Both the position numbers and the translations under genes were made by a program. Below are positions 1 to 64,000 of a stretch of 64,000 nucleotides of DNA, one piece after another. Below the pieces are notes generated by a model. It was not told where the DNA came from. It saw only the letters and a program-made list of their open reading frames with translations, and did no database searches. How positions within the stretch are numbered: position 1 is the first letter of the stretch; the number at the start of each line of letters is the position of its first letter. The DNA is taken from NCBI GenBank assembly GCA_965287045.1, contig OZ336871.1, positions 94,240,001 to 94,304,000 on the forward strand. The letters run 5' to 3'. This DNA is from Carcharhinus amblyrhynchos. Taxonomy: Eukaryota.

Positions 1-92
1 GCACATTAAATATAAACACAAGGAGTTGACATTAAATTTGTATATGACATTGGAAAGGCCACAGCTGGAATAATTTTGCAATTCTGGGCACT
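1..92 (+). mobile_element. Old CR1 LINE ORF2 fragment
   Basis: Degenerate match to the CR1 'EYKSREV.L.LY..LVRPQLEYC.QFW' coding segment seen in younger copies in this window; cut off by a SINE. Confidence 0.6.
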
Positions 93-95
93 TAT

Positions 96-408
96 GAAAT
101 CAGAGAATCCCTACAGTGCAGAAGGAAGCCATTTGGTCCATCAAGCCTGCACCGATAACAAACCTATCTAGGCCCTATCCCACAACATTCACCATGTAGT
201 CTTCCTGACACTATGATGCAATTTACCATGGCCAATCAATCTAAGCCATGTATCTTTGGACTGCGGGAGGAAACTGGAGCACCTGCAGGAAACCCCACGC
301 AAACATGAGGAGAACATGCAAATTGCACACAGACAGTAACCTGAGAATTGAATCAGGGTCCCTGGCACTATAAGGCAGCAGTGCTAACCACTGTGCCACC
401 ATGCCACC
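96..408 (-). mobile_element. tRNA-derived V-SINE (HE1-like)
   Basis: Reverse complement has a tRNA-like head (GGTGGCACAGTGGTTAGCACTGCTG), V-core (GTGGGGTTTCCT...CTCCAGTTTCCTCCC) and CR1-type tail; homologous to 28486 and 52266 copies. Confidence 0.9.
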
Positions 409-1410
409 CTTCAGTGAAAAAAAACTTAAGATCATGGCATGGATGAAACAAGGAGATATTTGTACTTGTACAGTATTTTTAATGACCTCAGGATATCCAA
501 AAGAACAATCAATAACATAGTTGTCAAGTGTAGATATAGATATCATGTCAGGAATTAGATTATCCTAAGGAAGAAAAGTGGAGAAAGGGCATTTTATCAA
601 TGGAAGAGTGTTAAAATAGATCTGAACAAGTCTATTTTATAAAGCAAGGTTTTCAGAGCTTAAGCATCAAAGGATAATATCCACTGGTTTCCAAATAACC
701 AGCAAGGGGATAGAGACTGAAGTGTACATGAGACAAGTACAGTGAAAAGTTAGAGGAATACTTTGTTCACAGTAAGTGTTATTAGAATATGGCAAGCTTT
801 ACGACTATTAGCTTCAAAAATAGAGACCATAGGCCGGATTTTCACAGTGATGGAAAAACTGAGTTCAAACAGTGTGGGAGAGTCACACATTGAAAGAGTG
901 GGTGTAAGTAGTCTTGATGGTTGGATAAGGCCTCTGTAACAGTTATGATCTGAAGTTTTTAAATGCACTGTTCTTAAACTTTAACAGAAAACAGATTGCA
1001 GATGTCTTTGAAAGTTCATCAAAGCAACCCATCTGCTGAGCTGCTTTGATTAACAGGCATCTGTTAGAAAGAAAAGTAGCATCTGGTTGTGCTGTCTAAA
1101 TAGAGCTCTTTGTAAACACTATGCCAAGGGCATAGCATTATGTTATGAATGCTTGGCTTGGTTTCAAAAGCTACAATGATCTCAGCAAGGGTTTCTGAAT
1201 TTACAATTTAATTGGCAGCTTAAATATACTATTGACAGATTGGCTGTCTTTGATTTGAATACTAGACAGGCATTTATTAGTTTTTAGAAGGAATTAATCA
1301 CATGCAGTGATTGAAAAGCTTTAAGAGGATTTCAAGAATGGGATTTATTTCGCTATCAAGTAGGTAGGAGTGAGAACTGTATTAGCTTGTTAAAAGTTCA
1401 TATTTTTCAT

Positions 1411-1588
1411 TTCCACATGGGAAGGATGCAGGTTATGTTGATTGGCCATGCTGAATTGCCACTCAGTGTCAAGGAGGTCAGCAGTGTGCATATGTGAGGT
1501 TACAGGGACAGGGCCTGGGTGGGATTGTTGTCTATGCAGATTCAATGGGCCGAATGGCCTCCTCCTCTGCTGTAGCTATTCTACGATT
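1411..1588 (+). mobile_element. 3' half of HE1-like V-SINE
   Basis: GTTGATTGGCCATGCT...GGGCCTGGGTGGGATTG...GGGCCGAATGGCCT...CTGTAG matches the 3' half of full copies. Confidence 0.85.
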
Positions 1589-4500
1589 ACATAATTCTAA
1601 TGTGGTCAGCCCATGGTGGATACTAGATGAGTGGCTTTGGATATAGCATGGGGCAGCATGGGGCTGGGTGAAGATTGCAAGTTGACATGGAAGTGACATG
1701 AACGATAGGAGAGACCGTGGCTAGTGTGTGGGGGTATGAAGGGGCATGAGTGTGTGGGGGGGCTGCGTTGTGAGAGATCAAAGCTAGAGGATCACCAACT
1801 TTAAGAGCAACTGGGGCCAAGTTTAGAGAAACAAGGTCAGCTTTTTAACCAGCAAACTGGCTTTCTGAAATAAAATAGACTACATCTTCATTTTTGAGGA
1901 ATTGGAAAAAAAAGATTTAAAAAGATATGGCAAACGGGTAGAAGGCATTATTGGCAAATGCCATCCAGAGTAATTTTCAGGTATCAGGAGGAGATTAAGT
2001 ACTGCAATCTTAGTGTTTTGTTACTAAAACAAATACATAGTTGTGTTCCTGTCAACATTTTTTTTATTTTCACTGCTTTACTTCAACAAATATTATATTG
2101 CATTTACTTTATTTATAAAATATTGATTTGTTGTTCATTCCCATTCTAAAGGGTAGACAACAGGCAGGTGAGCATTTGGATTTCATGTGGCAACTTTGCC
2201 ACTGCCATTCCACTGGTTGGAATTTTAACTTTGGAGCAGGGAAGTATTATCAGAAGACAGTGAGATCCTGTGTTAAATTTGCAGATTGGACTATCATGGC
2301 ACTGGCCACATTTTAAACCACAGAACTGTGTTGAAGTTCAATAGGAGCAGCAAATGATTCCCTTGTGGGCTGGAAAAAGATGCATGCTTCTTCAGGGATC
2401 CCAAGGAAAGCTCTAATATGCCCTGCCCTGAATTACGCTCCCTTCCCTAATTGTGATGTTCTTCTAACATCTACTTAACTGCTTAAGGTCACTGGCACCA
2501 ACTTCCTGTCACCGCAATCCCCTCCCTGTCCATTGGCCAAGTAATTTTCTCCATTGGCGTCAGATGGGAGACAGTTATGGGCAGATGAGATCCAATGCTG
2601 TGGAAAGTCAATGGTTTACTGCCTGCCTCGGTGCCACCTATATGACTCTCACCAGCATTACAGGTTGGTCATTCGGAATGTGGCTTCCATTTCTAAACAG
2701 GGAGTGACACTGATTTAATTTAATTACAAAATACAGCCTCCAATAGGCAAGGGTCCCCACACACTGAAAAATTGCTGGATCGCACTAATGAAGTGATCAG
2801 GCCAGTTTTATGTTTCCAGGATGGCACTGGGTACTCTGCCAATGAGAAAGCCCAGAGCCTCAATGCAGTACATGCTGCCAAAGTTAGTTACATTCCAAAG
2901 ATAAAACAAATTGAAACATCAGTAAACTACCCTAGGGTTATTTATACAATAATGCACTCAAGTTATGTACATAGATCACATGATTTGTTGTGACACTAGT
3001 TGAATGGTAAACTACATATCAATACAGTAAAATATAATTGACACATTTTTGAGTTTATCATTACTACGAGAATTTATGGAATGTTAAAATGTAAACCATG
3101 TAGACATAACAAATAAAGATTTGAGTGAAACATTCTTACTGAACATTGTGATCAACCTTGCAGCAATCTGATGTAATATATACAGGAAGATGACAACTTT
3201 GCACATTAGACTGGAATGTATTTTACTGGCCCTTCAATAGCAGAAATTGGCTATAGAAGAGGTAGAGGAAGTGTGAGTAATGGTCCAGTGAAATATCAGG
3301 AATCTGCATTGGGAATGGCTCCCAATCACTGTTCTGCTGTTGGGAAAGGTTTCCAATGGCCCTCTGCCACTCCACATGGGCTGACGTAATTATGAGTCCA
3401 ATTACAACGTGCCCAGCATGTTGTTGATGGCTAACTGGAAGTGGTTCCTTGCAGGCCTCCAGGAGACAATCAGAGTTGGCAATCCCAAATCCCACAGAGA
3501 GTGCTATGGGCATGAAATGCACCCTCAGTACTCCCAAGGGGGTCAAGGGAGAGGAATGGCCAGTTGGGGGAGGGGGGGGTGGGTGGAGTGGTGAGGGCAG
3601 GAGCTCCCAGGTCCTGTAGGGAAGCCATCCCAAATCTGACGGGGCCTTCAGAGTGTAGTCTCCCCCTCACTTTCGCATTCATGATTGAGCAAAGTTGAAA
3701 AATGGATTTCCTGCTTGCCCGTGTGATGACCTAAAAATCCCACAGGCAATGTAATATTCCAGGCAATATGGTAGATAGTCCTTTCAGTGTCAGCAGAAAC
3801 ACTGCCGATCTGTGCCTGTGCCAACAAAACAAAATATCGTGCAGATGCAAGATGCATGCCTGATATCATCACATATTAATTTAAGTTCTTCCAAGTCGGG
3901 CATGTCCCACCTAGCCCATCGAATTATAGAATGGTGATAGGGCAGAAGGAAGTTATTCGTCCTGTGCTGGCACTTCATAAAAACAACCCTGTTAGTCCCA
4001 CTCCACAGTCTCGTATTTTCATGTGCTTATCCAAATCAATTTTGAAAGTTAATACTGAATCTGCTTCCGCCAATATTGCCAGGTAGTAAATTTCAGATTC
4101 TGACTAATTGCACGAAAACACTTTCCTGCATTTTGCTACTGCTTCTGTTGTCAATCACCTTCAATTCATATCCTCTGGATTTTGACTATTTCGCTAATGG
4201 AAGTAGTTTCTCCCTATCTACTTCATCCTCTACAGAGCTCTCATGATTTTGAACTTTCACAATATTCTCCCAAACCAACTTCATGGTTTATTACGACCAT
4301 CTTATTCAGTCTTATAAATTCAAACTCAAGTATCCATTCTTCTGCGTTTCACAGAATTCAAAACTTCATGGAACACACTGAACCACATTGTGGATTGTAA
4401 TATGTATGCAACAGTATGTGTTTCAGTTATACTGACATTTTGGACCAATTTATGGCTTCTTCTTCAACTGAATCATTTACCATGGATACAGAAAACATTT

Positions 4501-5763
4501 TAACAAAGCATTTACTATGTCAAGTAACTTGTTCAAGTGATACTTGAGATTCAAAATCATTAAGGAACTATTTAGTCAGTGTTTCATAGGCAAGGCAAAT
4601 GTACCATTTTCAGCATTGAGAATCTGGATTGTTTGGATGAGATAATTCCCTCAGAACATTCTGTCAAGCTTCAGCCTTTCAACAACCAGCTGTAACAATA
4701 AAGCTATTCACATGAATGCTGAGGTTGATTTCAAAACAGAAATCATGCCTCACCCTCTCCCAGATTTGTATTTATGTCTGTGTTGTTACAGTCTATGTCT
4801 ATATGAGTTTAATAACTAATTTTATTACAACAATAATTTTCAGAACTCCTGCAACAGTAGGGTTTCTTTGTAGACTGCTCTGTGTTGCTGCAGTTTTATG
4901 TAATGAGCATGACTCATAAAGTAAATGAAACAAGTATAACTATTTTATGAGAATATGGTCAAAATTGCTATTCCTGTTTTAATATTCAAAATGCTGTTTT
5001 TTTAAGATTTGTAATATAAATAGTATAATATATCACAAGATTAAAGGCCAGCAATGGAAAACCGCAATGAGTGGTTATGAAAAATAGAATTGAGTTGTAT
5101 CAGGTTTATTAGCAATACTTGTGATAATCTAATCCACTCTTAGCTTCTACATTCATGTTCATTTTGAATTGTAAATGTGATGGAAACGTCATATAACTCA
5201 ACTGGTACACCATCTGTCCAAATAAGATTACGCTTCCAACTGCAAGTTATTTCCTCTGAAGCATAGTACTTCTGATAACTCATGATCGTCATGGCAGGAT
5301 TATCTTCAGTTTGCAAACTATTGCTCTGAAACCATGCATATTTGATTCAAATATGTCAATGAGAAAGCCAGTGTCTTGAGAGGTTTTGCCTGTCCCAAGT
5401 GGTGGAGAAGGTTGAGTTGGTACATGGGGATTAAATAAGGCAATGATGTGAGTAAGCATGGATGCCTTTACTCATCCGTGATACATAAATTTAAATAAGT
5501 TAGATAAAAAGAATAAAAGGGTATGAAGGGTTTTGATGGTAAGACAGTTGCTAACTAGAGGACAAAGATTATAAAAAACAGAAGGGAGGTGAGGTCAGCT
5601 TGTCTTAATACAGCAAGGTTTAATTAACTTGAATGCATCACGGGTAAAGACAGCAAAAGCAGATTCAACTGTAACTTTTAAAAGAGGAAATGATAAACAC
5701 TGAAGAGGAAGAATTTGCAGGTTGAAGAGGAAAGAGCGCAGGAGTAGAACTAGTACGTAAAGT

Positions 5764-6046
5764 TAATGTTTATTTACTAGTGTCACAAGTAAGCTTAATT
5801 TAAAACTGCAATGAAGTTACTGTGAAAATCCCCTAGTTGTCACTGACTCCGGTGCCTGTTTGGGTACAGTTGAGGGAGAATTTAGCATCACCAATGCAAC
5901 TAACCAGCACGTCTTTCGGTCTGTGGGAGGAAACACACCGAGACGCAGGGAGAAAGTGCAGACTCCACACAGACAGTAATCCAAGCTGGGAGTCAAACCC
6001 AGGTCCCTGGCGTTGTAAGGCAGCAGTGCTAACCATTGTGCCACCA
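5764..6046 (-). mobile_element. V-SINE with HE1-like head and core but a different 3' tail
   Basis: Head and V-core as in the other copies, followed by ACAGGCACCGGAGT...ACTAGGGGATTTTCACAGTAACTTCATTGCAG...CTTGTGACACTAGTAAA instead of the CR1 tail. Confidence 0.8.
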
Positions 6047-6050
6047 TTCT

Positions 6051-6200
6051 GGGGAGACAGTGTCATAGCATTAATGTTACTGAACAAGTTATGGCCAAAT
6101 TAATGCCCTGGGGACAGGAGCTCAGATCGCCTCCGGGCGGCTGGTGGAATTTAAATTCAATTTTTTTTAAAATCTGGAATTAAAGCCAGCCTGAGTAATA
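6051..6200 (+). mobile_element. 5' part of second tRNA-derived SINE family
   Basis: Homologous to the 5' ends of copies at 25322, 32612(-) and 49447(-) (GGTGGAATTTAAATTCAA...AAATCTGGAATTAA). Confidence 0.7.
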
Positions 6201-6204
6201 TAAT

Positions 6205-7395
6205 TTCATTCACGGGATGTGGCGGTTGCTTGTTAGATCAGCCTTTATTGCTCAATCCTAATTGCCTTGAGAAGTTGGTTAGGAGTTGCTTCTTGAACCA
6301 CTGGAGTCCCTCTGTGGGTACACTCACAGTGCTGCTCGGGAGGGAGTTCCAGAATTTTGACCCAATAGCAGTGAAGGACCAATGATACATTTCCAACTCA
6401 GGATGCTGAGTGACTTGGAGGGGAACCTCAACATAGTGGTGTTCTCATGTGTGTGCTGCCCTTGTCCTTTTAGATGGTGGCAGTCATGACTATGGAAGAT
6501 GCTGCCCAAGGACTCATGGTGAGTTCCTGCAATGCATCTTACAAATGATACACATGGCTGCCACTGTTCATCAGTGATGGTGGGAATGAATGTTGGTGAA
6601 AGGTGTGCCAATCAAACAGGCTTCTTTGTATTGGTTGGTGTCAAGCTTCTTGAGTGTTGTTGGAGCTGCACCATCCAGACAAGTAGAGATTTTTTAATCA
6701 CAGTCCTGACGTACATTGTAGATTGTGGATAGGTTTTGGGGAGTCAGGAGGTGAGTTACTTGCCAAAAGATTCCTCGCTGCTGACTTGCTTTTATAGCCA
6801 CAGCATGGACTACTTCGGTATTTGAGGATTTGCAAATGATGTTGAATATTGTGCAGTCATCAGTAGACATCACCACTTCTGATCTTATAATGGAAGAAAG
6901 TTCATCATTGCTGAAGCAGCTGAAGATGGTTGGGCATAAGACATTATCCTGATGGACTCCTGCAGAGATGTCCTGGAAACAAGATGATTGGCCTCCAAAC
7001 ACCACAACCATCATCCTTTGTGCCAGGTATGACTCCAATCAATGGAGGTAGGTTTTATCTCTAAACATAAGAACATAAGAAATAGGAGCAGGAGTAGGCC
7101 ATCTAGCCCTTCGAGCCTGCCCCGCCATTCAATAAGATCATGGCTGATCTGAAATGGATCAGTTCCATTTTCCCGCTTTCTCCCCATAACCCTTAATTCC
7201 TTGTCTATCAGAAACCTATCTACCCTGATACCTATTAACTCCAATTCTGGAGCCAAAGATGCCATACTTGGTCATTTGCTCCTGATGCAGTCACTCTCAT
7301 GTCACCTCTGGAATTTAGCTCTTTTGCCCACGTTTGAATCAAGAGCTGAGTGGCCCTAGGAGAATCCATATTGAATGTCCATGAGCAGGTGCAAT
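6205..7395 (-). mobile_element. Degenerate CR1/L2-group LINE RT and 3' end, interrupted by a CR1 tail
   Basis: ORF 6694-7038 GVHQDNVLCPTIFSCFSND...STDDCTIF is decayed GVPQGSVLGP...FADD; 3' end CAAGGCAATTAGGATTGAGCAATAAA is shared with the second SINE family. Confidence 0.85.
7064..7228 (-). mobile_element. Short CR1 3' end nested in the older LINE
   Basis: (AACATAAG)n tail plus GGAGCAGGAGTAGGCCATCTAGCCC...AATAAGATCATGGCTGATCT, homologous to the 3' UTR at 61900-62040. Confidence 0.9.
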
Positions 7396-7404
7396 AGAAT
7401 TATT

Positions 7405-7735
7405 ATTGATTACCATAAAACCCTTCCTGTTCTTTAGAGAAGGAAATCAGCCATCCTTACCTCGTCTGGACTCAAGTTCTGCAGCAAATTGGTTGACTCT
7501 TAATTACCCTCCGAAGTGACCTAGCAAGTCACTCAGTTAAACCAGAACACTATAGAAAGGTCAAAAAGGAATGAAATCTGACACACAGTCTGTCAGCCTA
7601 GCACCACTGTGGGTGAACCTGCACCAGATGACCTTCGACAGTTCAAGGAGGTAGCTCAGCATCACTTCCTCAAGGGCAATTAGGGATGGGCAACAAGTGC
7701 TGGTCTTGCATCCCATCTTGTGAATGAATAAATAT
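7405..7735 (+). mobile_element. 3' part of second SINE family
   Basis: GAAGGAAATCAGCCATCCTTACC...GGTTGACTCTTAA...CTAGCAAGTCACTCAGTT...CAAGGGCAATTAGGGATGGGCAA. Confidence 0.75.
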
Positions 7736-8099
7736 AAATGGGAGTGCCCTTTCCAAAAGTTTGACGCAGGCAAAATAGGCCAAATAGCTTCAGTTTGTGC
7801 TGTATGATTCTATGAAACTAAACTTCAACTAGAGATAAATATATTTGTGCTTAGACGCAAGGGAACATTGTTCAGGTTTATTTCCATTGAGGCTTCTAAT
7901 TTAAATGTTTTTAGAAGTGAATCTCTGAAGGAGAACACCCATGGAAATGTGCTCCCAAAAACAAATTTCTTCTGTTCTTTTAAGAGATGTGTATAGAATA
8001 CATTATATTGCAAAAATACAAGGAATCTTATAATGACCTTTACATCACAGAAGTAGGCCAACTCATTGTTTCTGTGTCGTTCAATAAAGATCTGACTAC

Positions 8100-9830
8100 A
8101 CTACTCCCATTTTCCAGCGCTTGCCTGTAGCCCTGGAGATTATGGGAGTGCAAGTGAATATTGAAATACTTCTTACATGTTATGAGAGTTTCTGACTCAC
8201 CGTTTCAGGCAGTGAGTTCCAGATTCCCACCATCCTCTCGATGAAAATGTTTCTCCTTAACTCCCCTCTTAGCCTTCTACTGCTATGCCCCTGGTTACTG
8301 ACCCCTCTCCCAATGGAAATTGTCTCTTCCTATCCACCCCATCTATGTCCCTCATATCTCATACACCTCGATTAGGTTCCTTCTCAGCCTTGGCTGCCCC
8401 AAGGAAAACAGACCAGCTTATTCAATCTTTCAACATAGCTCAGATCCCCCAGCCCTGGCAGCCCTGGTAAATCTCTTCTGCCCCCTCTCCAGAGTAATCA
8501 CGTCCTTCTTGTAATGTGGTGACCTGAACTGCACACAGTACTCCAGTTGTGACCTAACCAGTGTTTTAAACAGTTCCAGCATGACCTTACTGCTCTTGTA
8601 TTCTATGCCTTAGCTGACAAAGACAAGTATTCCATATGCCTTCTTAACCACCTTATCTCTCAGGATCCCTGCAGAGCCCTATCATTCATTGTGTAATCCT
8701 TTGCCTTGTTTGCCCTCCTCAAGCGCATTACCTCACACTTTTCTGGGTTGAATGCCATTTGCCACTGCTGTACCCACCTGACCAATCCATTGATATCCTC
8801 CTGCAAGCTAGAGCTATCCTCTTCATTATTTACCATCCTACCAATTTTTGTCTCATCTGCAAACTTCTTGGTCCTTCTCCCTACATTTAAGTCCAAATCA
8901 TTGGTGTATGCCTCAAATAGCGAGGGCCAAGCACTGAGCCCTGCAGAACCCCACTGGTAAGAGACTTCCAGTCACTGAAACATTCCTCTATCATCACTCT
9001 CTGCTTCCTGCCTCTCAGCCAATTTTGGATTCAATGTGCCACTTTATCTTGATTCCCATGGACCTTGTTTGACCTGTCTGCCATGAGGTACAAAAGCCTT
9101 GCTAAAAGTCCGTTTAGGCCACATCAAATGCATTACCCTCATCAATATTCCTGGTTGCCTTCTGAAAAAATTTGATTAAATTTGTCAAATATGACCTTCC
9201 CTTAACAAATCCATGCTGACTATCCCTGGTTATTCCATGTCCATCCAAGAGATATCCAACAGATATACTCTGTTCCTCAGAATTCTTCCTAGAAACTTCC
9301 CCACCACCGAGGTTAGACAGACTGTCCTAGGATTTACTGATTTGATTTATTATTGTCACATATATTAACATACAGTGAAAAGTATTACTTTTTGCGTGCT
9401 ATACAGAAAAAGCATACTGTTCCTAGAGAAGGAAACAAGGGAGTGCAGAATGTAGTGTTACAGTCATAGCTAAGGTGTAGAGAAAGATCAGCTTAATGCA
9501 AGGTAAGTCCATTCAAAAGTCTGACAGCAGCAGAGAAGAAGCTGTCCTTGAGTTGGTTGGTAAGTGATCTCAGACTTTTGCATCTTTTTTCTGAAGGAAG
9601 AAGGTGGAAGAGAGAACGTCCGGGGTGCATGGGGTCCTTAATTATGCTGGCTGCTTTGCCAAGGCAGCAGTAAGTGTAGATAGAGTCAATGGATGGGAGG
9701 CTGATCTATTCTGGTCTATCTCTACTTCCCTTTTTAAACAATGGGACAATGTTAGAAGTCCACTGGGCAGAGAGGATTTGAAAATTACTGCCAGTTCCCC
9801 TGATATCTCCTCCCTTGCCTCCCCCAACAA
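8100..9830 (-). mobile_element. Degenerate CR1 LINE ORF2 (RT) fragment, split by a Rex1/Babar insertion
   Basis: KFADETKIG...LQEDINGLVRW...FNPEKCEVM (8660-8896) and RILLGEAREEISGELAVIF (9710-9830). Confidence 0.9.
9338..9703 (-). mobile_element. Rex1/Babar-type LINE 3' fragment
   Basis: Encodes decayed 'SIDS.YT.RCLGKAASIIKDP.HPG..LF.LLPSG' C-terminus; (AAATC)n tail; five homologous copies in the window. Confidence 0.85.
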
Positions 9831-9899
9831 TATTCTGCAATCCACATGAAGATCTTTGGTCAGTAATTTGATTTTTTTGTGCTTAAGAGTGGGAGAATC

Positions 9900-10222
9900 T
9901 CTGGTGAGCCATGCTTCCTGCTATAAAGCTATAAACCTCTGACAACGGGCTAGCAACCTGCTCCATAAAAACCTTGCTATGGGAACAAATGAAAGTCTGC
10001 CTTGTGTACCACTAGATGTGGGAAGTGAAACAATAACAAAATTATCTAACACCAACAACTCTGGCAACCCACTAAATGAAAACCAACTTCTTAAAACCTC
10101 AGTAGTTTTGGCAATTGTTAGGCATTCACTCAACATTTATTCACATGTTTTGGCTGTCAGCCTTCCACTTCAAAGAAATTATTATGTGCTTTTTCCGATA
10201 GTTTATGTGTGTTTGACCATGG
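9900..10222 (-). mobile_element. Gypsy LTR-retrotransposon integrase relic
   Basis: TAKTTEVLRSWFSFSGLPELLVLDN resembles the integrase core 'T...LR..F...GLPE.LVSDNG'. Confidence 0.7.
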
Positions 10223-11433
10223 TGTCATGAAATCACAGCCTTTTATGTTTCTTTTTTAATCCTGCAACTGAAACCCTGTAGTTTGAAATGAGACAGCACA
10301 ACCTGCTTTAAAAATGTGAGGTCACTTTCCAAGGTGAGAAAAGCAATCAGTACCTGCCTCCAACACCCTTCATGAAGAAATGTGAAGAGAGAGATCAAAA
10401 CCCAACACTGAGGAACATATTAAAAATACAAAGTGCTGAACTTTAATCAACTGTAATATTATCATGGGGAACCACTCACCAGCCAGGATACACAACCAAG
10501 AGGCATTCGAACCACCTGCAGAGAATGAAAGAACCCCATCTCCCACTGATTTTCACTATCTTGAAATGTGTCAAAGGTTTGTGAGATGAAACGTCAAAAT
10601 GTGATGACAGCACACATGGTAATCGATTTTCCTTGGGGTATACCGCGAGCAGGATTTTAAGAACTAAGTTTGTCTTGCAGAAGCACAGGAATTTGGAGAA
10701 TCTCTCTCTCTGAAGTTAGGTAAAGCCCAATTGCCACAGCCTAAAATTTTAGCATGAGAAATAGTGAACATCCATTGGTCAGAACATCAGGAGAATCTCA
10801 TCGATCTCTGGAAGATGGATTATAACAGCTTCTTCTCTGCTGCCATCAGAATGGACCTACCTTATATTAAGTTGATCTATTTCTACACCCTAGCTATGAT
10901 TGTAACACTACATTCTGCACCCGCTCCTTTCTTCTCTATATATGGTATGCTTTGTATAGCATGCAAGAAACAATATGTACTGTATATTAGTACATGTGAC
11001 AATAGTAAATCAAATCAAAAACAAATTGTCTCCATAAAATGCAGTTACATGGACTTCAGTTCAACTCTGGGATTTTAAAGTAATCAGCTAACTTAAAATG
11101 ACCACAACATTCAACAATCTACATCTAAGGACTTAACATATTCTTTTAACTTTCTATTTGGACTCTAATTTTCCTTACTTCTGACATTTGTGTGTCTGTA
11201 ATGCCATATCTTATTTTTTCCTCAGGTTCAGTAGCTAATAAACTTGCTATTTCTTTGACTCAAGAGAAACTTGTGAATGGTTCCTTATTGTTCACTGCAT
11301 TGCTAGTAAAAAATACATTTGCATTTGGAAAAGGTAGCCATGGGGAAAATAAATGGAAAAAATCTTTGCTGCGTTCAGGCAAGGAGGCTGAATAGGGGGA
11401 AGCCAGTTCATTCCTTCTTACCTGGCTGTAACA
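10223..11433 (+). mobile_element. Solo LTR with 4-bp TSD
   Basis: Begins TGTCATGA and ends GTAACA; flanked by ATGG (10219-10222 and 11434-11437); AATAAA near 11237; splits the Gypsy pol relic. Confidence 0.8.
10824..11018 (+). mobile_element. Rex1/Babar 3' fragment nested in the solo LTR
   Basis: AACAGCTTCTTC...CATGTGACAATAGTAAATCAAATCAA, homologous to 30440-30653. Confidence 0.85.
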
Positions 11434-11910
11434 ATGGAATGAAACGTACCTTCACTTCTCATATGAAGATACACTTCACAACTTATCACAAACTCTTCAA
11501 TATCTAAAAATAGCTTCTTGCTACCACTTTTGTAAGTGGTACTCTCTCTGTAATGCCTTGATGAAGTTCCTCCAACAATCTCTTTCTAAAGCTTGTTGGA
11601 ATGATAATTCATAAACCCAATACGAGACAGCCTTGAACTACACTTAGTTCATTTCTGTCTAAAATACTCCTGCAATGTACAGCCTCTTTAGGCCAGCTAT
11701 TAATGGCGCAATTGGGCATGTTATTGAGCACCTCATCGATGGGAGTTTCTTCATTAATTTCGCTGGCAGACTCCAACATGTCCTTTTTGTATGCAAAATA
11801 ATTCACAGATAACTGGATGGCTAGAAATGAATCAGTCTTCCTGGGAAACCTTGAAAGAATGTCCATATTTGCACAATCTGTTAAATTACGATATTTAATG
11901 TTGTAATGAT
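11434..11910 (-). mobile_element. Gypsy pol relic (RNase H end to integrase zinc-binding region)
   Basis: ADILSRFP...RNELSVVQGCLVLG, then RLLEELHQG...VARSYF, resembling Gypsy 'ELSV..GCLLWG...ELH.GHPG...ARSYVWW'. Confidence 0.75.
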
Positions 11911-12299
11911 GGTTGATTTTATCATTTCATCCTCCTTGCTCAAAGATTACTTTGTGGTCTCATAGCACTTTCTGTTTGTCAGATGTAGACCAGAATTCTC
12001 TGATCTAAGTGTTTAGCCAAATCTCCATTCCCTGCAGCGGGACAGAGAATCCCAACCATGAGCAACATTGGAGAATTCCAGCCGTCGTCTTACAGATCCC
12101 TACTGTAAACAACTCTGATTTCTAACCATAAGTTAAGCCAATTCCTTCCCATCAGACAGAATTTGTTCCCTTCTACTAGTATCAATGGAACATTATAAGA
12201 AATATAGGAAATAGGAAATATCATCATATTCCAATCTGATACTAACTTCATTCAACACTGAAATACTGTCATTAGGATAACTCCTCAGAATTACACCAG

Positions 12300-13358
12300 T
12301 TTTATGAAAGGGAATGTGGATTAGGGACTTGTGTTCTTTTTCTGAGATGAAAGACACTTGTAATGAAGTGAGACTTCACATTGTACCTATATATTGTATA
12401 TCTGTGTAATATACTCATTCCTATTTCTAAATTTTAAAATTGGACTGTGGCTGAACAAGATCCTTAAATTAGCTGAACCTATGCCTGTCTATGGCGCCAG
12501 AACAAAATAAGCCATTTTGTAGTTTCAGAAAACTTACACCTTTTTATCTCTGAGGAGGCACTGACAATCAATCATCTGTTGACTGCATAGCTCAATTTTA
12601 AAGGGAATTATATGCAGGCTACTTGCATTTGATAACCTACCTGGCACACAGGAGACAGAGGGTCTGGAAATACAAAGGCCCCTCAATCATTCCTTTCAAC
12701 TCATAATGCCTGGGACGTTCAGCAGTCTTTGAGACCTGGCCAAATTCCAAACCTTTGCTGAAGACCTGTTAGAGATGTGGGGTCATATGACGTTGGCCTC
12801 TGGCTTGTTGAACAAGTTAATAATACCTTGCTGAGCTAATTAACTCAGTCTGTGCTTTAACATCTCACTAGCAAGCCACATGAAGGAACCCCTGTCAGGC
12901 TGGACAACTGGCCCACCTGTCTTTCTGTTGGAAGTTCTGTGTCATTGTCAATAAGATTGATTCATCTCTGCATGTCTGTCTCATTTTGTAAAGTCAGCAC
13001 ACTAGAAAAGTGAATTCTACAACATTGGTTTCCAGCCTGTCTACTTCTGTGAGGGATTAGTTCATTGGACATTGATTCTTGACTCTTGAACTCAGTGAAT
13101 CAATATTTCTTTTCTCTGTGGTCTCTGTACTGTAGTCACTTCTTTTCTCTATCCCTCCCTAAACTATCTGAGTGTGGAGATGGTGTAGTGAATTCTCCTT
13201 CCTGTGTTTTGAGTGTGTGCAAATAAACTAACCCTCTGAGTCATTCTATTGCAAGTTTGCTGTGGGGCAATTAATAGAAACTTTGATTATACCTTTCCTT
13301 TGAAAGATATGTAGTGAGAGGACAAATTAGTGAATTAACCCTGCTCCTGTCTGTAACA
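12300..13358 (+). mobile_element. Probable solo LTR
   Basis: Ends CTGTCTGTAACA like the 10223-11433 LTR, with AATAAA at about 13222 after a GT-rich tract; 5' boundary and TSD not resolved. Confidence 0.45.
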
Positions 13359-14129
13359 TAATACTGCAGATTTAACGATGATTAGAGTAAAATGTGAATC
13401 TCCGACTTCCATTTATACTGAGGGCAATGAAATTTTATCTCCAGGCTTATTACTCTTATTTTCCATGTGCCGTTTTCCTTGCTCTCTGACCGAGCCCAAC
13501 TCTTAATAACATCAACTTATGTTTCTATATCTGGCATACGTGCATTCCGAATTCCTGAACTAGCTTTACATCTACCATAACCTTGACCGAGTGCATTGCT
13601 TTGATCTGGAGCTGAACTGTGACCTGGAGTATTATTGTTTGCCCTACTTCTGTATACCATCTAGATATGACCTACTTTCCCAGAGGCACAGCATTTTGAC
13701 TGAAAATGGGGCATTTTAATTGATGGTGGCTACATGGCAACAGTAACATTAACACTTCTGACTGTGTATCCGTGAACCTGATTGTTATTTCTCAAAGAAT
13801 CCAGAAGACCTCCCTTTTTAACTGAGGAAAAAAAAATCACTTTCAACTCCCAACTATCTCTTTCTGCCACTTTTATGGCTCTGGTCCTCATCACAGGTCT
13901 GCCTTCGCATGAGCTTATTGCCTTTGTTCATAAGCCTGGCTTGGATTTTATTATAGGTTAGGGCTCCTACAATCATATCTTTAAGGTTCATTTCTCAGTT
14001 CAAACCACATACCTCCACTGCCAGTTTTTGGTTACGTACCATGCTGACTCACTATAACAGAGCAATCTTTCAAATTTTTCAAATCTTCCCCAAATCAACT
14101 TTAGATGTTCCAGAAATGTATCACAATGT

Positions 14130-16167
14130 TCTTCAGTCCTTATATTCCGGTGAGAAAGAAGGAATGTAAGAAAAGGGATAACCAGCCATGGATAATAAGG
14201 AGATAAAGGAGAGTATTAAATTAAAAACCGATGCGTACAGAGTGGCCAAAACTATTGGGGAATTAGAAGATTGGGAAAGCTTTAAAAAACAACAAAGAAC
14301 AACTAAGAAAGCGATAAAGAAAGGAAAGATAGATTATGAAACTAAACTAGCGCAAAACATAAAAACTGATAGTAAAAGTTTTTACAAATATATAAAAAGG
14401 CTGAAGTGAATGTTGGACCCTTAGAAGACGAGAGGGGGTATTTAGTGGTGGGAAATGAGGAAATGGCCGAGGCCTTAAACAAGTTTTTTGTGTCGGTCTT
14501 CACGGTAGAGGACAAAAATAGCTTACCAAAAATTGATGGTCGTGAGACTGTAGGGGGTGAGGTCCTTAAAACGATTACTATTATTAAAGAGGTAGTGCTT
14601 GGTTGGCTAATGGGACTAAAGGTTGACACGTCCCCGAGCCTGGATGGAATGCATCATAGGGTACTGAAAGAAATGGCAGAAGTAATAGAGATGCGTTTGT
14701 AGTAATTTATCAAAATTTGTGGACTCTGGGGAAGTGCTGGCTGATTGGAAAGCAGCTAATGCGATGCCACTGTTTAATAAAGGAAGTAGACAAAAGGTCT
14801 AACGTCCGTAATTGGGAAAATGCTGGAATCCATCATTAAAGAAGAAATAGCAGGACACCTGGAAAAGAGTGGTTTGATCAAGCAGACGCAGCATGGATTC
14901 ATGAAGGGAAAGTCATGTTTGATGAATTTACTGGATTTTTATGAAAATGTAACAAGTGCAGTTGACAGAGGGGAACCGGTGGATGTGGTGTTTTTAGATT
15001 TCCAGAAGGCGTTCGATAAGATGCCTCACAAAAGGTTGCTACAGAAGATTAAGGTACTTGGAGTTGGGGGTAAAGTGTTAGCGTGGATTGAGAATTGGCT
15101 ATCTAACAGAAAGCGGAGAGTTGGAATAAATGGGTGCTTTTCTGGTTGGCTGATGGTGACTAGTGGCGTGCTGGAGCCTCAACTGTCTACCATATACATA
15201 GACGATCTGGAGGAGGGGACCGAGTGTAGGGTAGCAAAGTTTGCTGATGACACAAAGATGAGTGGGAAGGCGAATTGCGTGGAGAATGCAGAAAGTCTGC
15301 AGAGAGATTTGGATAGACTGAGTGAGTGGACGAGGATCTGGCAGATGGAGTATAATGTTGGCAAGTGTGAGGTTATCCACTTTGCAAGGAATAATAGTAA
15401 AATGGACGATTATTTAAATGGTGATAAATTACAACATGTTACTGTGCAGAGGGACCTGAGGGTCCTTGTGCATGAATCGCAAAAAGTCAGTTTGTAAGTG
15501 CAGCAAGTGATCAAGAAGGTAGATGGAATGTTGGCCTTTATAGCGAAGGGGATAGAATATAAAAGTAGGGAGGTCTTGCTGCAACTGTACAGGGTACTGG
15601 TGAGGCTGCAACTAGAGTACTGTGTGCAATTTTGGTCCCCTTATTTGCGAAAGGATATATTGGCCTTAGAGGTGCAGAGAAGGTTCACCAGGTTGATACT
15701 GGAGACGAGAGGGTTAGCTTATGAAGAGAGATTGACTAGATTGGGCCTGTACTCGTTGGAGTTTAGAAGGCTGAGGGGTGATCTTATAGAGGCATATAAG
15801 ATAATGAAGGGGCTAGATAGGGTGGAGGCAGAGAGATTCTTTCCACTTAGAAAGGAAACAAGAACTAGGGGACACAGCCTCAAAATAAGGGGGAGTCAGT
15901 TTAGAACAGAGTTGAGGAGGAATTTCTTCTCTCAGAGGGTACTGAATCTCTGGAATTCTCTGCCCATTGAAGCGGTGGAGGCTACCTAGTTGAAAGTGTT
16001 TAAGTCACAGGTAGATAGACTTCTGATCAATAAGGGAATGAAGGATTATGGGGAGCAGGCGGGTAAGTGGAACCGAACCACTACAACATCAGCCATGATC
16101 TTATTGAATGGCGAGGCAGGCTCAAGGGGCTAGGTGGCCTACTCCTGCTCCTAATTCTTATGTTCTT
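14130..16167 (+). mobile_element. 5'-truncated CR1 LINE with disrupted ORF2
   Basis: ORF pieces 14188-15989 with QHGF, DFQKAFD, FADD and C-terminal RTRGHS; frameshifts, deletions and a stop; (TTCTTATG) tail. Confidence 0.95.
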
Positions 16168-16242
16168 AACTTTGTAAATTAAATGTCAAAAAAAAGTACT
16201 TTCTCTTTGTCAACAACTTCCTGTTGTGCATTGCACTGAGTA

Positions 16243-17245
16243 ACAGAAACATAGAAAATAGGAGCAAGAGAAGGCCAGTCAGTCCTTGGAGGCTGCTCTG
16301 CCATTTATTATGATCATGAAACACAATAGCCTAATCCTACCTGTCCCATATCCTTTGATCCCCTTTTGCCCTAAGTGCTATATCTAACTGCTTCTTGAAA
16401 GCTTAAAATATTTTGGCCTCAACTACTTTCTGCGGTAGCAAATTCCACAGGCTGACCACTCTCTGAGTGAAGAGATTTCTCCTCTTCTCTATCCTAATCA
16501 GTCTGCTTTATATCTGCAGACTGTGACCCCTAGTTCTGGACAACCCCACTTTGGGAATATCCTTCCTGCACAAACACTGTCTGGTCCTGTTAGAATTTTA
16601 TAGGTTTCTATGAGATCCCCCCTCGTTCTTCTGAACTCCAGCAAATGCAATTCTAACCAACTCAATTTCTGCTCAAATGTCAGTCCTGCTATCCTAGGAA
16701 TCAGTCTGCTAATTCTTCTCTGCACTCCCTTTAAATAAACAGCACCCTTCCTCAGATAAGGAGATCGAAACTGCACACAATATTCCAGGTGTGGCCTCAC
16801 CAAAGCCCTTATAATTGCATCAAGGTATCCTTGCTCCTGTACGCAAATGCTCTTGCTATAAAGGCTGGCATAACATTTGCATTTTTTCCTATCTGCTACA
16901 CCTGCATGGTTGCCATCAGTGACTGTTGTATGAGGACACCCAGGTCTCATTATACATTCCCCTCCTAATTTTTGGCCAGAGAGTAATCTGCCTTCCTGTT
17001 TTTGTTTCCGAAGTGGATAACCTCATTTTTATCCAAATTATACTGCATTTGTCATTCATTTGCCCACTCACTCAATTTGTCCAAACCACACTGAAGGACC
17101 TCTGTATCCTCCTCACAGCTCACCGTCCCAACTAACTTTGTGTCACCTGCAACTTTGGAGATACTACATTTTGTCCCCTCATCTAAATTATTAATATAGT
17201 GAATAGTTGGGGTCCCAGCATTGATCTCTGTGGTACCTCACTAGT
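16243..17245 (-). mobile_element. CR1 LINE 3' fragment
   Basis: ALVRPHLEYCVQF...LLEFRRTRGDLIETYKIL (16498-16950); tail ACATAGAAAATAGGAGC. Confidence 0.9.
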
Positions 17246-18253
17246 TTTGCGGCAGTAGAGATGACTCGCTATTGGCCATTGTCAAAAGAACATAAGAACT
17301 AAGAGCAGGAGTAGGTCATCTGGCCCCTCGAGCCAGATTTCATGTCGCTGGGAAACCCATGGTAGGGGTGTGCCATTGGCGGAACCGGAAGATCATGCTG
17401 ATATGAAACAGCTGGAAAGTTACAGCCATAGATCCTTACAGCACTTTGACCCATTGTTTCTATGCTAGTCATTATGCACCTGTCCATTTTAATCCCATTT
17501 TTCAGCACTTGATGCGTAGCCTTGTTATATGCAGCAATGCAACACAATTTAGAGTCATAGAGGTTTACAGCATGGACACAGGCCCTTTGGCCTAACTTGT
17601 CCATGCCACCTTTTTTTTTAAACCCCTAAGCTAATCCCAATTTCCAGCATTTTGCCCATATCCCTCTGTACCCATTGTACCCATGTAACTATCTAAATGC
17701 TTTTTAAAAGACAAAATTTTATGTGCCTCTACTATTACCTCTAGCAGCTTGTTCTAGACACTCACCACCCTCTGTGTGAAAAAACTGCCCCTCTGGACAC
17801 TTCTGTTTCTCTCCCATCTCACCTTAAACCTATGCCCTCTAGTTTTAGACTTCCCTACCTTTAGGAAAAGATATTGACTATTTAGCTGATCTATGCCCCT
17901 CATTATTTTATAGACCTCTATAAGGTCACCCCTCAGCCTCCTGCGCTCCACAGACAAAAGTCCCAGTCTATCCAGCCTCTCCTTATAACTCAATCCATCA
18001 AGACCCAGTAGGATCCTAGTAAATCTTTTCTGCATTCTTTCTAGTTTAATAATATCCTTTCTATAATAGGGTGACCAGAATTGCACACAGCATTCCAAGT
18101 GTGGCCTTACCAATGTCTTGTACAACTTCAGCAAGGCATCCCAACTCCTGTATTCAATGTTCTGATGTGGGAATGCCGGCGTTGGACTGGCGTAAACACA
18201 GTAAAAAGTCTGACAACACCAGGTTTTAGTCCAACCGATTTATTTGATAATAC

Positions 18254-18291
18254 TCACAAGCTTTCGAGGGGACTGCCTCTTCGTCAGGTGA
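18254..18291 (-). ncRNA. Minimal type-I hammerhead ribozyme motif (intact core)
   Basis: TCAC-CTGACGA-A-GAGG-cagtcc-CCTC-GAAA-GCT-T-GTGA: stem I TCAC/GTGA, stem II GAGG/CCTC, palindromic AGCT in place of stem III. Confidence 0.8.
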
Positions 18292-18307
18292 ATGGAGAGT
18301 TCTCCAT

Positions 18308-18345
18308 TCACCTGACAAAGAGGCAGTCCCCTCGAAAGCTTGTGA
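18308..18345 (+). ncRNA. Hammerhead motif with core mutation (CTGACAA)
   Basis: Mirror of 18254-18291, but G8 changed to A in the CUGANGA box. Confidence 0.65.
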
Positions 18346-18432
18346 GTATTATCAAATAAATCGGTTGGATTAAAACCTGGTGTTGTCAGACTTTTTCAGT
18401 GTTCTGACCAGTGAAACCAAGCATGCCGAATG

Positions 18433-18549
18433 CCTTCTTCACACTGTCCACTTGTGACTCCACTTTCAAGGAGCTATGAAATTGTATCCCTTCTTCACCA
18501 CTCTGTCCACTTGTGACTCCACTTTCAAGGAGCTATGAAATTGTATCCC
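18433..18549. repeat. Tandem duplication of about 58 bp within CR1
   Basis: CCTTCTTCA...CTGTCCACTTGTGACTCCACTTTCAAGGAGCTATGAAATTGTATCC present twice. Confidence 0.9.
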
Positions 18550-19191
18550 TAGACCTCTTTGTACTGTAACTCTCCCCAAAGCCCTACCATTAACTGAGTA
18601 AGTCCTGCCCTGCATCAGTCTACCAAAATGCATCACCTCGCATTTGTCTGAAGTAAAATTGGTGACACCAATCTTGGTATCATCTGCAAACTTACTAGCC
18701 ATGCCTCCTATATTCTCATCCAAATCATTAATATAAATTACAAATAATAGTGGACCCTGCACTGATCCTGAGGCGCAGCGCTGGTCATAGGCCTCCAGTT
18801 TGAAAAACAATTCTCTACGACCACCCTCTGGCTTCTGTCAGGAAGCCATTTTTGTATGCATTTAGATACCTCACCCTGGATCCCGTGAGATTTAACCTTA
18901 TGCAACAACCTATCATGCGGCACCTTGTCAAAGGCCTTGCTAAAGTCCATGTAGACAATATCAACTGCACTGCCCTCATCTACCTTCTCGGTTACCCCTT
19001 CAAAAAACTCAAGTCAAATTTGTGAGACATGATTTTCCACTCACAAAGCCATGCTGACTGTCCGTAATCAGTACTTGATATATGAGAAGTTAAAACCTGG
19101 TAATACAGTTCATAGAATAGAGCAAGATATTGAAATTTTATAAAATTCAATATGTTGTAATGGCATTACAATGTTAGTAATGTTACAATGT

Positions 19192-19795
19192 TAGGGAGGT
19201 CTTGCTGCAGCTGTATAGGGCACTGGTGAGGCCGCAGCTGGAGTACTGTGTGCAGTTTTGGTTGCCGCACTTACGCAAGGATATTTTGGCCTTGGAGGGA
19301 GTGCAGAGGAGGTTTACTAGGCTGATTCTGGAGTTGAGGGGGTTGAACTATGAGGAGAGGCTGAACAAACTAGGCTTGTACTCATTAGAGTTTAGAAGAA
19401 TGAGGGGAGATCTCATTGAGACATATAAGATGTTGAATGGGATGGATAGGATAGAGGTGGAGAGGCTCTTCCCGCTCAGAAAGAACAGTAGGACTAGAGG
19501 GCACAGCCTCAGGATAAAGGGGGGGCGGTTTAGAACGGAGTTGAGGAGGAACTTCTTCACTCAAAGGGTGGTGACTCTCTGGAATTCTCTGCCCGTTGAA
19601 GTGGTGGAGGCTGCCTCGCTCAATATTTTTAAGATGCGGGTTGATAGGTTTTTGATAGGCAAGGGGATTAAGGGTTATGGGGAGAGGGCGGGTATGTGGA
19701 ACTGAGTCACGACAGATCAACCATGATCTTATTGAATGGCGGGGCAGGCTCGAGGGGCTAGATGGCCTACTCCAGCTCCTATTTCTTATGTTCTT
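19192..19795 (+). mobile_element. Young CR1 3' fragment
   Basis: Open 167-aa ORF2 C-terminus; highly similar to 61441-62040; (TTCTTATG) tail. Confidence 0.95.
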
Positions 19796-20714
19796 AGTAT
19801 CGTATTATGTAAATTATCATATTATTTCACATTGGAAATATGTACGACTGGACTTGAATAAGGCTCATGATAAAGTAAATTTGCTGCAGACTGCTACTGA
19901 ATTCATCGATGGACAGTGCCTAAAGAGAACTTTTGTTATCAATGAGTTCAATAGTAATGATCTATGGTTCTATTCAGAGGATTACACAAATATTTCAGTA
20001 AATACAATGAAAGTATAGTTGGTAAAAATTCTATTTCTCTAATATCATGTCCAAATTTGGTTCCTACCTAAATAGATAATAAAAATGTTTTCATTGTTGA
20101 TAACTATATTTGCTGAAAAGGCACCATTTGAAATCCAAGGGCAAGCACTCAATGTTCTACCAAATTGTAACAAGCCAATCCACTGAATCAAAATTGAAAA
20201 AGCCAGAATACAGAAGTACTGATCCAATGGTTTCTGAGGAATTAAGTGGTCCCCTGATACATCTGTTTTAACTGTTCTTTTCTACAGCACAGATCCTGCC
20301 TATCCACATAAAGCCATCAAATCTCAGGACGATAGATCCATACTGTGAGAATGTCAAAGCTCACAGACATCACAATGAATGAGAAGCTATTACAGTACCT
20401 TATTGAAAAAATCTACCGCTATCTGATTTCAAATTTGAGACACTTTTAAATTTAATCTAGATAAAGAGAAAACCTTTTGTATCCAGGTCAATATCACAGC
20501 ATCCAGAACCAACAAACTATAGATTCAATAGGGTATGACATCCTGGTCTCAATAGGAATGTAGTTTCTTGTGATGTGTTTGGTGATCTGATCAGCTGCGA
20601 GTGATTCCCATTGCATTTAAATAGTAGCAAAATATCTTTAGCCGCCCTTTCACATTATGAGCACATTTTATTCATCAACAGTTCCCTGGTCACATCTATT
20701 TCAATAACACAGTC

Positions 20715-21115
20715 TTTATTTGTTGACAGGATGGGGGCATCACTGGCCAGGCCAGCATTTATTGCTCATTCCTAATTACCCTTGAGAAGGTGCTCGTGTG
20801 CTGACTTCTTGAACTGGTGTAGCTGATGTGGTTGAAAAAGGTCCACGGTGCTATTGGGAATGAAGGATTCCAGGAGTTTGACCCAATGATAGCGAAGAAA
20901 TGGTGATAAAGTTCCAAGTCAGGATGAAGTGTGACTTGGAGAGAAGGTGAAGATGGAGGTATTTCCATGTATCTGCTACTCTTGTCCTTCCAGCTGGTAG
21001 AGGTCCTGCGTTTTGAAGGAGCTTTGGTGAGTTACTGCAATACATCTTTAGATGGTACACGCTGCTGTGACTGTGCATAGGCAGTAGAGGGAGTGAATGT
21101 TTATTGTATTGCTGA
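20715..21115 (-). mobile_element. CR1/L2-group LINE 3' fragment
   Basis: Homologous to 6205-6600 and 63090-63450 (GCATTTATTGCTCATTCCTAATTACCCTTGAGAAGG). Confidence 0.8.
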
Positions 21116-21125
21116 AAAGGGCTAA

Positions 21126-21678
21126 TGTTGTCAAAGCTGCTCACCTTCCATTCATCAGGACAGTTTGCAAGAATATTAGATGTAAAGAGACCAACAATTT
21201 ATACTGCATGAAAAAAGAGTACAGATTGTTTGCCAAGTGAGCTCTGACTGGTAGAGGCATGGCCATGGAGAATGCACCAGTTAACTGATGACTAACACTT
21301 AACTGCCAAGCTTTATTTAAATTCAAACCAGGCAGGGTGATTCTGATTGGTCAAGACATTGCCCTGGGGAATGAATCAGAAAAATCCTCTGTTGCCAATT
21401 TTGTTTAGGTGAAAAAAAGTACATATATTCTTACTCCCTGCAGCAGACAGGGCCGTGTGTATTAATATATGTAGCTTCTGGCATGTGTAAATTGGCCACA
21501 CTGTGAGCCCAACTGATAATCTTGAATTGGTTGTCAGTGTAATTATTAGCACAATCAGCACTGTTTATCAAATGTTGTCCAATCGCATCACATCATTTGG
21601 CTGTGTACAATAGGCAAAGTATCACTGTGCTGAACCAATTCATGCTTGCAAAACACAATCCATAATCTCCAATATTAG
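21126..21678 (-). mobile_element. Penelope-like element relic: GIY-YIG C-terminus, 3' UTR and degenerate hammerhead
   Basis: Minus strand reads DAIGQHLINSADCANNYTDNQFKIIS...EATYINTHGPV, typical of the PLE endonuclease end; terminal TGTC-CTGATGA...AGCT-TT-GACA at 21129-21162. Confidence 0.8.
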
Positions 21679-24600
21679 TTGAGAAACAGCCCCATAGCTG
21701 TGTAGCTTTTTTAGAATAATTTTCTGTTCTACTTCCAACTCCTGGCTAATACATTATTGATTCTCAATCAGTACGGTTCCAGTAATTATGTAAAATTGTT
21801 AGCAACCCACACTTCAATTATATAACTGTCAAAATTGGTATAATACCTGTGGAAGGCAAAAAGCAATAGAAACTAAAACGATATACGGATTATAAATTTT
21901 GCCAAATGGGGGTGATGGAAAGAAGTGATGTCATCTAAATGTTCATCTAATTGTTCAACCAGAGCTTTGATTCTGTAGTTTATTGTATTATTCATATTCT
22001 TCGCTAAGAATGATTCCTTGTATTCCCTTTTGAATATTGATTACTCAGGAGGCTGTGTTATCACTGCAGGCACATGGATCACCTAGTCCACTGTCCTGAC
22101 ATGAGCAGATATCTGAGGGGCTGACCAGAAAGTTTGGACTGAGTTTTACCAGCCGCTTAGGAAAGGCCTGGTGAAATCGCAGGGGGCCGAGTTAACTTGG
22201 TTTCTTATTCCACCTTTAGGGCATTTTACTGACAGCAGCATTGGAAGTAGACAGGTTGCCTTGAGGAGATAATTTGCATTGTTAAAGGCCCTATTAAGAA
22301 CCATTTAACATTGCTATCAGCAATGTTGGAGCAACTTGTTGCCTCCCGATTTTGTTTCTCTTCATCAACTTGCTTTAAGTACAAGTTCTTCTGCATACCT
22401 CACCAGTGACCACCTTTCCTAGTGACCCTGCTGACTTCAGAGCTGTTGGCCCAAAGGGCAGCACCATGCACAGCCCATCCGCCAGCCTTAATTGGATCGC
22501 AGGTCCACAGGTAGGCAGGTGGCCCAGTCACCTGTGGTTAAACTGCGCTGTGGGTCCTGCTGATGGCAAGTGGGCTATTGAGACCATTTACCCAAATATT
22601 GTGATCCTCACTCACATGGTAAAATTCAGCCATTCATACCAATTTTCACCAGAAGAGTGGGCAAGCATTTCAAATTGGATTCTTACGACCAAACTTCATC
22701 TGACTGTGTACTGATCAGCAGAAGGGTGAGCTTTATGTCTCTCTTTATAACTAAACTGTTCTGTTATCATCCCAGTGAACATGGTTTGCATTGTCTTAGT
22801 GGACTTGATTTCCTTGCTAAAGGACACCCAAAACTGAGTAGAATTTTTTGAACTTCAGCCTAATCAATGATCCATATAGGCTTATGGCAACAAACTACGT
22901 TTCTGATCAAACCTCTACCACTTGTTAGTTCATTTTATCAGATTGCACAACCAAATCCTCGATTGAGTGTCGTGACAGATGAACTGCAGAAACTCAACCT
23001 CAAGATCCTCTTGAAAGAAAAAAAAGCATTCATCACTGTAACAGTGGCTATCTTTCTGAAACTGGCTATCACTTCCTGATGGGAGTCTTAACAGCTAAAT
23101 ACATCACCAATATAATTAATTTGTAAAGTAGCATCCAGTACTGCCTCCAAGCTTTTCACCTTGGGTTACATACAATGGATTGCCTTCAGTTCTAGTCAAT
23201 TATGAATTTCTAAGGTTACAGAAATGAATTATATGAACAATACAAGGTTGTAAAATTAAATGTCACTGATTCTCAAAGTTGCTCAATGATATTAAGTTGC
23301 TGAAGCTAATTGCACTTCAGTAAACCGCTTCAGATATAGTGAATATCTGTTGGATGAATCAGCCTATGCTAACATGATCGTAATATAAGTTGCATATTAA
23401 CTAAAGGACACTTACCATGTACAAAAGGCTAATCTCACAACAATTGCAAACAATATTCTCACTAGCACTCTCTCAATGGTTTTGCTGAGTGAACAAAGCA
23501 TCCGCAATTGTCAGCAAATTTTGCAGCTGAAGGGTATATGGATTACCATCATCAGCACATAGCTGAATTAAATAAAATCACTTTCTTAATTCTTTCTGCT
23601 GTCAGAGCTCTTTCCTATTCTAGTCTTTTTTAGGAATGAAAAGCAATGTCTGTTCCAGAAAATTCTCTAAGAAAAGCATTAGTCACTTTCAAATCGCTCC
23701 AGGGTAGCACAGCAGAATCACAACTTCCAGGTGTGTGACATTGATAAGGGACATCATCAGCCCCAACCAATCAAATTTCAATGTCATGGATTTCAAAGAA
23801 TAGATAACTGAAATTTCCTTCTCAGAAATGATAGTTGATTTATAATTTGTATGACTGAGCACATAGAAATTGAGTTTAATTGTTCTTCAGTCTGGGTATG
23901 TACAAAGGAAAGGAAATTGGAAGTTCTGTTTGTTGTTTTACATAACTACAACATAAAAACCATTGGATGTTATGTTTCACACAATTTCACGCATTGCCTC
24001 ATTGTAATAGCAAATGCTTGTTGAGGTATTAGGGGTCTCACCGACTGACAACAGACCCATATTGCCTTTCCTGAAAAGGCCCACCAAACCACAAGCCAAT
24101 CAGGCAGTGGCAAGGTCTTCCTTTGGAATCAAGACCCTGCGAGTTGATGTCTTGCCTACCAAGAAGAACCTACCAGAGGCTGGCAGCTCTTGTGATCCAA
24201 CAGCCCCACTAGGAAGGTCGTGGCTGCTGTTGGAAGAACAGACACCTGAATCCCAGGATCTCAAAGTGACTCAGGCCACGAGTAAGTGATGTTGGTGGAT
24301 GGATGGAAGGGGGTGGCTGATTTCGCAGGCTGGGACTTTTTGAGAGAGGAGTGTAGGTGTTGGGTCAAAGTCAAGGGCAAGAGGGTGGTTTTTAGTGCCT
24401 CATTTCCAGATCTCTAGTGCTTAACCACATACTGAGTATCTTTGATGGAGGGGCCACCCAGCCCACAGGATTAATTCCCTGCAGGATGAGGTCCTTAAAT
24501 GGCACTTAAGATCTTCAGTAGGCAGTGGGGTGAGATGAGTCTGTCCACTACAGATCTTCTAAACAAGAACTTAATTCTGGTGAAGGCAGAAAGGTAGCAA

Positions 24601-25321
24601 GGTTCTGGTTCATCACCATCCTGCTTAATTACATACTGACCATTCTCCCCACCCACCCCCCCCAAGCTTGTCACCAGCGAGAGCATCAGAACCATGTTTG
24701 TTTTTGTTGAGTGCTATTTGTACTGCAGTGGGTCTTGTCAGTAACAGCAACATGCATTTGTTTAGCATCTTTAATAAAATTTTTGAGATCAACGTAACCG
24801 TTAAGATTCTCATGGTTCTCCTTCAAAGTCCTTTGCATGCATTTTTATATTGGTGACATCTTGATACTGAATTTGTTTTCTTACGAGTTACCTTAAGAAT
24901 GAAGGGCTGCCACTCAAATGTTACCATTCCAGCAGTTTCTCAATCTCTGAACAAGGAATCCATTTGTTACTGGATAAGTTTCTTCAAAGGAGGAGCAGCC
25001 CTCTCAATAATCAAGGAAATAAACTTTTAAATCATTGGTATTTTCCAGGCAGGTAGAATATTAACTACCAGAGTCAAGCCTTTTGAAAGCAAATCAATCA
25101 CCATGACCTCTTTTTGCAAAAGAAAGTTGCTTATTTTCGTGGCTCAGCCTTCAGGGATAAAGGACTGTGGCCAAAATGGGATGGGTCCCAGTTTCTCTGA
25201 CAAGCAGTGAAGAGCTCATATTAAATTACTTTACTCAAAGAGTGTCAATACCTCCAAGGTGAAGCGGGGGAAAATCAGGCTGAATTCATTCGCACAAACA
25301 TCGCGTTAACAGGGTCCAGTA

Positions 25322-25632
25322 GCACAGTGGTTATATTACCGATTTAGTAATCCTGAGGCCTGAATTAATAATCCCGATGAACATGAATTCAAATCCCACA
25401 ATGTCAGTTTGAGAATTTGAATTCGGTTTAAGAAATCTGATATCACAAAGCTCCCTGTTGTAAAACCCCAGCTGGTTTCTAGTGTCCCTTCGAGGAAGGA
25501 GGCCTGTAATTCTTGCCCTGATTGACCTCAATGTGACTGACTGACTGTCTTTTGAGATGGCCTAGCAAGGGCAGCTAATCCTGGAAAATAAATGCCAATG
25601 ACACTCACATCCTGAGAATGCATTTAAAAAAG
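25322..25632 (+). mobile_element. Second tRNA-derived SINE family copy
   Basis: GCACAGTGGTTAT...TTCAAATCCCAC...TGTAAAACCCCAGCTGGTT...GGCCTAGCAAG...CACATCCTGAGAATG. Confidence 0.8.
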
Positions 25633-25715
25633 GATGACATTGACTGCCTTTTCAGTTGTGGTAGAAAGTACTTGTACGAGTTCTACAAAGAATAAGAAAT
25701 GAATATGTCTAAAAA

Positions 25716-25912
25716 GACACTTTGTCATAGCTTCTCACCTTGCACTCATCAGGACAATCGCAAGAATACCAGTGCCTATGTAGTGGCAACATGAGAGGTG
25801 TTTGCATGAACAGGATGTCGCCGTCAAGCCAAAAAGACATTCTAGACTATCACATAAATGAATAATGTGGCATATAAATTGCAATGCCAGTGTAGTGCTA
25901 GGTATGTAGATT
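25716..25912. mobile_element. Penelope-like relic: inverted end with degenerate hammerhead (-) plus GIY-YIG N-terminal fragment (+)
   Basis: 25723-25756(-) TGTC-CTGATGA-GTGCAAGGT-GAGA-AGCT-AT-GACA is homologous to 21129-21162; + strand NNVAYKLQCQCSARYV resembles the GIY-YIG motif 'NVVY...C.C...YVG'. Confidence 0.75.
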
Positions 25913-28069
25913 ATGGCCGGAAATCTATCACCTTGCCCGCCATGGAATCAAATTGGGTGAAGGTCCAACAACAAAAATCTCCGTTGAACTCAGGCATTGG
26001 AAAAGTTTCAATGTACTTAGCAAAGGTAAATACCAAGTTGGCATGGTCCAGTGCAGAGATATCTGGACATACTTAATGGCATTCAGGGGAGTAGGAATCA
26101 GAAAACACATCGGTCTGTGCATGCTATGACTAGGAGATAAGATTGGAAGTCTTGTATCCATCTAAGAGTCAACTGTGCAAAGTTTCAGAAACTTTGACAT
26201 GGTTCATGGATGTGAAGAGTATAGTATAGTGCTGCAAATGGAGGATTGTGCAATGAATGGACCTTTGCCCTTGTAGGAGAAGCCATAATAATGCTGAGCA
26301 CTCAGCAATTAATGTTGGGATGGTTAACCTTATAGTCCCCACCAGATATGAGATGGTTATCCTGGAGCTTGAGCATGTGTGCCAAGGAAGGTATTCAGGT
26401 CGTGGAGAGGCAGGTTTCTCCGGAGAAGAGTCCAGTGGATAGAAATGGGACAGGCGGTGAGAGAAATGAACGTAGGGCCATCTCATTCTTCACAAGAATG
26501 GCAGATACTAGATCTGCAGCAGAATGCATGGGAACATCTGGCGGAGGAGATTCCTCAGGGTTTGCGTGTCATCTGTCATTGAGGAGTCTGTGTGGAACGT
26601 GAGCACTATGTTAGAGAGGCAGCTTCAGGAGGCAGAATCGGGGATTTCTGGGGTTGTACTCAGACTTGCAAATCCTCACACATACAATGATCTTAGGTGG
26701 TCACAACCAGCTTGAGAGAGAGATCCAGCACCCAGTCCTCTGCTAGGCGCCATCCATCAGTGGTGAGCAAAGATGTAAAAATATACCTCATATTGCCTGT
26801 CATCTGTGGGCTCCTCTCATGGCACTCCAGATGAGGGTGGCAGCTCCTTTGCCAGTAACTGCACCATCTTTTGAGAATCAACTATGTGACTGATCACATC
26901 CTCTCAGGCGGTGCCTACTCAGGTCCTATCGGTCAGAGGACGACTAATAAAGTCATCAGATCTGACACAACAGAATCAGTGATCTACTTTTAATGCGGCT
27001 GTCAGCAAGCGTGGGGCATCAAGACTTAGCACTTACAAGCTTAAATTTAAGGTGCTGTGTGCATAGGAGGGGGTTTTCATGGATGCCTTTAATTGCTCTC
27101 CTCGCTACAATGTATGGTTTTTATGTAATTGTGTCAACTACCGTATGTTCTTTGACTAAATCTGTTACAAAATAATTCAAAATTTTGTTTCAATGCCCTG
27201 AGTGATCTGCATGTTTTCCATTGGTGAAGACCTTATCATTGTACAATGATAGATGGCACGGTGTAGAGTCCATTCAATACTCAGATTAGACATCAATGAC
27301 ATCAACAGCACTTGCTATGAATTCAAGGTGATTTTCTTTATTGAATAAAATTTACAGTTAACATTATAGAAGTGAGAAAAGGATTAATGGAGAGAGAGAG
27401 AGACCAGCAAAAGCTAGTCCTGACATAGACTTGAACTCAAACCTCACAATGGGCCAAACTAAACAGGTAATAGTTACTACAATACATGAATTCTTACCTA
27501 TGTTATTGAAATTGCTGGGCACACACAGTCTCTAACTTTCATAAACAATTTGCAGCTGTGTGGCAGTGAAAGCTTCTGTTTTGGCTTGTGAGAAAGCTTT
27601 GCTTGTAAGATCACTTTCAAAGAATGCACTCAACTTTCCAAGCTAATCCTAGAATGCCTGCTGAGTTTAAAATGTGGCCAAGTTAGTTTTGAAGCTTAGC
27701 ATAGTTAGTTACATAAGTAGAAGTATCTTAACATGAAGCCTTTTAACTGAAGCAAACCATGCAAAGGATCCCACACATGGGCAGCAAACTTTATTGCAGA
27801 GGTAGCAAACTTTGTGAGGTGACATTGGAGTCATTGCTTTGTATTGTCTTAAAAGTTTGCACAGGAGGCGGTGCCCTTGGGCAGAAGTGTGGCGAGCCTT
27901 GGCAGCCTAACCAAAGGAACATTGAATCCAGGCCTCACTACTGTTCCTGCCTCCCTGAAGGTTCCTCATCCTAACCCTATGCTTGTCCAGGCTCATCAAC
28001 TGATCCCCCTGCAGACTTTTCATCAGAGATATTTAGAGCTAACTTGATATCCTCATCTTCGAGTGAGTT

Positions 28070-28480
28070 CACCCTATGCCTAAGCAAGATTGTTCAAAAT
28101 GCAGCAGATCACAACGATACGCAAAAATCACTCAAGGGTATTTCAAGGCTGCTCCAGACTGATCCAGGCAACAGAACATCATCTGCAGTAGTCATATTGT
28201 CTCCTGAATTACTGAACTTGTGGAGGCCTGACATTGATTGTACCTTTCCTTTGCTTGTGCCCTAAGGTGCTGGAGTGGCAGCTTGAGCCACCATTTCAAT
28301 GAATATCCTTGGTCACCCAACAACCAACCATCCAGTTGAGTTGGAGTCATGGCACCTGGGAGTGTTATGAAATGAATATATTGTGGGAGCTGCCTAGTTT
28401 TAAGGCACGGCTGATGGTAAAGGCCAAGCTTCCCAGATCCCAAGGGGAAACATAACCAGCTGATAGAATGTTTTTTACTG
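28070..28480 (-). mobile_element. PIF/Harbinger transposase (HARBI1-like DDE) C-terminal relic
   Basis: GWLLGDQGYSLKWWLKLPL...ERYNQCQASTSSVIQETI, then LLQMMFCCLDQSG.AL.Y...IVVICCILNNLA; frameshifted. Confidence 0.85.
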
Positions 28481-28485
28481 TGCCA

Positions 28486-28839
28486 GGGCAGCATGGTAGC
28501 ACAGTAGTTACCACTGCTGCTTCACAACTCCAGGGTCCTGGGTTCAATTCCTGGCTTGGGTTACTGTTCTGTGTGGAGTTTGCACAGTCTCCTCGTGTCT
28601 GCGTGGGTTTCCTCCGGGTACTCCGGTTTCCTCCCACAGTCCAAAGATGTGCGGGTTAGGTTGATTGGCTATGCTAAGAAATTGCCCCTTGGTATCCAGG
28701 AATGTGTAGGTTAGCAGGATTAGTAGGTATAATATGTAGGGATATGGGGTTAGGGCCTGGGTGGGATAGTGTTTGGTGCAGACTCGATGGGCTGAAGAGT
28801 CTCTTTCTGCACTGTAGGGTTCTATGATTCTATTTCTAT
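28486..28839 (+). mobile_element. Full-length HE1-like V-SINE
   Basis: A-box/B-box head (TAGCACAGTAG, GGTTCAATTCC), V-core, CR1-type tail ending TTCTATGATTCTAT. Confidence 0.92.
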
Positions 28840-29369
28840 ATAATAAGCAGGTGTTCTGAATTCAGGAAATGACATCTCCAACGAATTGTGATAATTTAAA
28901 GTAAATTTTTATTAAAAAACAAAAATTACACTTAAATAAGAATGTCTTCACATCGTTAATGGTATTTTAAAATAAAGTTCCAAAAGATCTTAATCTAGTC
29001 TATCCTCAGAGCTAACCTTTCCTTTTCTGCTTGGCAACAATCTGTATACATTATTAAATCTATAAAATTCCAGTAATTTTATCATGCCGTGTCCTTTTGC
29101 TCTTGGGGTGTCCTCTGAGGCTGACAGTAACTGGCTGTCCAGCTCTGGCCTTGTCCACATTGTCATCTGGGAGATATAAATAGTCATTGCCACCCCCCCA
29201 CCCCACCTCCTCCTCCTCACTCCACACCATTCACATGGGCTTCAGTGTTTTCTAAAATGCGTTCCTTCCCTTTAACCTCTCGATCTTCCATTGTTTCATC
29301 TTGTCTTTCAGAAATGCTGTTTCCCCAGACCAGATCTAATTCCTTTATTTACTTCAGCTAATGTAACTA

Positions 29370-29560
29370 AAGGGCTAATTAACAGACAGAAAGCAGAGGT
29401 CAGGGATAAATGGACATTTTGAAGTTGGCAGGCTTTAATTATCAAAGTGCCTCAAGGATGAATGTTGAGGCCTCAACTAGTTGCAATCTATATTAATGAT
29501 TTTGATGAAGTGACAAAGTTACGTTTCAAAATTTGTTGATCATACAAAGCTAGATAAGAT
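29370..29560 (+). mobile_element. Old CR1 RT fragment
   Basis: Decayed R.Q.V.ING...VPQG...LRPQL...IYINDFDE...SKFVDHTK. Confidence 0.65.
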
Positions 29561-30179
29561 TTGGGAAGACACGATCTTACCTGCCATTCATGCCACACTC
29601 CCACTGCAGCACGATGGGATGGGATAATCTCACAAGTGTGAACCATGGTAAGACTCAGGCCAAAATGTTCAGAGAGATGTAGAAAGCTTATGAGCGGTGA
29701 ATAAGTTGACAGATGGAGTATAATGAGCTGGTTTTCTGCAGAGTCAGGAAGACTCCAGGGACCTTTAAAACTGCCGGATGGGATCTGGATGCAGATACCA
29801 CCATCCTGACAGACCCAGATTTTCCCTGGCAGGGAAAGACAGCAGGGTGGGTGCAGGGTGTTGTTCACACATGCATGAAACCCAAATTCAGCAAGGCCAT
29901 TTGAGTTCAGTGCTGAGTTCAGGGTTCATGTAGACCCAGGTTGGCTAGTCCAAAAGTCTGAAGCCTGCAATGTGGAAATCACAAACTGATGGAATAGACA
30001 CAAATACTCTTGAAGGGTGGCTGATGATCTGTACAACTGTTATGATTTGAAGTATTTTTAAGTGCCCCACTCTTCTAAATTAAAAAAAAATCAGGCTGTA
30101 ATTATCATTGAGAGTTAAATGTAAACCCATTAACAGGGTTAGGTGAGAAAAACAACAGTATCTTCTAATGGTACAATTT

Positions 30180-30653
30180 AAACATCCTTTCTGGTTGTAT
30201 CACAGCTTGGTATGGGTCCTGCTTTGTCCAAGACCACAAGGAAATTAAAAAGGTTGTCGATGTAGCCCAATCCATCACGCAAACCCACCTCCCATCCATT
30301 GACTCTGTCTACACTTCCCGCTGCCTCAGCAAAGCATCCAGCATAATTAAGGACCCCACACATCCTGGACATTCTCTCTTCCACCTTCTTCCTTCGGGAA
30401 AAAGATACAAAAGTCTGAGGTCACGTACCAACCAATTCAAGAACAGCTTCTTCCCTGCTGCTGTCAGAGTTTTGAATGAACTTGCCTTGCATAAAGTTGA
30501 TTTTCTCTACACCCTACGACTGTAACATTACATTCTGCACTCTCTTGTTTCCTTCTCTATGAATGGTATGTTTTGTCTATATAGCGTGCAAGAAACAATA
30601 CTTTTCACTGTATGTTAATATATGTGACAATAATAAATCAAATCAAATCAAAT
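30180..30653 (+). mobile_element. Rex1/Babar LINE 3' fragment
   Basis: CITAWYGSC...SIDSVYTSRCLSKASSIIKDPTHPGHSLFHLLPSGKRYKSLRS; (AAATC)3 tail. Confidence 0.9.
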
Positions 30654-31280
30654 AGACCTTTGTTGACATTTCTCTATCATTATGTCTTTATGAATAGTTG
30701 GCTGACTTTCAAAAGCTACTACCTCCTCCGCAGCTAGTATGCAGGGTCCTGTTGATGATTGCCCAGCAAATCATTGCTCACTAATGTTATTTAAAAGGGT
30801 AGGCTTGTCACAGAGTGTTGGGATTCTTCCCATTTGGCACCAGATTAGTGTGCAAACCTAACAAGTGATTGCTCTAGCTGGACAAACAGTTGGAACCTTA
30901 TTTATGTTTTGTGCCACTAATGTGTGCGTTTTTGGCTAGTTAAACTCCAGTAGTACACCTGCACACATAACACTCTGGCAATCTGACTGTAGGTTCTCAG
31001 AATTTGGCCCACTGGTTTGTGTCTCTTAATGGAGAGAATGTGTACTCTGCAGTGGGAAAACATAAATTGTACATGTATAAACTTCTCAGCAGCTTGTGTC
31101 AGAGGATCTTATGAATGGTGATAGGCTTTTGTATTTGTTCAGTTCTTGCCAAATCAAAAAAAAATGAATCACTTGTTTGCAAATGAGCATTATCCCTGCA
31201 AACCTTTTAAATTATATCCTTCAGGTATATTCTCATATCTTGTCAATGATGATCACTTCTAACAAATTCTCTTCATTTTA

Positions 31281-31634
31281 ATTTGATTTATTATTTATAT
31301 GTGTTAGTATACAGTGAAAAGTACTGTGTCTTGCGTGTGTACAGACAAAGCATAATGTTCATAGAGAAGGAAACGAGAGAATGCAAAATATAGTGTTACA
31401 GTCATAGCAAGTGTGTAGAGAAAGAACAACTTAACGCAGGGTAAGTCCATTCAAAAGTCTGATAGCAACAGGGAAGAAGCTGTTTTTGAGTCGGTTGGAA
31501 TGTGACCTCAGACTTTTACATCTTTTTCCAATGGAAGAGAGAATGCCTAGGGTGTGTGTGGTCCTTAATAATGCTGGCTGCTTTGTCGAGGCAGCAGAAA
31601 GTGTAGATAGAGTCAATGGATGGGAGGCTGGTTT
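31281..31634 (-). mobile_element. Rex1/Babar LINE 3' fragment
   Basis: GKRCKSLRSHSNRLKNSFFPVAIRLLNG; homologous 3' UTR. Confidence 0.88.
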
Positions 31635-32265
31635 AAATTCACCACAGCTATTTTGTATGAGAATATTTTATAACTAAGTACTAATTAACACTGGCAAATA
31701 GTCATCTGCTATCTTCTCAACTCTAAAATATCTTCTGCCTTTGGGCTTATAGATTCAACATTTAGAAGAAAAAAAATGTGCACACTCTGGTGCTCACAGA
31801 AATATTTAAACACTACAGAAATAATTGAACTAATTTATGATTCTATTCAGATGCTGTAATTAGAGTAATGCCTCAGATTCATTGGGTTCAAATTTGGTGC
31901 CTTCAGGTGAGTCAATTCTCATTTGGTTAGTTTGCCTATTTGACTGTCAGTTGCAAATAGCTTTGTTCAGTTCTTTAATTTATATATTTATTCACCAGTC
32001 CAGGTGCAAACTCAGATGGGTCTATGATTAACGCAAATGACATGTGAGGGAAATTTCATATATTGGCATTTACTGTGGTAGGGAAAATTAAAGTGTCACA
32101 GGCCAGTATCTCTGTTGATCCAAAGTGTTGAGAAGATAGGGCCCACAGCATTCCCATGTTGATTTGTCAGAGCTGACAGAAATGGCGACTAGCATTTTGC
32201 TGCAGCCAAACAGGTAATACTAAGTCTTAACCACCTTAGCATGCTATCTTTCATTCATAACCTGC

Positions 32266-32612
32266 CTTTTCTTTTATTCATTTGTGGGACATGGGCATCG
32301 CTGGCGGGCCATCCCTATTTCCCAAGGACATTTAAGAGTCAACCACATTGCTGTGGCTCTGGAATCACATGTAGGCCAGACCGGGTAAAAATAGCAGATT
32401 TCCTTCCTAAAGGACATGAGTGAACCAGATGGGTTTTTCCAACAATCGACAATGGTTTCATGGTCATCAATAGATTCTTAATTCCAAATTTTTTTTATTG
32501 AATTCAAATTCCACTAGCTGCCATAATGGGATTTGAACTCGGTCCCCAGAACATGAGCTGAGTTTCTAGATTAATAGTCCAGCAATAATATCACTAGTCC
32601 ATTGCCTCCCCC
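32266..32612 (-). mobile_element. Second tRNA-derived SINE family copy
   Basis: Homologous to 49130-49447 and 25322-25632. Confidence 0.85.
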
Positions 32613-33222
32613 GCATACCCATAAGATGGGAAACATAGCAGCGCTCTTCCCTGTTCATTCCTGTATCAGTCAATGCAGCTTCCAGCCGTTTGAAGCAATA
32701 TATTTAAATGCTGATCCTATGACCAAAAAATAGGGTGTTTCTCTTGCTGAATTTCCTGGGTAGTAAAGCCCCATTTGTCTGAAGATGGGACAGTAGCAAG
32801 ATAAAGATAAACCTTATTCAATGTTTGAGTTAATAGTCTCAACGTTACCCTCTCAAGATGGGTGGGAGAAAGTAAGAGGGGCGGGGATGAATAAATGTGA
32901 GGAATGCATTTTTATGGTGGCATATTGGGCCAATCAAATAACCTCCCATGGAGAGATTCAACCCTGTAAATATCTGGGTCCAAGAGGAAAGTGGGAGTGA
33001 AAATCTCGTTTGTAAATTTCAAGCAAAGAATGCAGGATTTATAATTATTGGTAATTCAGCAATTGGTAATTGTTTTCCAATACCATATACCATGGGTGGA
33101 AATCTACCAAAATGCAACAAAGCATTATAATGGTAGGAAAACTGGAGCGATTAGCACTAGGTTAGTTTCTCATGTATGTTCTGCACCACAATCATCCTAC
33201 ACTCAGTCATTTTTTGGAGCAG

Positions 33223-33502
33223 TGATGTGGAGTTGCCAGCATTGGACTGGAGTGGGCACAGTAATTAGTCTCACAACACCAGGTTAAAGTCCAACAGGTT
33301 TATTTAGTAGCATGCGCTTTTGGAGCGCTGCTCCTTCATCGGTGATTGCCTGATGATGAAGCACTCACTGAAGGAGCACTGATGAAGCCACTCACCTGAT
33401 GAAGGAGCAGTGCTTCGAAAGCTCATGCTACCAAATAAACCCGTTGGACTTTAACCTGGTGATGTGAGACAACTTACTGTCCAACCCGGCAACTCCACAT
33501 CA
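33223..33502. mobile_element. Fold-back Penelope-like element end (second subfamily) with TSD
   Basis: Termini TGATGTGGAGTTGCC / GGCAACTCCACATCA; imperfect arms; TSD TTTTTTGGAGCAG (33210-33222) / TTTTTTGGAGGAG (33503-33515). Confidence 0.85.
33393..33427 (+). ncRNA. Minimal type-I hammerhead ribozyme motif
   Basis: CAC-CTGATGA-A-GGAGC-agt-GCTTC-GAAA-GCT-C-ATG; core intact, stem I weakened (ATG for GTG). Confidence 0.7.
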
Positions 33503-36500
33503 TTTTTTGGAGGAGAGTTTCGTGCCAATGCTGGGGGGGTGTGGAGGGTGTGGGGGGGTGGGTGCATCAGGACGTAAACACACTAGTAATCCCAGCTTCA
33601 GAGTGCTCAGGCGCCGCTTTGCAAGGGTGTCCCGATTTCAGTGCACTGGGAGAAGCCCGCCCACCTCCAATGGGCATTGGGATCCTCCCTTATCAGTGAC
33701 ATGTTCCCCCAAACTCTTCCTCTTGCAGGCTACAAGCATCAGGGCTCCGATGGGTCCCTCTGCCTGACCCCAACATAATCCCCATTCATGACCCGAACAT
33801 GATCCATCCCTGCATGATCTCTTATTGCAGCCTCCATTCAGGCCCCAACTCCCTGGCACTTCCCCGGCACACAGGCAGTGCTCAGCTGGTACTGCTGGAG
33901 TGTCTGGTGTGCATTGTCATGTGGGCTGTGTCCAATGGACACCACCTCACCAAGCTCTGGACCACCATGGGGCTTCAGTGGCCTCTCAGCTCTTGATGTG
34001 GCCACTGCATCAGGTCCCTGATAGTGGAGGCCAGCAGTAATCCCTCCCCCACCCCCTCATCTTGTGTCATGCCTGAAGGCCAGAGGATCCAGTGCGCTGG
34101 GAGTCAAATGGGCTATGCATATTTAAATGCTATTTTAAATCCCTTTCTGGGTGCAATTTGTGCCATTAAGAAGGGGCAGGGAGGACTGCCAACTGTTTGG
34201 CACTATGTGCAATATCTATTTTTAGGCCCGCTTGCTACTGTCCGGGATCAGCGCAATTCGCATAGGTGCGAGGAGATCGGAAAATCGGCCACCATATTAT
34301 TCTTATTTCTTTTCATTTTAATCTACATGCCAAAATCAGAAAATTTCAGCATACTTACAATTTACCTGTATTAGATTTACAAAGAGGTAAAATGTATTCA
34401 GAGTACCACCCTTTCAATTCTAGGACCGAATTTTGAAACACATTTGGATTAATAGATCCACCCTTCACAACTGGGTAAGTGAAATGTATTTGAACAACTC
34501 TCTGTGGATTTCCTTATGTCTTGTAACTTGGAATATTGACACTAAATTGACAGTCTTGCTATGGGTTGTATGCTACAGGAACAGCAGCAGCTAAAGTAAT
34601 GGAAATGTCATAATGGCGTTGTAGAAATGTTCTCTAAGATCGATGCAGCAGTCTATTGTCATGTCAGAGTGACAGACAGTTATTCTGTATCTGACTGTGT
34701 TCTATTACTGGGAGTGCTTATTAGGAAATTGGGTGCATCTTGCTCTCTGCAATCTTCCATCTTTTTGATTTTAATGAATTCCCAGCATGTGCTCCTACAG
34801 GTGCACAAAGCTTTGTGCTAGGAATGCACAACGTGCAAATATTTACTCCATAATGTTTTATTCAGTAGTTTAATTTCCAACGTTACGCTACCTGAAATTT
34901 ATCAAGTATTCCAATTTTCAGCCTTTTTGAATTCAGGTCCAAAAATCAGGTGAAAGCAGCTGTAAGGAAATGTGTGCTTTGGAGGTCAGTAATAAAACAG
35001 TTCATGTAAGCCAAATAACTTCAAGTGTAATCACGTTTAAACAGAAATACGATGATGTAAGGAACAAAAGTGAACCCAGGATTTAAGCCATGGATTAAAT
35101 AAAAACATAATGGGAGTTGTTTTGTTGTATGGCAAGTGTAAAATTAACAATTTTGTATGAGGTGCCCATTCTATATTTTCATCCAATTTCCATTTTCATT
35201 GAAGTTATATATTTATTAATGCATCAGAAAATAACGGAGAGTCATTTTAGGCAACTGTGTCCCAAATGTTAGTGGTGTGGTGTAATTTCAGAATGAAAAT
35301 ACTTAAAATACACTTATGTTCTTATGTTCTTATATTCACCAAGTACAGTGTGAAAATTCGACATGCATTGTTAATCATGCCCTTTGTGTTATCAAAACTT
35401 CAGCTGGTTGCAGGTGATTGAAGGAACGCACAACATCACTGCTACCAATCAGCACTGAGAGAAGCTCAAACTCTCCCTTGTCCAAATAGGTAAAGCAACT
35501 TTATATGTCAATGCATAGCTATAACACATTGCCACCACAATCAGTCTTAACCTTAATTTTGGAATTTTTCTTTTGAGAGAGCCATTATTGAACTTTCGGC
35601 TAAAATATCTCATTGATTCCTCGGTCTATTAGGCAATCTTTCCATCAGCAAAGTTTAGATGCTGTTGAATAACTCATCTTGTATAATGATAACAACATGT
35701 AGGTTTAAATGTTTTGTCTTGCTGAGGACCAGACCAAAAACTCCAATGTATGTTATACCATTAGCCTGGACCCCAAAATTTGCACTTGATTTTGGCATTA
35801 GGGTGAGCACAAGGTATTTTGCTCCAGTATGTTTCAATTGACCCATTACAAAGCTGTTATGAAAACAAACTTTATTTAAGAACACAGACTATAGTATAAT
35901 TCTTAACAACTAGCAATCCCTATAATGACAGAAAGGGCCACCCCTCTCTACAGGTTCCAAAACAGCAACTAACCTTGAATTCTCTGTGTAAACCTGGCTC
36001 CATTAAGTCATATCACCTTACTTGTCAATCAACCAGATTACATCCTACTCTGCAAAACCCCAGGGGGTTCACTAAGAACACAAAACAGCATTAGTCCAGA
36101 TTAAAATACACATTCTAGCAAATAGAAGCTATTATGCTGCAGCAGCAACAACACAGAGTTGCTGGATGTAGATAAACTGGCATAAAAAGAAACTGCTAAA
36201 ACAGATCCTGCACAAGAAACAGACAACCACATTTCTTAAAGCTCAGTATTGTCTCATTCTTGCCACCAATACTACCTAACTGGCTGAGATCTGTATTGGC
36301 AACATTTTCTGTTTAATTTCAGATTTCCAGCATTGACAGTATTTTGCCTTTATATTAAGGTGCTAGAGTTTGTATTGGATGACCAAGGGATCTGGAATTT
36401 TTGGATGGTGAGTTTTCACTTCCTGCCATACTGACTCTTTGCTGACTGAGAGTGCCATGCAGATATTTCATGCTCAAATGAACATTAATTTACTCCAGGT

Positions 36501-38309
36501 AAGATTTTAACCCCTCACTTGGAAAGGATTCCCTGCTTTAGACAGTTACTGGCCAATCTGATTGGAAGAAATACAGGAGGATGCCTGAGTCAAGCCCAAA
36601 CACTGAAGACCAATGTAAGTTCAAGGAGAATTAGGCAGGGGAGGGGGAGGATTGAAAAGGCCTGGAATGATGCAAAGGGGGTGATTGGGATCTGGGGGAT
36701 AGGCTGAGGGGGGAAGGGGTGTGAGGAAGGTCCAGAAGCCACTAGAAATTGGTGGAGGGATGTCTGATTTCAGAAGGTGTCTCCCTTCCCACCCAAGATT
36801 TAACTCTGTTAACTTGGGCTTCCCCCATGCAAGTTTAATCCTCCTGCCAGCCTAACAATTGAGACTGAGTGAGAAATGGCTCTTTAATTGGTTAAAAACA
36901 GGGCTTCAGTTAGTACAAAGGCAGGCTTTCCTCTGAGGCCTTGCCCACTCCAATGTCCAATTGCTGCATGGTCAAGATGGGTGGCAATTTGCAGGGAAAC
37001 CCATTCCTTCAATTTCATGCTTCCCCTTCCCCACTAGCCTAAAAGCTGTTGGTGGGGGAAGTGTAAATTCTGGCCTATATCATTGACTTGCCTTAGTACA
37101 ATTATCCATTTGTGATTACTTAAAAAAAAATTACACCCCTTCCCTTAATCTAGCCCATGCTGCTACCCTTTCTTCAGCTGTTTGTTTCACCAGATTAATG
37201 CATTCATTAGACTTTCCTGACAATGATGTTTATGGTGTTTCTCTGGGTTTTGGCAGATCCTTTGACACACTGTGATGGCTATCAGGAGAAACCCAATTTT
37301 TCTGTGGTTTCTGTGGATCTTCTCACAAGTGACAATGGGATAATCAGCAAAGCCCCCCTGGATATTACTGGTGTTAATCTTATACTTGCATTTGTGTAAA
37401 TCTTGCAAAAAGCCACAAATCCAGATTTTGCTTCTCCATGTGCCAGCTGGAAACTCATTTTAATTCATGATCATTATCTGCATGAAGCAGTTTCAGCATA
37501 TGCTTTTTTTCTGCTATTATGGCAACCTTGAAGTAATGCTTCAGATTTCCCTTTTTGTGCTGTATAATACTTACTTCTGGTTGGTTCTCCAAAACCTTTT
37601 GAATTAAGAATTCTGCAGAGGGATTGGAGGGTGGGGAATGTTACCCTGTGAGCTTGAGGTGGGTCTTCTTGCCATCCGTTATTTAACATTGGATGTTAAC
37701 ATTAACAGCAGGTCAGGGCAAAGAAGAAGCATTTAAGTCCATTGCTCCATTTTACCTGTGCAGCCCCTCCACCCTAAACCCCACACATCACCAGGTTTCT
37801 GTCAGGCATGGGGAGTGTAAATCCGCCTCTATGTGTTGTTAACTTTTTTTTGTGTGCGTTTGATTATTAAGTATAAAACTTACATTCTGAACAATATTTT
37901 AATGTGTAGTTAAAATGATACGAGAAACTAGGTCTAAGCAAGGCACTGGATTTATCTGATAAAGTTGCACACAATTTGGCCTGACTCTTTGAAAGCAGAC
38001 TGAATCATGGAACAGGCTTGAGCTGGCAAGTTTTCACAACTTCCTAGTTGTTGAAATGTAAAATGTGCAGACAGGAGCTGACAGGTCCAACACTGAGGTG
38101 ATGTATGAGGTGAGTAAACTTCCTGTCTTTCTCACATGAATGCAGCGAGAGCAGATAAACAGTAGCAATTTATCACTAATGACCTTACTGGAACCCGTTA
38201 AGGGAATGTTCTCATTGTCTGAAACTATTCTGCATGCTGCACGTAGCAGTTTCTGCTGCTTTGAGATTCTTGTATCAACTGTAACTAAAGAACCAGTAGG
38301 GACAACAAA

Positions 38310-38690
38310 TTATATTTATAGAGTGCCTTTAATGTAATAAAACATCCCAGGACAATTCACAAGGGAGCTTTCAAACAAAATTTGATCAGCTCCACATAAC
38401 ACGATATTAGGGTAGATGGTTGGAGGCTTAGTCATAAAGATAGGTTCTGAGGTATGCTTAAAAGGTGAGAGCAAGGTAGTGAGGAGGGATGGTTCAGAGA
38501 GGGAATTTCAAAGCCTAGGACCTTGGTTATTGTAGGCATGGCCATCAATGTTGGGTAATTAAAAATGGAGATGCTCAAGAAGCCAGAATTAGAGAAGTGC
38601 AGATATATTGGATAGTTGTACGGTTGGAGGAGATTGCAGAAAGAGCAGAATGTAGCAGATAGCCAAGATAGAGTCGAGAGGTAATGGAAG
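38310..38690 (-). mobile_element. Old L2 LINE 3' fragment
   Basis: L2-like end (reverse complement GGGATGTTTTATTACATTAAAGGCACTCTATAAAT); homologous to 55993-56330. Confidence 0.7.
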
Positions 38691-38693
38691 CAT

Positions 38694-41566
38694 GAACATA
38701 GAACATAAACATAGAACATAGAACATTACAGCGCAGAACAGGCCCTTCGGCCCACGATGTTGCGCCGACCAGTTACAAAAACAATGACCCACTAGCCTAT
38801 ACCAATCCCTTTTCGTCCATAAACCTATCCAGAGATCTCTTAAACGCCCCCAAACTAGACGCATTTACAACTGCAGCAGGCAGGGCATTCCAATCCCTCA
38901 CCACCCGCTGGGTAAAGAACCTACCCCTGACATCCGTCCTGTAGCTACCCCCCCTTAATTTAAAGCCATGCCCCCTCGTGCTAGCTTTCTCCATCCGAGG
39001 AAAAAGGCTATCACTATCCACCCTATCTAAACCTCTAATCATCTTATATGTTTCAATAAGATCCCCTCTTAGCCGCCTTCTTTCCAATGAAAACAACCCT
39101 AGATCCCTCAGTCTCTCCTCATAGGACCTCCCCACCATACCAGGCAACATCCTAGTAAACCTCCTCTGCACCCTCTCCAACGCCTCCACATCCTTCTTGT
39201 AATGCGGGGACCAGAACTGCACACAGTACTCCAAGTGCGGCCGCACTAGAGTAGTGTACAGTTGCAACATTACACTGCGACTCCTAAATTCAATCCCCCT
39301 ACCAATAAACGCCAAGACACCGTACGCCTTCTTGACAACCTTATCTACTTGATTCCCAACTTTCAGGGATCTATGTACACACACACCTAGATCCCTCTGT
39401 TCATCCACACTATTCAAAGCCCTCCCGTTAGCCCTATACTCGACACATCTGTTGCTCCTACCAAAGTGAATTACCTCACACTTCTCCGCATTAAATTCCA
39501 TCCGCCACCTCTCGGCCCAGCTCTGCAACCTATCTAAGTCTCCCTGCAGACTATGACACCCTTCCTCACAATCTACCACACCTCCAACTTTGGTGTCATC
39601 AGCAAATTTACTAATCCACCCAACTATACCCTCATCCAGATCATTAATAAAAATTACAAACAACAGTGGCCCCAAAACAGATCCCTGAGGCACACCACTC
39701 GTAACTGCACTCCATGATGAATATTTACCATCCACCACCACCCTCTGTCTCCTATCTGATAGCCAATTCCTGATCCAACTTCCTAGATTACCCACAATCC
39801 CATACATCTGCATTTTCTGCAGAAGCCTCCCATGGTGAACCTTATCGAACGCCTTACTAAAATCCATGTATACCACGTCAACTGCCTTACCCCTATCCAC
39901 CTCTTTGGTCACCTTCTCAAAAAACTCAATAAGGTTAGTAAGGCACGACCTACCTGCTACAAAACCATGCTGACTATTTCTAATCAATTCATTACACTCC
40001 AAATAACTATAAATCCTATCCCTAATAATTTTTTCTAAAACCTTGCCCACAACAGAAGTAAGACTCACCGGTCTATAATTCCCGGCAAAGTCTCTGTTCC
40101 CCTTCTTAAACAATGGGACAACATTCGCTATCCTCCAATCCTCCGGGACTACACCAGAGACCAATGACGACCTGAAGATCTGAGCCAGAGGCTCTGCAAT
40201 CACCTCTCTAGCCTCCCAGAGAATCCTAGGGTAGATCCCATCCGGACCAGGGGACTTATCTATTTTCAGCCCCTCAAGAATTTCCAGCACATCCTCTTTA
40301 TCAACCGTAATACTGTCTATTTTACACCCCTGCAACCCAATGTCCTCCTCAGCTATATTCATGTCCCCCTGCGTGAACACCGAAGAGAAATATTGGTTCA
40401 ATACTTCTCCAATCTCCTCCGGTTCCACACACAACTTCCCCCTGCTGTCTGTAACTGGCCCTAATCTTGCCCTGACCAACCTTCTGTTCTTGACATACTT
40501 ATAGAACGCCTTAGGATTCTCCTTAATCCTATCAGCCAAAGTCTTCTCATGTCCTCTTTTAGCCCTTCTCAACTCACTCTTCAACTCCCTCCTAGCCAAT
40601 CTAAAGCTTTCTAGTGCACTTACTGAGCCCTCCAATCTCATCCGAACATAAGCCTCCTTTTTCTTTTTAACCATTGACTCAACTCTTTTAGTGCACCACG
40701 GTTCCCTAGATCTACCAAATCCACCATGCCTGACAGGGACATACCTATCAAGGACTCGCAGTAGCTGCTCCTTGAAAAAACTCCACATTTCAGACGTTCC
40801 CAGTCCCTGTAATCCCCTAATCCAATCCATGCGTCCTAATTCACTCCTGATAGCCTCATAATCGCCCTTACCCCAGCTAAAATTGCTGACCCGAGGTTCA
40901 TGCCTATCTCTTCCCATCACTAAGGTGAACGTAACCGAATTGTGGTCACTATCACCAAAATGCACACCAACTTCCAAGTCTAGCACCTGGTCTGGCTCAT
41001 TTCCCAGCACCAAATCCAATATAGCCTCACCTCTAGTTGGCCTGTCTACATACTGAGACAAAAAACCTTCCTGCACGCTTTGTACAAACACTGACCCCTC
41101 TAGCGAGCTAGAACTATAGCAACTCCAATCAATATTCGTAAAGTTAAAGTCCCCCATAACAATTACCCTATTACTTTCACTCCTAACCAGGATTGTCTCC
41201 GCAATCCTTTCCTCAACCTCTCTAGAACTTTTAGGAGGTCTATAAAAGACTCCCAACAGGGTGACCTCTCCTCTCCTATTTCTAATCTCCGCCCATACTA
41301 CCTCAACTGACAAGTCCTCATCAAACTTTCTCTCCGACACTGTGATACAGTCCTTGACTAGCAATGCTACCCCACCCCCCCTTCTACCTTCTTCTCTACT
41401 CCGACTAAAGCATTTGTACCCCGGAACCTGCAACATCCATTCCTGACCCTGCTCTATCCATGTCTCAGAAATGGCCACAACATCAAAGTCCCAGGTACTG
41501 ATCCACGCTGCAAGTTCATCCACTTTATTGCGAATACTCCTCGCATTAAAGTACACGCATTTCAGT
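38694..41566 (-). mobile_element. Young CR1 LINE truncated at the start of ORF2
   Basis: Complete ORF2, short 3' UTR, (GTTCTAT)n tail at 38694-38726; no ORF1 or 5' UTR. Confidence 0.97.
38797..41556 (-). CDS. CR1 ORF2: APE endonuclease plus reverse transcriptase, 919 aa, uninterrupted
   Basis: APE motifs NARS, SETW, GGGV, YRPP, GDFN, SDH; RT motifs KSPGPDG, NYRPVSLTS, QHGF, DFSKAFD, GVPQGSVLGP, FADD. Listed start is GTG, with no upstream in-frame ATG. Confidence 0.95.
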   Translation of the reverse strand: MYFNARSIRNKVDELAAWISTWDFDVVAISETWIEQGQEWMLQVPGYKCFSRSREEGRRGGGVALLVKDCITVSERKFDEDLSVEVVWAEIRNRRGEVTLLGVFYRPPKSSREVEERIAETILVRSESNRVIVMGDFNFTNIDWSCYSSSSLEGSVFVQSVQEGFLSQYVDRPTRGEAILDLVLGNEPDQVLDLEVGVHFGDSDHNSVTFTLVMGRDRHEPRVSNFSWGKGDYEAIRSELGRMDWIRGLQGLGTSEMWSFFKEQLLRVLDRYVPVRHGGFGRSREPWCTKRVESMVKKKKEAYVRMRLEGSVSALESFRLARRELKSELRRAKRGHEKTLADRIKENPKAFYKYVKNRRLVRARLGPVTDSRGKLCVEPEEIGEVLNQYFSSVFTQGDMNIAEEDIGLQGCKIDSITVDKEDVLEILEGLKIDKSPGPDGIYPRILWEAREVIAEPLAQIFRSSLVSGVVPEDWRIANVVPLFKKGNRDFAGNYRPVSLTSVVGKVLEKIIRDRIYSYLECNELIRNSQHGFVAGRSCLTNLIEFFEKVTKEVDRGKAVDVVYMDFSKAFDKVHHGRLLQKMQMYGIVGNLGSWIRNWLSDRRQRVVVDGKYSSWSAVTSGVPQGSVLGPLLFVIFINDLDEGIVGWISKFADDTKVGGVVDCEEGCHSLQGDLDRLQSWAERWRMEFNAEKCEVIHFGRSNRCVEYRANGRALNSVDEQRDLGVCVHRSLKVGNQVDKVVKKAYGVLAFIGRGIEFRSRSVMLQLYTTLVRPHLEYCVQFWSPHYKKDVEALERVQRRFTRMLPGMVGRSYEERLRDLGLFSLERRRLRGDLIETYKMIRGLDRVDSDSLFPRMEKASTRGHGFKLRGGSYRTDVRGRFFTQRVVRDWNALPAAVVNASSLGAFKRSLDRFMDEKGLV

Positions 41567-41813
41567 TTTTGGTATGTAACATATCAAGTTAGTTATATCA
41601 ACTTGCAGGTTGTGATTGAACTTGCACATCAAGAAAGTTGAAGTTCCTACCACAGATTTCTCTGGGTCACTCTGCAAGGCTTCTGTCGGTGTAGGCAGCT
41701 AGTGCGCTTGATTTGCCACTGAGTGCAAAGTCCTGGCCACAAATCCTCAACATTTGTGCAATTTTGAACAAAATGCATTACCAGTTGCCGATTGCACTCA
41801 AAAGTGGAAGTCT

Positions 41814-42220
41814 ATTTGATTTGATTTATTATTGTCACATGTATTAGCGTACAGTCAAAAGTCTTATTTCTTGTGCAATATATAAACAAAGCATACTGTT
41901 CATAGAGAAGGAAAGGAGCGGGTGCAGAATGTAGTATTACACTCATAGCTAGAGTGTAGAGAAAGATCAGTTTAGTGCGAGGTAGGTTTATTCAAAAATC
42001 TGATGGCAGCAGAGAAGAAGTTGTTCTTGTGTCGGTTGGTACGTGACCTCAGATTTTTGTATCTTTTTCCTGATGGAAAAAGGTGGAAGAGAGAATGCTC
42101 GGGGTGTATGGGATCCTGAATTATGCTGGCTGCTTTGCCGAGGTAGTGGGAAGTGTAGATGGAGTCAATGGATGGAAGGCTGGTTTGTGTGATGGACTGT
42201 GCGTCATTCACGATCCTTTG
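41814..42220 (-). mobile_element. Rex1/Babar LINE 3' fragment
   Basis: AQSITQTSLPSIDSIYTSHYLGKAASIIQDPIHPEHSLFHLFPSGKRY; (AAATC)n tail. Confidence 0.9.
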
Positions 42221-43138
42221 TCCAACCCTTTAATCCTCATAATCAGATCCACTATTTTACATGGACTAATGACCTGATACTCGAGCTGTTTTGTCATCAT
42301 TTTTTGAACATAGCTACTGCATGAATTTGTATCCAATCAAATGATAATTTCTAGTACTGAACAGTCATCTCATCATGCTTGCATTTGCTTCACAGAGGCT
42401 TTTTCTCAACATTCTGGAACAAAACCTATCTGATCTGTCTCTACCTCGCATATATCTTGCCTTAGTTATACAATATTATCTTTTACATTTTAACCTGTCC
42501 AAGTCTTACAAAAACTTCAGCTTACTGATGATAATGCAGAGATTGGGTATAGAGAGTCAGAAGATCAGTGCCTGGACTGGAAGTGCAGATCCAGTGGCAG
42601 TTAGTGTATGACAATGGATGAGGGAAAAACTGATGAACAATGTTTCACCTGGAGGAGGAACTATCTATGTAGCAAAGAGGCAGGCCTGACATTGAGAGGA
42701 GACTGAAGAGGTTTCTGTTGATAGGGAGATGTATCTAAAGCTGTAACTTTCACTGATACATACAAACTGAAAAAGTACTGTAGAAAAATTGGTTGACAGA
42801 AAATAAAGTGGCTTCAGCTGGATGGGACTAGAAGGATCTGGTTCAAGAGTGAAGTGGTTTAGAGGCAGTAGTAAGGCTTTAGTACAATACAAGCCAAAGA
42901 GTTAACGTTTAGGTGGTTGAAGGAAGGGGATATGGGAATAGATTAGACCTATTGTCAAGGAAAATCACTGAAATAGACTTCAAAGTAATTTCTATGTATT
43001 TCTATGCAATCATCAATGTTCACTACAATATTACCCACCATGTAATTAAATAAACAATATCCATAATAGTTTAGGAATACTTTACATTGATGTGACAAAT
43101 AGATAGGAAAATAGACTAAACCAAAACTAATACACAAT

Positions 43139-44216
43139 CAGAATGGCCTATGTACTCAAGTTAGCAATTGTGTTTCACTGAAATACAAAATTGGAGGTGT
43201 TATTAATGCAGAACAGTCATTTTCAGCTTCTATCTACATGATCGAAGATAAATAGTGCATAATCAGTACAACCATTAAGAGTGAAATATTTAAAGGTCTG
43301 ATGCAGGAACATTTTAATTTGAATGAGTATTTGCCGGTTGCTAGCCAATAATTTGTTACATGAGGTTAATTTTTGCGACATCCAAAACTGAACCAATGAA
43401 CTAGTTTCCCTCGGCCTTAACTACTAGAGTACAGCAACCAGCTTTTGAGTGAAGACAACTGAAAGTGAAGCTGAGCAAGGGACTAAAGGTTAAATAGCTA
43501 ACAGAAGCCAGTGAAGAGGGGGCATAACCTGATTTATGGTTTATTGATCTTGTCAGTTCTTAGAACCATCAACACGAATATTAAGGCAAACAATATCAAC
43601 CTGACATCAGTAAATGGGATTTTATTTCCGATGTAAGTTAAGCCATTGATGGATTTAGTGAGACCTCACCTGGTTGAAAAAAACCATTATAAAGCCAGTC
43701 CAGTAATCTGATTGATTGACCCCCTGGTTGTAATAAAATTATATGGTCAGATTCTGGAATTGTGGGGCGTTTGAACTCACTTGCTGTAGTTAGATTGATT
43801 TCATTGGCTATTAGCCACATCACATTACGGAGTGCTCTAAAGGGGTAATTGATTATGTTAAAGGTAATTTACAATTGCAAGTAATTGTTACAAGGGAAGG
43901 AAAATTTACAACGCCAGTTTACATTTCCTGAATTATTCTTACTGCAATCCTATCGGAAATACTTTAATGATAATAATGGAGATCAGGAATGGAAAGAGAA
44001 CTGAGACTCAGAGGAATCAGTCATTTTGCCTTAATCTACAAGCATGATCAAAGCCAGACTTTACAATTTATTAACTAACAGAAGCAACAATTTCTCTGGT
44101 TGCTTTGTGTCATAACAGTGTAAATTGATGTTTGAAGATTTAGTCTAAAAAGACACAGATGTACAAATGCAATGGAAATACCAAACAGAATGGCCTGTGT
44201 ACTCAAGTTAGCAATT
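43139..44216. repeat. 31-bp direct repeat pair 1047 bp apart
   Basis: CAGAATGGCCT(A/G)TGTACTCAAGTTAGCAATT at 43139-43169 and 44186-44216. Confidence 0.85.
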
Positions 44217-44451
44217 CACCAACAAATTTATACATACTTATAAAGCAGCAGCCCCAATCGAGGTGACAACTCAAAAAACAACCTCTTACTGAAAACCAGC
44301 CAACACAATAAAATCATGGGCAAAATAAACAACTTGATGGCAACTGAACAAGTTAAGATTACTTTGTAGGATAACAATTATGTATTGCGATGACATTCAA
44401 CAACTTAATTTGTTCCATGACTTTGGATCAATCAGTATGCGTTGATCACTT

Positions 44452-44735
44452 CATAGAATTTACAGTGCAGAAGGAGGCCATTCAGCCCATCAAGGTCTGT
44501 ACCAACCACAACCTCATCTACACTGTATCCCCATGAATTTATCCTAGCCAGTCTCCCTGACACTGAGGGGCAATTTTAGCATGGCCAAGCAACCTGACCC
44601 ACACATCTTCAGACTGTGGGAGGAAACCCACACAGACACAGGGAGAACATGCAAACTCCACAGACAGTGACCCAAGCCAGGAATCAAACCCGAGTCACTG
44701 GTGTTGAGGCAGCAGTGCTAACCACTACACAGCCC
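44452..44735 (-). mobile_element. HE1-like V-SINE
   Basis: Homologous to other copies, with small deletions. Confidence 0.88.
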
Positions 44736-45214
44736 TAATTTTTCCTTCAAAAGGAAATTAGGGATGACCAACATCCCAAGAATTTAAAAAGACAAAGATG
44801 TTCTTTGATCCCTTTAACCCCAAGAACCATCTAACTTCTTGAAAGCATGAAAATGTTACTTCCTCATTCTGCAGGATGCACAACCTGCATTGAAATACTG
44901 TGATACCACGAGCTCTCGAGCAATATTATTTGTACACACGTATTTAAGAATTTAAAAAGTGGCCAGGTCCCCGAGCAAGGTCCTCACTCAGGCACCTGGA
45001 ATGTCAAGTCACCAGGTGGCACATGTATCCCTCAGAGATGAATCACAACCCTTTGCACAGAGCTGTTTTTCCAGTTCTGTATTATATTTTCTTGCATTTT
45101 TTATGTTGAAAAATACAATGCTGACTGTCAGTGTGATTGCTGGTGTTGTTACATATAGCAGGCAGGGAAATTCTCTGATGCATTTGAAAAATTTGACACT
45201 AAAGAGTTTTGCTT

Positions 45215-45417
45215 TACATAGAAAATAGAAGCAGGAGGAGGCCATTTGGCCCTGCGAGCCTGCTCCACCATTCATCATGATCATAGTGGATCGTCCAACT
45301 CAATAGCCTAAATCCTGCTTTCTCCCCATAACTTTTGATCCCATTTGCATCAAGTGCTATATCTAGCCACCTCTTGTTTTGGCATCAACTAATTCCTATG
45401 GCAATGAATTCCATAGG
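45215..45417 (-). mobile_element. CR1 3' end fragment
   Basis: ACATAGAAAATAGAAGCAGGAGGAGGCCATTTGGCCC..., homologous to 16243-16450. Confidence 0.85.
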
Positions 45418-47695
45418 CCAAATTAAAAGGCAAACAAGTGCTGAGATGCACAGTTATAACCCTGAGCATTAGTCAAAATGAGGAAACTTGTTTGTGGTAG
45501 CTCCAGCCCTGTGTGTTCTTGCGCATAGTAGTTATTAAAATTTTCATTCAAATACGTTGTTAGCTTTAAGCCAATTTTTTCTTCCTCATGGGATTTTCCA
45601 ACGCCTAGGGCAGTGGGAATCTAGTACTAACCACTACTGGTTTCCAAAAATGGAAACCATACTGGGGTGGGTTGCAGGGGAGGCGGGCGATGGGGTTGGG
45701 GGTCGGGTTGCGAAGGTCATTGAAGTTCCTGGGTAATTTGGAAATGGCTGGGTAATCCCCTGACACTGACCCCTGACATCTTGCTAGCGCCAACTTGGCA
45801 GTGCCAACCCAGCCCTTTTGAAAATGGTCCCACAATCTCCAAGAAGCTGGCTTTGCTGGCATCTTCAGGCACGCATTCTAAAAAAAAATCTAAGTGTGAG
45901 AGAAGTGAAAAACTTCCCAGGCTCCAAATCACACCAACGCTCCAAGTGGAAATTCTTTTGGGAGAATTCCTACATCTCTAACTTTTCCCAGTTCTGATGG
46001 TGAAAATTCGGATCTGAAACATTGGTCAGAATTCTCCTATCTCTTACACCCCAGTGCTTCTGCCAACAAGAAGGGAGAATTTGGCGCTCAGATGTTGTTG
46101 CCACCTGCTGAGCATTTCCAGCATTTTCTGTTCAGATTTGCAGTTTTCTATTTTTAGCTTAGCAAAGGTTCAAACCAGGTTCGTCTGGGTGAAGTAGAGT
46201 TTTCCATTGGTTGAAGATGATTTGCACATGGAGAGAGCCAGAAATAAAATTATGCTGGTTTTTCAGTTGGAGCTTGCAAGCAACAAGTAGCTTGCAAAGA
46301 AGAAAGATAAAAAACATTGGTAGATATGAAAAGTCTGTAAATAGTACATAAGGTTTGCAGAATATCAAACATTTCTGTTCTTAATATTTCACCTTATCAG
46401 ATCAAATATCAGAAGGTTAAGGCAATACTTGCTTCAAAAGTACAATTTGAGAAAGATGAAATAACATCAAAAACTACTGCCACAGGTAATGAAATTCACC
46501 ATTTCTAAGCTGCTTATGAAAACCAATACTGCAAACGCCACTGACCATAACATGTAGCTTATTCGATAAATAATAGAGATGACACTTTTTCCCTGTATAG
46601 TGACAGCACTGTGCGATAATAAAATACAGCACTCCAAAACTCTCTGAACATTCAGCACGTCTTGAATTCAGAAGAGTTTACAAAATTGCTTTTGACATAG
46701 ACGATGATGATATTTCTACTAAATACGTGAAGTGCTATTAATTATATATGGAGTCAATGTTAAAATATTCAAGGATATAGTAGACAAAATAAATCCAATT
46801 TTACTCTGTTTTTGAGCATGTAATTTATGTTACAGCTTAAAAGATGTTAACAACCTCTTTGTGCATTTTGTAAGTTTTCCTCGCACTCCTATCTATTTCA
46901 GATTAGAATTATGGAAACTACTGAATTGCAGCATTATCATCATCTCTAGTCTGTGAATATACAAAAAGAAAAGCTTGAAATGCAGCCCGTCCATCAACAA
47001 TAAAAAGCACAAAATACAGGCTAACATTTCAGCTCCAAAGCCTGCTTCTGAGGGCATTTGCCAACAATTGTAACCAATTTTCAAATGTTAATGAGCCTGC
47101 TGCATATTTCCACCATTTTCATTTATAAACTTTGATTCTGTTTCAAAGCAGAACTACAATTGGAAAATATCATGAGAGTTTATTCACATGTGAAAATAAG
47201 AATTGTTTCATCACAAAGACTGTTTACTTTCACCGCTGTACATTGCATTCCCCTCCATCTCTCATGGAGCCCAAAACCAATGAGCAAGTGCCAACTATAT
47301 TTCTTGGACTTTGGTTCTGCACCTGGGTCCTGCTCATTATTTTTAAAGGTCCATGGAGTCTTCCTGACTCTGGGGAAATCTGCTCTCAAGTTGAAATCTC
47401 CACCAAACCAATCACTAGTTACAAAACACGAGCTACGGACCAGCTGCTCACACTGGCGGGATATCCCAGTCCTGCTGAGGTTGACTCCTCACAGTGGGGT
47501 TCCTGGCAGTGGGATGGGAAAGCCATGCAAAAACCCATAGAGTTTGGCAGGACTGAATCCAGTGTGGGAAAACCTGCTGAGCTAGATTTTGTTCTTATCA
47601 GAAGTTTATGAATAGTCATTTCCAGCCTGACTGCTTGATAATATCAGGAGCATAAACTGGATTTACCTTCCTGATCCCAGCCGGAATGAGACCAA

Positions 47696-48643
47696 GGGCC
47701 TGATTTTTACCAACAAGTTGCACCCGTTTTTGGGCATGAAAACTTGGTAAAGTCGGGTGTGAGGCGAGTAGCGTGATCTGCGACCGCCTTCTCACCCGTT
47801 CCCCCTTTACCAAGTGCCCAGAATGTCTGCAATCAGCACCATGCCTGAAATGGATGCAACATCAATTTCAATGATTTTTCTCTGGTGGGGGAGTGCAAGG
47901 GTGGAGGAGGGAGACAGGTGAAATAGTTCTCTGGTGAGGCTGGTAGGAGGCCAGATGTATCTCTGGTGGAGAGTGGGGGGGAGGAGGAGGAGGTGGATGG
48001 AGGGCCAGATTGTTCTCAGGTGGGGGAGGGCCAGATCATTCTCTGGTGGGGGGGGGAAGAAGGAGGGCCAGGTTGTCCTCTGTGGGGGGTGTGGGGAGGG
48101 GTGGCGGGTGGCGGGGGGAGCAGGGGGGATGAGAAAGGAGGCAAGCCAGATCATTTTCTGGTGGGGGAGGGGAAGGAAAAGGGCCAGATCGTTCTCTGGT
48201 GAGGGGAATGAGAAGGCGGGTGGGCCAGATCATTCTCTGGTCGGGGGGAGGAGGGGAATGAGGCGGGTCAGATCATTCTTTGTGTGTGATCGGTGGGGAG
48301 GAAGTGGGGCAAGAGGTCACGATTGGTCTGGGTAGTGGGGGGGGGAAGGGTGGGTGGATAAGGGGGACAGTATGTTGTAGGGGTGGGGCAATGTCTATGG
48401 GGACCATTGCTCAATGATGTGGCAGGGGAACATTTTTCAAAGTTTTTTACTGCGCATGCGCAGTTGAAGGCTCCGATCTGAGCAGCAGCATTTTGGGCAC
48501 GACAGGGTTTTGCCGTGCGATTCAGATTCGCTGCTTTTTTCTCAGGCAGAGTGCATATGGGGGCACCTGAGAACAGGTTTACAAATCGGATCTGGATCAC
48601 TCCCACACTCAACACTTCGAATCAAAATGGTAAAATCGGGCCC
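47696..48643. mobile_element. Harbinger-type MITE with internal G-rich repeat array
   Basis: TIRs GGGCCTGATTTTTACCA / TGGTAAAATCGGGCCC; 3-bp TSD CAA (47693-47695, 48644-48646). Confidence 0.85.
47875..48290 (+). repeat. About 10 copies of GGGCCAGATCRTTCTCTGGTGGGG with variable G-rich spacers
   Basis: Copies near 47950, 48002, 48028, 48065, 48145, 48181, 48222, 48265, plus partial copies at 47875 and 47926. Confidence 0.85.
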
Positions 48644-49129
48644 CAAAAGTAGCACTTCTTTCTGCCACCCTTGCCAAGATCACCTGGCTTACCACAGAAC
48701 CCTTGCAGATCCAGTTTGGAACCTTGGCTCTGTGTGTGTCTCTGCTGTTTACTGACTAAAGAAGCCACTGAACCGTCAGAGGAATTTCCAACCATTTTAT
48801 GCAATTATTCCCAAGCTACTTTTTTCTGGGCACATTTGATTTTCTATTGGATCAAATTATTGTCACATCTGGTGAAGACAATCTGCAGTACACCAAGGTT
48901 TGGGTCTTGTCTTATACAGTAATTTGTTACACATCTGACAAAGAGAATGGATTTCAAATGGGTTATCTCATTTTAAGCTTTATATTTAGAAAATAGATAA
49001 GCTAGGCATTGAAAACTGGAATTTTTAGTATTCTTTGCGAGACCCTGACTCCAGAATGGTGAAATCTAAAAGACTTGGCTTTCTGCTTTGCCATCATGAT
49101 GGTAGTTGTTGCAGCTGGTTTTTTTAAAA

Positions 49130-49447
49130 ATACATTTTATATTCATGCATGGGATGTGGGTATCACTGACTGGCCAGCATTTATTGCCCATCCCTTGTTG
49201 CCCTTTTTCAGAGGGCTGTGAGTCACACGTAGGTCAGACCAGGTAAGGACAGCAGATTGCATTCCCTAAAGTACATTAGTGAACCAGAAGGGTTTTTCCA
49301 ACAATCAACAATGTTTCATGGTCATCAGTAGATTCTTAATTCCAGATTTATTTTATTGAATTCAAATTCCATGTGGCGAGATTTGAACCTAGATGCCCGA
49401 ATATTACATTAGTCTAACAATAATACCACTCAGCCATCACCTCCCCC
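49130..49447 (-). mobile_element. Second tRNA-derived SINE family copy
   Basis: Homologous to 32266-32612. Confidence 0.85.
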
Positions 49448-52265
49448 GTGGTATATGTGCCTGTCCCTAGCTTGCTACCCTGAGCATGGCTGGACTTCTG
49501 GTCCCAGATCATTAGCACAAGAGAATCATGTCAATCTTTGATGGAAACATATAGGAAGGGCAAAGAAATGACCAGTGTGCTATCTGTCAATTTTTTTTAA
49601 AATTAAGGATGTTTGCCCTCTTATACTTTGGGATCAGTTTTACAGCTATCCACTACAAAAGATGGTGTCATCTTTGCACACATAGATCTTTGCTTGGTTT
49701 CTCCTTTACTCTCATTCTGATTCCCTCTTCCCATCACTGCACTCAACTCCCACCTGACCGCCTAATTGTCTTCCTGCTCTCCAATCACACTACATCATTT
49801 TCCTGTCCCTATCCAAGGGCGTATCTGAGGGCGGCTGCCAATGAAAAATATGATCTGACTTCATCAGTGAGATGTCTGGGGATGCACATAATGCATCAGC
49901 AGTTCACCACTCTAAGTTTTTAGGCTTTTGGCCTATTTGTTTCATTATGGGCCTGCTCCCTGTACCCAGTTTACACTGACAGGCTGTGTTTTGCAACCTG
50001 CAACCCCATCTCCCCACAATATTTTAATCCTTTTCACACTTTAATCTATGATTATTTCATACAATACAGTAAATCTGATCCACATTCAGATGTAATTCCA
50101 TCATTTCATGAACTTAATTTCACTCATTAACTATTATTAATGTACACCAATTAGAAATCCCCAATGCATTATTAAATGAATAATTAGAAATTGTGTTCTA
50201 TAAATTAAATTATCCTACCTATTGCCCACATCTGCTGCCTGACGAAGGATTTAGAAATTTTGTGACAAAGAGGCAATGATATGATTTGACTAAAAATAAA
50301 TTCCCACAAGGTATATAATTAACCGTTATATTTTTTTTTCTGACAAACTTATTGGAAAATAGTTTGGATATGAAAGAAATACCATACCAGTTTAAAAATG
50401 TCAATGTACACATAAATCTACTCAATTGTACCAGATTACAGGTGCTTTGCACACCGTATACAGCTTACTGAACTAATAGGTGTCTTGGCCATCATTTTTC
50501 AATCATTAATCTCAATGTGCAGAAAGTCAGTACACTAGAGGTTTTCGAATAAGCCACGCATTGCATCAAAGGCCCCCCAAATAGTGTAGGATCCCAGAAA
50601 ATTCTGCTCAAAGTATTAAATACCAACATTTCTCTCTGGAATTTCCTTTCCTTGGAGAAGTCTAAATGTTGTAGTATGAGAGTGTTACACGTAAAGGGAT
50701 TAATGTGGGACTGAGTAAAGTACTGACCACACAGTGATGCCAGAGGACACTTGACCCTAACCAGGTGTTTGTGTGCTTTTCGACAGAGCTTTGTGTAAAT
50801 GCAGGCTGCAGACAGTTTCTAGCTTGGACCTTTACAATAGCTTTACATAGAGCCTCCAGTAGTCAATATGTGCTGATTGTACCCATGAGGACAAATACCG
50901 AAATAAGACCTACCTATCCATGTCCAACATCTCGAAAAAACAGCCACTACACTATTGAAGGCAGTTGAAAGAAAAAGAACTTGTAAATCTCACATCCTTT
51001 TACAAATATTAACTGATGTCTTCTCATCTAGTGAGAGTCCCACTTTATTTATTAATCATGATATTTTTCTCTCCCACAACAAATCTACATCATCCATCAA
51101 ATAAAGTCGATTTTAAAGTATTCATGAGCAATACTGAATTCATGTGTTGCAATTGAGGGGACTGTCCAAACGAGGATAGATGCTGAAAATCCCAGGTGCC
51201 GAAACTGTTCCACTCCACAGTGTGCACATGATTTCTGAGCAACATCAAACAATTATGCATTTACTGTTCCTTGGTTCAAATAAGTAGTATAACTGAGCTG
51301 ATTGAACAGTTCTCCTGATCTCAAGCACAGAATAGTTATTGTGAATGATAACTGTGCCAAAATCTCACAACTTTCATTGCTGTCCACCTGAGCAATCAGA
51401 CTATGAGCTTTGATTATCATTGTAATCAATCACTGCAGGCTGTGTGCGCTTGGACCGATACCATATATCATTAGCATGCTGTTACACTAATATAGGAACA
51501 CACTGGAGACTTTGGATGCCAAATTTCTGATATTCATTGCAGGCATGCAAAGTTCCATGTCAGAAATACAGATTTTTCCATTCCCATGAGAATGGATTAG
51601 GAGGTCGGAGCAGGAACAAGTGTACCTCAGTTATCTGATATGTTTCCATCTCTGAAGTTGCTGGAGGTAGGGAAATCGTAGCCCAGACAATACAGTGGCA
51701 ATGATAGCAGCAAGTAGCCAAATAAGCCCATTTTTGGTTCAAATAGAGGAGAGATGCTGTGGGGATTTCCCAACAGCCAGGCCCCCCTGTTGAGGCTGGA
51801 ACTCAGCAGGTATCTGGAGTCAGCCTCCCAGCAGCAAGCTAGAAGGCTTGGGAAGGAGGGCACATCAAAGCTTCCTCTCTATCACCCCCGCACAGACCTG
51901 CTGGGACGTGAAGGCCACAGTCATGTCTGCAGGCCATCGTGTGGCGGGATTCTTCCTTGACAATGACAGACCAACGTGGCCGTGAGAGATTATTATCTCA
52001 ATGTGGCATAGAGCACCTCCATTTTGAGGTGCCATGCAGTCTCCTGCATATCTCAGCATGTCCACCTTTCAGTAGGTTGCCACGTCTAATCATTGCAGCA
52101 GGCCAGCTGATTGGGCATCTCAATTAGACAGTCAGTAACAGACAAGAAACCACTGTCCTTATCCCGCACATTCAAGTCCTGTCGCCTTGCAGAGAGGTCA
52201 GCAGTGGGACTTTCGGAAGAAAAGAAATCCTTATTCAGCTTAGTGCCATATTTTGTTTAATAAAA

Positions 52266-52608
52266 CGGCACGGTAGCACAGTGGTTGGCACTGCTACTTC
52301 ACAGCTCCAGGGTCCTGGGTTCAATTCCCGGCTCGGGTCACTGCCTGTGTGAAGTTTGCACATTCTCCTCATGTCTGTGTGGGTTTCCTCCGTGTGCTCC
52401 GGTTTCCTCCCACAGTCCAACGATGTGCAGGTTAGGTTGATTGGTCATGCTAAAATTGCCCTTAGTGTCCTGAGATGCGTAGCTTAAAGGGATTAGTGGA
52501 TAAATATGTAGGGATACGTAGGGTAGTTCCTGGGTGGGATTGTGGTCGGTGCAGACACGATGGGCCGAATAGCCTCTCTCTGTACTGTAGGGATTCGATG
52601 ATTCTATG
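52266..52608 (+). mobile_element. Full-length HE1-like V-SINE
   Basis: CGGCACGGTAGCACAGTGG...GGTTCAATTCC head, V-core, CR1-type tail. Confidence 0.92.
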
Positions 52609-52839
52609 AAGCTTCTGTAAGTGCCTTGGGACATTTCATTACGTTTAAGGTGCTATAATAACATAGGCTGTTGTTTATTTTATAACTTCAGAAGTTTATG
52701 ATTCTTAATTTTACTTCTATTGATTTTTGTTGTGAATTATGTAGTGGTACTTGATGTTTCTTATCACACCAACATTAGAGAAATAGTTTTACTGCAATAT
52801 ACCTTATCATCAAGTCTTTCTATTCTTTATGTTTCTTTC

Positions 52840-53043
52840 GGGCAGCATGGTGGCACTCCTGCCTCACAGTGCCAGGGACCCGGGTTCGATTCCTGACTTG
52901 GATCACTGTCTGTGTGGAGTTTGCATGTTCTCCCCATGTCTGAATGGGCTTCATCCAGTGTTCCGGTTTCCTCCCACAGTCCAAAGATTTATGACTCGAT
53001 GGGCCAAAGGGATTCCTTCTGCACTGTAGAATTCTATGTTCTT
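52840..53043 (+). mobile_element. HE1-like V-SINE with internal deletion
   Basis: Head and core join directly to the GACTCGATGGGCC tail. Confidence 0.85.
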
Positions 53044-53149
53044 TGATTTATAATTTAAGTTATTATCTCAATAATTTATTATTGCTTTGTGATGCAGAAA
53101 GCATTCAATTAAGCTAATGCAATAACAGTTGAAAGCATTTCAAAGTTTC

Positions 53150-54715
53150 ACTGAGGGATTCGGGTGTCCTGGTACATGAATCACAATAAGTTAACATGCA
53201 CGTACAGCAAATGATTACGAAGGCAGATATGTTGTTGTAATAAGAATGGAATATAAAAGTAGGGATGTTTTGATGCAGTTCTACCCAACAATGATGAGAC
53301 CGTACCTGGAGTACTGTTCTGTGTACAGTTTGGTCCCCTTTATTAAGGATATAATTACATTAGGAGCAGTTCAGAAAAGGTTCACTCAATCAATTTCTTG
53401 AATGGGGCGGGGGGGGTGGTTATCATATGATGAAAGGTTAAACAGCCTGTATCTGTGTCCATATGGAGTTTAAAAGAATGAAAGGTGATTATATTGAAAT
53501 GTATTAGATCCTGAGGGGGTTTGACAGAATGGAGTCTGAAAGAATGGCCGTGATTCTCCCCTTACGACGTGCAATTTTTCTGTTGGTTTGGGGTGGCAGA
53601 TGCGCATCTCCAGCCTTGAACAGGATTTGCACGTGTGCAGGGAATGCATGCGCCTCTCTCAGAGCCGGTGAAGAGTCGCAGGCCATACCATGCTAGAAAC
53701 CAGCGGGAAGGCAGGTAAGTAATTTAAAACCTTTTTAAAATATGTTTTAGATATGTTTATTAGGTCATTATCAGGACCTTTCAAATCTCCCATTCCGCAG
53801 AAATACTTCATTGCAGCGTGTTCAGACTTGCTCCCCATGTTTGGGGAATTAGTGGGAGACCCGGCCAGAATGAAGGAGGGGGGTGCAATCTGGGGCCCAA
53901 AGGGGATCGGGCGGCGGGAAGGTGGTGCCTATGCCCTCGGGGCACCACCTTCCCCCCAGGGCATAGGCACCCTGGCACTATCAAATGGGCAAAGTGCCCA
54001 TGCCCAGTGGGCACCTTGGCACTGCCCACTGGACATTGGGCAGTGCCAAGGGGCGGGGCCGATTGTGGGCAGGGCCTAGGGGCAATTGGTGGGGGTAGAG
54101 GGGTCCTGCAGCCACTCTGCAAACAGGATCAGTCAGAATGGAGGGAGAGCAGCTATTGGGGCAGGCTGGGGGAGGGGTGGTGGTCTGCCAGTGTGCAGGG
54201 GGGCGGTCTGCCTCTGGAGTGGGGGAGGTCTGACCCCGGGGAGGTTCAGTGGGGGGACAGTTTGCTGTTGTGAGGGGGTTAGGGGGGATGGGCTGCTGGA
54301 CATTGGGGCGCTCAGGGTGGGAGGGGTCAGGGCTGGCCTGGGAGTTGTTATAGGGGCTGCAATCGGGCTGTGGGGGTGGGGGGAGGGGGCTGGAAGGGCA
54401 GCATTGTGGTGGTCCCAGGCTGGCCAGTGATTGAGCTGAGCAGCAAATGGGGAGAGTGACAGATCAAGGCCACTGCGCATGTGCTTAGTTCCAGAACTGT
54501 CACTCTGGTGTTAACAGGCTCTGTTCCCCCCCCTCCTCCCCTGAGTTTTTAATGAGATACACGACTGGGACCTCTGCAGTGCACAAAGTGTGGAGATTCA
54601 AGTGAGAAACTGAACTGACAGAACAGTCGGGATTTAGAACAGTTCTCCCACCAATTCAGCACTTTGGGGAAAATCGCGACCAATGTTTCCACTTGTGGGC
54701 AGAGCAGAACTAGGC
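53150..54715 (+). mobile_element. Old CR1 3' fragment split by a MITE
   Basis: Decayed EYKSRDVLMQFY..MMRPYLEYC (53250-53320); resumes after the MITE with ATGTTTCCACTTGTGGG...AGAACTAGG. Confidence 0.8.
53546..54681. mobile_element. Harbinger-type MITE
   Basis: TIRs GGCCGTGATTCTCCCC / GGGGAAAATCGCGACC; 3-bp TSD AAT (53543-53545, 54682-54684); GC-rich interior. Confidence 0.88.
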
Positions 54716-54744
54716 AACAAAGTTCAAGACCCTGAACTGGGAGC

Positions 54745-55270
54745 ACAGTTTACATTAGTCAGAAACTTACCTGGACCAGTCATATAAATACTGTGAATAC
54801 AATAGCAAATCAGAGGCTGAAAACTCCACAAGTAACTCACTTCCTGACTCCTCAAACACTGTCCACCATCTAAAAGGCACAGGTCAGGAGTGTGATGGAA
54901 TACTTACCATTTGACTGGATGGATGTAGCTCCAACAACTCCAAAAGGTCAATACTATCCAGGACAAAACAGCCCATTCACCACCTTAAAATTTACTCCCT
55001 CCACCGCAGTGGCAACAGTGTATACCGTCAACAAGGTGCACTGCAGCAACTCAGCAACAGCACCTTCCAAACCTGTGATAAGGGCAGCAGATGCATGGGA
55101 ATGCCAAGCCACACACCATCCTTACTTGGAACTATATCATTGTCCCTTTACTGTTGCTAGGTCAAGGTCTTGGAATTTATTTCCGAACAGAACTGTGGCT
55201 GTACCTACACCACATGGACTACATTGGTTCAAGAAGGCAGCTCACCACCATTTTCTTAAGGGCAGTTAGA
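54745..55270 (+). mobile_element. CR1/L2-group LINE 3' fragment
   Basis: THFLTPQTLSTI...QVRSVMEYLPFDWM, homologous to 6205-6790. Confidence 0.8.
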
Positions 55271-55992
55271 GAAATTAGGAAAATATGTCACTGCGGTTTT
55301 ATGTTTTGACACTTAAGATAGCACAAAACAACATTAAATTAGGAGGGGTGAGGAGTTTGATGATCTACATAGGCATGAATTGTTATACATTGGGAAGATA
55401 GCAAGAGTTTCTCCAACCACCCTAAGAATATTATTTACAGGATTAGAGATAAACCAGAACACATTTGTGTTAACAGTGATCTGTAGGTGTGGATGTAGTT
55501 GGGACATCAAGCAGTTATCCAGCAATTTCAGTTATGTTAGGAAATACTTAGCTTTCACTGAAGTATTGGATTTTCATTGCACAATAATGTTAAGCTGCTG
55601 CAACAAAACAGATCTGGTAATCAATTGAATTAGATTCTTCCACTTTAACAGATGAGGTTATAATAGACAGCTATAAAAGTTATATTTTATCTTCTTTGCC
55701 TGGTGTGACTTTTTTTGTAACTTGCCTCAGTGAGAGATTCTACAGTGTTGCTGAGGATCAGAGCCTCATGTCTGTAAAAGAAATGCCTGGGTTTTGAATG
55801 TGGATCTAGCCACTTACTTACAGCAATATGATTTGGAGTGAAACTAAGGTTGAAATCCCAGCAAAACTCTCTTTTGATTCAAAATGAAGTTCCTTATGGT
55901 TTTGCATTTCACATCATCCTGCTGACCATTATTGTGCAAGGTGACATTACAGGCATCCCCATGGCAGTCTGAACCACAAGCCTCAGTTGTAA

Positions 55993-56330
55993 CAACTTGC
56001 ATTTACATAGCACATTTAATCTAATAAAACATCCCAAGGCACTTCAGAGGAACAATGTCAAATAAAATTTGAGTTTGAACCACTTTAGGAGCTATTAGGA
56101 CAGGTGATCTAAAGCTTAATCAAAAAGACGGATGTAAGGAGTGCCTTAAAGAAACATGGAGAGGCAGAGAGGTGAATTAGTTTAGGGAGGGAATACCTGA
56201 ACTTGGGCACTTGGGAATTGAAAACACAGCCACTAATGGCAGAAGAATTAGAATTATGGACATGCAAGTGGCCAAAATTGGAAGAACATAGAGATCCCCG
56301 AAGGTTAGAGGTGGCTACAGGGATAGGGAG
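55993..56330 (-). mobile_element. Old L2 LINE 3' fragment
   Basis: ACTTGCATTTACATAGCACATTTAA...AAAACATCCCAAGGCACTTC is the reverse complement of an L2 terminus. Confidence 0.7.
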
Positions 56331-56444
56331 GGGCACATTTCTAACCATGTCTTTCACTTAAAGCTGCTAACATGATTCTCAATCACGGATTTTCAATCCG
56401 AGTTAATGCAGAATGATCAATGCAGCGTCATAAGGGATAAATTT

Positions 56445-56900
56445 TCAAATCAATGGTATTTTCCACCATTGGCCAGCAGCAGCATCTTCTGGTCCCCACC
56501 AGTGGTCAATAATTCTTGTTGTAAGCACCCCCATTGCTGAAGAACCTGCAAGTGGGTTTGCTGTCAGCAGGACTGGAAAAGCCTGCCAGCGGGAGTAGCC
56601 AGAAAATTCCGGCCAAGGTTATCGCAAATTTCTGATCTCATTTGCAATGTGAAATTCATCAAATTTAACCCACAGAACAGACTTTATGAAAAGTGCATTC
56701 CACATGGCCATTCTTCAGGCAGGAATATCCACCCCTTCCCACTGGCAGGATCTTCCAGTCCTGCCAAAGATGACACCCTCCTCCCTCGCCATGGCAGGTT
56801 CCCAACTGTGCAACTGGCAAGAAACACAAATGGCTATTGACTTTGGCAAGACCAGAAGATCCGAGTAGCGACCAATGGTGAGTTGCCCCCCCATCACAAG
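56445..56900. mobile_element. Two short degenerate Harbinger-like MITEs
   Basis: Related subterminal inverted motifs (ATCTTCYRGTCC...GGACTGGAA / GACCAGAAGATCC) and an AAAATTCCGGCC terminus; similar relic at 17335-17428. Confidence 0.55.
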
Positions 56901-59789
56901 GAAAACCTGCATGGCAGAGTTGGGGTGGGGAAGGAAGAATGATGACTCAGCCTTCATGTTTCATGTGAGCACAATCAGTGGGCATCATCGTCCTAATCAC
57001 AACTGAGTCCAATATTGTTCTTGCCCAATATCTGCATGTGCCATCCTGCAAATGGAAACCATGTCATTGCAAGAGTCAGCACCATCAAATATGAATTAAA
57101 TTCTGCAATGTTGTTGAGAGACAAAATTTGACTCTATTAACATTCCCTCTACTGTCTCTTCACCAAGCATTGCCTGATAGTTGCACTGTGTTAATCCTTT
57201 AAGACAGTCATGTGGTTGTACATTTGAGCATTTTAAAGGGACCTGTTTGGCTTGTTTTTCTGCACTGAAACACACTTCTGATTGCTGCACACCTGCATTG
57301 CCAAGGGGGAGCACTGCTTTCTGTCTTTCTTATGTGTAATGTATTAGTTATCTCATCCCAGTTCTGGTGGATTGCAGCAGAATAAACCGTGCCTGAAAAA
57401 CTATTTACTCACATCAGCTCCTTGAATGACCAAGAACTTTTTCCAGATTTGAACTCCCAGTGCTGCAGGCTTGTTGCAGTGCAGAACTGCTGTTCTGATG
57501 CACATTGTTATACAGTAACCTTGTATGATGCAATGCAGTGGATGGAAAATCCAGACACAGCAGTTGTTAATAATTACTGGGGCAATGTAATGTTTTCTTT
57601 AAACAAAAGACCTAGGGCTTGTTATGGGTACAGGCATTCTCACAGAAAATGAAAATGAAGAGGTGCAGTCAAATTGGAATGAATATTGGGCTTGCTTGCC
57701 CAACTGTAGACTCCTCTGACATCTGAGTTATGTCTACCATGGCACTTTTTGCTGTTCTTAAATTTCTCGTTCAAGTTCCTGGGAAGGTTGAGAGAAAGGC
57801 CAGCATATCCATTAATTAGGTGGACACTGAAAATTTATTTTCATCTTTCCACTGACCAATTTGCATGAAATATATGCCTGCTGATACTATTACCTTTGTT
57901 ACCTTCATCAGCATGTAATCGCTCAATGAATTGCAACAACAATGTGTCAATGTGACATGTCTTTCATGGACATACATAAGATAGCGAGTTGCGGCTGTGA
58001 TCAATGACATGACCCATCATAGCAAGACAAGATTCCTCTGCAATGATCCTTCTCTCATTAGTAACCAGAGAAAGGCCGGTCTTATTGCACTGCAATTTTA
58101 GTTTTATTATCCTTACAATATCACACTTGTGATGAATTCTTTCTGAAAATGCTACCTCAGTGACATTTTATAACTAGGCATGAGAAAAGAAATCAATTCT
58201 CTGAATCTCTGTCCATCAACTATAGACAGTGGTGGTACATATTTTCCGATAGCAACAGCTTTAAGTTCAGCAGCCTTTTCTGGCCTCTTCCTTAAGCTCG
58301 AGTCACAATGAATGTTATCATCGTGCTTAGACTACCTCACAGTTCTTTTCTTTCTATTCACTGTTCCTATTACATTAACGATATGGGTTCTATCCAGGGC
58401 AGATGTGCCTCCAGAATATAATAACTCCTTTCTGAAGAGGCTACATAGATTCTGCTTGTCTTCTCTTTCTGGTTAAAAATCCCAGCTGTTGCTTTCAAGG
58501 GTATTTTTGGCAAAGGCTACAGCATGACTCCTCCTGGGAAAATTCCATTCTTTTCTGACACCTATGAGCCTACAATGTAATCACTATAATTTTGGCAGAA
58601 CTTTTCAAGTTTTAACCTGCGTACAAAAAACAGAAGCAATGCTCAAAAGCTTCACTGGAATCTGAGTATCCTAAGCTATTTTGTTGTTTTTGTATAATTT
58701 GTGCTTTTGATATGGGGAATTACAGCAGAGGCAAAAAGGGAAAAAAATGCCTTTTGTGCAGTATTATACCATTAATGACAATGAAATCAATTTTAAATGA
58801 AAATATCAATGATTTAAAATTGAGTGAGAGTTTTGAAATTAAATTATAAAAGCAGATATAAGTACTCCCACTTTGCACTTACTTTGCCTTGTATTCCAAA
58901 TTATGCCACTAAAATCTGCAAAAACCTAAAGTAAAAATGCTAATTGAATCCACAGCAGCAAGATCTAATTAGCTTTATAATGCTCTTTAGTGCAATTTCC
59001 CTGAAAGTAGCTCCAAAGAGAAATAATAGTTGCTCACAAAACAAAATACTCAAAACTATACAAGATTAACGTACCTTTGATTGAAAGGTTTCAGACACAT
59101 TGTGGGGAACCTTGACGGCCAGTGGAAACGCCATGTCCCACTGAATGGGGCATTGGCTAAAAATAAGCTTTCTGGCGGGTGTGGGGGCTATTGGGGTTCA
59201 CCTGACCAGTCCTAATCAGGTTTTTGCCAACAGTGGGTAGCAACTGGATTATTATGCAAACACACTATTGTAATACAACTAGCAGCCAAGACAGGGCATT
59301 CATTGCTTGACCACACCACCCCCGCCCCCCACCCCAAAAAAAACATTCATTCATCTCTTCAGCAGGCAAGCTTTGGTAATGGCCAGCTTGGATCCGATGT
59401 GCTGGACCTTGAGGGTCCAGGGATGCACCACCAACTAATCAGCAAAGAGAAGCGTCCTCCCTGCCACCACTCTAATAATGGATCACCACTCTGCCTACAG
59501 CACACAGGCATGCAGGTGTCCTGACCAGAGCCCCCCCTCAGTCCCCTACCACTCAGCTCTCTTCGCTTTCAGACACACATTCAGGCCCCCCACAGGCCAC
59601 ATGCCTTGGCAATGCCAACGATGCACTGCCCCTGGCACCCTGGCACTGACACCTGGGACCTGAAGGTGGGGGGGGGGGGGGGGGGGGGTGTTAGGTACAG
59701 TGGCCATTTGACCCTCTAACACTTCCAGGCTGCAAAGAAAGAATCCCCCTAGGATTGGGGCGATTTGGTAGGCTAGGTGCTCTCCCTGA

Positions 59790-59952
59790 ATGCTAAGAGG
59801 CAGATGGGTCTGTAGCTAAACATCTCATCCAAAAGTTGGAACCTTTGACAATGCTCAATTGAAGTGTCATTCCTGAATACTTGCTCAAGTCTGGTTTGGG
59901 AACTGAACTCAAAACTTTCTGACTCAAACGTGAGTCTGCTAGCATTGAGCCT
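59790..59952 (-). mobile_element. Old tRNA-headed SINE, possibly DeuSINE-related
   Basis: Reverse complement GGCTCAATGCTAGCA...TGAGTCAGAAAG...GTTCAGTTCCC...GACTTGAGCA...TTTTGGATGAGATGTT. Confidence 0.55.
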
Positions 59953-60234
59953 TAGCTGAAATGTAGAGGCCAAGTTTGAGGATGTATCTGATTTTGATAT
60001 TGGTTTGAGCGAAGTGTTGTGATGACTAAATTGATTGACAATGACAGAGTTATGAATTAATGGGAGAAGCTAAGCTTGCAGCAAAGAAAAAGGTTTCAGT
60101 TTCATTATAAAATACAAGCAATTGCTACCTGAGCTGCCAGAAGAAAGCAGCGTCTGTCTGTCTGTCTCTCTCTCCAAAGTAAAAAGTCTGACAACACCAG
60201 GTTTTAGTCCAACCGATTTATTTGATAGTAAACG

Positions 60235-60268
60235 CACAAGCTTTCGGGGTTAGTCCCTTCGTCAGGTG
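60235..60268 (-). ncRNA. Minimal type-I hammerhead ribozyme motif (antisense arm)
   Basis: Reverse complement identical to 60559-60592. Confidence 0.78.
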
Positions 60269-60558
60269 AATGGAGAGTTCTGGCCTCAGACAGAGCATAT
60301 AAAGCACAGACTGTTTAGAGATTACTGATTAGAATGCGAATCCTTACACTGACTTGCCTGGGTTTGCAAAACCTCACTTACTGTACTGTCTGGAGACAAT
60401 ACACATCTCTGTAACCTGTGATCAGTGCTCCTTCCACTCACATTGTCAGCCACTTCAGGTCTTGAACAGCAGGTTAGGTGTAAGGATTCGCATTCTAATC
60501 AGTAATCTCTAAACAGTCTGTGCTTTATATGCTCTGTCTGAGGCCAGAACCCTCCATT

Positions 60559-60592
60559 CACCTGACGAAGGGACTAACCCCGAAAGCTTGTG
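60559..60592 (+). ncRNA. Minimal type-I hammerhead ribozyme motif
   Basis: CAC-CTGACGA-A-GGG-actaac-CCC-GAAA-GCT-T-GTG, followed by AATAAA at 60605. Confidence 0.8.
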
Positions 60593-60885
60593 CGTTTACT
60601 ATCAAATAAATCGGTTGGACTAAAACCTGGTGTTGTCAGACTTTTTACTGTGTTTACGCCAGTCCAACGCCGGCATACCCACATCATCTCTCTCCAAAGG
60701 CATTCTGAAAGCTCTAAACTTGGTAACCCAAGTCAAAGTAAGTAAATCTGTGTTTTGCTAACTAATTTTAAAGAGAGGTTTAAGTCTATAGGAGAAATAT
60801 TGTTTGATTGGAACTTACAGTTGGATTGTTTAAGTATTGTTCAATTCATTTGTTATAGTTAAATTGCATTGTTAAATAACTTTGC

Positions 60886-62042
60886 TTACAAGAGGTTATT
60901 GCAGAAGGTAAGGGGGCATGGAGTTGGGGGTAGGGTGTTAGCGTGGATAGAGGATTGGTTGTCAAATAGGAGACAGAGAGTGGGGGTTAATGGGTGCTAT
61001 TCGGATTGGCGGTTGGTGACTAGTGGAGTGCCCCAGGGGTCGGTGCTGGGGCCTCAGCTATTTACCATTTATATAGATGATCTGGAGGAGGGAACCGAGT
61101 GTATGGTATCCAAATTTGCTGATGACACCAAGATTGGTGGAACGGCAAATTGCGCGGAGGGTGTGGAGAGTCTGCAGAAGGATCTAGATAGGCTGGGCGA
61201 ATGGGCCAGGAAATGGCAAATGGAATTTAATGTTGGCAAGTGCGAGGTGGTCCACTTTGGCAGGAATAATGGTAGGAAGGACTATTACTTACATGGCGAA
61301 AATATGCAGCAGGCGACGGTGCAGAGGGACCTCAGGGTCCTTGTGCGTGAGTCGCAAAAACCCAGCCTGCAGGTGCAGCAGGTGGTCAGGAAGGCTAATG
61401 GGATGCTGGCCTTCATAGCGAGGGGGATTGAATATAAAAGTAGGGAGGTCTTGCTGCGGCTGTATTGGTGAGGCCGCAGCTGGAGTACTGTGTGCAGTTT
61501 TGGTTGCCGTACTTACGCAAGGATATTTTGGCCTTGGAGGGAGTGCAGAGGAGGTTTACTAGGCTGATACCAGAGTTGAGGGGGTTGAGCTATGAGGAGA
61601 GGCTGAATAAACTAGGCTTGTACTCGTTAGAGTTTAGAAGAATGAGGGGAGATCTCATTGAGACGTATAAGATGATGAATGGGATGGATAGGATAGAGGT
61701 GGAGAGGCTCTTCCCGCTCAGAAAGGACAGTAGGACTAGGGGGCACAGCCTCAAGATAAAGGGGGTGCGGTTTAGAACGGAGTTGAGGAGGAACTTCTTC
61801 ACTCAAAGGGTGGTGAATCTCTGGAATTCTCTGCCCGTTGAGGTGGTGGAGGCTGCCTCGCTAAATATTTTTAAGACGCGGGTTGATGGGTTTTTGATAA
61901 GTGAGGGGATTAAGGGTTATGGGGAGAGGGCGGGAATGTGGAACTGAGACACGACAGATCAGCCATGATCTTATTGAATGGCGGGGCAGGCTCGAAGGGC
62001 TAGATGGCCTACTCCTGCTCCTATTTCTTATGTTCTTATGTT
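60886..62042 (+). mobile_element. Young 5'-truncated CR1 LINE
   Basis: GVPQGSVLGP and FADD; ORF broken by a 7-bp deletion near 61465 relative to the 19192 copy; (TTCTTATG)n tail. Confidence 0.95.
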
Positions 62043-63089
62043 TAATGAAATCTTCCCTGTTTCCTGTTTATCAAAATCACACCTAAAGTCAAACATCTTA
62101 TCTTCACATGAATGAAAAATAGAAAATTGCTGCAGTCTAGCCTTACTTCACTGTATACCTTAGAGTTTCTGAACAGTTCCCTAACACATGGTTTCTATTG
62201 CCCCCAGATGAAATGACATTAAATATCTAACTCATCTTCTAAATCATTAAAAAGTTGCTCCTAAAAAAAAATTTGTGTCAGTTTATTTTACAACTGATGA
62301 GACAACTAAACTATGATTCTATATTTGTATTTTGTTGAATAGCATTAGTGCAATATATCACAGCATTTTTTCTATTTAGCTACATTACAAAAGACAACTA
62401 ATTGTGCCCTATAGGCTGCTGCCTTCCTGGAGACATCTCATTCATATCATGTAATGTATTGACCTTCACAAGAAATTCCCTGCTGAAAATCTTACAAGGG
62501 TAGTGCCTGGCCAACCAGTCAAAAAATTGTGAAATACTAGGAACATTATTTTATCATTCTCCCACACATTTATTTTTGATTATTGTAACTGAACCTAATC
62601 CCCACTTATTGGTAATAAAGCAGCAAATTGGAGAAGGGGAGTATTATGAATTGGACCCGAGTGAAATTACCTTGCAAACTAGAGCTGGTGTTTGCTTTAA
62701 ATAAGTAAGGGCAAATTTTACAAAGCATCTTCAATGTTAATAATTTGTATTCCTCATGCAATATGAAGTATTCAGCATCTGAATTGCAGTGCAAAATGAT
62801 AACCATGGCAGAAACAAGATGTTAATGGCCTCAATTTTGTAGTGGTAATGGTGGCAAAGCTGTCAATGTGTCATTACACTTCAGAGACTCACAGCAAGTT
62901 CTGGAGTGTGCACATGTGCAGAATAATGTTGAAAATTATGATGAAGTGGTGTCTTTCCTAAAGTGTTAAAGTAACAATTTCTCTTGCTGATAATTTTAGC
63001 GGTGCTGTGATAAAGCAATCACAAACTGGGGAATCCTGCTCCATACTTGCACTGAAATCTTTTGGAAATTATCAACTGGAGAAATTTTT

Positions 63090-63962
63090 ATTTCAGACAT
63101 CCTGGCAAGCCAGCATTTTTTGCCCATCTTTGATTACCCTTGGAGAAGATGAATGTGAGTCAGCCTCTTGAACTATGGTAGTCCATGGAGGTACATCCTC
63201 AGTGCTGTTAGGATGAAAGTTTCAGATTTTGATCCAGTGACAGTTATGGAATGATCATATAACTCCAGGTCAGGGTGGTGTATGTGTTGGAGGAAATCTT
63301 GCAGGTGATAGTTTGCCACGTGTCGCTGTCCTTGTCTTTCTAGGAAGACGAAGTCACAGATTTTAGTGATGCTGTTAAAAGAATTTTGATGTGCAGTATA
63401 TCTTGTAGACGATACACAATGTTGTCACTGTCCATGGGTGGTGGAGTGAGTGAATGTTCATTGTCAAGCCACTACAGTGTTCTTGCAGCCTTATTCGAGC
63501 ATTTAAGCAAGTGGGAAGTATTCAATCACACACTTAATGCGGGCTTTCTAGATGGCAGAGATGCTTGGTGAAGTAAGGGGATATAAATTCCCAGTCTCTA
63601 ATTTGCATTTGCTCTGAGGCCTTAATATTCAGATGGCTGGTCCAATTCAATTTCTGGTCAATGCTAACTGTAGGATGTTGCTGCTATGTGATTCAGCAAT
63701 AGTCATAATGTTGACTGCCAAGAGGAGATGATTGAAAATGGTTATTACCTGGCACTTGTGTGGCACAAATGTTACTTGTCACTTATCAACCCAAGCCTCA
63801 ATGTTGTCCTGGTCTTTTTGTACATGGACACGGACTTCATACCTGAGGAGCAGCTGTTAATGGTACTGAACACTGTACAATCATCAGTGAACATCTCTAC
63901 ATCTGACCTTATAATGGAGGGAAGATCATTGATGAAGCAGCTGAACGTAGCTCAGCCTAGGA
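63090..63962 (-). mobile_element. Degenerate CR1/L2-group LINE 3' part
   Basis: Homologous to 6205-6960 (ATCATCAGTGAACATC...TCTGACCTTATAATGGAGGGAAG...TTGATGAAGCAGCTGAA). Confidence 0.8.
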
Positions 63963-64000
63963 CTCTAGAATCATACAGGCCCATCAGGTCTGCACTGACA

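Follow-up and report, generated by a model that had tools for sequence, protein, structure and literature searches.

The window analysed here, a stretch of 64,000 nucleotides from Carcharhinus amblyrhynchos, contains a near-perfect palindrome of 194 bp, composed of two 96-bp arms and a 2-nt loop (Table 1). In the assembly sequence the arms are complementary at 94 of 96 positions. The mismatches are 18229/18370 and 18282/18317, the latter corresponding to a change of CTGACGA into CTGACAA at a CpG of the plus-strand copy. An unpaired tail lies on the left side only, and the insert is framed by a TSD with one mismatch. These features, together with the tail of about 37 nt and the intact ribozyme core of the minus arm, had been described in a sequence-only reading of the locus and are confirmed. 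The predicted RNA fold of the palindrome (-179.3 kcal/mol, z -29.9) is far beyond chance: none of 200 shuffles folded as low.

Table 1. Features of the palindrome locus and a related insertion in the same window.
Feature	Position	Strand	Basis or remark
Host LINE remnant, downstream ORF2 part (CR1-like by its motifs)	17754..18152	-	
Left TSD, 13 bp	18153..18165	.	natural-copy comparison; last 3 nt also match the element end
Tail, 37 nt, final bases ahead of the next tandem unit's ATG; on one arm only	18166..18202	-	directly followed by the ORF start in full-length copies
Tailed arm, 3' end (pseudo-LTR) of a Penelope-like element	18203..18298	-	sense on the minus strand
Minimal type I hammerhead, intact core	18252..18293	-	descriptor scan, fold; predicted cut between 18258 and 18257
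Centre, 2-nt loop and 3 nt (18301-18303) common to both arms	18299..18303	.	this junction recurs at 173 loci
Untailed arm, inverted second copy of the 3' end	18301..18396	+	starts about 40 nt further in
Second hammerhead copy, predicted inactive	18306..18347	+	core G8 to A at 18317 (CpG-type)
Right TSD, 13 bp, one mismatch	18395..18407	.	first 2 nt also in the arm
Host LINE remnant, RT region, broken frames	18408..19013	-	weak Pfam match to RVT_1, E 0.004, below cut-off
Sister insertion (L049), untailed arm -39 to -208, tailed arm to -336, 13-bp TSD	60167..60699	.	

The insert interrupts a decayed LINE. Copies of the host repeat found elsewhere are continuous at the insertion site, with a gap of 0 or 1 in 10 of 11 comparisons; the eleventh, with a gap of 242, is the palindrome locus itself. 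The name CR1 is tentative: it is taken from CR1-clade ORF2 motifs in the reading frames of the repeat and not from a database match. Just to the right of the insertion (window about 18433-18555), the LINE also shows a short tandem duplication of ~60 bp, whose joints skip 55-62 nt.

Each arm corresponds to the 3' end of a ~3-kb, young Penelope-like element (PLE), and a stand-alone ribozyme element is ruled out. All 40 scored genome matches of the tailed arm are 100% identical over 135 nt, and the matching copies run past the arm into a 3' UTR and then an ORF with RT and GIY-YIG motifs. The unit measures 3,024 bp and is repeated head to tail, in partial tandems which form pseudo-LTRs. The following unit's ATG is directly preceded by the tail and, at a distance of 90-130 nt, by the hammerhead. 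The exact 26-mer adjoining the hammerhead occurs 18,326 times in the genome, which holds about ten thousand young insertions as well as intact ORFs.

The 893-aa ORF is open in 11 of 20 stretches around the ORF start, in linked copies outside the window. It consists of an RT followed by a C-terminal GIY-YIG endonuclease (RVT_1, E 5e-10; GIY-YIG, E 4e-5, above cut-off), and many of its homologues carry PF01541. A structure database search with the endonuclease domain returned a single, insignificant match (E 0.9). The best named homologues are shark proteins (82-91% identity), followed by turtles (~45%). Compared by eye with the description in PMC8557442, the ORF contains a DKG motif and a CCHH zinc finger with two cysteines between GIY and YIG. 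The linker between RT and endonuclease reads CX4CxxC, within the CX2-5CxxC pattern of Neptune/Nematis. By the motif definitions of that article the element can thus be classed as a Neptune/Nematis-type PLE, the linker fitting both clades alike.

The palindrome is thus almost certainly a PLE insertion. The layout resembles the complex insertions of endonuclease-containing PLEs (PMC3846280; PMC8557442): a head-to-head inverted, 5'-truncated copy, a tail of 30-40 nt at one end, a palindrome at the junction, a TSD, partial tandems and a hammerhead in the pseudo-LTR. It differs from them in the 96-bp arms of the shark palindrome and in the position of the tail, just before the ATG, whereas theirs is inside the ORF. 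The TSD is also longer in the shark family than in the rotifer examples (12-14 bp vs 8-10 bp) and the shark copy number is very high.

Inverted pseudo-LTRs, one of which bears a tail, and palindromes where the inverted copies join were reported in PMC3846280, where self-priming was proposed. In PMC8557442 the inverted layout with a one-sided tail is given as general for PLEs and its mechanism is called undefined; both articles call the making of tandem and inverted PLE structures unresolved. The palindrome layout is therefore already described for this class. Neither the link of the arms to an autonomous Penelope-like retrotransposon nor the earlier publication of such a layout was noticed in the sequence-only reading. 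The locus is an ordinary dead retrotransposon fragment, this copy being likely a dead by-product, and the modest mechanistic value of the case comes from the other copies. The combined explanation, a severely 5'-truncated head-to-head insertion of this young retrotransposon for which both target strands primed cDNA on one RNA, is probable.

The hammerhead of the minus arm has the CUGANGA and GAAA core of the minimal type I motif, the bulge after position 9, the G10.1-C11.1 pair, the palindromic 15.2-16.2 and helices I and II. Helix I has 6 bp and helix II 4 bp, the bulged base is an A, and a palindromic AGCU replaces helix III. The minimal type I hammerheads of metazoan PLEs likewise have a bulge between 9 and 10.1, G10.1-C11.1, a palindromic 15.2-16.2 and a short helix I (PMC4209133). 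Compared with the same source, helix II is shorter (7-8 bp in Schistosoma) and the two motifs of the palindrome are only 12 nt apart; opposite-strand hammerhead pairs 100-700 bp apart were already noted there. The plus-arm copy departs from the minimal type I motif by its G8A change. G8 is essential, as judged from a G8C mutant, in the hammerhead of PAc, the Poseidon element of Anolis carolinensis (PMC11167929).

The descriptor found 304 instances of the hammerhead motif in all examined loci, with the bulged A in 302 and G10.1-C11.1 in 285; the second pair of helix II is A-U in 199 and G-C in 101. The variant present in the palindrome occurs 1,698 times. In copies which are otherwise 97-99% identical, variation is greatest in helix II and its loop, with the pairing preserved; the predicted cut is preceded by U in 238 of the 304 instances and by A in 66. 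An Rfam scan of the window, taken down to E 1, had no hammerhead among its matches; as Rfam has no model of minimal motifs, this speaks neither for nor against the motif. The isolated hammerhead and tail fold no better than shuffles (z -0.8 and -1.5, respectively), and minimal PLE hammerheads are known to need help from a partner or a protein (PMC4209133, PMC11167929).

One hammerhead is on each strand, so the two cannot be part of a single transcript. On each strand, the sense motif is 3' of its complement and is buried in the -179 kcal/mol hairpin. Because it would be transcribed after its complement, its cleavage within a palindrome transcript is unlikely, judging from the predicted fold. 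The hammerheads are passengers of the pseudo-LTR. As for truncations at the predicted cut (-94), their count is affected by an indel polymorphism which ends alignments there and by samples which required longer arms.

Insertions with both flanks were mapped onto one natural unit (L192), positions being counted from the ATG. They were collected in tail-selected, UTR-, RT- and ORF-start-selected, centre-selected and position-ordered sets. The position-ordered sample was taken from the first 100 listed matches of the 26-mer; 15 of its short loci were cut by an edge, and some of them stayed incomplete. Insertions touching the locus edge, with less than 82-84% identity or with duplicate flanks were dropped.

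Head-to-head insertions account for 177 of the 234 mapped. One end is tailed and the other untailed in 156 of the 177; none has two tails and none has zero. In the remaining 21 one end lies elsewhere, and several of these keep a TSD and have a short arm whose start lies between -59 and -99. Without the tail-selected set, the one-tail class amounts to 130 of 145 head-to-head insertions. The position-ordered sample comprises 63 insertions, of which 45 are head to head (37 of them with one tail) and 18 have one orientation only (9 tailed, 9 untailed). The family thus shows the inverted 5'-truncated copy, the tail of 30-40 nt at one end and the TSD by which PLE insertions are recognised. An older insertion of a sister family, ~80% identical and with a 13-bp TSD, is present at 33207-33512 of the window. 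It has tail sequence at both ends (33223-33502), the right tail lacking 12 nt, which makes it an exception to the one-tail rule; its centre contains several short repeats of the 5' part of the hammerhead.

The outer ends are narrowly distributed. In 128 cleanly mapped copies the tailed end has a median of +1 and the untailed end a median of -38 (IQR -40 to -37, range -53 to -30), the median tail being 38 nt. Between target and element the overlap is 1.80 nt at the tailed and 1.80 nt at the untailed outer end (0.36 expected by chance), and the TSD has 12-14 bp in 84 of 104 insertions. The positions of the tail end and the inner end do not co-vary (rho -0.13, p 0.16), so there is no rigid ruler between the two start sites.

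These values bear on the idea, put forward from the sequence, that a reproducible fold-back endpoint marks a fixed priming or template-switch site. Tabulated over the copies, as had been proposed, the outer ends of the short arms do cluster, and a preferred priming site is supported, in line with the in vitro starts of another PLE at the two edges of its tail (PMC11167929). The endpoint is the 3' end of the element, and the part of the claim that made it a fold-back or template-switch point falls. The centre, where the sequence actually folds back, is not fixed: it varies over the whole element, from -30 to -2,900. The sister insertion at 60180 was said to belong to the same family and to stop at an identical position. 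It is 90% identical to the palindrome over 135 nt, with a different helix-II variant in its hammerhead, and the short arms end at -42 in the palindrome and at -39 in the 60180 copy when the full-length TSD is counted (positions from the ATG, with an uncertainty of 2 nt each where sequence is shared), so that the stops are close rather than identical.

The observed anatomy, in which one arm ends at the ATG (+1) and the other ~38 nt earlier within a frame of 12-14-bp TSDs, can be explained if each nicked target strand primed its own cDNA from a single RNA, the two starting at different sites, and the products were then joined. On balance, we consider this reading probable. The element protein, perhaps as a dimer, would cut the two target strands 12-13 nt apart, which would generate two 3' ends. 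One of these would serve as primer for reverse transcription at the tail's outer edge and the other at its inner edge, the outer cDNA displacing the inner one from the RNA. Synthesis of both cDNAs would end early, often at neighbouring positions, and the free 3' ends would join via 1-4 nt of complementarity (3 nt in the palindrome studied here), followed by fill-in. This two-primer reading fits the geometry of the arms, because each of them reads antisense inward from its flank, as expected for cDNA primed by a target strand. It also fits the one-tail rule, the variants common to the two arms, the fact that either arm may be the longer, the existence of arms made of the tail alone, and the biochemistry of PAc. 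The correlated inner ends, the equal target-element overlap at the two outer ends and the TSD length of mostly 12-14 bp speak for it as well.

LINE-1 twin priming is a related process, in which both target strands prime on one RNA and an inverted 5' part results, with a junction of short overlap. There, the second primer anneals internally at a site that varies, and the two parts share no overlap. In the shark PLE, by contrast, the second site hardly varies and overlap between the two copies is usual.

The PAc protein cuts and extends both target strands, is predicted to be dimeric, and starts reverse transcription in vitro at two sites which bound the tail (PMC11167929); in these respects it resembles the shark family. 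The hammerhead lies 85-92 nt upstream of the start site in PAc and ~94 nt in the shark family, and PAc cDNA runs through the uncut hammerhead (PMC11167929). PAc is a member of the Penelope/Poseidon clade, whereas the shark ORF has the Neptune/Nematis CX4CxxC linker. The main text of PMC11167929 does not address inverted insertions; the word "inverted" appears there once, about an oligo. Some of these data speak against the two-primer reading. In vitro, the start sites of PAc do not differ between top strand and bottom strand, so there is no coupling that would force one tail per insertion. In addition, PAc initiation needs no homology (PMC11167929), compared with the overlap of 1.8 nt in the shark copies. 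The two-tailed copy at 33223-33502 and the 18 of 63 insertions with one orientation also count against two primers.

A second explanation, which we consider unlikely but which has to be weighed in detail, is snap-back self-priming: a cDNA, or an antisense RNA (PMC3846280), folds back on a short complementarity and copies itself, the tail reflecting a stop or cut ~38 nt short, and later deletions reshape the centre. It is the published interpretation for rotifer PLEs (PMC3846280). Consistent with it, the two arms have lineage and private variants in common. Their divergence is 1.7% within one insertion, vs 5.8% between insertions. Over 21 polymorphic columns and 136 pairs, there are 50 discordant cells between arms vs 690 expected, and in 89 pairs 24 private variants are on both arms and 108 on one. 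It counts against the two-primer reading that shared variants and near-equal arms would follow just as well from snap-back synthesis or from later gene conversion.

The inner ends, which spread from -30 to about -2,900, correlate within pairs in the position-ordered sample (rho 0.74, n=33) and in the tail-selected set (rho 0.78). They are at most 20 nt apart in 11 of the 33 pairs, vs 2.5 expected. The correlation is absent in two sets selected for arm length (rho 0.19, n=23; rho -0.39, n=16), which also counts against two primers. Among 96 centres, 59 overlap by 1-11 nt, 11 are flush and 26 have extra bases. Ends that coincide, overlapping centres and recurrent centres at small natural hairpins, such as that of the palindrome with its 173 loci, are compatible with snap-back. 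In a snap-back product, however, the copy cannot exceed its template at the far end, yet the untailed arm is the deeper one, and holds the unique loop, in 48 of the 96 insertions (the tailed arm in 44, with 4 ties). The near-equal pairs of the position-ordered sample lean to the untailed arm in 7 of 9 cases. Moreover, in three copies (L052, L305, L276) the tailed arm is the tail alone and has nothing in common with the other arm, untailed ends also occur alone (9 of the 18 one-orientation copies), and the in vitro work shows true start sites at the two tail edges (PMC11167929).

A further point against two primers is that palindrome centres may undergo asymmetric deletion once inserted, which could erase the signal of direction; snap-back followed by such central deletions could reproduce much of what is seen. 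Arm lengths form a continuum up to full-length elements. One palindromic insertion (L111, C4:94990000-94999999) has arms of ~2.66 kb, is almost spacerless and survives in the assembly, and three complex insertions (L042, L149, L195) show at least three switches of direction between one pair of outer ends.

The arms could also have been primed on two separate RNA molecules from one source locus. This would account for either arm being the longer and for overlapping arms without strand displacement, and the sharing of lineage would follow if a single source locus were active per cell. It leaves unexplained the absence of insertions with two tails or none (0 of 177) and the correlated inner ends, and we regard it as improbable.

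It is more improbable still that the ~230-bp palindrome is a non-autonomous element, MITE- or retrozyme-like, which spreads as a unit. The numbers appear to favor it at first sight: near-spacerless head-to-head centres (within 24 nt) in this region of the element are found at about 800 loci (804 forward and 817 reverse matches), and the exact junction of the palindrome, which uses 3 nt common to both arms, recurs genome-wide as given in Table 1. Yet among the 53 loci listed on contig C1 there are many different junctions, and only 6 have that of the palindrome. In 26 loci with the same centre, the tailed arm supplies the loop in 16 and the untailed arm in 10, and the outer ends vary as in other copies. 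Both loop configurations and the varied outer ends point to repeated independent formation rather than the spread of one mini-element, and the continuous range of arm lengths likewise argues against such a unit. A second hotspot of centres at -336 was not trusted, since the search query itself contained that junction.

Two known classes were rejected. A MITE or DNA transposon would have fixed TIRs, a uniform length and a short fixed TSD, in contrast with the unequal ends, variable lengths and 12-14-bp TSD of these insertions. Non-LTR retrozymes (bioRxiv 10.64898/2026.07.22.740005) similarly have a PLE-derived type I hammerhead, but they form head-to-tail arrays with a hammerhead per unit. Assignment to them needs at least two consecutive tandem units with complete hammerheads, whereas the palindrome is head to head with one motif per strand, one of them mutated.

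An assembly or library fold-back artefact is extremely improbable: perfect-looking hairpins are a known type of chimera and no sequencing record bridges the whole locus (contigs at 90% and 99%), but the arms differ at two positions, one of them a CpG transition, the TSD frames the insert, the host repeat is continuous elsewhere, and the one-sided tail with its TSD recurs across contigs. Run X1 gives a weak hint: its short-read contigs include two records without differences, one of 35 nt across the centre and one of 47 nt across the left junction, both below the 31-letter bar applied, and X1 itself may come from the assembled sample.

The two-primer reading can be extended to a more tentative proposal, for which the case is at present slightly less than even: inverted Penelope insertions would be the normal product of coordinated double priming, in which a dimer makes a cut with a fixed stagger of 12-13 nt and begins two overlapping cDNAs on one RNA, at either edge of the tail, giving exactly one tail in every inverted insertion. 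If this is true, the in vitro result of 2024 would be joined to the genomic inverted repeats, the self-priming model would be replaced, and the C. amblyrhynchos genome would be the data set to prove the model. The one-tail rule, the narrow TSD length, the arms from the same template and the correlated stops give sharp predictions for the in vitro system. No statement of a two-primer model for PLEs was found in the literature searched; the Penelope papers of 2004-2006 were outside its scope and priority is uncertain.

With its about 800 near-spacerless palindromes, this vertebrate genome also lends itself to questions on palindrome decay and on whether double-stranded RNA arises from such sequences. 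Cruciform formation and processing by Dicer or ADAR, which had been suggested for the palindrome, are plausible on general grounds. Several centres on contig C1 contain short inserts copied from nearby arm sequence, which look like repeated priming before the final join. In the element itself, a TATA-like motif is found in both directions (window 60290-60310 and L031:420-445), and an initiator-like motif follows ~30 nt downstream of it at helix I of the hammerhead. At -140, near where many copies end truncated, there is a pyrimidine tract followed by AG; from their sequence, these motifs could possibly be a pseudo-LTR promoter or a splice acceptor.

Follow-up and report, generated by a model that had tools for sequence, protein, structure and literature searches.

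The question raised by this locus is how a ribozyme stem can stay paired while its letters change, and whether isolated copies of such a ribozyme could still be at work. In the window, a 64,000-nt stretch of the Carcharhinus amblyrhynchos genome that was analyzed as a whole, hammerhead motifs at three loci carry different stem II sequences: GGAGC/GCTTC at 33393, GAGG/CCTC at the 18k locus, and GGG/CCC at the 60k locus. Each of these pairings had been proposed in a sequence-only reading and was confirmed. That reading had also recognized the motifs as minimal hammerheads of Penelope-like elements (PLEs) with a palindromic stem III, which agrees with the core boxes and the AGCT present at the window loci. 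The feature is genuine and belongs to a known class, and pairing kept as letters change has already been described for PLEs. Minimal hammerheads (min-HHR) were described in the pseudo-LTRs of metazoan Penelope-like elements by Cervera and De la Pena in 2014 (PMC4209133), together with covariation, palindromic stem III, dimers, and opposite-strand pairs, and the variability of hammerheads within a genome was noted there as unexplained. In Penelope elements, the hammerhead is a poor cutter in vitro and is dispensable for insertion in the one in vitro system.

The motif at positions 33393 to 33427 (+ strand) is a decayed copy of a minimal type I hammerhead of the older family A, in which the core boxes and a stem II of 5 bp can be read from the sequence. 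It comprises the 5' strand of stem I (33393-33395), the CUGAUGA box (33396-33402), an extra A (33403), stem II with a 3-nt loop (33404-33416), GAAA (33417-33420), the AGCU palindrome (33420-33423), and C17 (33424). Stem I does not form, because C faces A at its first pair, adjoining the cut site. The motif lies in the right arm (33388..33502, + strand) of a head-to-head insertion, which holds the 3' part of the pLTR with AATAAA and a long tail with a small deletion. The left arm (33223..33351, - strand) has an intact stem II, GGAGC/GCTCC, and a damaged core, in which one base is absent from CUGA and G12 is changed to A. Between the arms, the junction (33341..33397, +) is built from short fragments of the 5' half of the hammerhead, repeated directly, and separates the arms by 57 nt. 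The insertion is flanked by a target-site duplication (33207..33222 on the left, 33500-33515 on the right; 15/16 identical).

The other two loci belong to the young family B. At 18252..18293 (- strand), an intact minimal hammerhead has C3 at 18287, stem II at 18279-18266 with a 6-nt loop, U17 at 18258, and a stem I of 6 bp. The entire insertion spans 18163..18398, with a long tail on the minus arm and a short tail on the plus arm, between target duplications at 18154-18165 and 18396-18407 (11/12 identical); the plus arm, with C3 at 18312, carries a G8-to-A change. At 60559..60592 (+ strand), a second family B motif with an intact core has C3 at 60562, stem II at 60570-60581, also with a 6-nt loop, U17 at 60589, and a stem I of 3 bp. 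It is the plus arm, with the long tail, of an insertion at 60175..60689 whose minus arm (C3 at 60265) has the short tail; the target duplication is 13 nt long (60167-60179 and 60687-60699). The arms of the 18k and 60k loci are 89 to 91% identical and their stem II sequences differ, as the sequence-only reading had remarked, and the same pattern recurs genome-wide. The window thus contains six hammerhead motifs, two arms at each of three loci, and target duplications of 12 to 16 nt flank all three insertions. The min-HHR core is present in the motifs at 33396 (+), 18287 (-), 60562 (+), and 60265 (-), and is broken in those at 18312 (+) and in the 33k minus arm. Helix I measures 6 bp at 18k and 3 bp at 60k and is missing at 33393, compared with 4 to 5 bp in the min-HHR definition. 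A loose core pattern matched nine times within the 64 kb, which is at chance level (shuffled mean, 6.6). An Rfam scan of the window returned five matches at E values up to 1, none to a hammerhead family, which is what a motif lacking a stable stem III should give.

The window holds other repeats as well. A 58-nt direct duplication, 95% identical, lies immediately to the right of the 18k insertion (18434-18550). A repeat of about 365 bp, SINE-sized and containing no tRNA according to ARAGORN, occurs in five copies that are 73 to 88% alike (9338-9703, 10824-11020, 30265-30648, 31277-31634, and 41814-42202). Several longer repeat fragments that are related to one another, and which we take to be probable LINE pieces, lie at 15025-16168, 19192-19796, 38867-40064, and 60885-62044. 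The 18k insertion is nested in one such fragment, since both of its flanks match 38897-39986.

The pattern CTGAYGAA-N8-22-GAAAGCT was searched across the 2.92-Gb genome, with the reversed pattern as a control, and gave 65,031 matches versus 34. Full-length elements were reached via closely spaced matches to the hammerhead pattern. In these relatives, an ORF lies between two direct repeats that each carry a hammerhead and are spaced by about 3.0 kb (hammerhead spacing of 3,013 to 3,079 bp in 19 units), often with an additional inverted arm. The ORF encodes RVT_1 (E, 7e-10) and GIY-YIG (E, 3.6e-5) domains, both absent from the window stubs, and a C-x4-C-x2-C linker is visible in its translation. 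Family A loci contain ORF pieces, 65 to 75% identical, upstream of the motif. On sequence grounds, the window loci are 5'-truncated head-to-head insertions of an EN+ Penelope-like element. The linker would fit the Neptune clade, an assignment made from the linker only, which is shared with Nematis. The order of domains, with an RT followed by a CX2-5CxxC linker and, at the C terminus, GIY-YIG, is that of the Neptune-type EN+ PLEs of Craig et al. 2021 (PMC8557442). Partial tandems, an inverted 5'-truncated arm, a tail of 30 to 40 bp at one end, and target duplications are also shared with such elements (PMC8557442; Arkhipova et al. 2013, PMC3846280), and head-to-head arms with a one-sided tail and a duplication are a described PLE insertion structure (PMC3846280). 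Among 84 head-to-head pairs of family B, 77 combine a long tail with a short one, and a duplication of at least 12 nt flanks 74, compared with 0 of 400 mismatched flank pairs. A non-LTR retrozyme, defined by non-coding head-to-tail tandem units that each carry a type I hammerhead (bioRxiv 10.64898/2026.07.22.740005), was ruled out: the window loci are inverted pairs, and their relatives encode a PLE ORF.

The motif shares with the published min-HHR (PMC4209133) the CUGANGA and GAAA boxes, the extra base between positions 9 and 10.1, the G10.1-C11.1 pair, and the palindromic 15.2-16.2. Likewise shared are thousands of copies in covarying consensus families, opposite-strand pairs, tandems of about 3 kb, and high variability. 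In contrast, stem II is 3 to 5 bp long here and 7 to 8 bp long in Schistosoma, and the 65,031 matches, obtained with a looser pattern, compare with 4,000 to 9,000 in coelacanth and Xenopus as reported in that study.

Several peculiar insertion structures were observed alongside. An identical 33-nt junction occurs in 12 of 50 close inverted pairs (the first 50 listed, G000:C1 and C2); one arm begins there about 15 nt before the core and about 20 to 25 nt past the TATA-like box, and the sharing may reflect an RNA start or fold-back microhomology. In one inverted insertion (L008:2495-2531), the arms meet on the AGCT palindrome, and the core and stem II are absent. Four matches to the post-cut segment with a 49-nt spacing form a small tandem array of pseudo-LTR origin (G000:C11:58609775-58609948, - strand). 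In addition, insertions with identical flanks recur in G000:C1:0.06-3.6 Mb (for example, L046 and L073, or L223 and L224), which points to a segmental duplication at the contig start.

The central claim of the sequence-only reading was that pairing is kept despite changed letters. Aligned in register from both stem ends, the 18k and 60k stems differ by one two-sided change (pair 2, A-U versus G-C) and a loop change, and the 33k stem adds a two-sided change at pair 3. The claim stands at these two pairs; the G-U of 33393 is most likely private decay, because the partner arm and most relatives carry GCTCC. Genome-wide, two-sided changes were found at pairs 2, 3, and 4. With the core fixed, pair 2 (10.2-11.2) is G-C in 14,660 copies, A-U in 10,285, G-U in 476, and A-C in 306 (n = 25,727), whereas about 6,160 A-C would be expected if the two sides were independent. 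Stem II thus covaries as it does in the min-HHR, by counts that treat related copies as separate.

Alleles were compared in 310 deduplicated copies (333 before deduplication). Loci L001 to L030, found with the decayed 33393 query, were excluded because decay of that kind is overrepresented among them. All 14 alleles present in at least three loci close with at least three pairs, compared with 10.5 when the 3' halves are shuffled (P = 0.0003), in a test that ignores relatedness and includes one CpG-decay allele. A-U occurs at pairs 3 and 4 in 23 and 10 of the 310 copies. Pair 1 is G-C in 285 and GAAAGCT (AGCU) is present in 289, most copies having been selected with the exact core pattern or for their similarity to a single young copy, a choice that masks variation in the core and reduces the diversity of the body. 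Position 17 is U in 239 copies, A in 61, C in 7, and G in 3, matching the hammerhead rule that this position is H (not G).

The rare combinations at pair 2 are informative as well. One G-U allele with a GTAA loop accounts for 33 of 100 rows among the G-U matches listed, often on both arms of an insertion, and its A-C mirror for 5 of 100 rows among the A-C matches listed, as counted by eye. Within the 100 A-C rows listed, two insertions have A-C at pair 2 on both arms, and one of these pairs is the GTAA-loop mirror allele. Because neutral decay should yield G-U and its A-C mirror about equally, the wobble allele was itself amplified, and in sequence it is intermediate to the G-C and A-U alleles that share its loop. 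The value of this family lies partly here, as the amplified intermediate is present within the same young family. The number of independent events may nevertheless be small: a tree of 49 upstream sequences requires seven switches of pair 2, and its well-supported branches force only one. Since an allele swap shifts both sides of the stem together, independent compensatory mutations may number as low as one per pair.

These data bear on a mutational origin of the alleles, by slippage in G/C runs, template switching in hairpins, and gene conversion among the 65,000 copies, with no selection on RNA structure. Some alleles do lie one base apart in a C run, and mismatches are tolerated at stem I and at pair 4: A lies opposite C in the second stem I pair of at least 39 of the 310 copies, including one of the commonest lineages, and pair 4 is lost in three recurrent alleles, others being 3-bp stems. 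However, one-step hairpin copying predicts no amplified G-U intermediate, and one exists; the avoidance of G at position 17 also speaks against this origin. Selection on stem II pairing is, we infer, well supported. As for the earlier claim of selection on stem II structure, the pairing kept across lineages stands, and selection itself is deduced from that pairing. A side observation concerns a very common young lineage whose post-cut sequence starts with GCG (for example, L036, L133, L200, and L221), in which A is opposite C at stem I pair 2; this lineage spread despite a weaker ribozyme, as predicted from the stem I mismatch by the cut site.

The earlier reading had spoken of structure kept in at least three subfamilies. 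The plurality holds, but three is too few: at least 13 recurrent stem II alleles exist, and they are not tied to one backbone. At least nine are found on copies chosen solely by 231 nt of upstream sequence. To place this variability within the element, full-length copies were compared. The best 40 of 2,173 ORF-start candidates gave 37 regions, 16 of which yielded both repeats; with L061 and L067 added and one tandem duplicate removed, the sample comprised 18 full-length elements. Their bodies diverge by 1.7% (2.5% at fourfold sites), somewhat lowered by the similarity filter on this sample, and they carry 10 stem II alleles that differ by 3.9 edits per 12.7 nt. By comparison, 14-nt windows of the body differ by a mean of 0.25 and a maximum of 2.1 edits (3,032 windows). 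Stem-loop II is consequently more variable than any body window, at more than 10 times the body level and about tenfold over fourfold sites. With its tens of thousands of copies, this young family allows the variability to be localized to one hairpin against a body that is 1.7% divergent. Some elements only 0.8 to 1.2% divergent have stem II sequences five to six edits apart. Four alleles are shared by flanks of the old and the young type, and the element body is also mosaic. The segment just past the cut site is variable too (1.5 edits per 15 nt).

This variability does not look like a simple per-copy mutation hotspot, since the 67 arm pairs that are no more than one edit apart show differences at 10 of 849 stem II sites (1.2%) and at 16 of 1,005 core sites (1.6%); the post-cut segment differs at 25 of 993. 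Adding seven multi-edit arm pairs raises the stem II difference to about 3%, which a mutational origin could accommodate. Stem II is, on the other hand, identical at both ends in 16 of 19 full-length units, with unlike alleles at the two ends of one unit (L067). With stem II no more changeable than the core and below the post-cut segment in the near-identical pairs, we regard an origin by mutation only as quite improbable. Linkage tests did not demonstrate a crossover hotspot by the cut site. Four-gamete conflicts reach 45 to 53% beside stem II versus 24 to 33% in the body, on few sites and with CpG homoplasy, and markers on either side of stem II are linked to each other no less strongly than to stem II.

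Alternatively, the diversity itself might be favored, through balancing or diversifying selection on stem-loop II with pairing retained, for instance as escape from host small RNAs or restriction factors or in self/non-self pairing. The tenfold excess over fourfold sites, the persistence of alleles on old and young backbones, and the amplification of at least 13 alleles side by side would all follow. However, neutral exchange in a recombining population predicts the same pattern, and the post-cut segment is variable as well, which makes this alternative unlikely in our view.

Stem II alleles can be used as barcodes to ask whether one or two RNAs contributed to a head-to-head insertion. The same allele is found on both arms in 57 of 74 duplication-flanked pairs, compared with a random expectation of 9%, and the two arms of an insertion thus appear to share one source in the usual case. 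Random pairing of RNAs in trans as the rule was rejected on the same count. Unlike recurrent alleles, at least three edits apart within one duplication, are firmly established at L039, L120, and L146, with an additional private change on one arm of L039, and plausible at L078, L119, L135, and L143, giving 3 to 7 of the 74 single insertions. The simplest reading of these mixed arms suggests two RNA templates in one insertion event. L120 and L146, each with one short arm, could instead derive from a single RNA with unlike repeats, and later gene conversion is a possible source of mixed arms. The long mixed pairs L197 and L210 were excluded from the count because a target duplication was not found; L196 and L199 are possibly nested insertions.

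Taken together, we consider it reasonably probable that stem II in these truncated PLE insertions stays paired since their sources needed a foldable ribozyme, and that its letters vary as any paired version works and lineages exchange versions by template switching. Selection would act only on transcribed source elements. Two direct copies in the source RNA would pair via AGCU as a double hammerhead, probably aided by the protein of the element, and uncut RNA would be the template for most inserted copies. Two RNAs would sometimes serve one insertion, by which stem II could pass from one backbone to another and evade sweeps that affect the body. The window copies would probably be inert.

A more speculative proposal, to which we give only a small chance, draws on the dimer-initiation site of retroviruses. 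By this analogy, the AGCU palindrome and double hammerhead would mainly be a dimer-initiation site: each particle would hold two RNAs, a dimeric RT would copy one onto each strand, and switching nearby would make stem-loop II an exchangeable cassette. If so, insertions with unlike alleles would document in a genome, for the first time, that Penelope elements package two RNAs, and stem II alleles would be a natural barcode of such packaging.

Points of comparison come from PAc, a Poseidon element of Anolis (Frangieh et al. 2024, PMC11167929). Its two RT start points match the long and short tails seen here, both DNA strands are cut and extended, and uncut RNA is the main template. Two RNAs per insertion would fit a PAc-type protein, which is predicted to be dimeric and extends both strands (PMC11167929). 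The PAc hammerhead is described as conserved among species of Anolis, and the PAc ORF begins at stem II (PMC11167929), whereas in the shark element the stop-free frame starts past the hammerhead and stem II is free to vary.

The sequence-only reading had proposed that a single inverted insertion could cleave only by pairing with another copy in trans. Its first half is correct: a cis double hammerhead is impossible in an inverted insertion, because the arms are antisense to one another. Trans cleavage by the window insertions is not supported, since a long hairpin predicted for their read-through RNA encloses the motif. Folding of read-through RNA from inverted insertions gave predicted hairpins of -174 to -383 kcal/mol with the whole motif paired. 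Drawn double hammerheads reached -10 to -19 kcal/mol and were the lowest-energy cofold in none of six pairs tried.

The idea that isolated inverted insertions are transcribed and cleave in trans with other copies, also across subfamilies, nonetheless has some points in its favor. AGCU is common to 289 of 310 copies, and mixed-allele double hammerheads, at -11 to -18 kcal/mol, are akin to same-allele ones. Both 60k arms carry a TATA-like box, the only ones kept in the arms of a window locus, and this locus alone of the three could yield an RNA free of the antisense arm. Small PLE hammerheads reportedly cleave as dimers, to go by the title of a 2016 paper by Lunse, Weinberg, and Breaker, and dimer cleavage in vitro, although weak, is also described for the min-HHR (PMC4209133). 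Against this stand the predicted hairpin, the missing stem I of 33393, and the core changes in two further arms. Moreover, a Poseidon hammerhead needed the protein of its element in order to cut, and no RNA-seq reads ended at its site (PMC11167929). Trans cleavage of this kind is accordingly very unlikely. The hammerhead more likely works within the full-length element, where two direct copies lie about 3.0 kb apart, and the three window copies are ordinary and probably inert.

Among 7,000 copies that share one common post-cut sequence, U16.1 is kept in 6,930 and absent in 70, and about 99% of them thus span an intact cut site. This agrees with uncut RNA as the main in vitro template of PAc (PMC11167929). 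Thirty loci from the 70 copies without U16.1 were examined: 23 break off no more than two bases from the site, six are intact motifs with a point change, and one has an internal deletion. The footprint of cut templates would thus be at most about 1%, an upper bound that may include background truncation and is no measure of enrichment.

The accessible text of the 2014 study (PMC4209133) notes the variability of these hammerheads without a comparison to the element body, allele sharing between backbones, or mixed arms. Hypervariability of the stem relative to the body, a wobble intermediate, and mixed arms were not found in the accessible literature on Penelope hammerheads and shark genomes; an earlier description is possible.

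Two further observations concern stem II. Contigs from runs X1 to X3 (three organisms, possibly RNA runs), aligned to the pseudo-LTR, also vary at the stem II positions (L067:3537-3547). Finally, at L196:377-3609 (+ strand), three hammerheads of like orientation, separated by 2.46 kb and 0.77 kb, carry three different stem II alleles, in either a tandem or a nested arrangement.

Follow-up and report, generated by a model that had tools for sequence, protein, structure and literature searches.

The window analysed here, a stretch of 64,000 nucleotides of Carcharhinus amblyrhynchos contig OZ336871.1, harbours an insert of 507 bp at 60180-60686 that is bordered by identical 13-mers (60167-60179 and 60687-60699). 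Two inverted arms of 172 nt each (60178-60349 and 60478-60649) differ by a single mismatch (60276/60551), and a repeat search extends the pair to 175 nt at 99% identity; the boundary of the left arm is ambiguous by 2 nt, as its outer 2 nt also belong to the target-site duplication (TSD). The arms are separated by a loop of 128 nt (60350-60477), and a tail of 37 nt (60650-60686) lies outside the pairing. The insert, its arms, TSD and tail, and the hammerhead motif and AATAAA found in each arm had been listed in the original prediction, and all of them are present in the sequence. The features of the locus, which include parts of a Penelope-like element (PLE) and its pLTR, are as follows.

60167..60179, no strand: 5' TSD of 13 bp, an exact repeat that is present as one copy in the empty-site contigs of runs X15 and X16/X18
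60180..60349, minus strand: inverted, tailless, 5'-truncated pLTR copy, spanning about -208 to -33 from the tail end
60217..60222, minus strand: AATAAA of the left arm, read from the sequence
60235..60268, minus strand: minimal type-I hammerhead motif of the left arm, mirroring 60559-60592, with the cut predicted after 60238
60350..60686, plus strand: 337 nt out of the 342-nt 3' UTR/pLTR of the parent PLE, tail included, with top genome matches at 98-100%
60350..60477, plus strand: unpaired central loop, a UTR segment contained in one arm only, next to the genome-unique junction 60349/60350
60523..60556, plus strand: TATA-like AT run (60525-60530) and 5'-end pile-up of the family (about 60542-60559), a candidate promoter and transcription start
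60559..60592, plus strand: minimal type-I hammerhead motif of the right arm, with the cut predicted after T60589
60605..60610, plus strand: AATAAA followed by a GT-rich stretch, a candidate polyadenylation signal
60650..60686, plus strand: PLE tail of 37 nt, present in one arm only, based on sequence and family comparison
60687..60699, no strand: 3' TSD of 13 bp, an exact repeat, supported by the empty-site contigs

Contigs of the public runs X15, X16 and X18, which represent two samples and two organism codes (X16 and X18 stem from one sample), link 60146 to 60687 with 18-20 letters in between and contain neither the 507 bp nor one of the TSD copies; their flanks differ from the window at 5 and 11 positions in 297 nt. 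Since these empty-site contigs carry a single 13-mer and no insert, both the insertion and its TSD are shown directly, which bears out the recent insertion that had been proposed from the window alone. The right part of the insert differs from its nearest genomic copy (L006) at only one position, which is private to the insert, as befits a young insertion; one private change per 337 nt is too few for an age in years to be derived.

Among the 30 open reading frames of at least 110 aa in the window, only LINE-like frames were recognised by eye, one of which (38797-41583, minus strand, 928 codons) resembles an intact LINE ORF comprising endonuclease and reverse transcriptase (RT). The window also contains two further fold-back structures. 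A second stub of the same PLE family but with a different stem-II variant (18163-18403) is situated inside a LINE; its arms extend to about 141 and 137 nt, counted from the tail end, and in one of them G8 of the hammerhead core is changed to A. The other structure (33223-33480) is an older back-to-back remnant, at about 79%, that belongs to a related PLE family; it has a hammerhead motif at 33396 and, at its centre, a short stretch that is repeated.

Using the insert as query against the genome (2.92 Gb) yielded 920 candidates, and most of the 40 that were scored match its last 337 nt at 98-100%. These 337 nt begin 6 bp past the stop codon of the parent element, and their last base is the A of the ATG of the next unit. 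The copies extend upstream of this unit by variable lengths into one shared ORF, which in one copy comprises 850 open codons stopping 6 bp before the unit. An intact ORF of 893 aa is found in 5 of the 20 long copies fetched, in the arrangement pLTR-ORF-pLTR, and one of these five is a tandem with a period of 3,024 and a 342-nt UTR that ends at the next ATG. The encoded protein matches RVT_1 (Pfam, E=1e-9) and, at 22.7-23.7 bits against a cutoff of 22.6, GIY-YIG; it displays the motifs DKG, GTAMG and YIDD, while a PDB sequence search with it returned no match. The original prediction had supposed a PLE origin and a GIY-YIG/RT parent sharing the ends of the insert, and the genome search recovered such a parent; the ends match this retroelement ORF and not a DNA transposon with a transposase. 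A single ORF with RT followed by a C-terminal GIY-YIG domain and pLTRs arising from partial tandems (the pLTR-ORF-pLTR copies and the tandem of period 3,024) are both features of endonuclease-containing (EN+) PLEs, as are the inverted 5'-truncated copy, the 30-40-nt tail at one end and the TSD treated below. The zinc-finger linker preceding GIY-YIG has the form CX4CxxC (aa 755-763), and a CX2-5CxxC linker at this place is described for the Neptune and Nematis clades (PMC8557442). By its linker sequence the parent is a putative Neptune-type PLE, and we favour Neptune over Nematis only because a preprint reports Neptune and Poseidon in vertebrates (bioRxiv 10.64898/2026.07.22.740005). Close to one near-full-length PLE copy lies a frame of 203 codons (L031:7037-7645, minus strand) that we take to resemble a retroviral envelope fragment; this locus shares at least 4.3 kb at 99.6% with locus L037, by its sequence likely a segmental duplication.

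The insert resembles the insertion units of EN+ PLEs, for which an inverted 5'-truncated pLTR, a tail of 30-40 nt and a TSD have been described (PMC3846280 for Pen2a_Av; PMC8557442, Fig. 2; PMC8969392), in its head-to-head inverted pLTR, its 37-nt tail at one end and its short TSD, and its family resembles them in the TATA-like run of the pLTR and in full-length copies that are partial tandems. It differs from the units described there in being truncated so far that no ORF remains, in a TSD of 12-13 bp rather than 8-10 bp and in a tail whose end lies at the ATG and not within the ORF. Fold-back architecture and PLE hammerheads are thus already published, including opposite-strand hammerhead pairs 100-700 bp apart (PMC4209133), and the insert is a stub of a known kind.

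It had further been proposed that the insert is a recently mobile, protein-free cassette. This part of the original prediction is not supported, because the inversion junction occurs only once in 2.9 Gb, with up to one mismatch allowed, and the junctions of the other tabulated copies differ, which argues that the fold-back was made at insertion and was not spread as a unit. Two further readings were rejected. A DNA transposon or MITE does not fit a junction that occurs once, since a non-autonomous family of that kind would comprise numerous copies built alike inside, and a non-LTR retrozyme requires at least two tandem hammerhead units on the same strand, where those of the insert lie on opposite strands. 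A self-propagating, non-autonomous hammerhead mini-element akin to retrozymes or MITEs could account for a non-coding, TSD-flanked sequence with long terminal inverted repeats, and three other copies do span most of the insert at 91-93%. PLE-derived retrozymes occur in vertebrates, with a mean of 363 bp in the one chondrichthyan sampled, and the insert shares with them its non-coding nature, derivation from a pLTR, type-I hammerhead and a unit of about 340 nt (bioRxiv 10.64898/2026.07.22.740005). It is unlike the retrozymes of that preprint, which are by definition tandem same-strand hammerhead repeats, in being an inverted pair that has no second sense hammerhead and is not amplified as a unit. 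Given that copies of similar size have other junctions, that copy lengths form a continuum up to the full ORF and that the ends match a retroelement ORF, we regard this mini-element as highly improbable. The family is young and retains intact ORFs, and the individual insert is an ordinary truncated PLE insertion.

As predicted, a minimal type-I hammerhead in the pLTR, together with the inverted pLTR and the tail, is found in the insert and in the family at large. In the right arm the motif consists of a stem I of 3 bp, CUGACGA, a bulged A, a stem II of 3 bp with a 6-nt loop, GAAA and a palindromic AGCU. The insert hence contains the core of minimal hammerheads, CUGANGA-N, GAAA and UH with a palindromic 15.2-16.2, and like the metazoan PLE hammerheads reported by Cervera and De la Pena (2014; PMC4209133) it combines CUGANGA, a bulged base before stem II, G10.1-C11.1 and the palindrome with the lack of helix III and a stem II that varies within the genome. 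The stem II of 3-5 bp found here is shorter than the 7-8 bp given for S. mansoni (PMC4209133). T60589, the proposed cleavage site, corresponds to position 17 by the established hammerhead numbering convention, and a cut there is predicted from the sequence.

In the genome there are 1,565 occurrences of the exact 34-mer and 0 of its reversed control, so the motif is not a product of chance; a relaxed motif gives 28,924 matches and a flank-anchored pattern 34,245, again with 0 for each reversed control. By these counts the genome contains about 29,000-34,000 motifs of the minimal hammerhead type, contributed by several PLE families, against about 4,000 in coelacanth and about 9,000 in Xenopus, figures obtained with different descriptors and therefore not strictly comparable (PMC4209133). 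Conservation of CTGANGA and GAAA across copies, which had been anticipated, was seen in the 100 listed matches of the flank-anchored pattern and a 23-row alignment, where the core is kept barring scattered G-to-A changes, mostly after C. The Rfam check that had been suggested went the other way, with no hammerhead match at E<=10 over the insert, which is unsurprising for a motif lacking helix III; the hammerhead call consequently rests on pattern and covariation. In 42 pLTR copies found via the ORF, stem/loop II differs in 27% of cells compared with 2-4% in the flanks, and stem pairing is kept in 93.4% of 196 cells, a value reached in 0 of 500 shuffles and compared with 18-58% in slid controls. 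Pair 19-30 switches between GC (11) and AU (10), and stem I shows no two-sided change; the rows are related copies and represent few independent events. By this covariation the motif is structurally constrained in the family. The AATAAA is conserved in the same 42 copies, with 1 differing cell in 252.

Among young copies (L058-L077, L138-L167) stem/loop II is about 10 times more variable than the flanking pLTR without loss of pairing, and within one element the 5' pLTR may differ from the 3' pLTR in its variant (L058, L064, L072, L157-L159), hinting at template mixing or at selection at the RNA level.

Transcription of the insert from either side had been expected to yield a hammerhead whose self-cleavage competes with duplex formation. 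The predicted folds do not support such a competition: the full hairpin reaches -361 or -379 kcal/mol depending on the strand, and the probability of the hammerhead pairs is 0.0 on both strands, nascent prefix included. As the antisense arm is transcribed first on either strand, the hammerhead pairs are predicted not to form in read-through RNA, which is predicted to lock the motif into the 172-bp duplex and to be a substrate for double-stranded RNA pathways rather than a ribozyme. Minimal hammerheads are moreover thought to need a dimer in cis, with no cleavage reported for monomers and weak cleavage for dimers (PMC4209133), and such a dimer is impossible in the insert because its two hammerheads sit on opposite strands. 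The motif would be freed only in an outward transcript begun inside an arm. The hammerheads would be passengers brought along from the pLTR.

An outward transcript of this kind is the premise of a different reading, by which the insert acts as an active bidirectional promoter that releases short arm RNAs with a free hammerhead and AATAAA, which might be cleaved with the aid of PLE protein or of a second transcript in trans. In the whole single arm stem II is predicted at 0.6 and stem I at just 0.05, the subfamily of the insert has the shortest stems aligned (3+3 bp compared with up to 5+4 bp in relatives), and the CUU triplet is a less favoured hammerhead cleavage site, all of which speak against efficient cleavage of such RNAs. 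The isolated motif does fold, with a predicted stem II probability of 0.6-0.9, the 29,000-34,000 related motifs offer possible partners in trans, and the TATA-like run is retained in either arm, as is the zone between -128 and -145 in which arm ends of the family pile up. Bidirectional promoter motifs have been suggested for pLTRs (PMC3846280), and the hammerhead of the Anolis element PAc cleaves only in the presence of protein (PMC11167929). On balance we consider promoter activity of this sort quite unlikely. Contigs from four runs presumed to be RNA, a form that cannot show transcript starts, ends or editing, contained no GT..AG joint inside the pLTR and so lent no support to an intron around the hammerhead.

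To place the insert within its family, 90 loci were chosen by the exact hammerhead from the first megabases of two contigs, a non-random sample, and 77 remained after removal of 13 that were duplicates or were replaced by wider stretches. Simple back-to-back pairs make up 54 of these loci and other builds the remaining 23. In 47 of the 54 pairs, out of the 77 loci, one arm reaches the tail end and the other stops 22-45 nt short of it, a build with a tailed and a tailless arm that is the already published insertion form of PLEs, and 33 of the 47 carry a TSD of 12-13 bp. The two arms are joined with an overlap of 1-7 nt in 26 of the 54 pairs, flush in 8 and with extra bases in 20. Their lengths correlate (rho 0.59), and both arms share a stem-II variant in 15 of 21 rows (shuffled mean 3.9, maximum 10), two of these rows representing one insertion. 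The tailed arm is longer in 23 of the 47 loci and the tailless arm in 22, by more than 10 nt in 14 of them, for example 60 nt tailed against 1127 nt tailless; arm lengths near 128 nt are imprecise in this table, as the reference has a different stem II. At one locus (L189, G000:C1:137070600-137077600) the inversion junction contains several tandem repeats of a 33-nt piece of the ORF, a sequence pattern that suggests repeated template jumps during joining.

The arrangement recalls PAc/Poseidon of Anolis, whose protein cleaves as well as extends both strands, from two start sites that flank the tail (Frangieh et al., 2024; PMC11167929). The shark family likewise exhibits two end classes that bound the tail and, as with PAc, no sign of cut RNA as template. 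In contrast to PAc, it has a CX4CxxC linker of the Neptune/Nematis type, and its end classes are located in the 5' leader, at and upstream of the ATG, and not within the ORF, where PAc has its starts (PMC11167929).

The insert very probably consists of two back-to-back, 5'-truncated 3' ends of a young autonomous PLE that arose in one insertion by two primings and came to a dead end. The protein of the element would cut the target with a stagger of 13 bases, and reverse transcription would be primed from both cut ends. The first cDNA would start at the tail end (ATG) and run 337 nt, the second would start about 33-39 nt further in and run 170 nt, both templated by the same or a sister uncleaved RNA, and the two truncated cDNAs would then be joined head to head. 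Double priming is likely on the strength of copy anatomy, with the biochemistry of PAc as a parallel. The stub is likely a dead end, given its unique junction and, by analogy, the absence of the ORF sequence 3' of the start sites that PAc requires (PMC11167929); the unique junction is also compatible with rare re-mobilisation, which may have occurred in other individuals.

The same PLE origin could be combined with an inverted arm generated by snap-back self-priming of one cDNA or from an antisense template, as proposed for PLEs (self-priming, PMC3846280) and for rotifer Penelope elements (antisense template). The correlated arm lengths and the stem-II variants common to both arms would fit such an origin, and so would the insert taken alone, whose junction lacks microhomology and whose tailed arm exceeds the tailless one in length. 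Self-copying of a cDNA primed at the tail end, however, cannot produce a longer tailless arm, as is needed for 22 of the 47 loci, nor can a cDNA begun at the inner site include the tail; more complex snap-back variants may escape this by jumping back to the RNA. We therefore judge self-priming or an antisense template to be unlikely. Two target-primed cDNAs remain the best reading because one self-folding cDNA cannot yield the longer tailless arm, and the shared stem-II variants and correlated lengths point to templates of the same lineage.

Where the cDNAs end was assessed with a 33-nt end probe that has about 25,000 exact matches in the genome. Of the first 100 listed matches 98 were fetched, and dropping duplicates and arms with less than 400 nt of upstream sequence left 92 arms, aligned to better references. 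The predicted cut is crossed by 81 of the 92 arms, and ends within 2 nt of it number 2, the background rate; this absence of an excess at the cut argues for uncleaved templates. Between 128 and 145 nt from the tail end, in contrast, 19 of the 92 arms terminate, whereas the following 105 nt contain 12 ends (p 3e-9) and the 54 nt before the zone 21 (p 0.002), p values that are too small because arms of one insertion are not independent. In a second set of 124 arms, which is selection-biased to at least 128 nt, the figures are 31 against 39. The zone sits 16-33 nt downstream of the TATA-like run, a sequence arrangement that suggests a candidate transcription start. The arms of the insert end at -336 and -208, past this zone, and the insert is for this reason derived from a downstream pLTR.

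A broader model, which we advance tentatively and hold to be somewhat more doubtful than not, is that the thousands of stubs in the genome record the mechanism of the PLE itself, with independent priming of both strands of a 12-13-nt staggered cut, at the two sites that flank the tail and on uncut RNA, and with a pile-up that marks the start of transcription in the pLTR. The smallest palindromes would then result from run-off copying of the 5' leader of the mRNA itself; polyadenylation at the AATAAA of the pLTR would deprive unit-length mRNA of the priming sites at its 3' end, so that only read-through or tandem RNA would yield long copies such as the 507-bp insert. If true, this would account both for the need of PLEs for more-than-unit copies and for the great abundance of tiny hammerhead palindromes. 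A literature search of mostly open-access texts without supplements found neither a double-priming or transcription-start run-off model, which may nonetheless be in print, nor a paper on PLE hammerheads in sharks.

Taken together, the origin of the inverted pLTR and tail of PLEs and the role of their hammerheads are questions flagged in PMC8557442 and PMC11167929, and the family described here is a good test system for them, being young, with intact ORFs, thousands of end-probe matches and clean TSDs. The statistics of its copies speak for two primings with uncleaved RNA as template and indicate a candidate transcription start, and PLE stubs of this kind could widely give rise to long perfect hairpins in the read-through RNA of the host.
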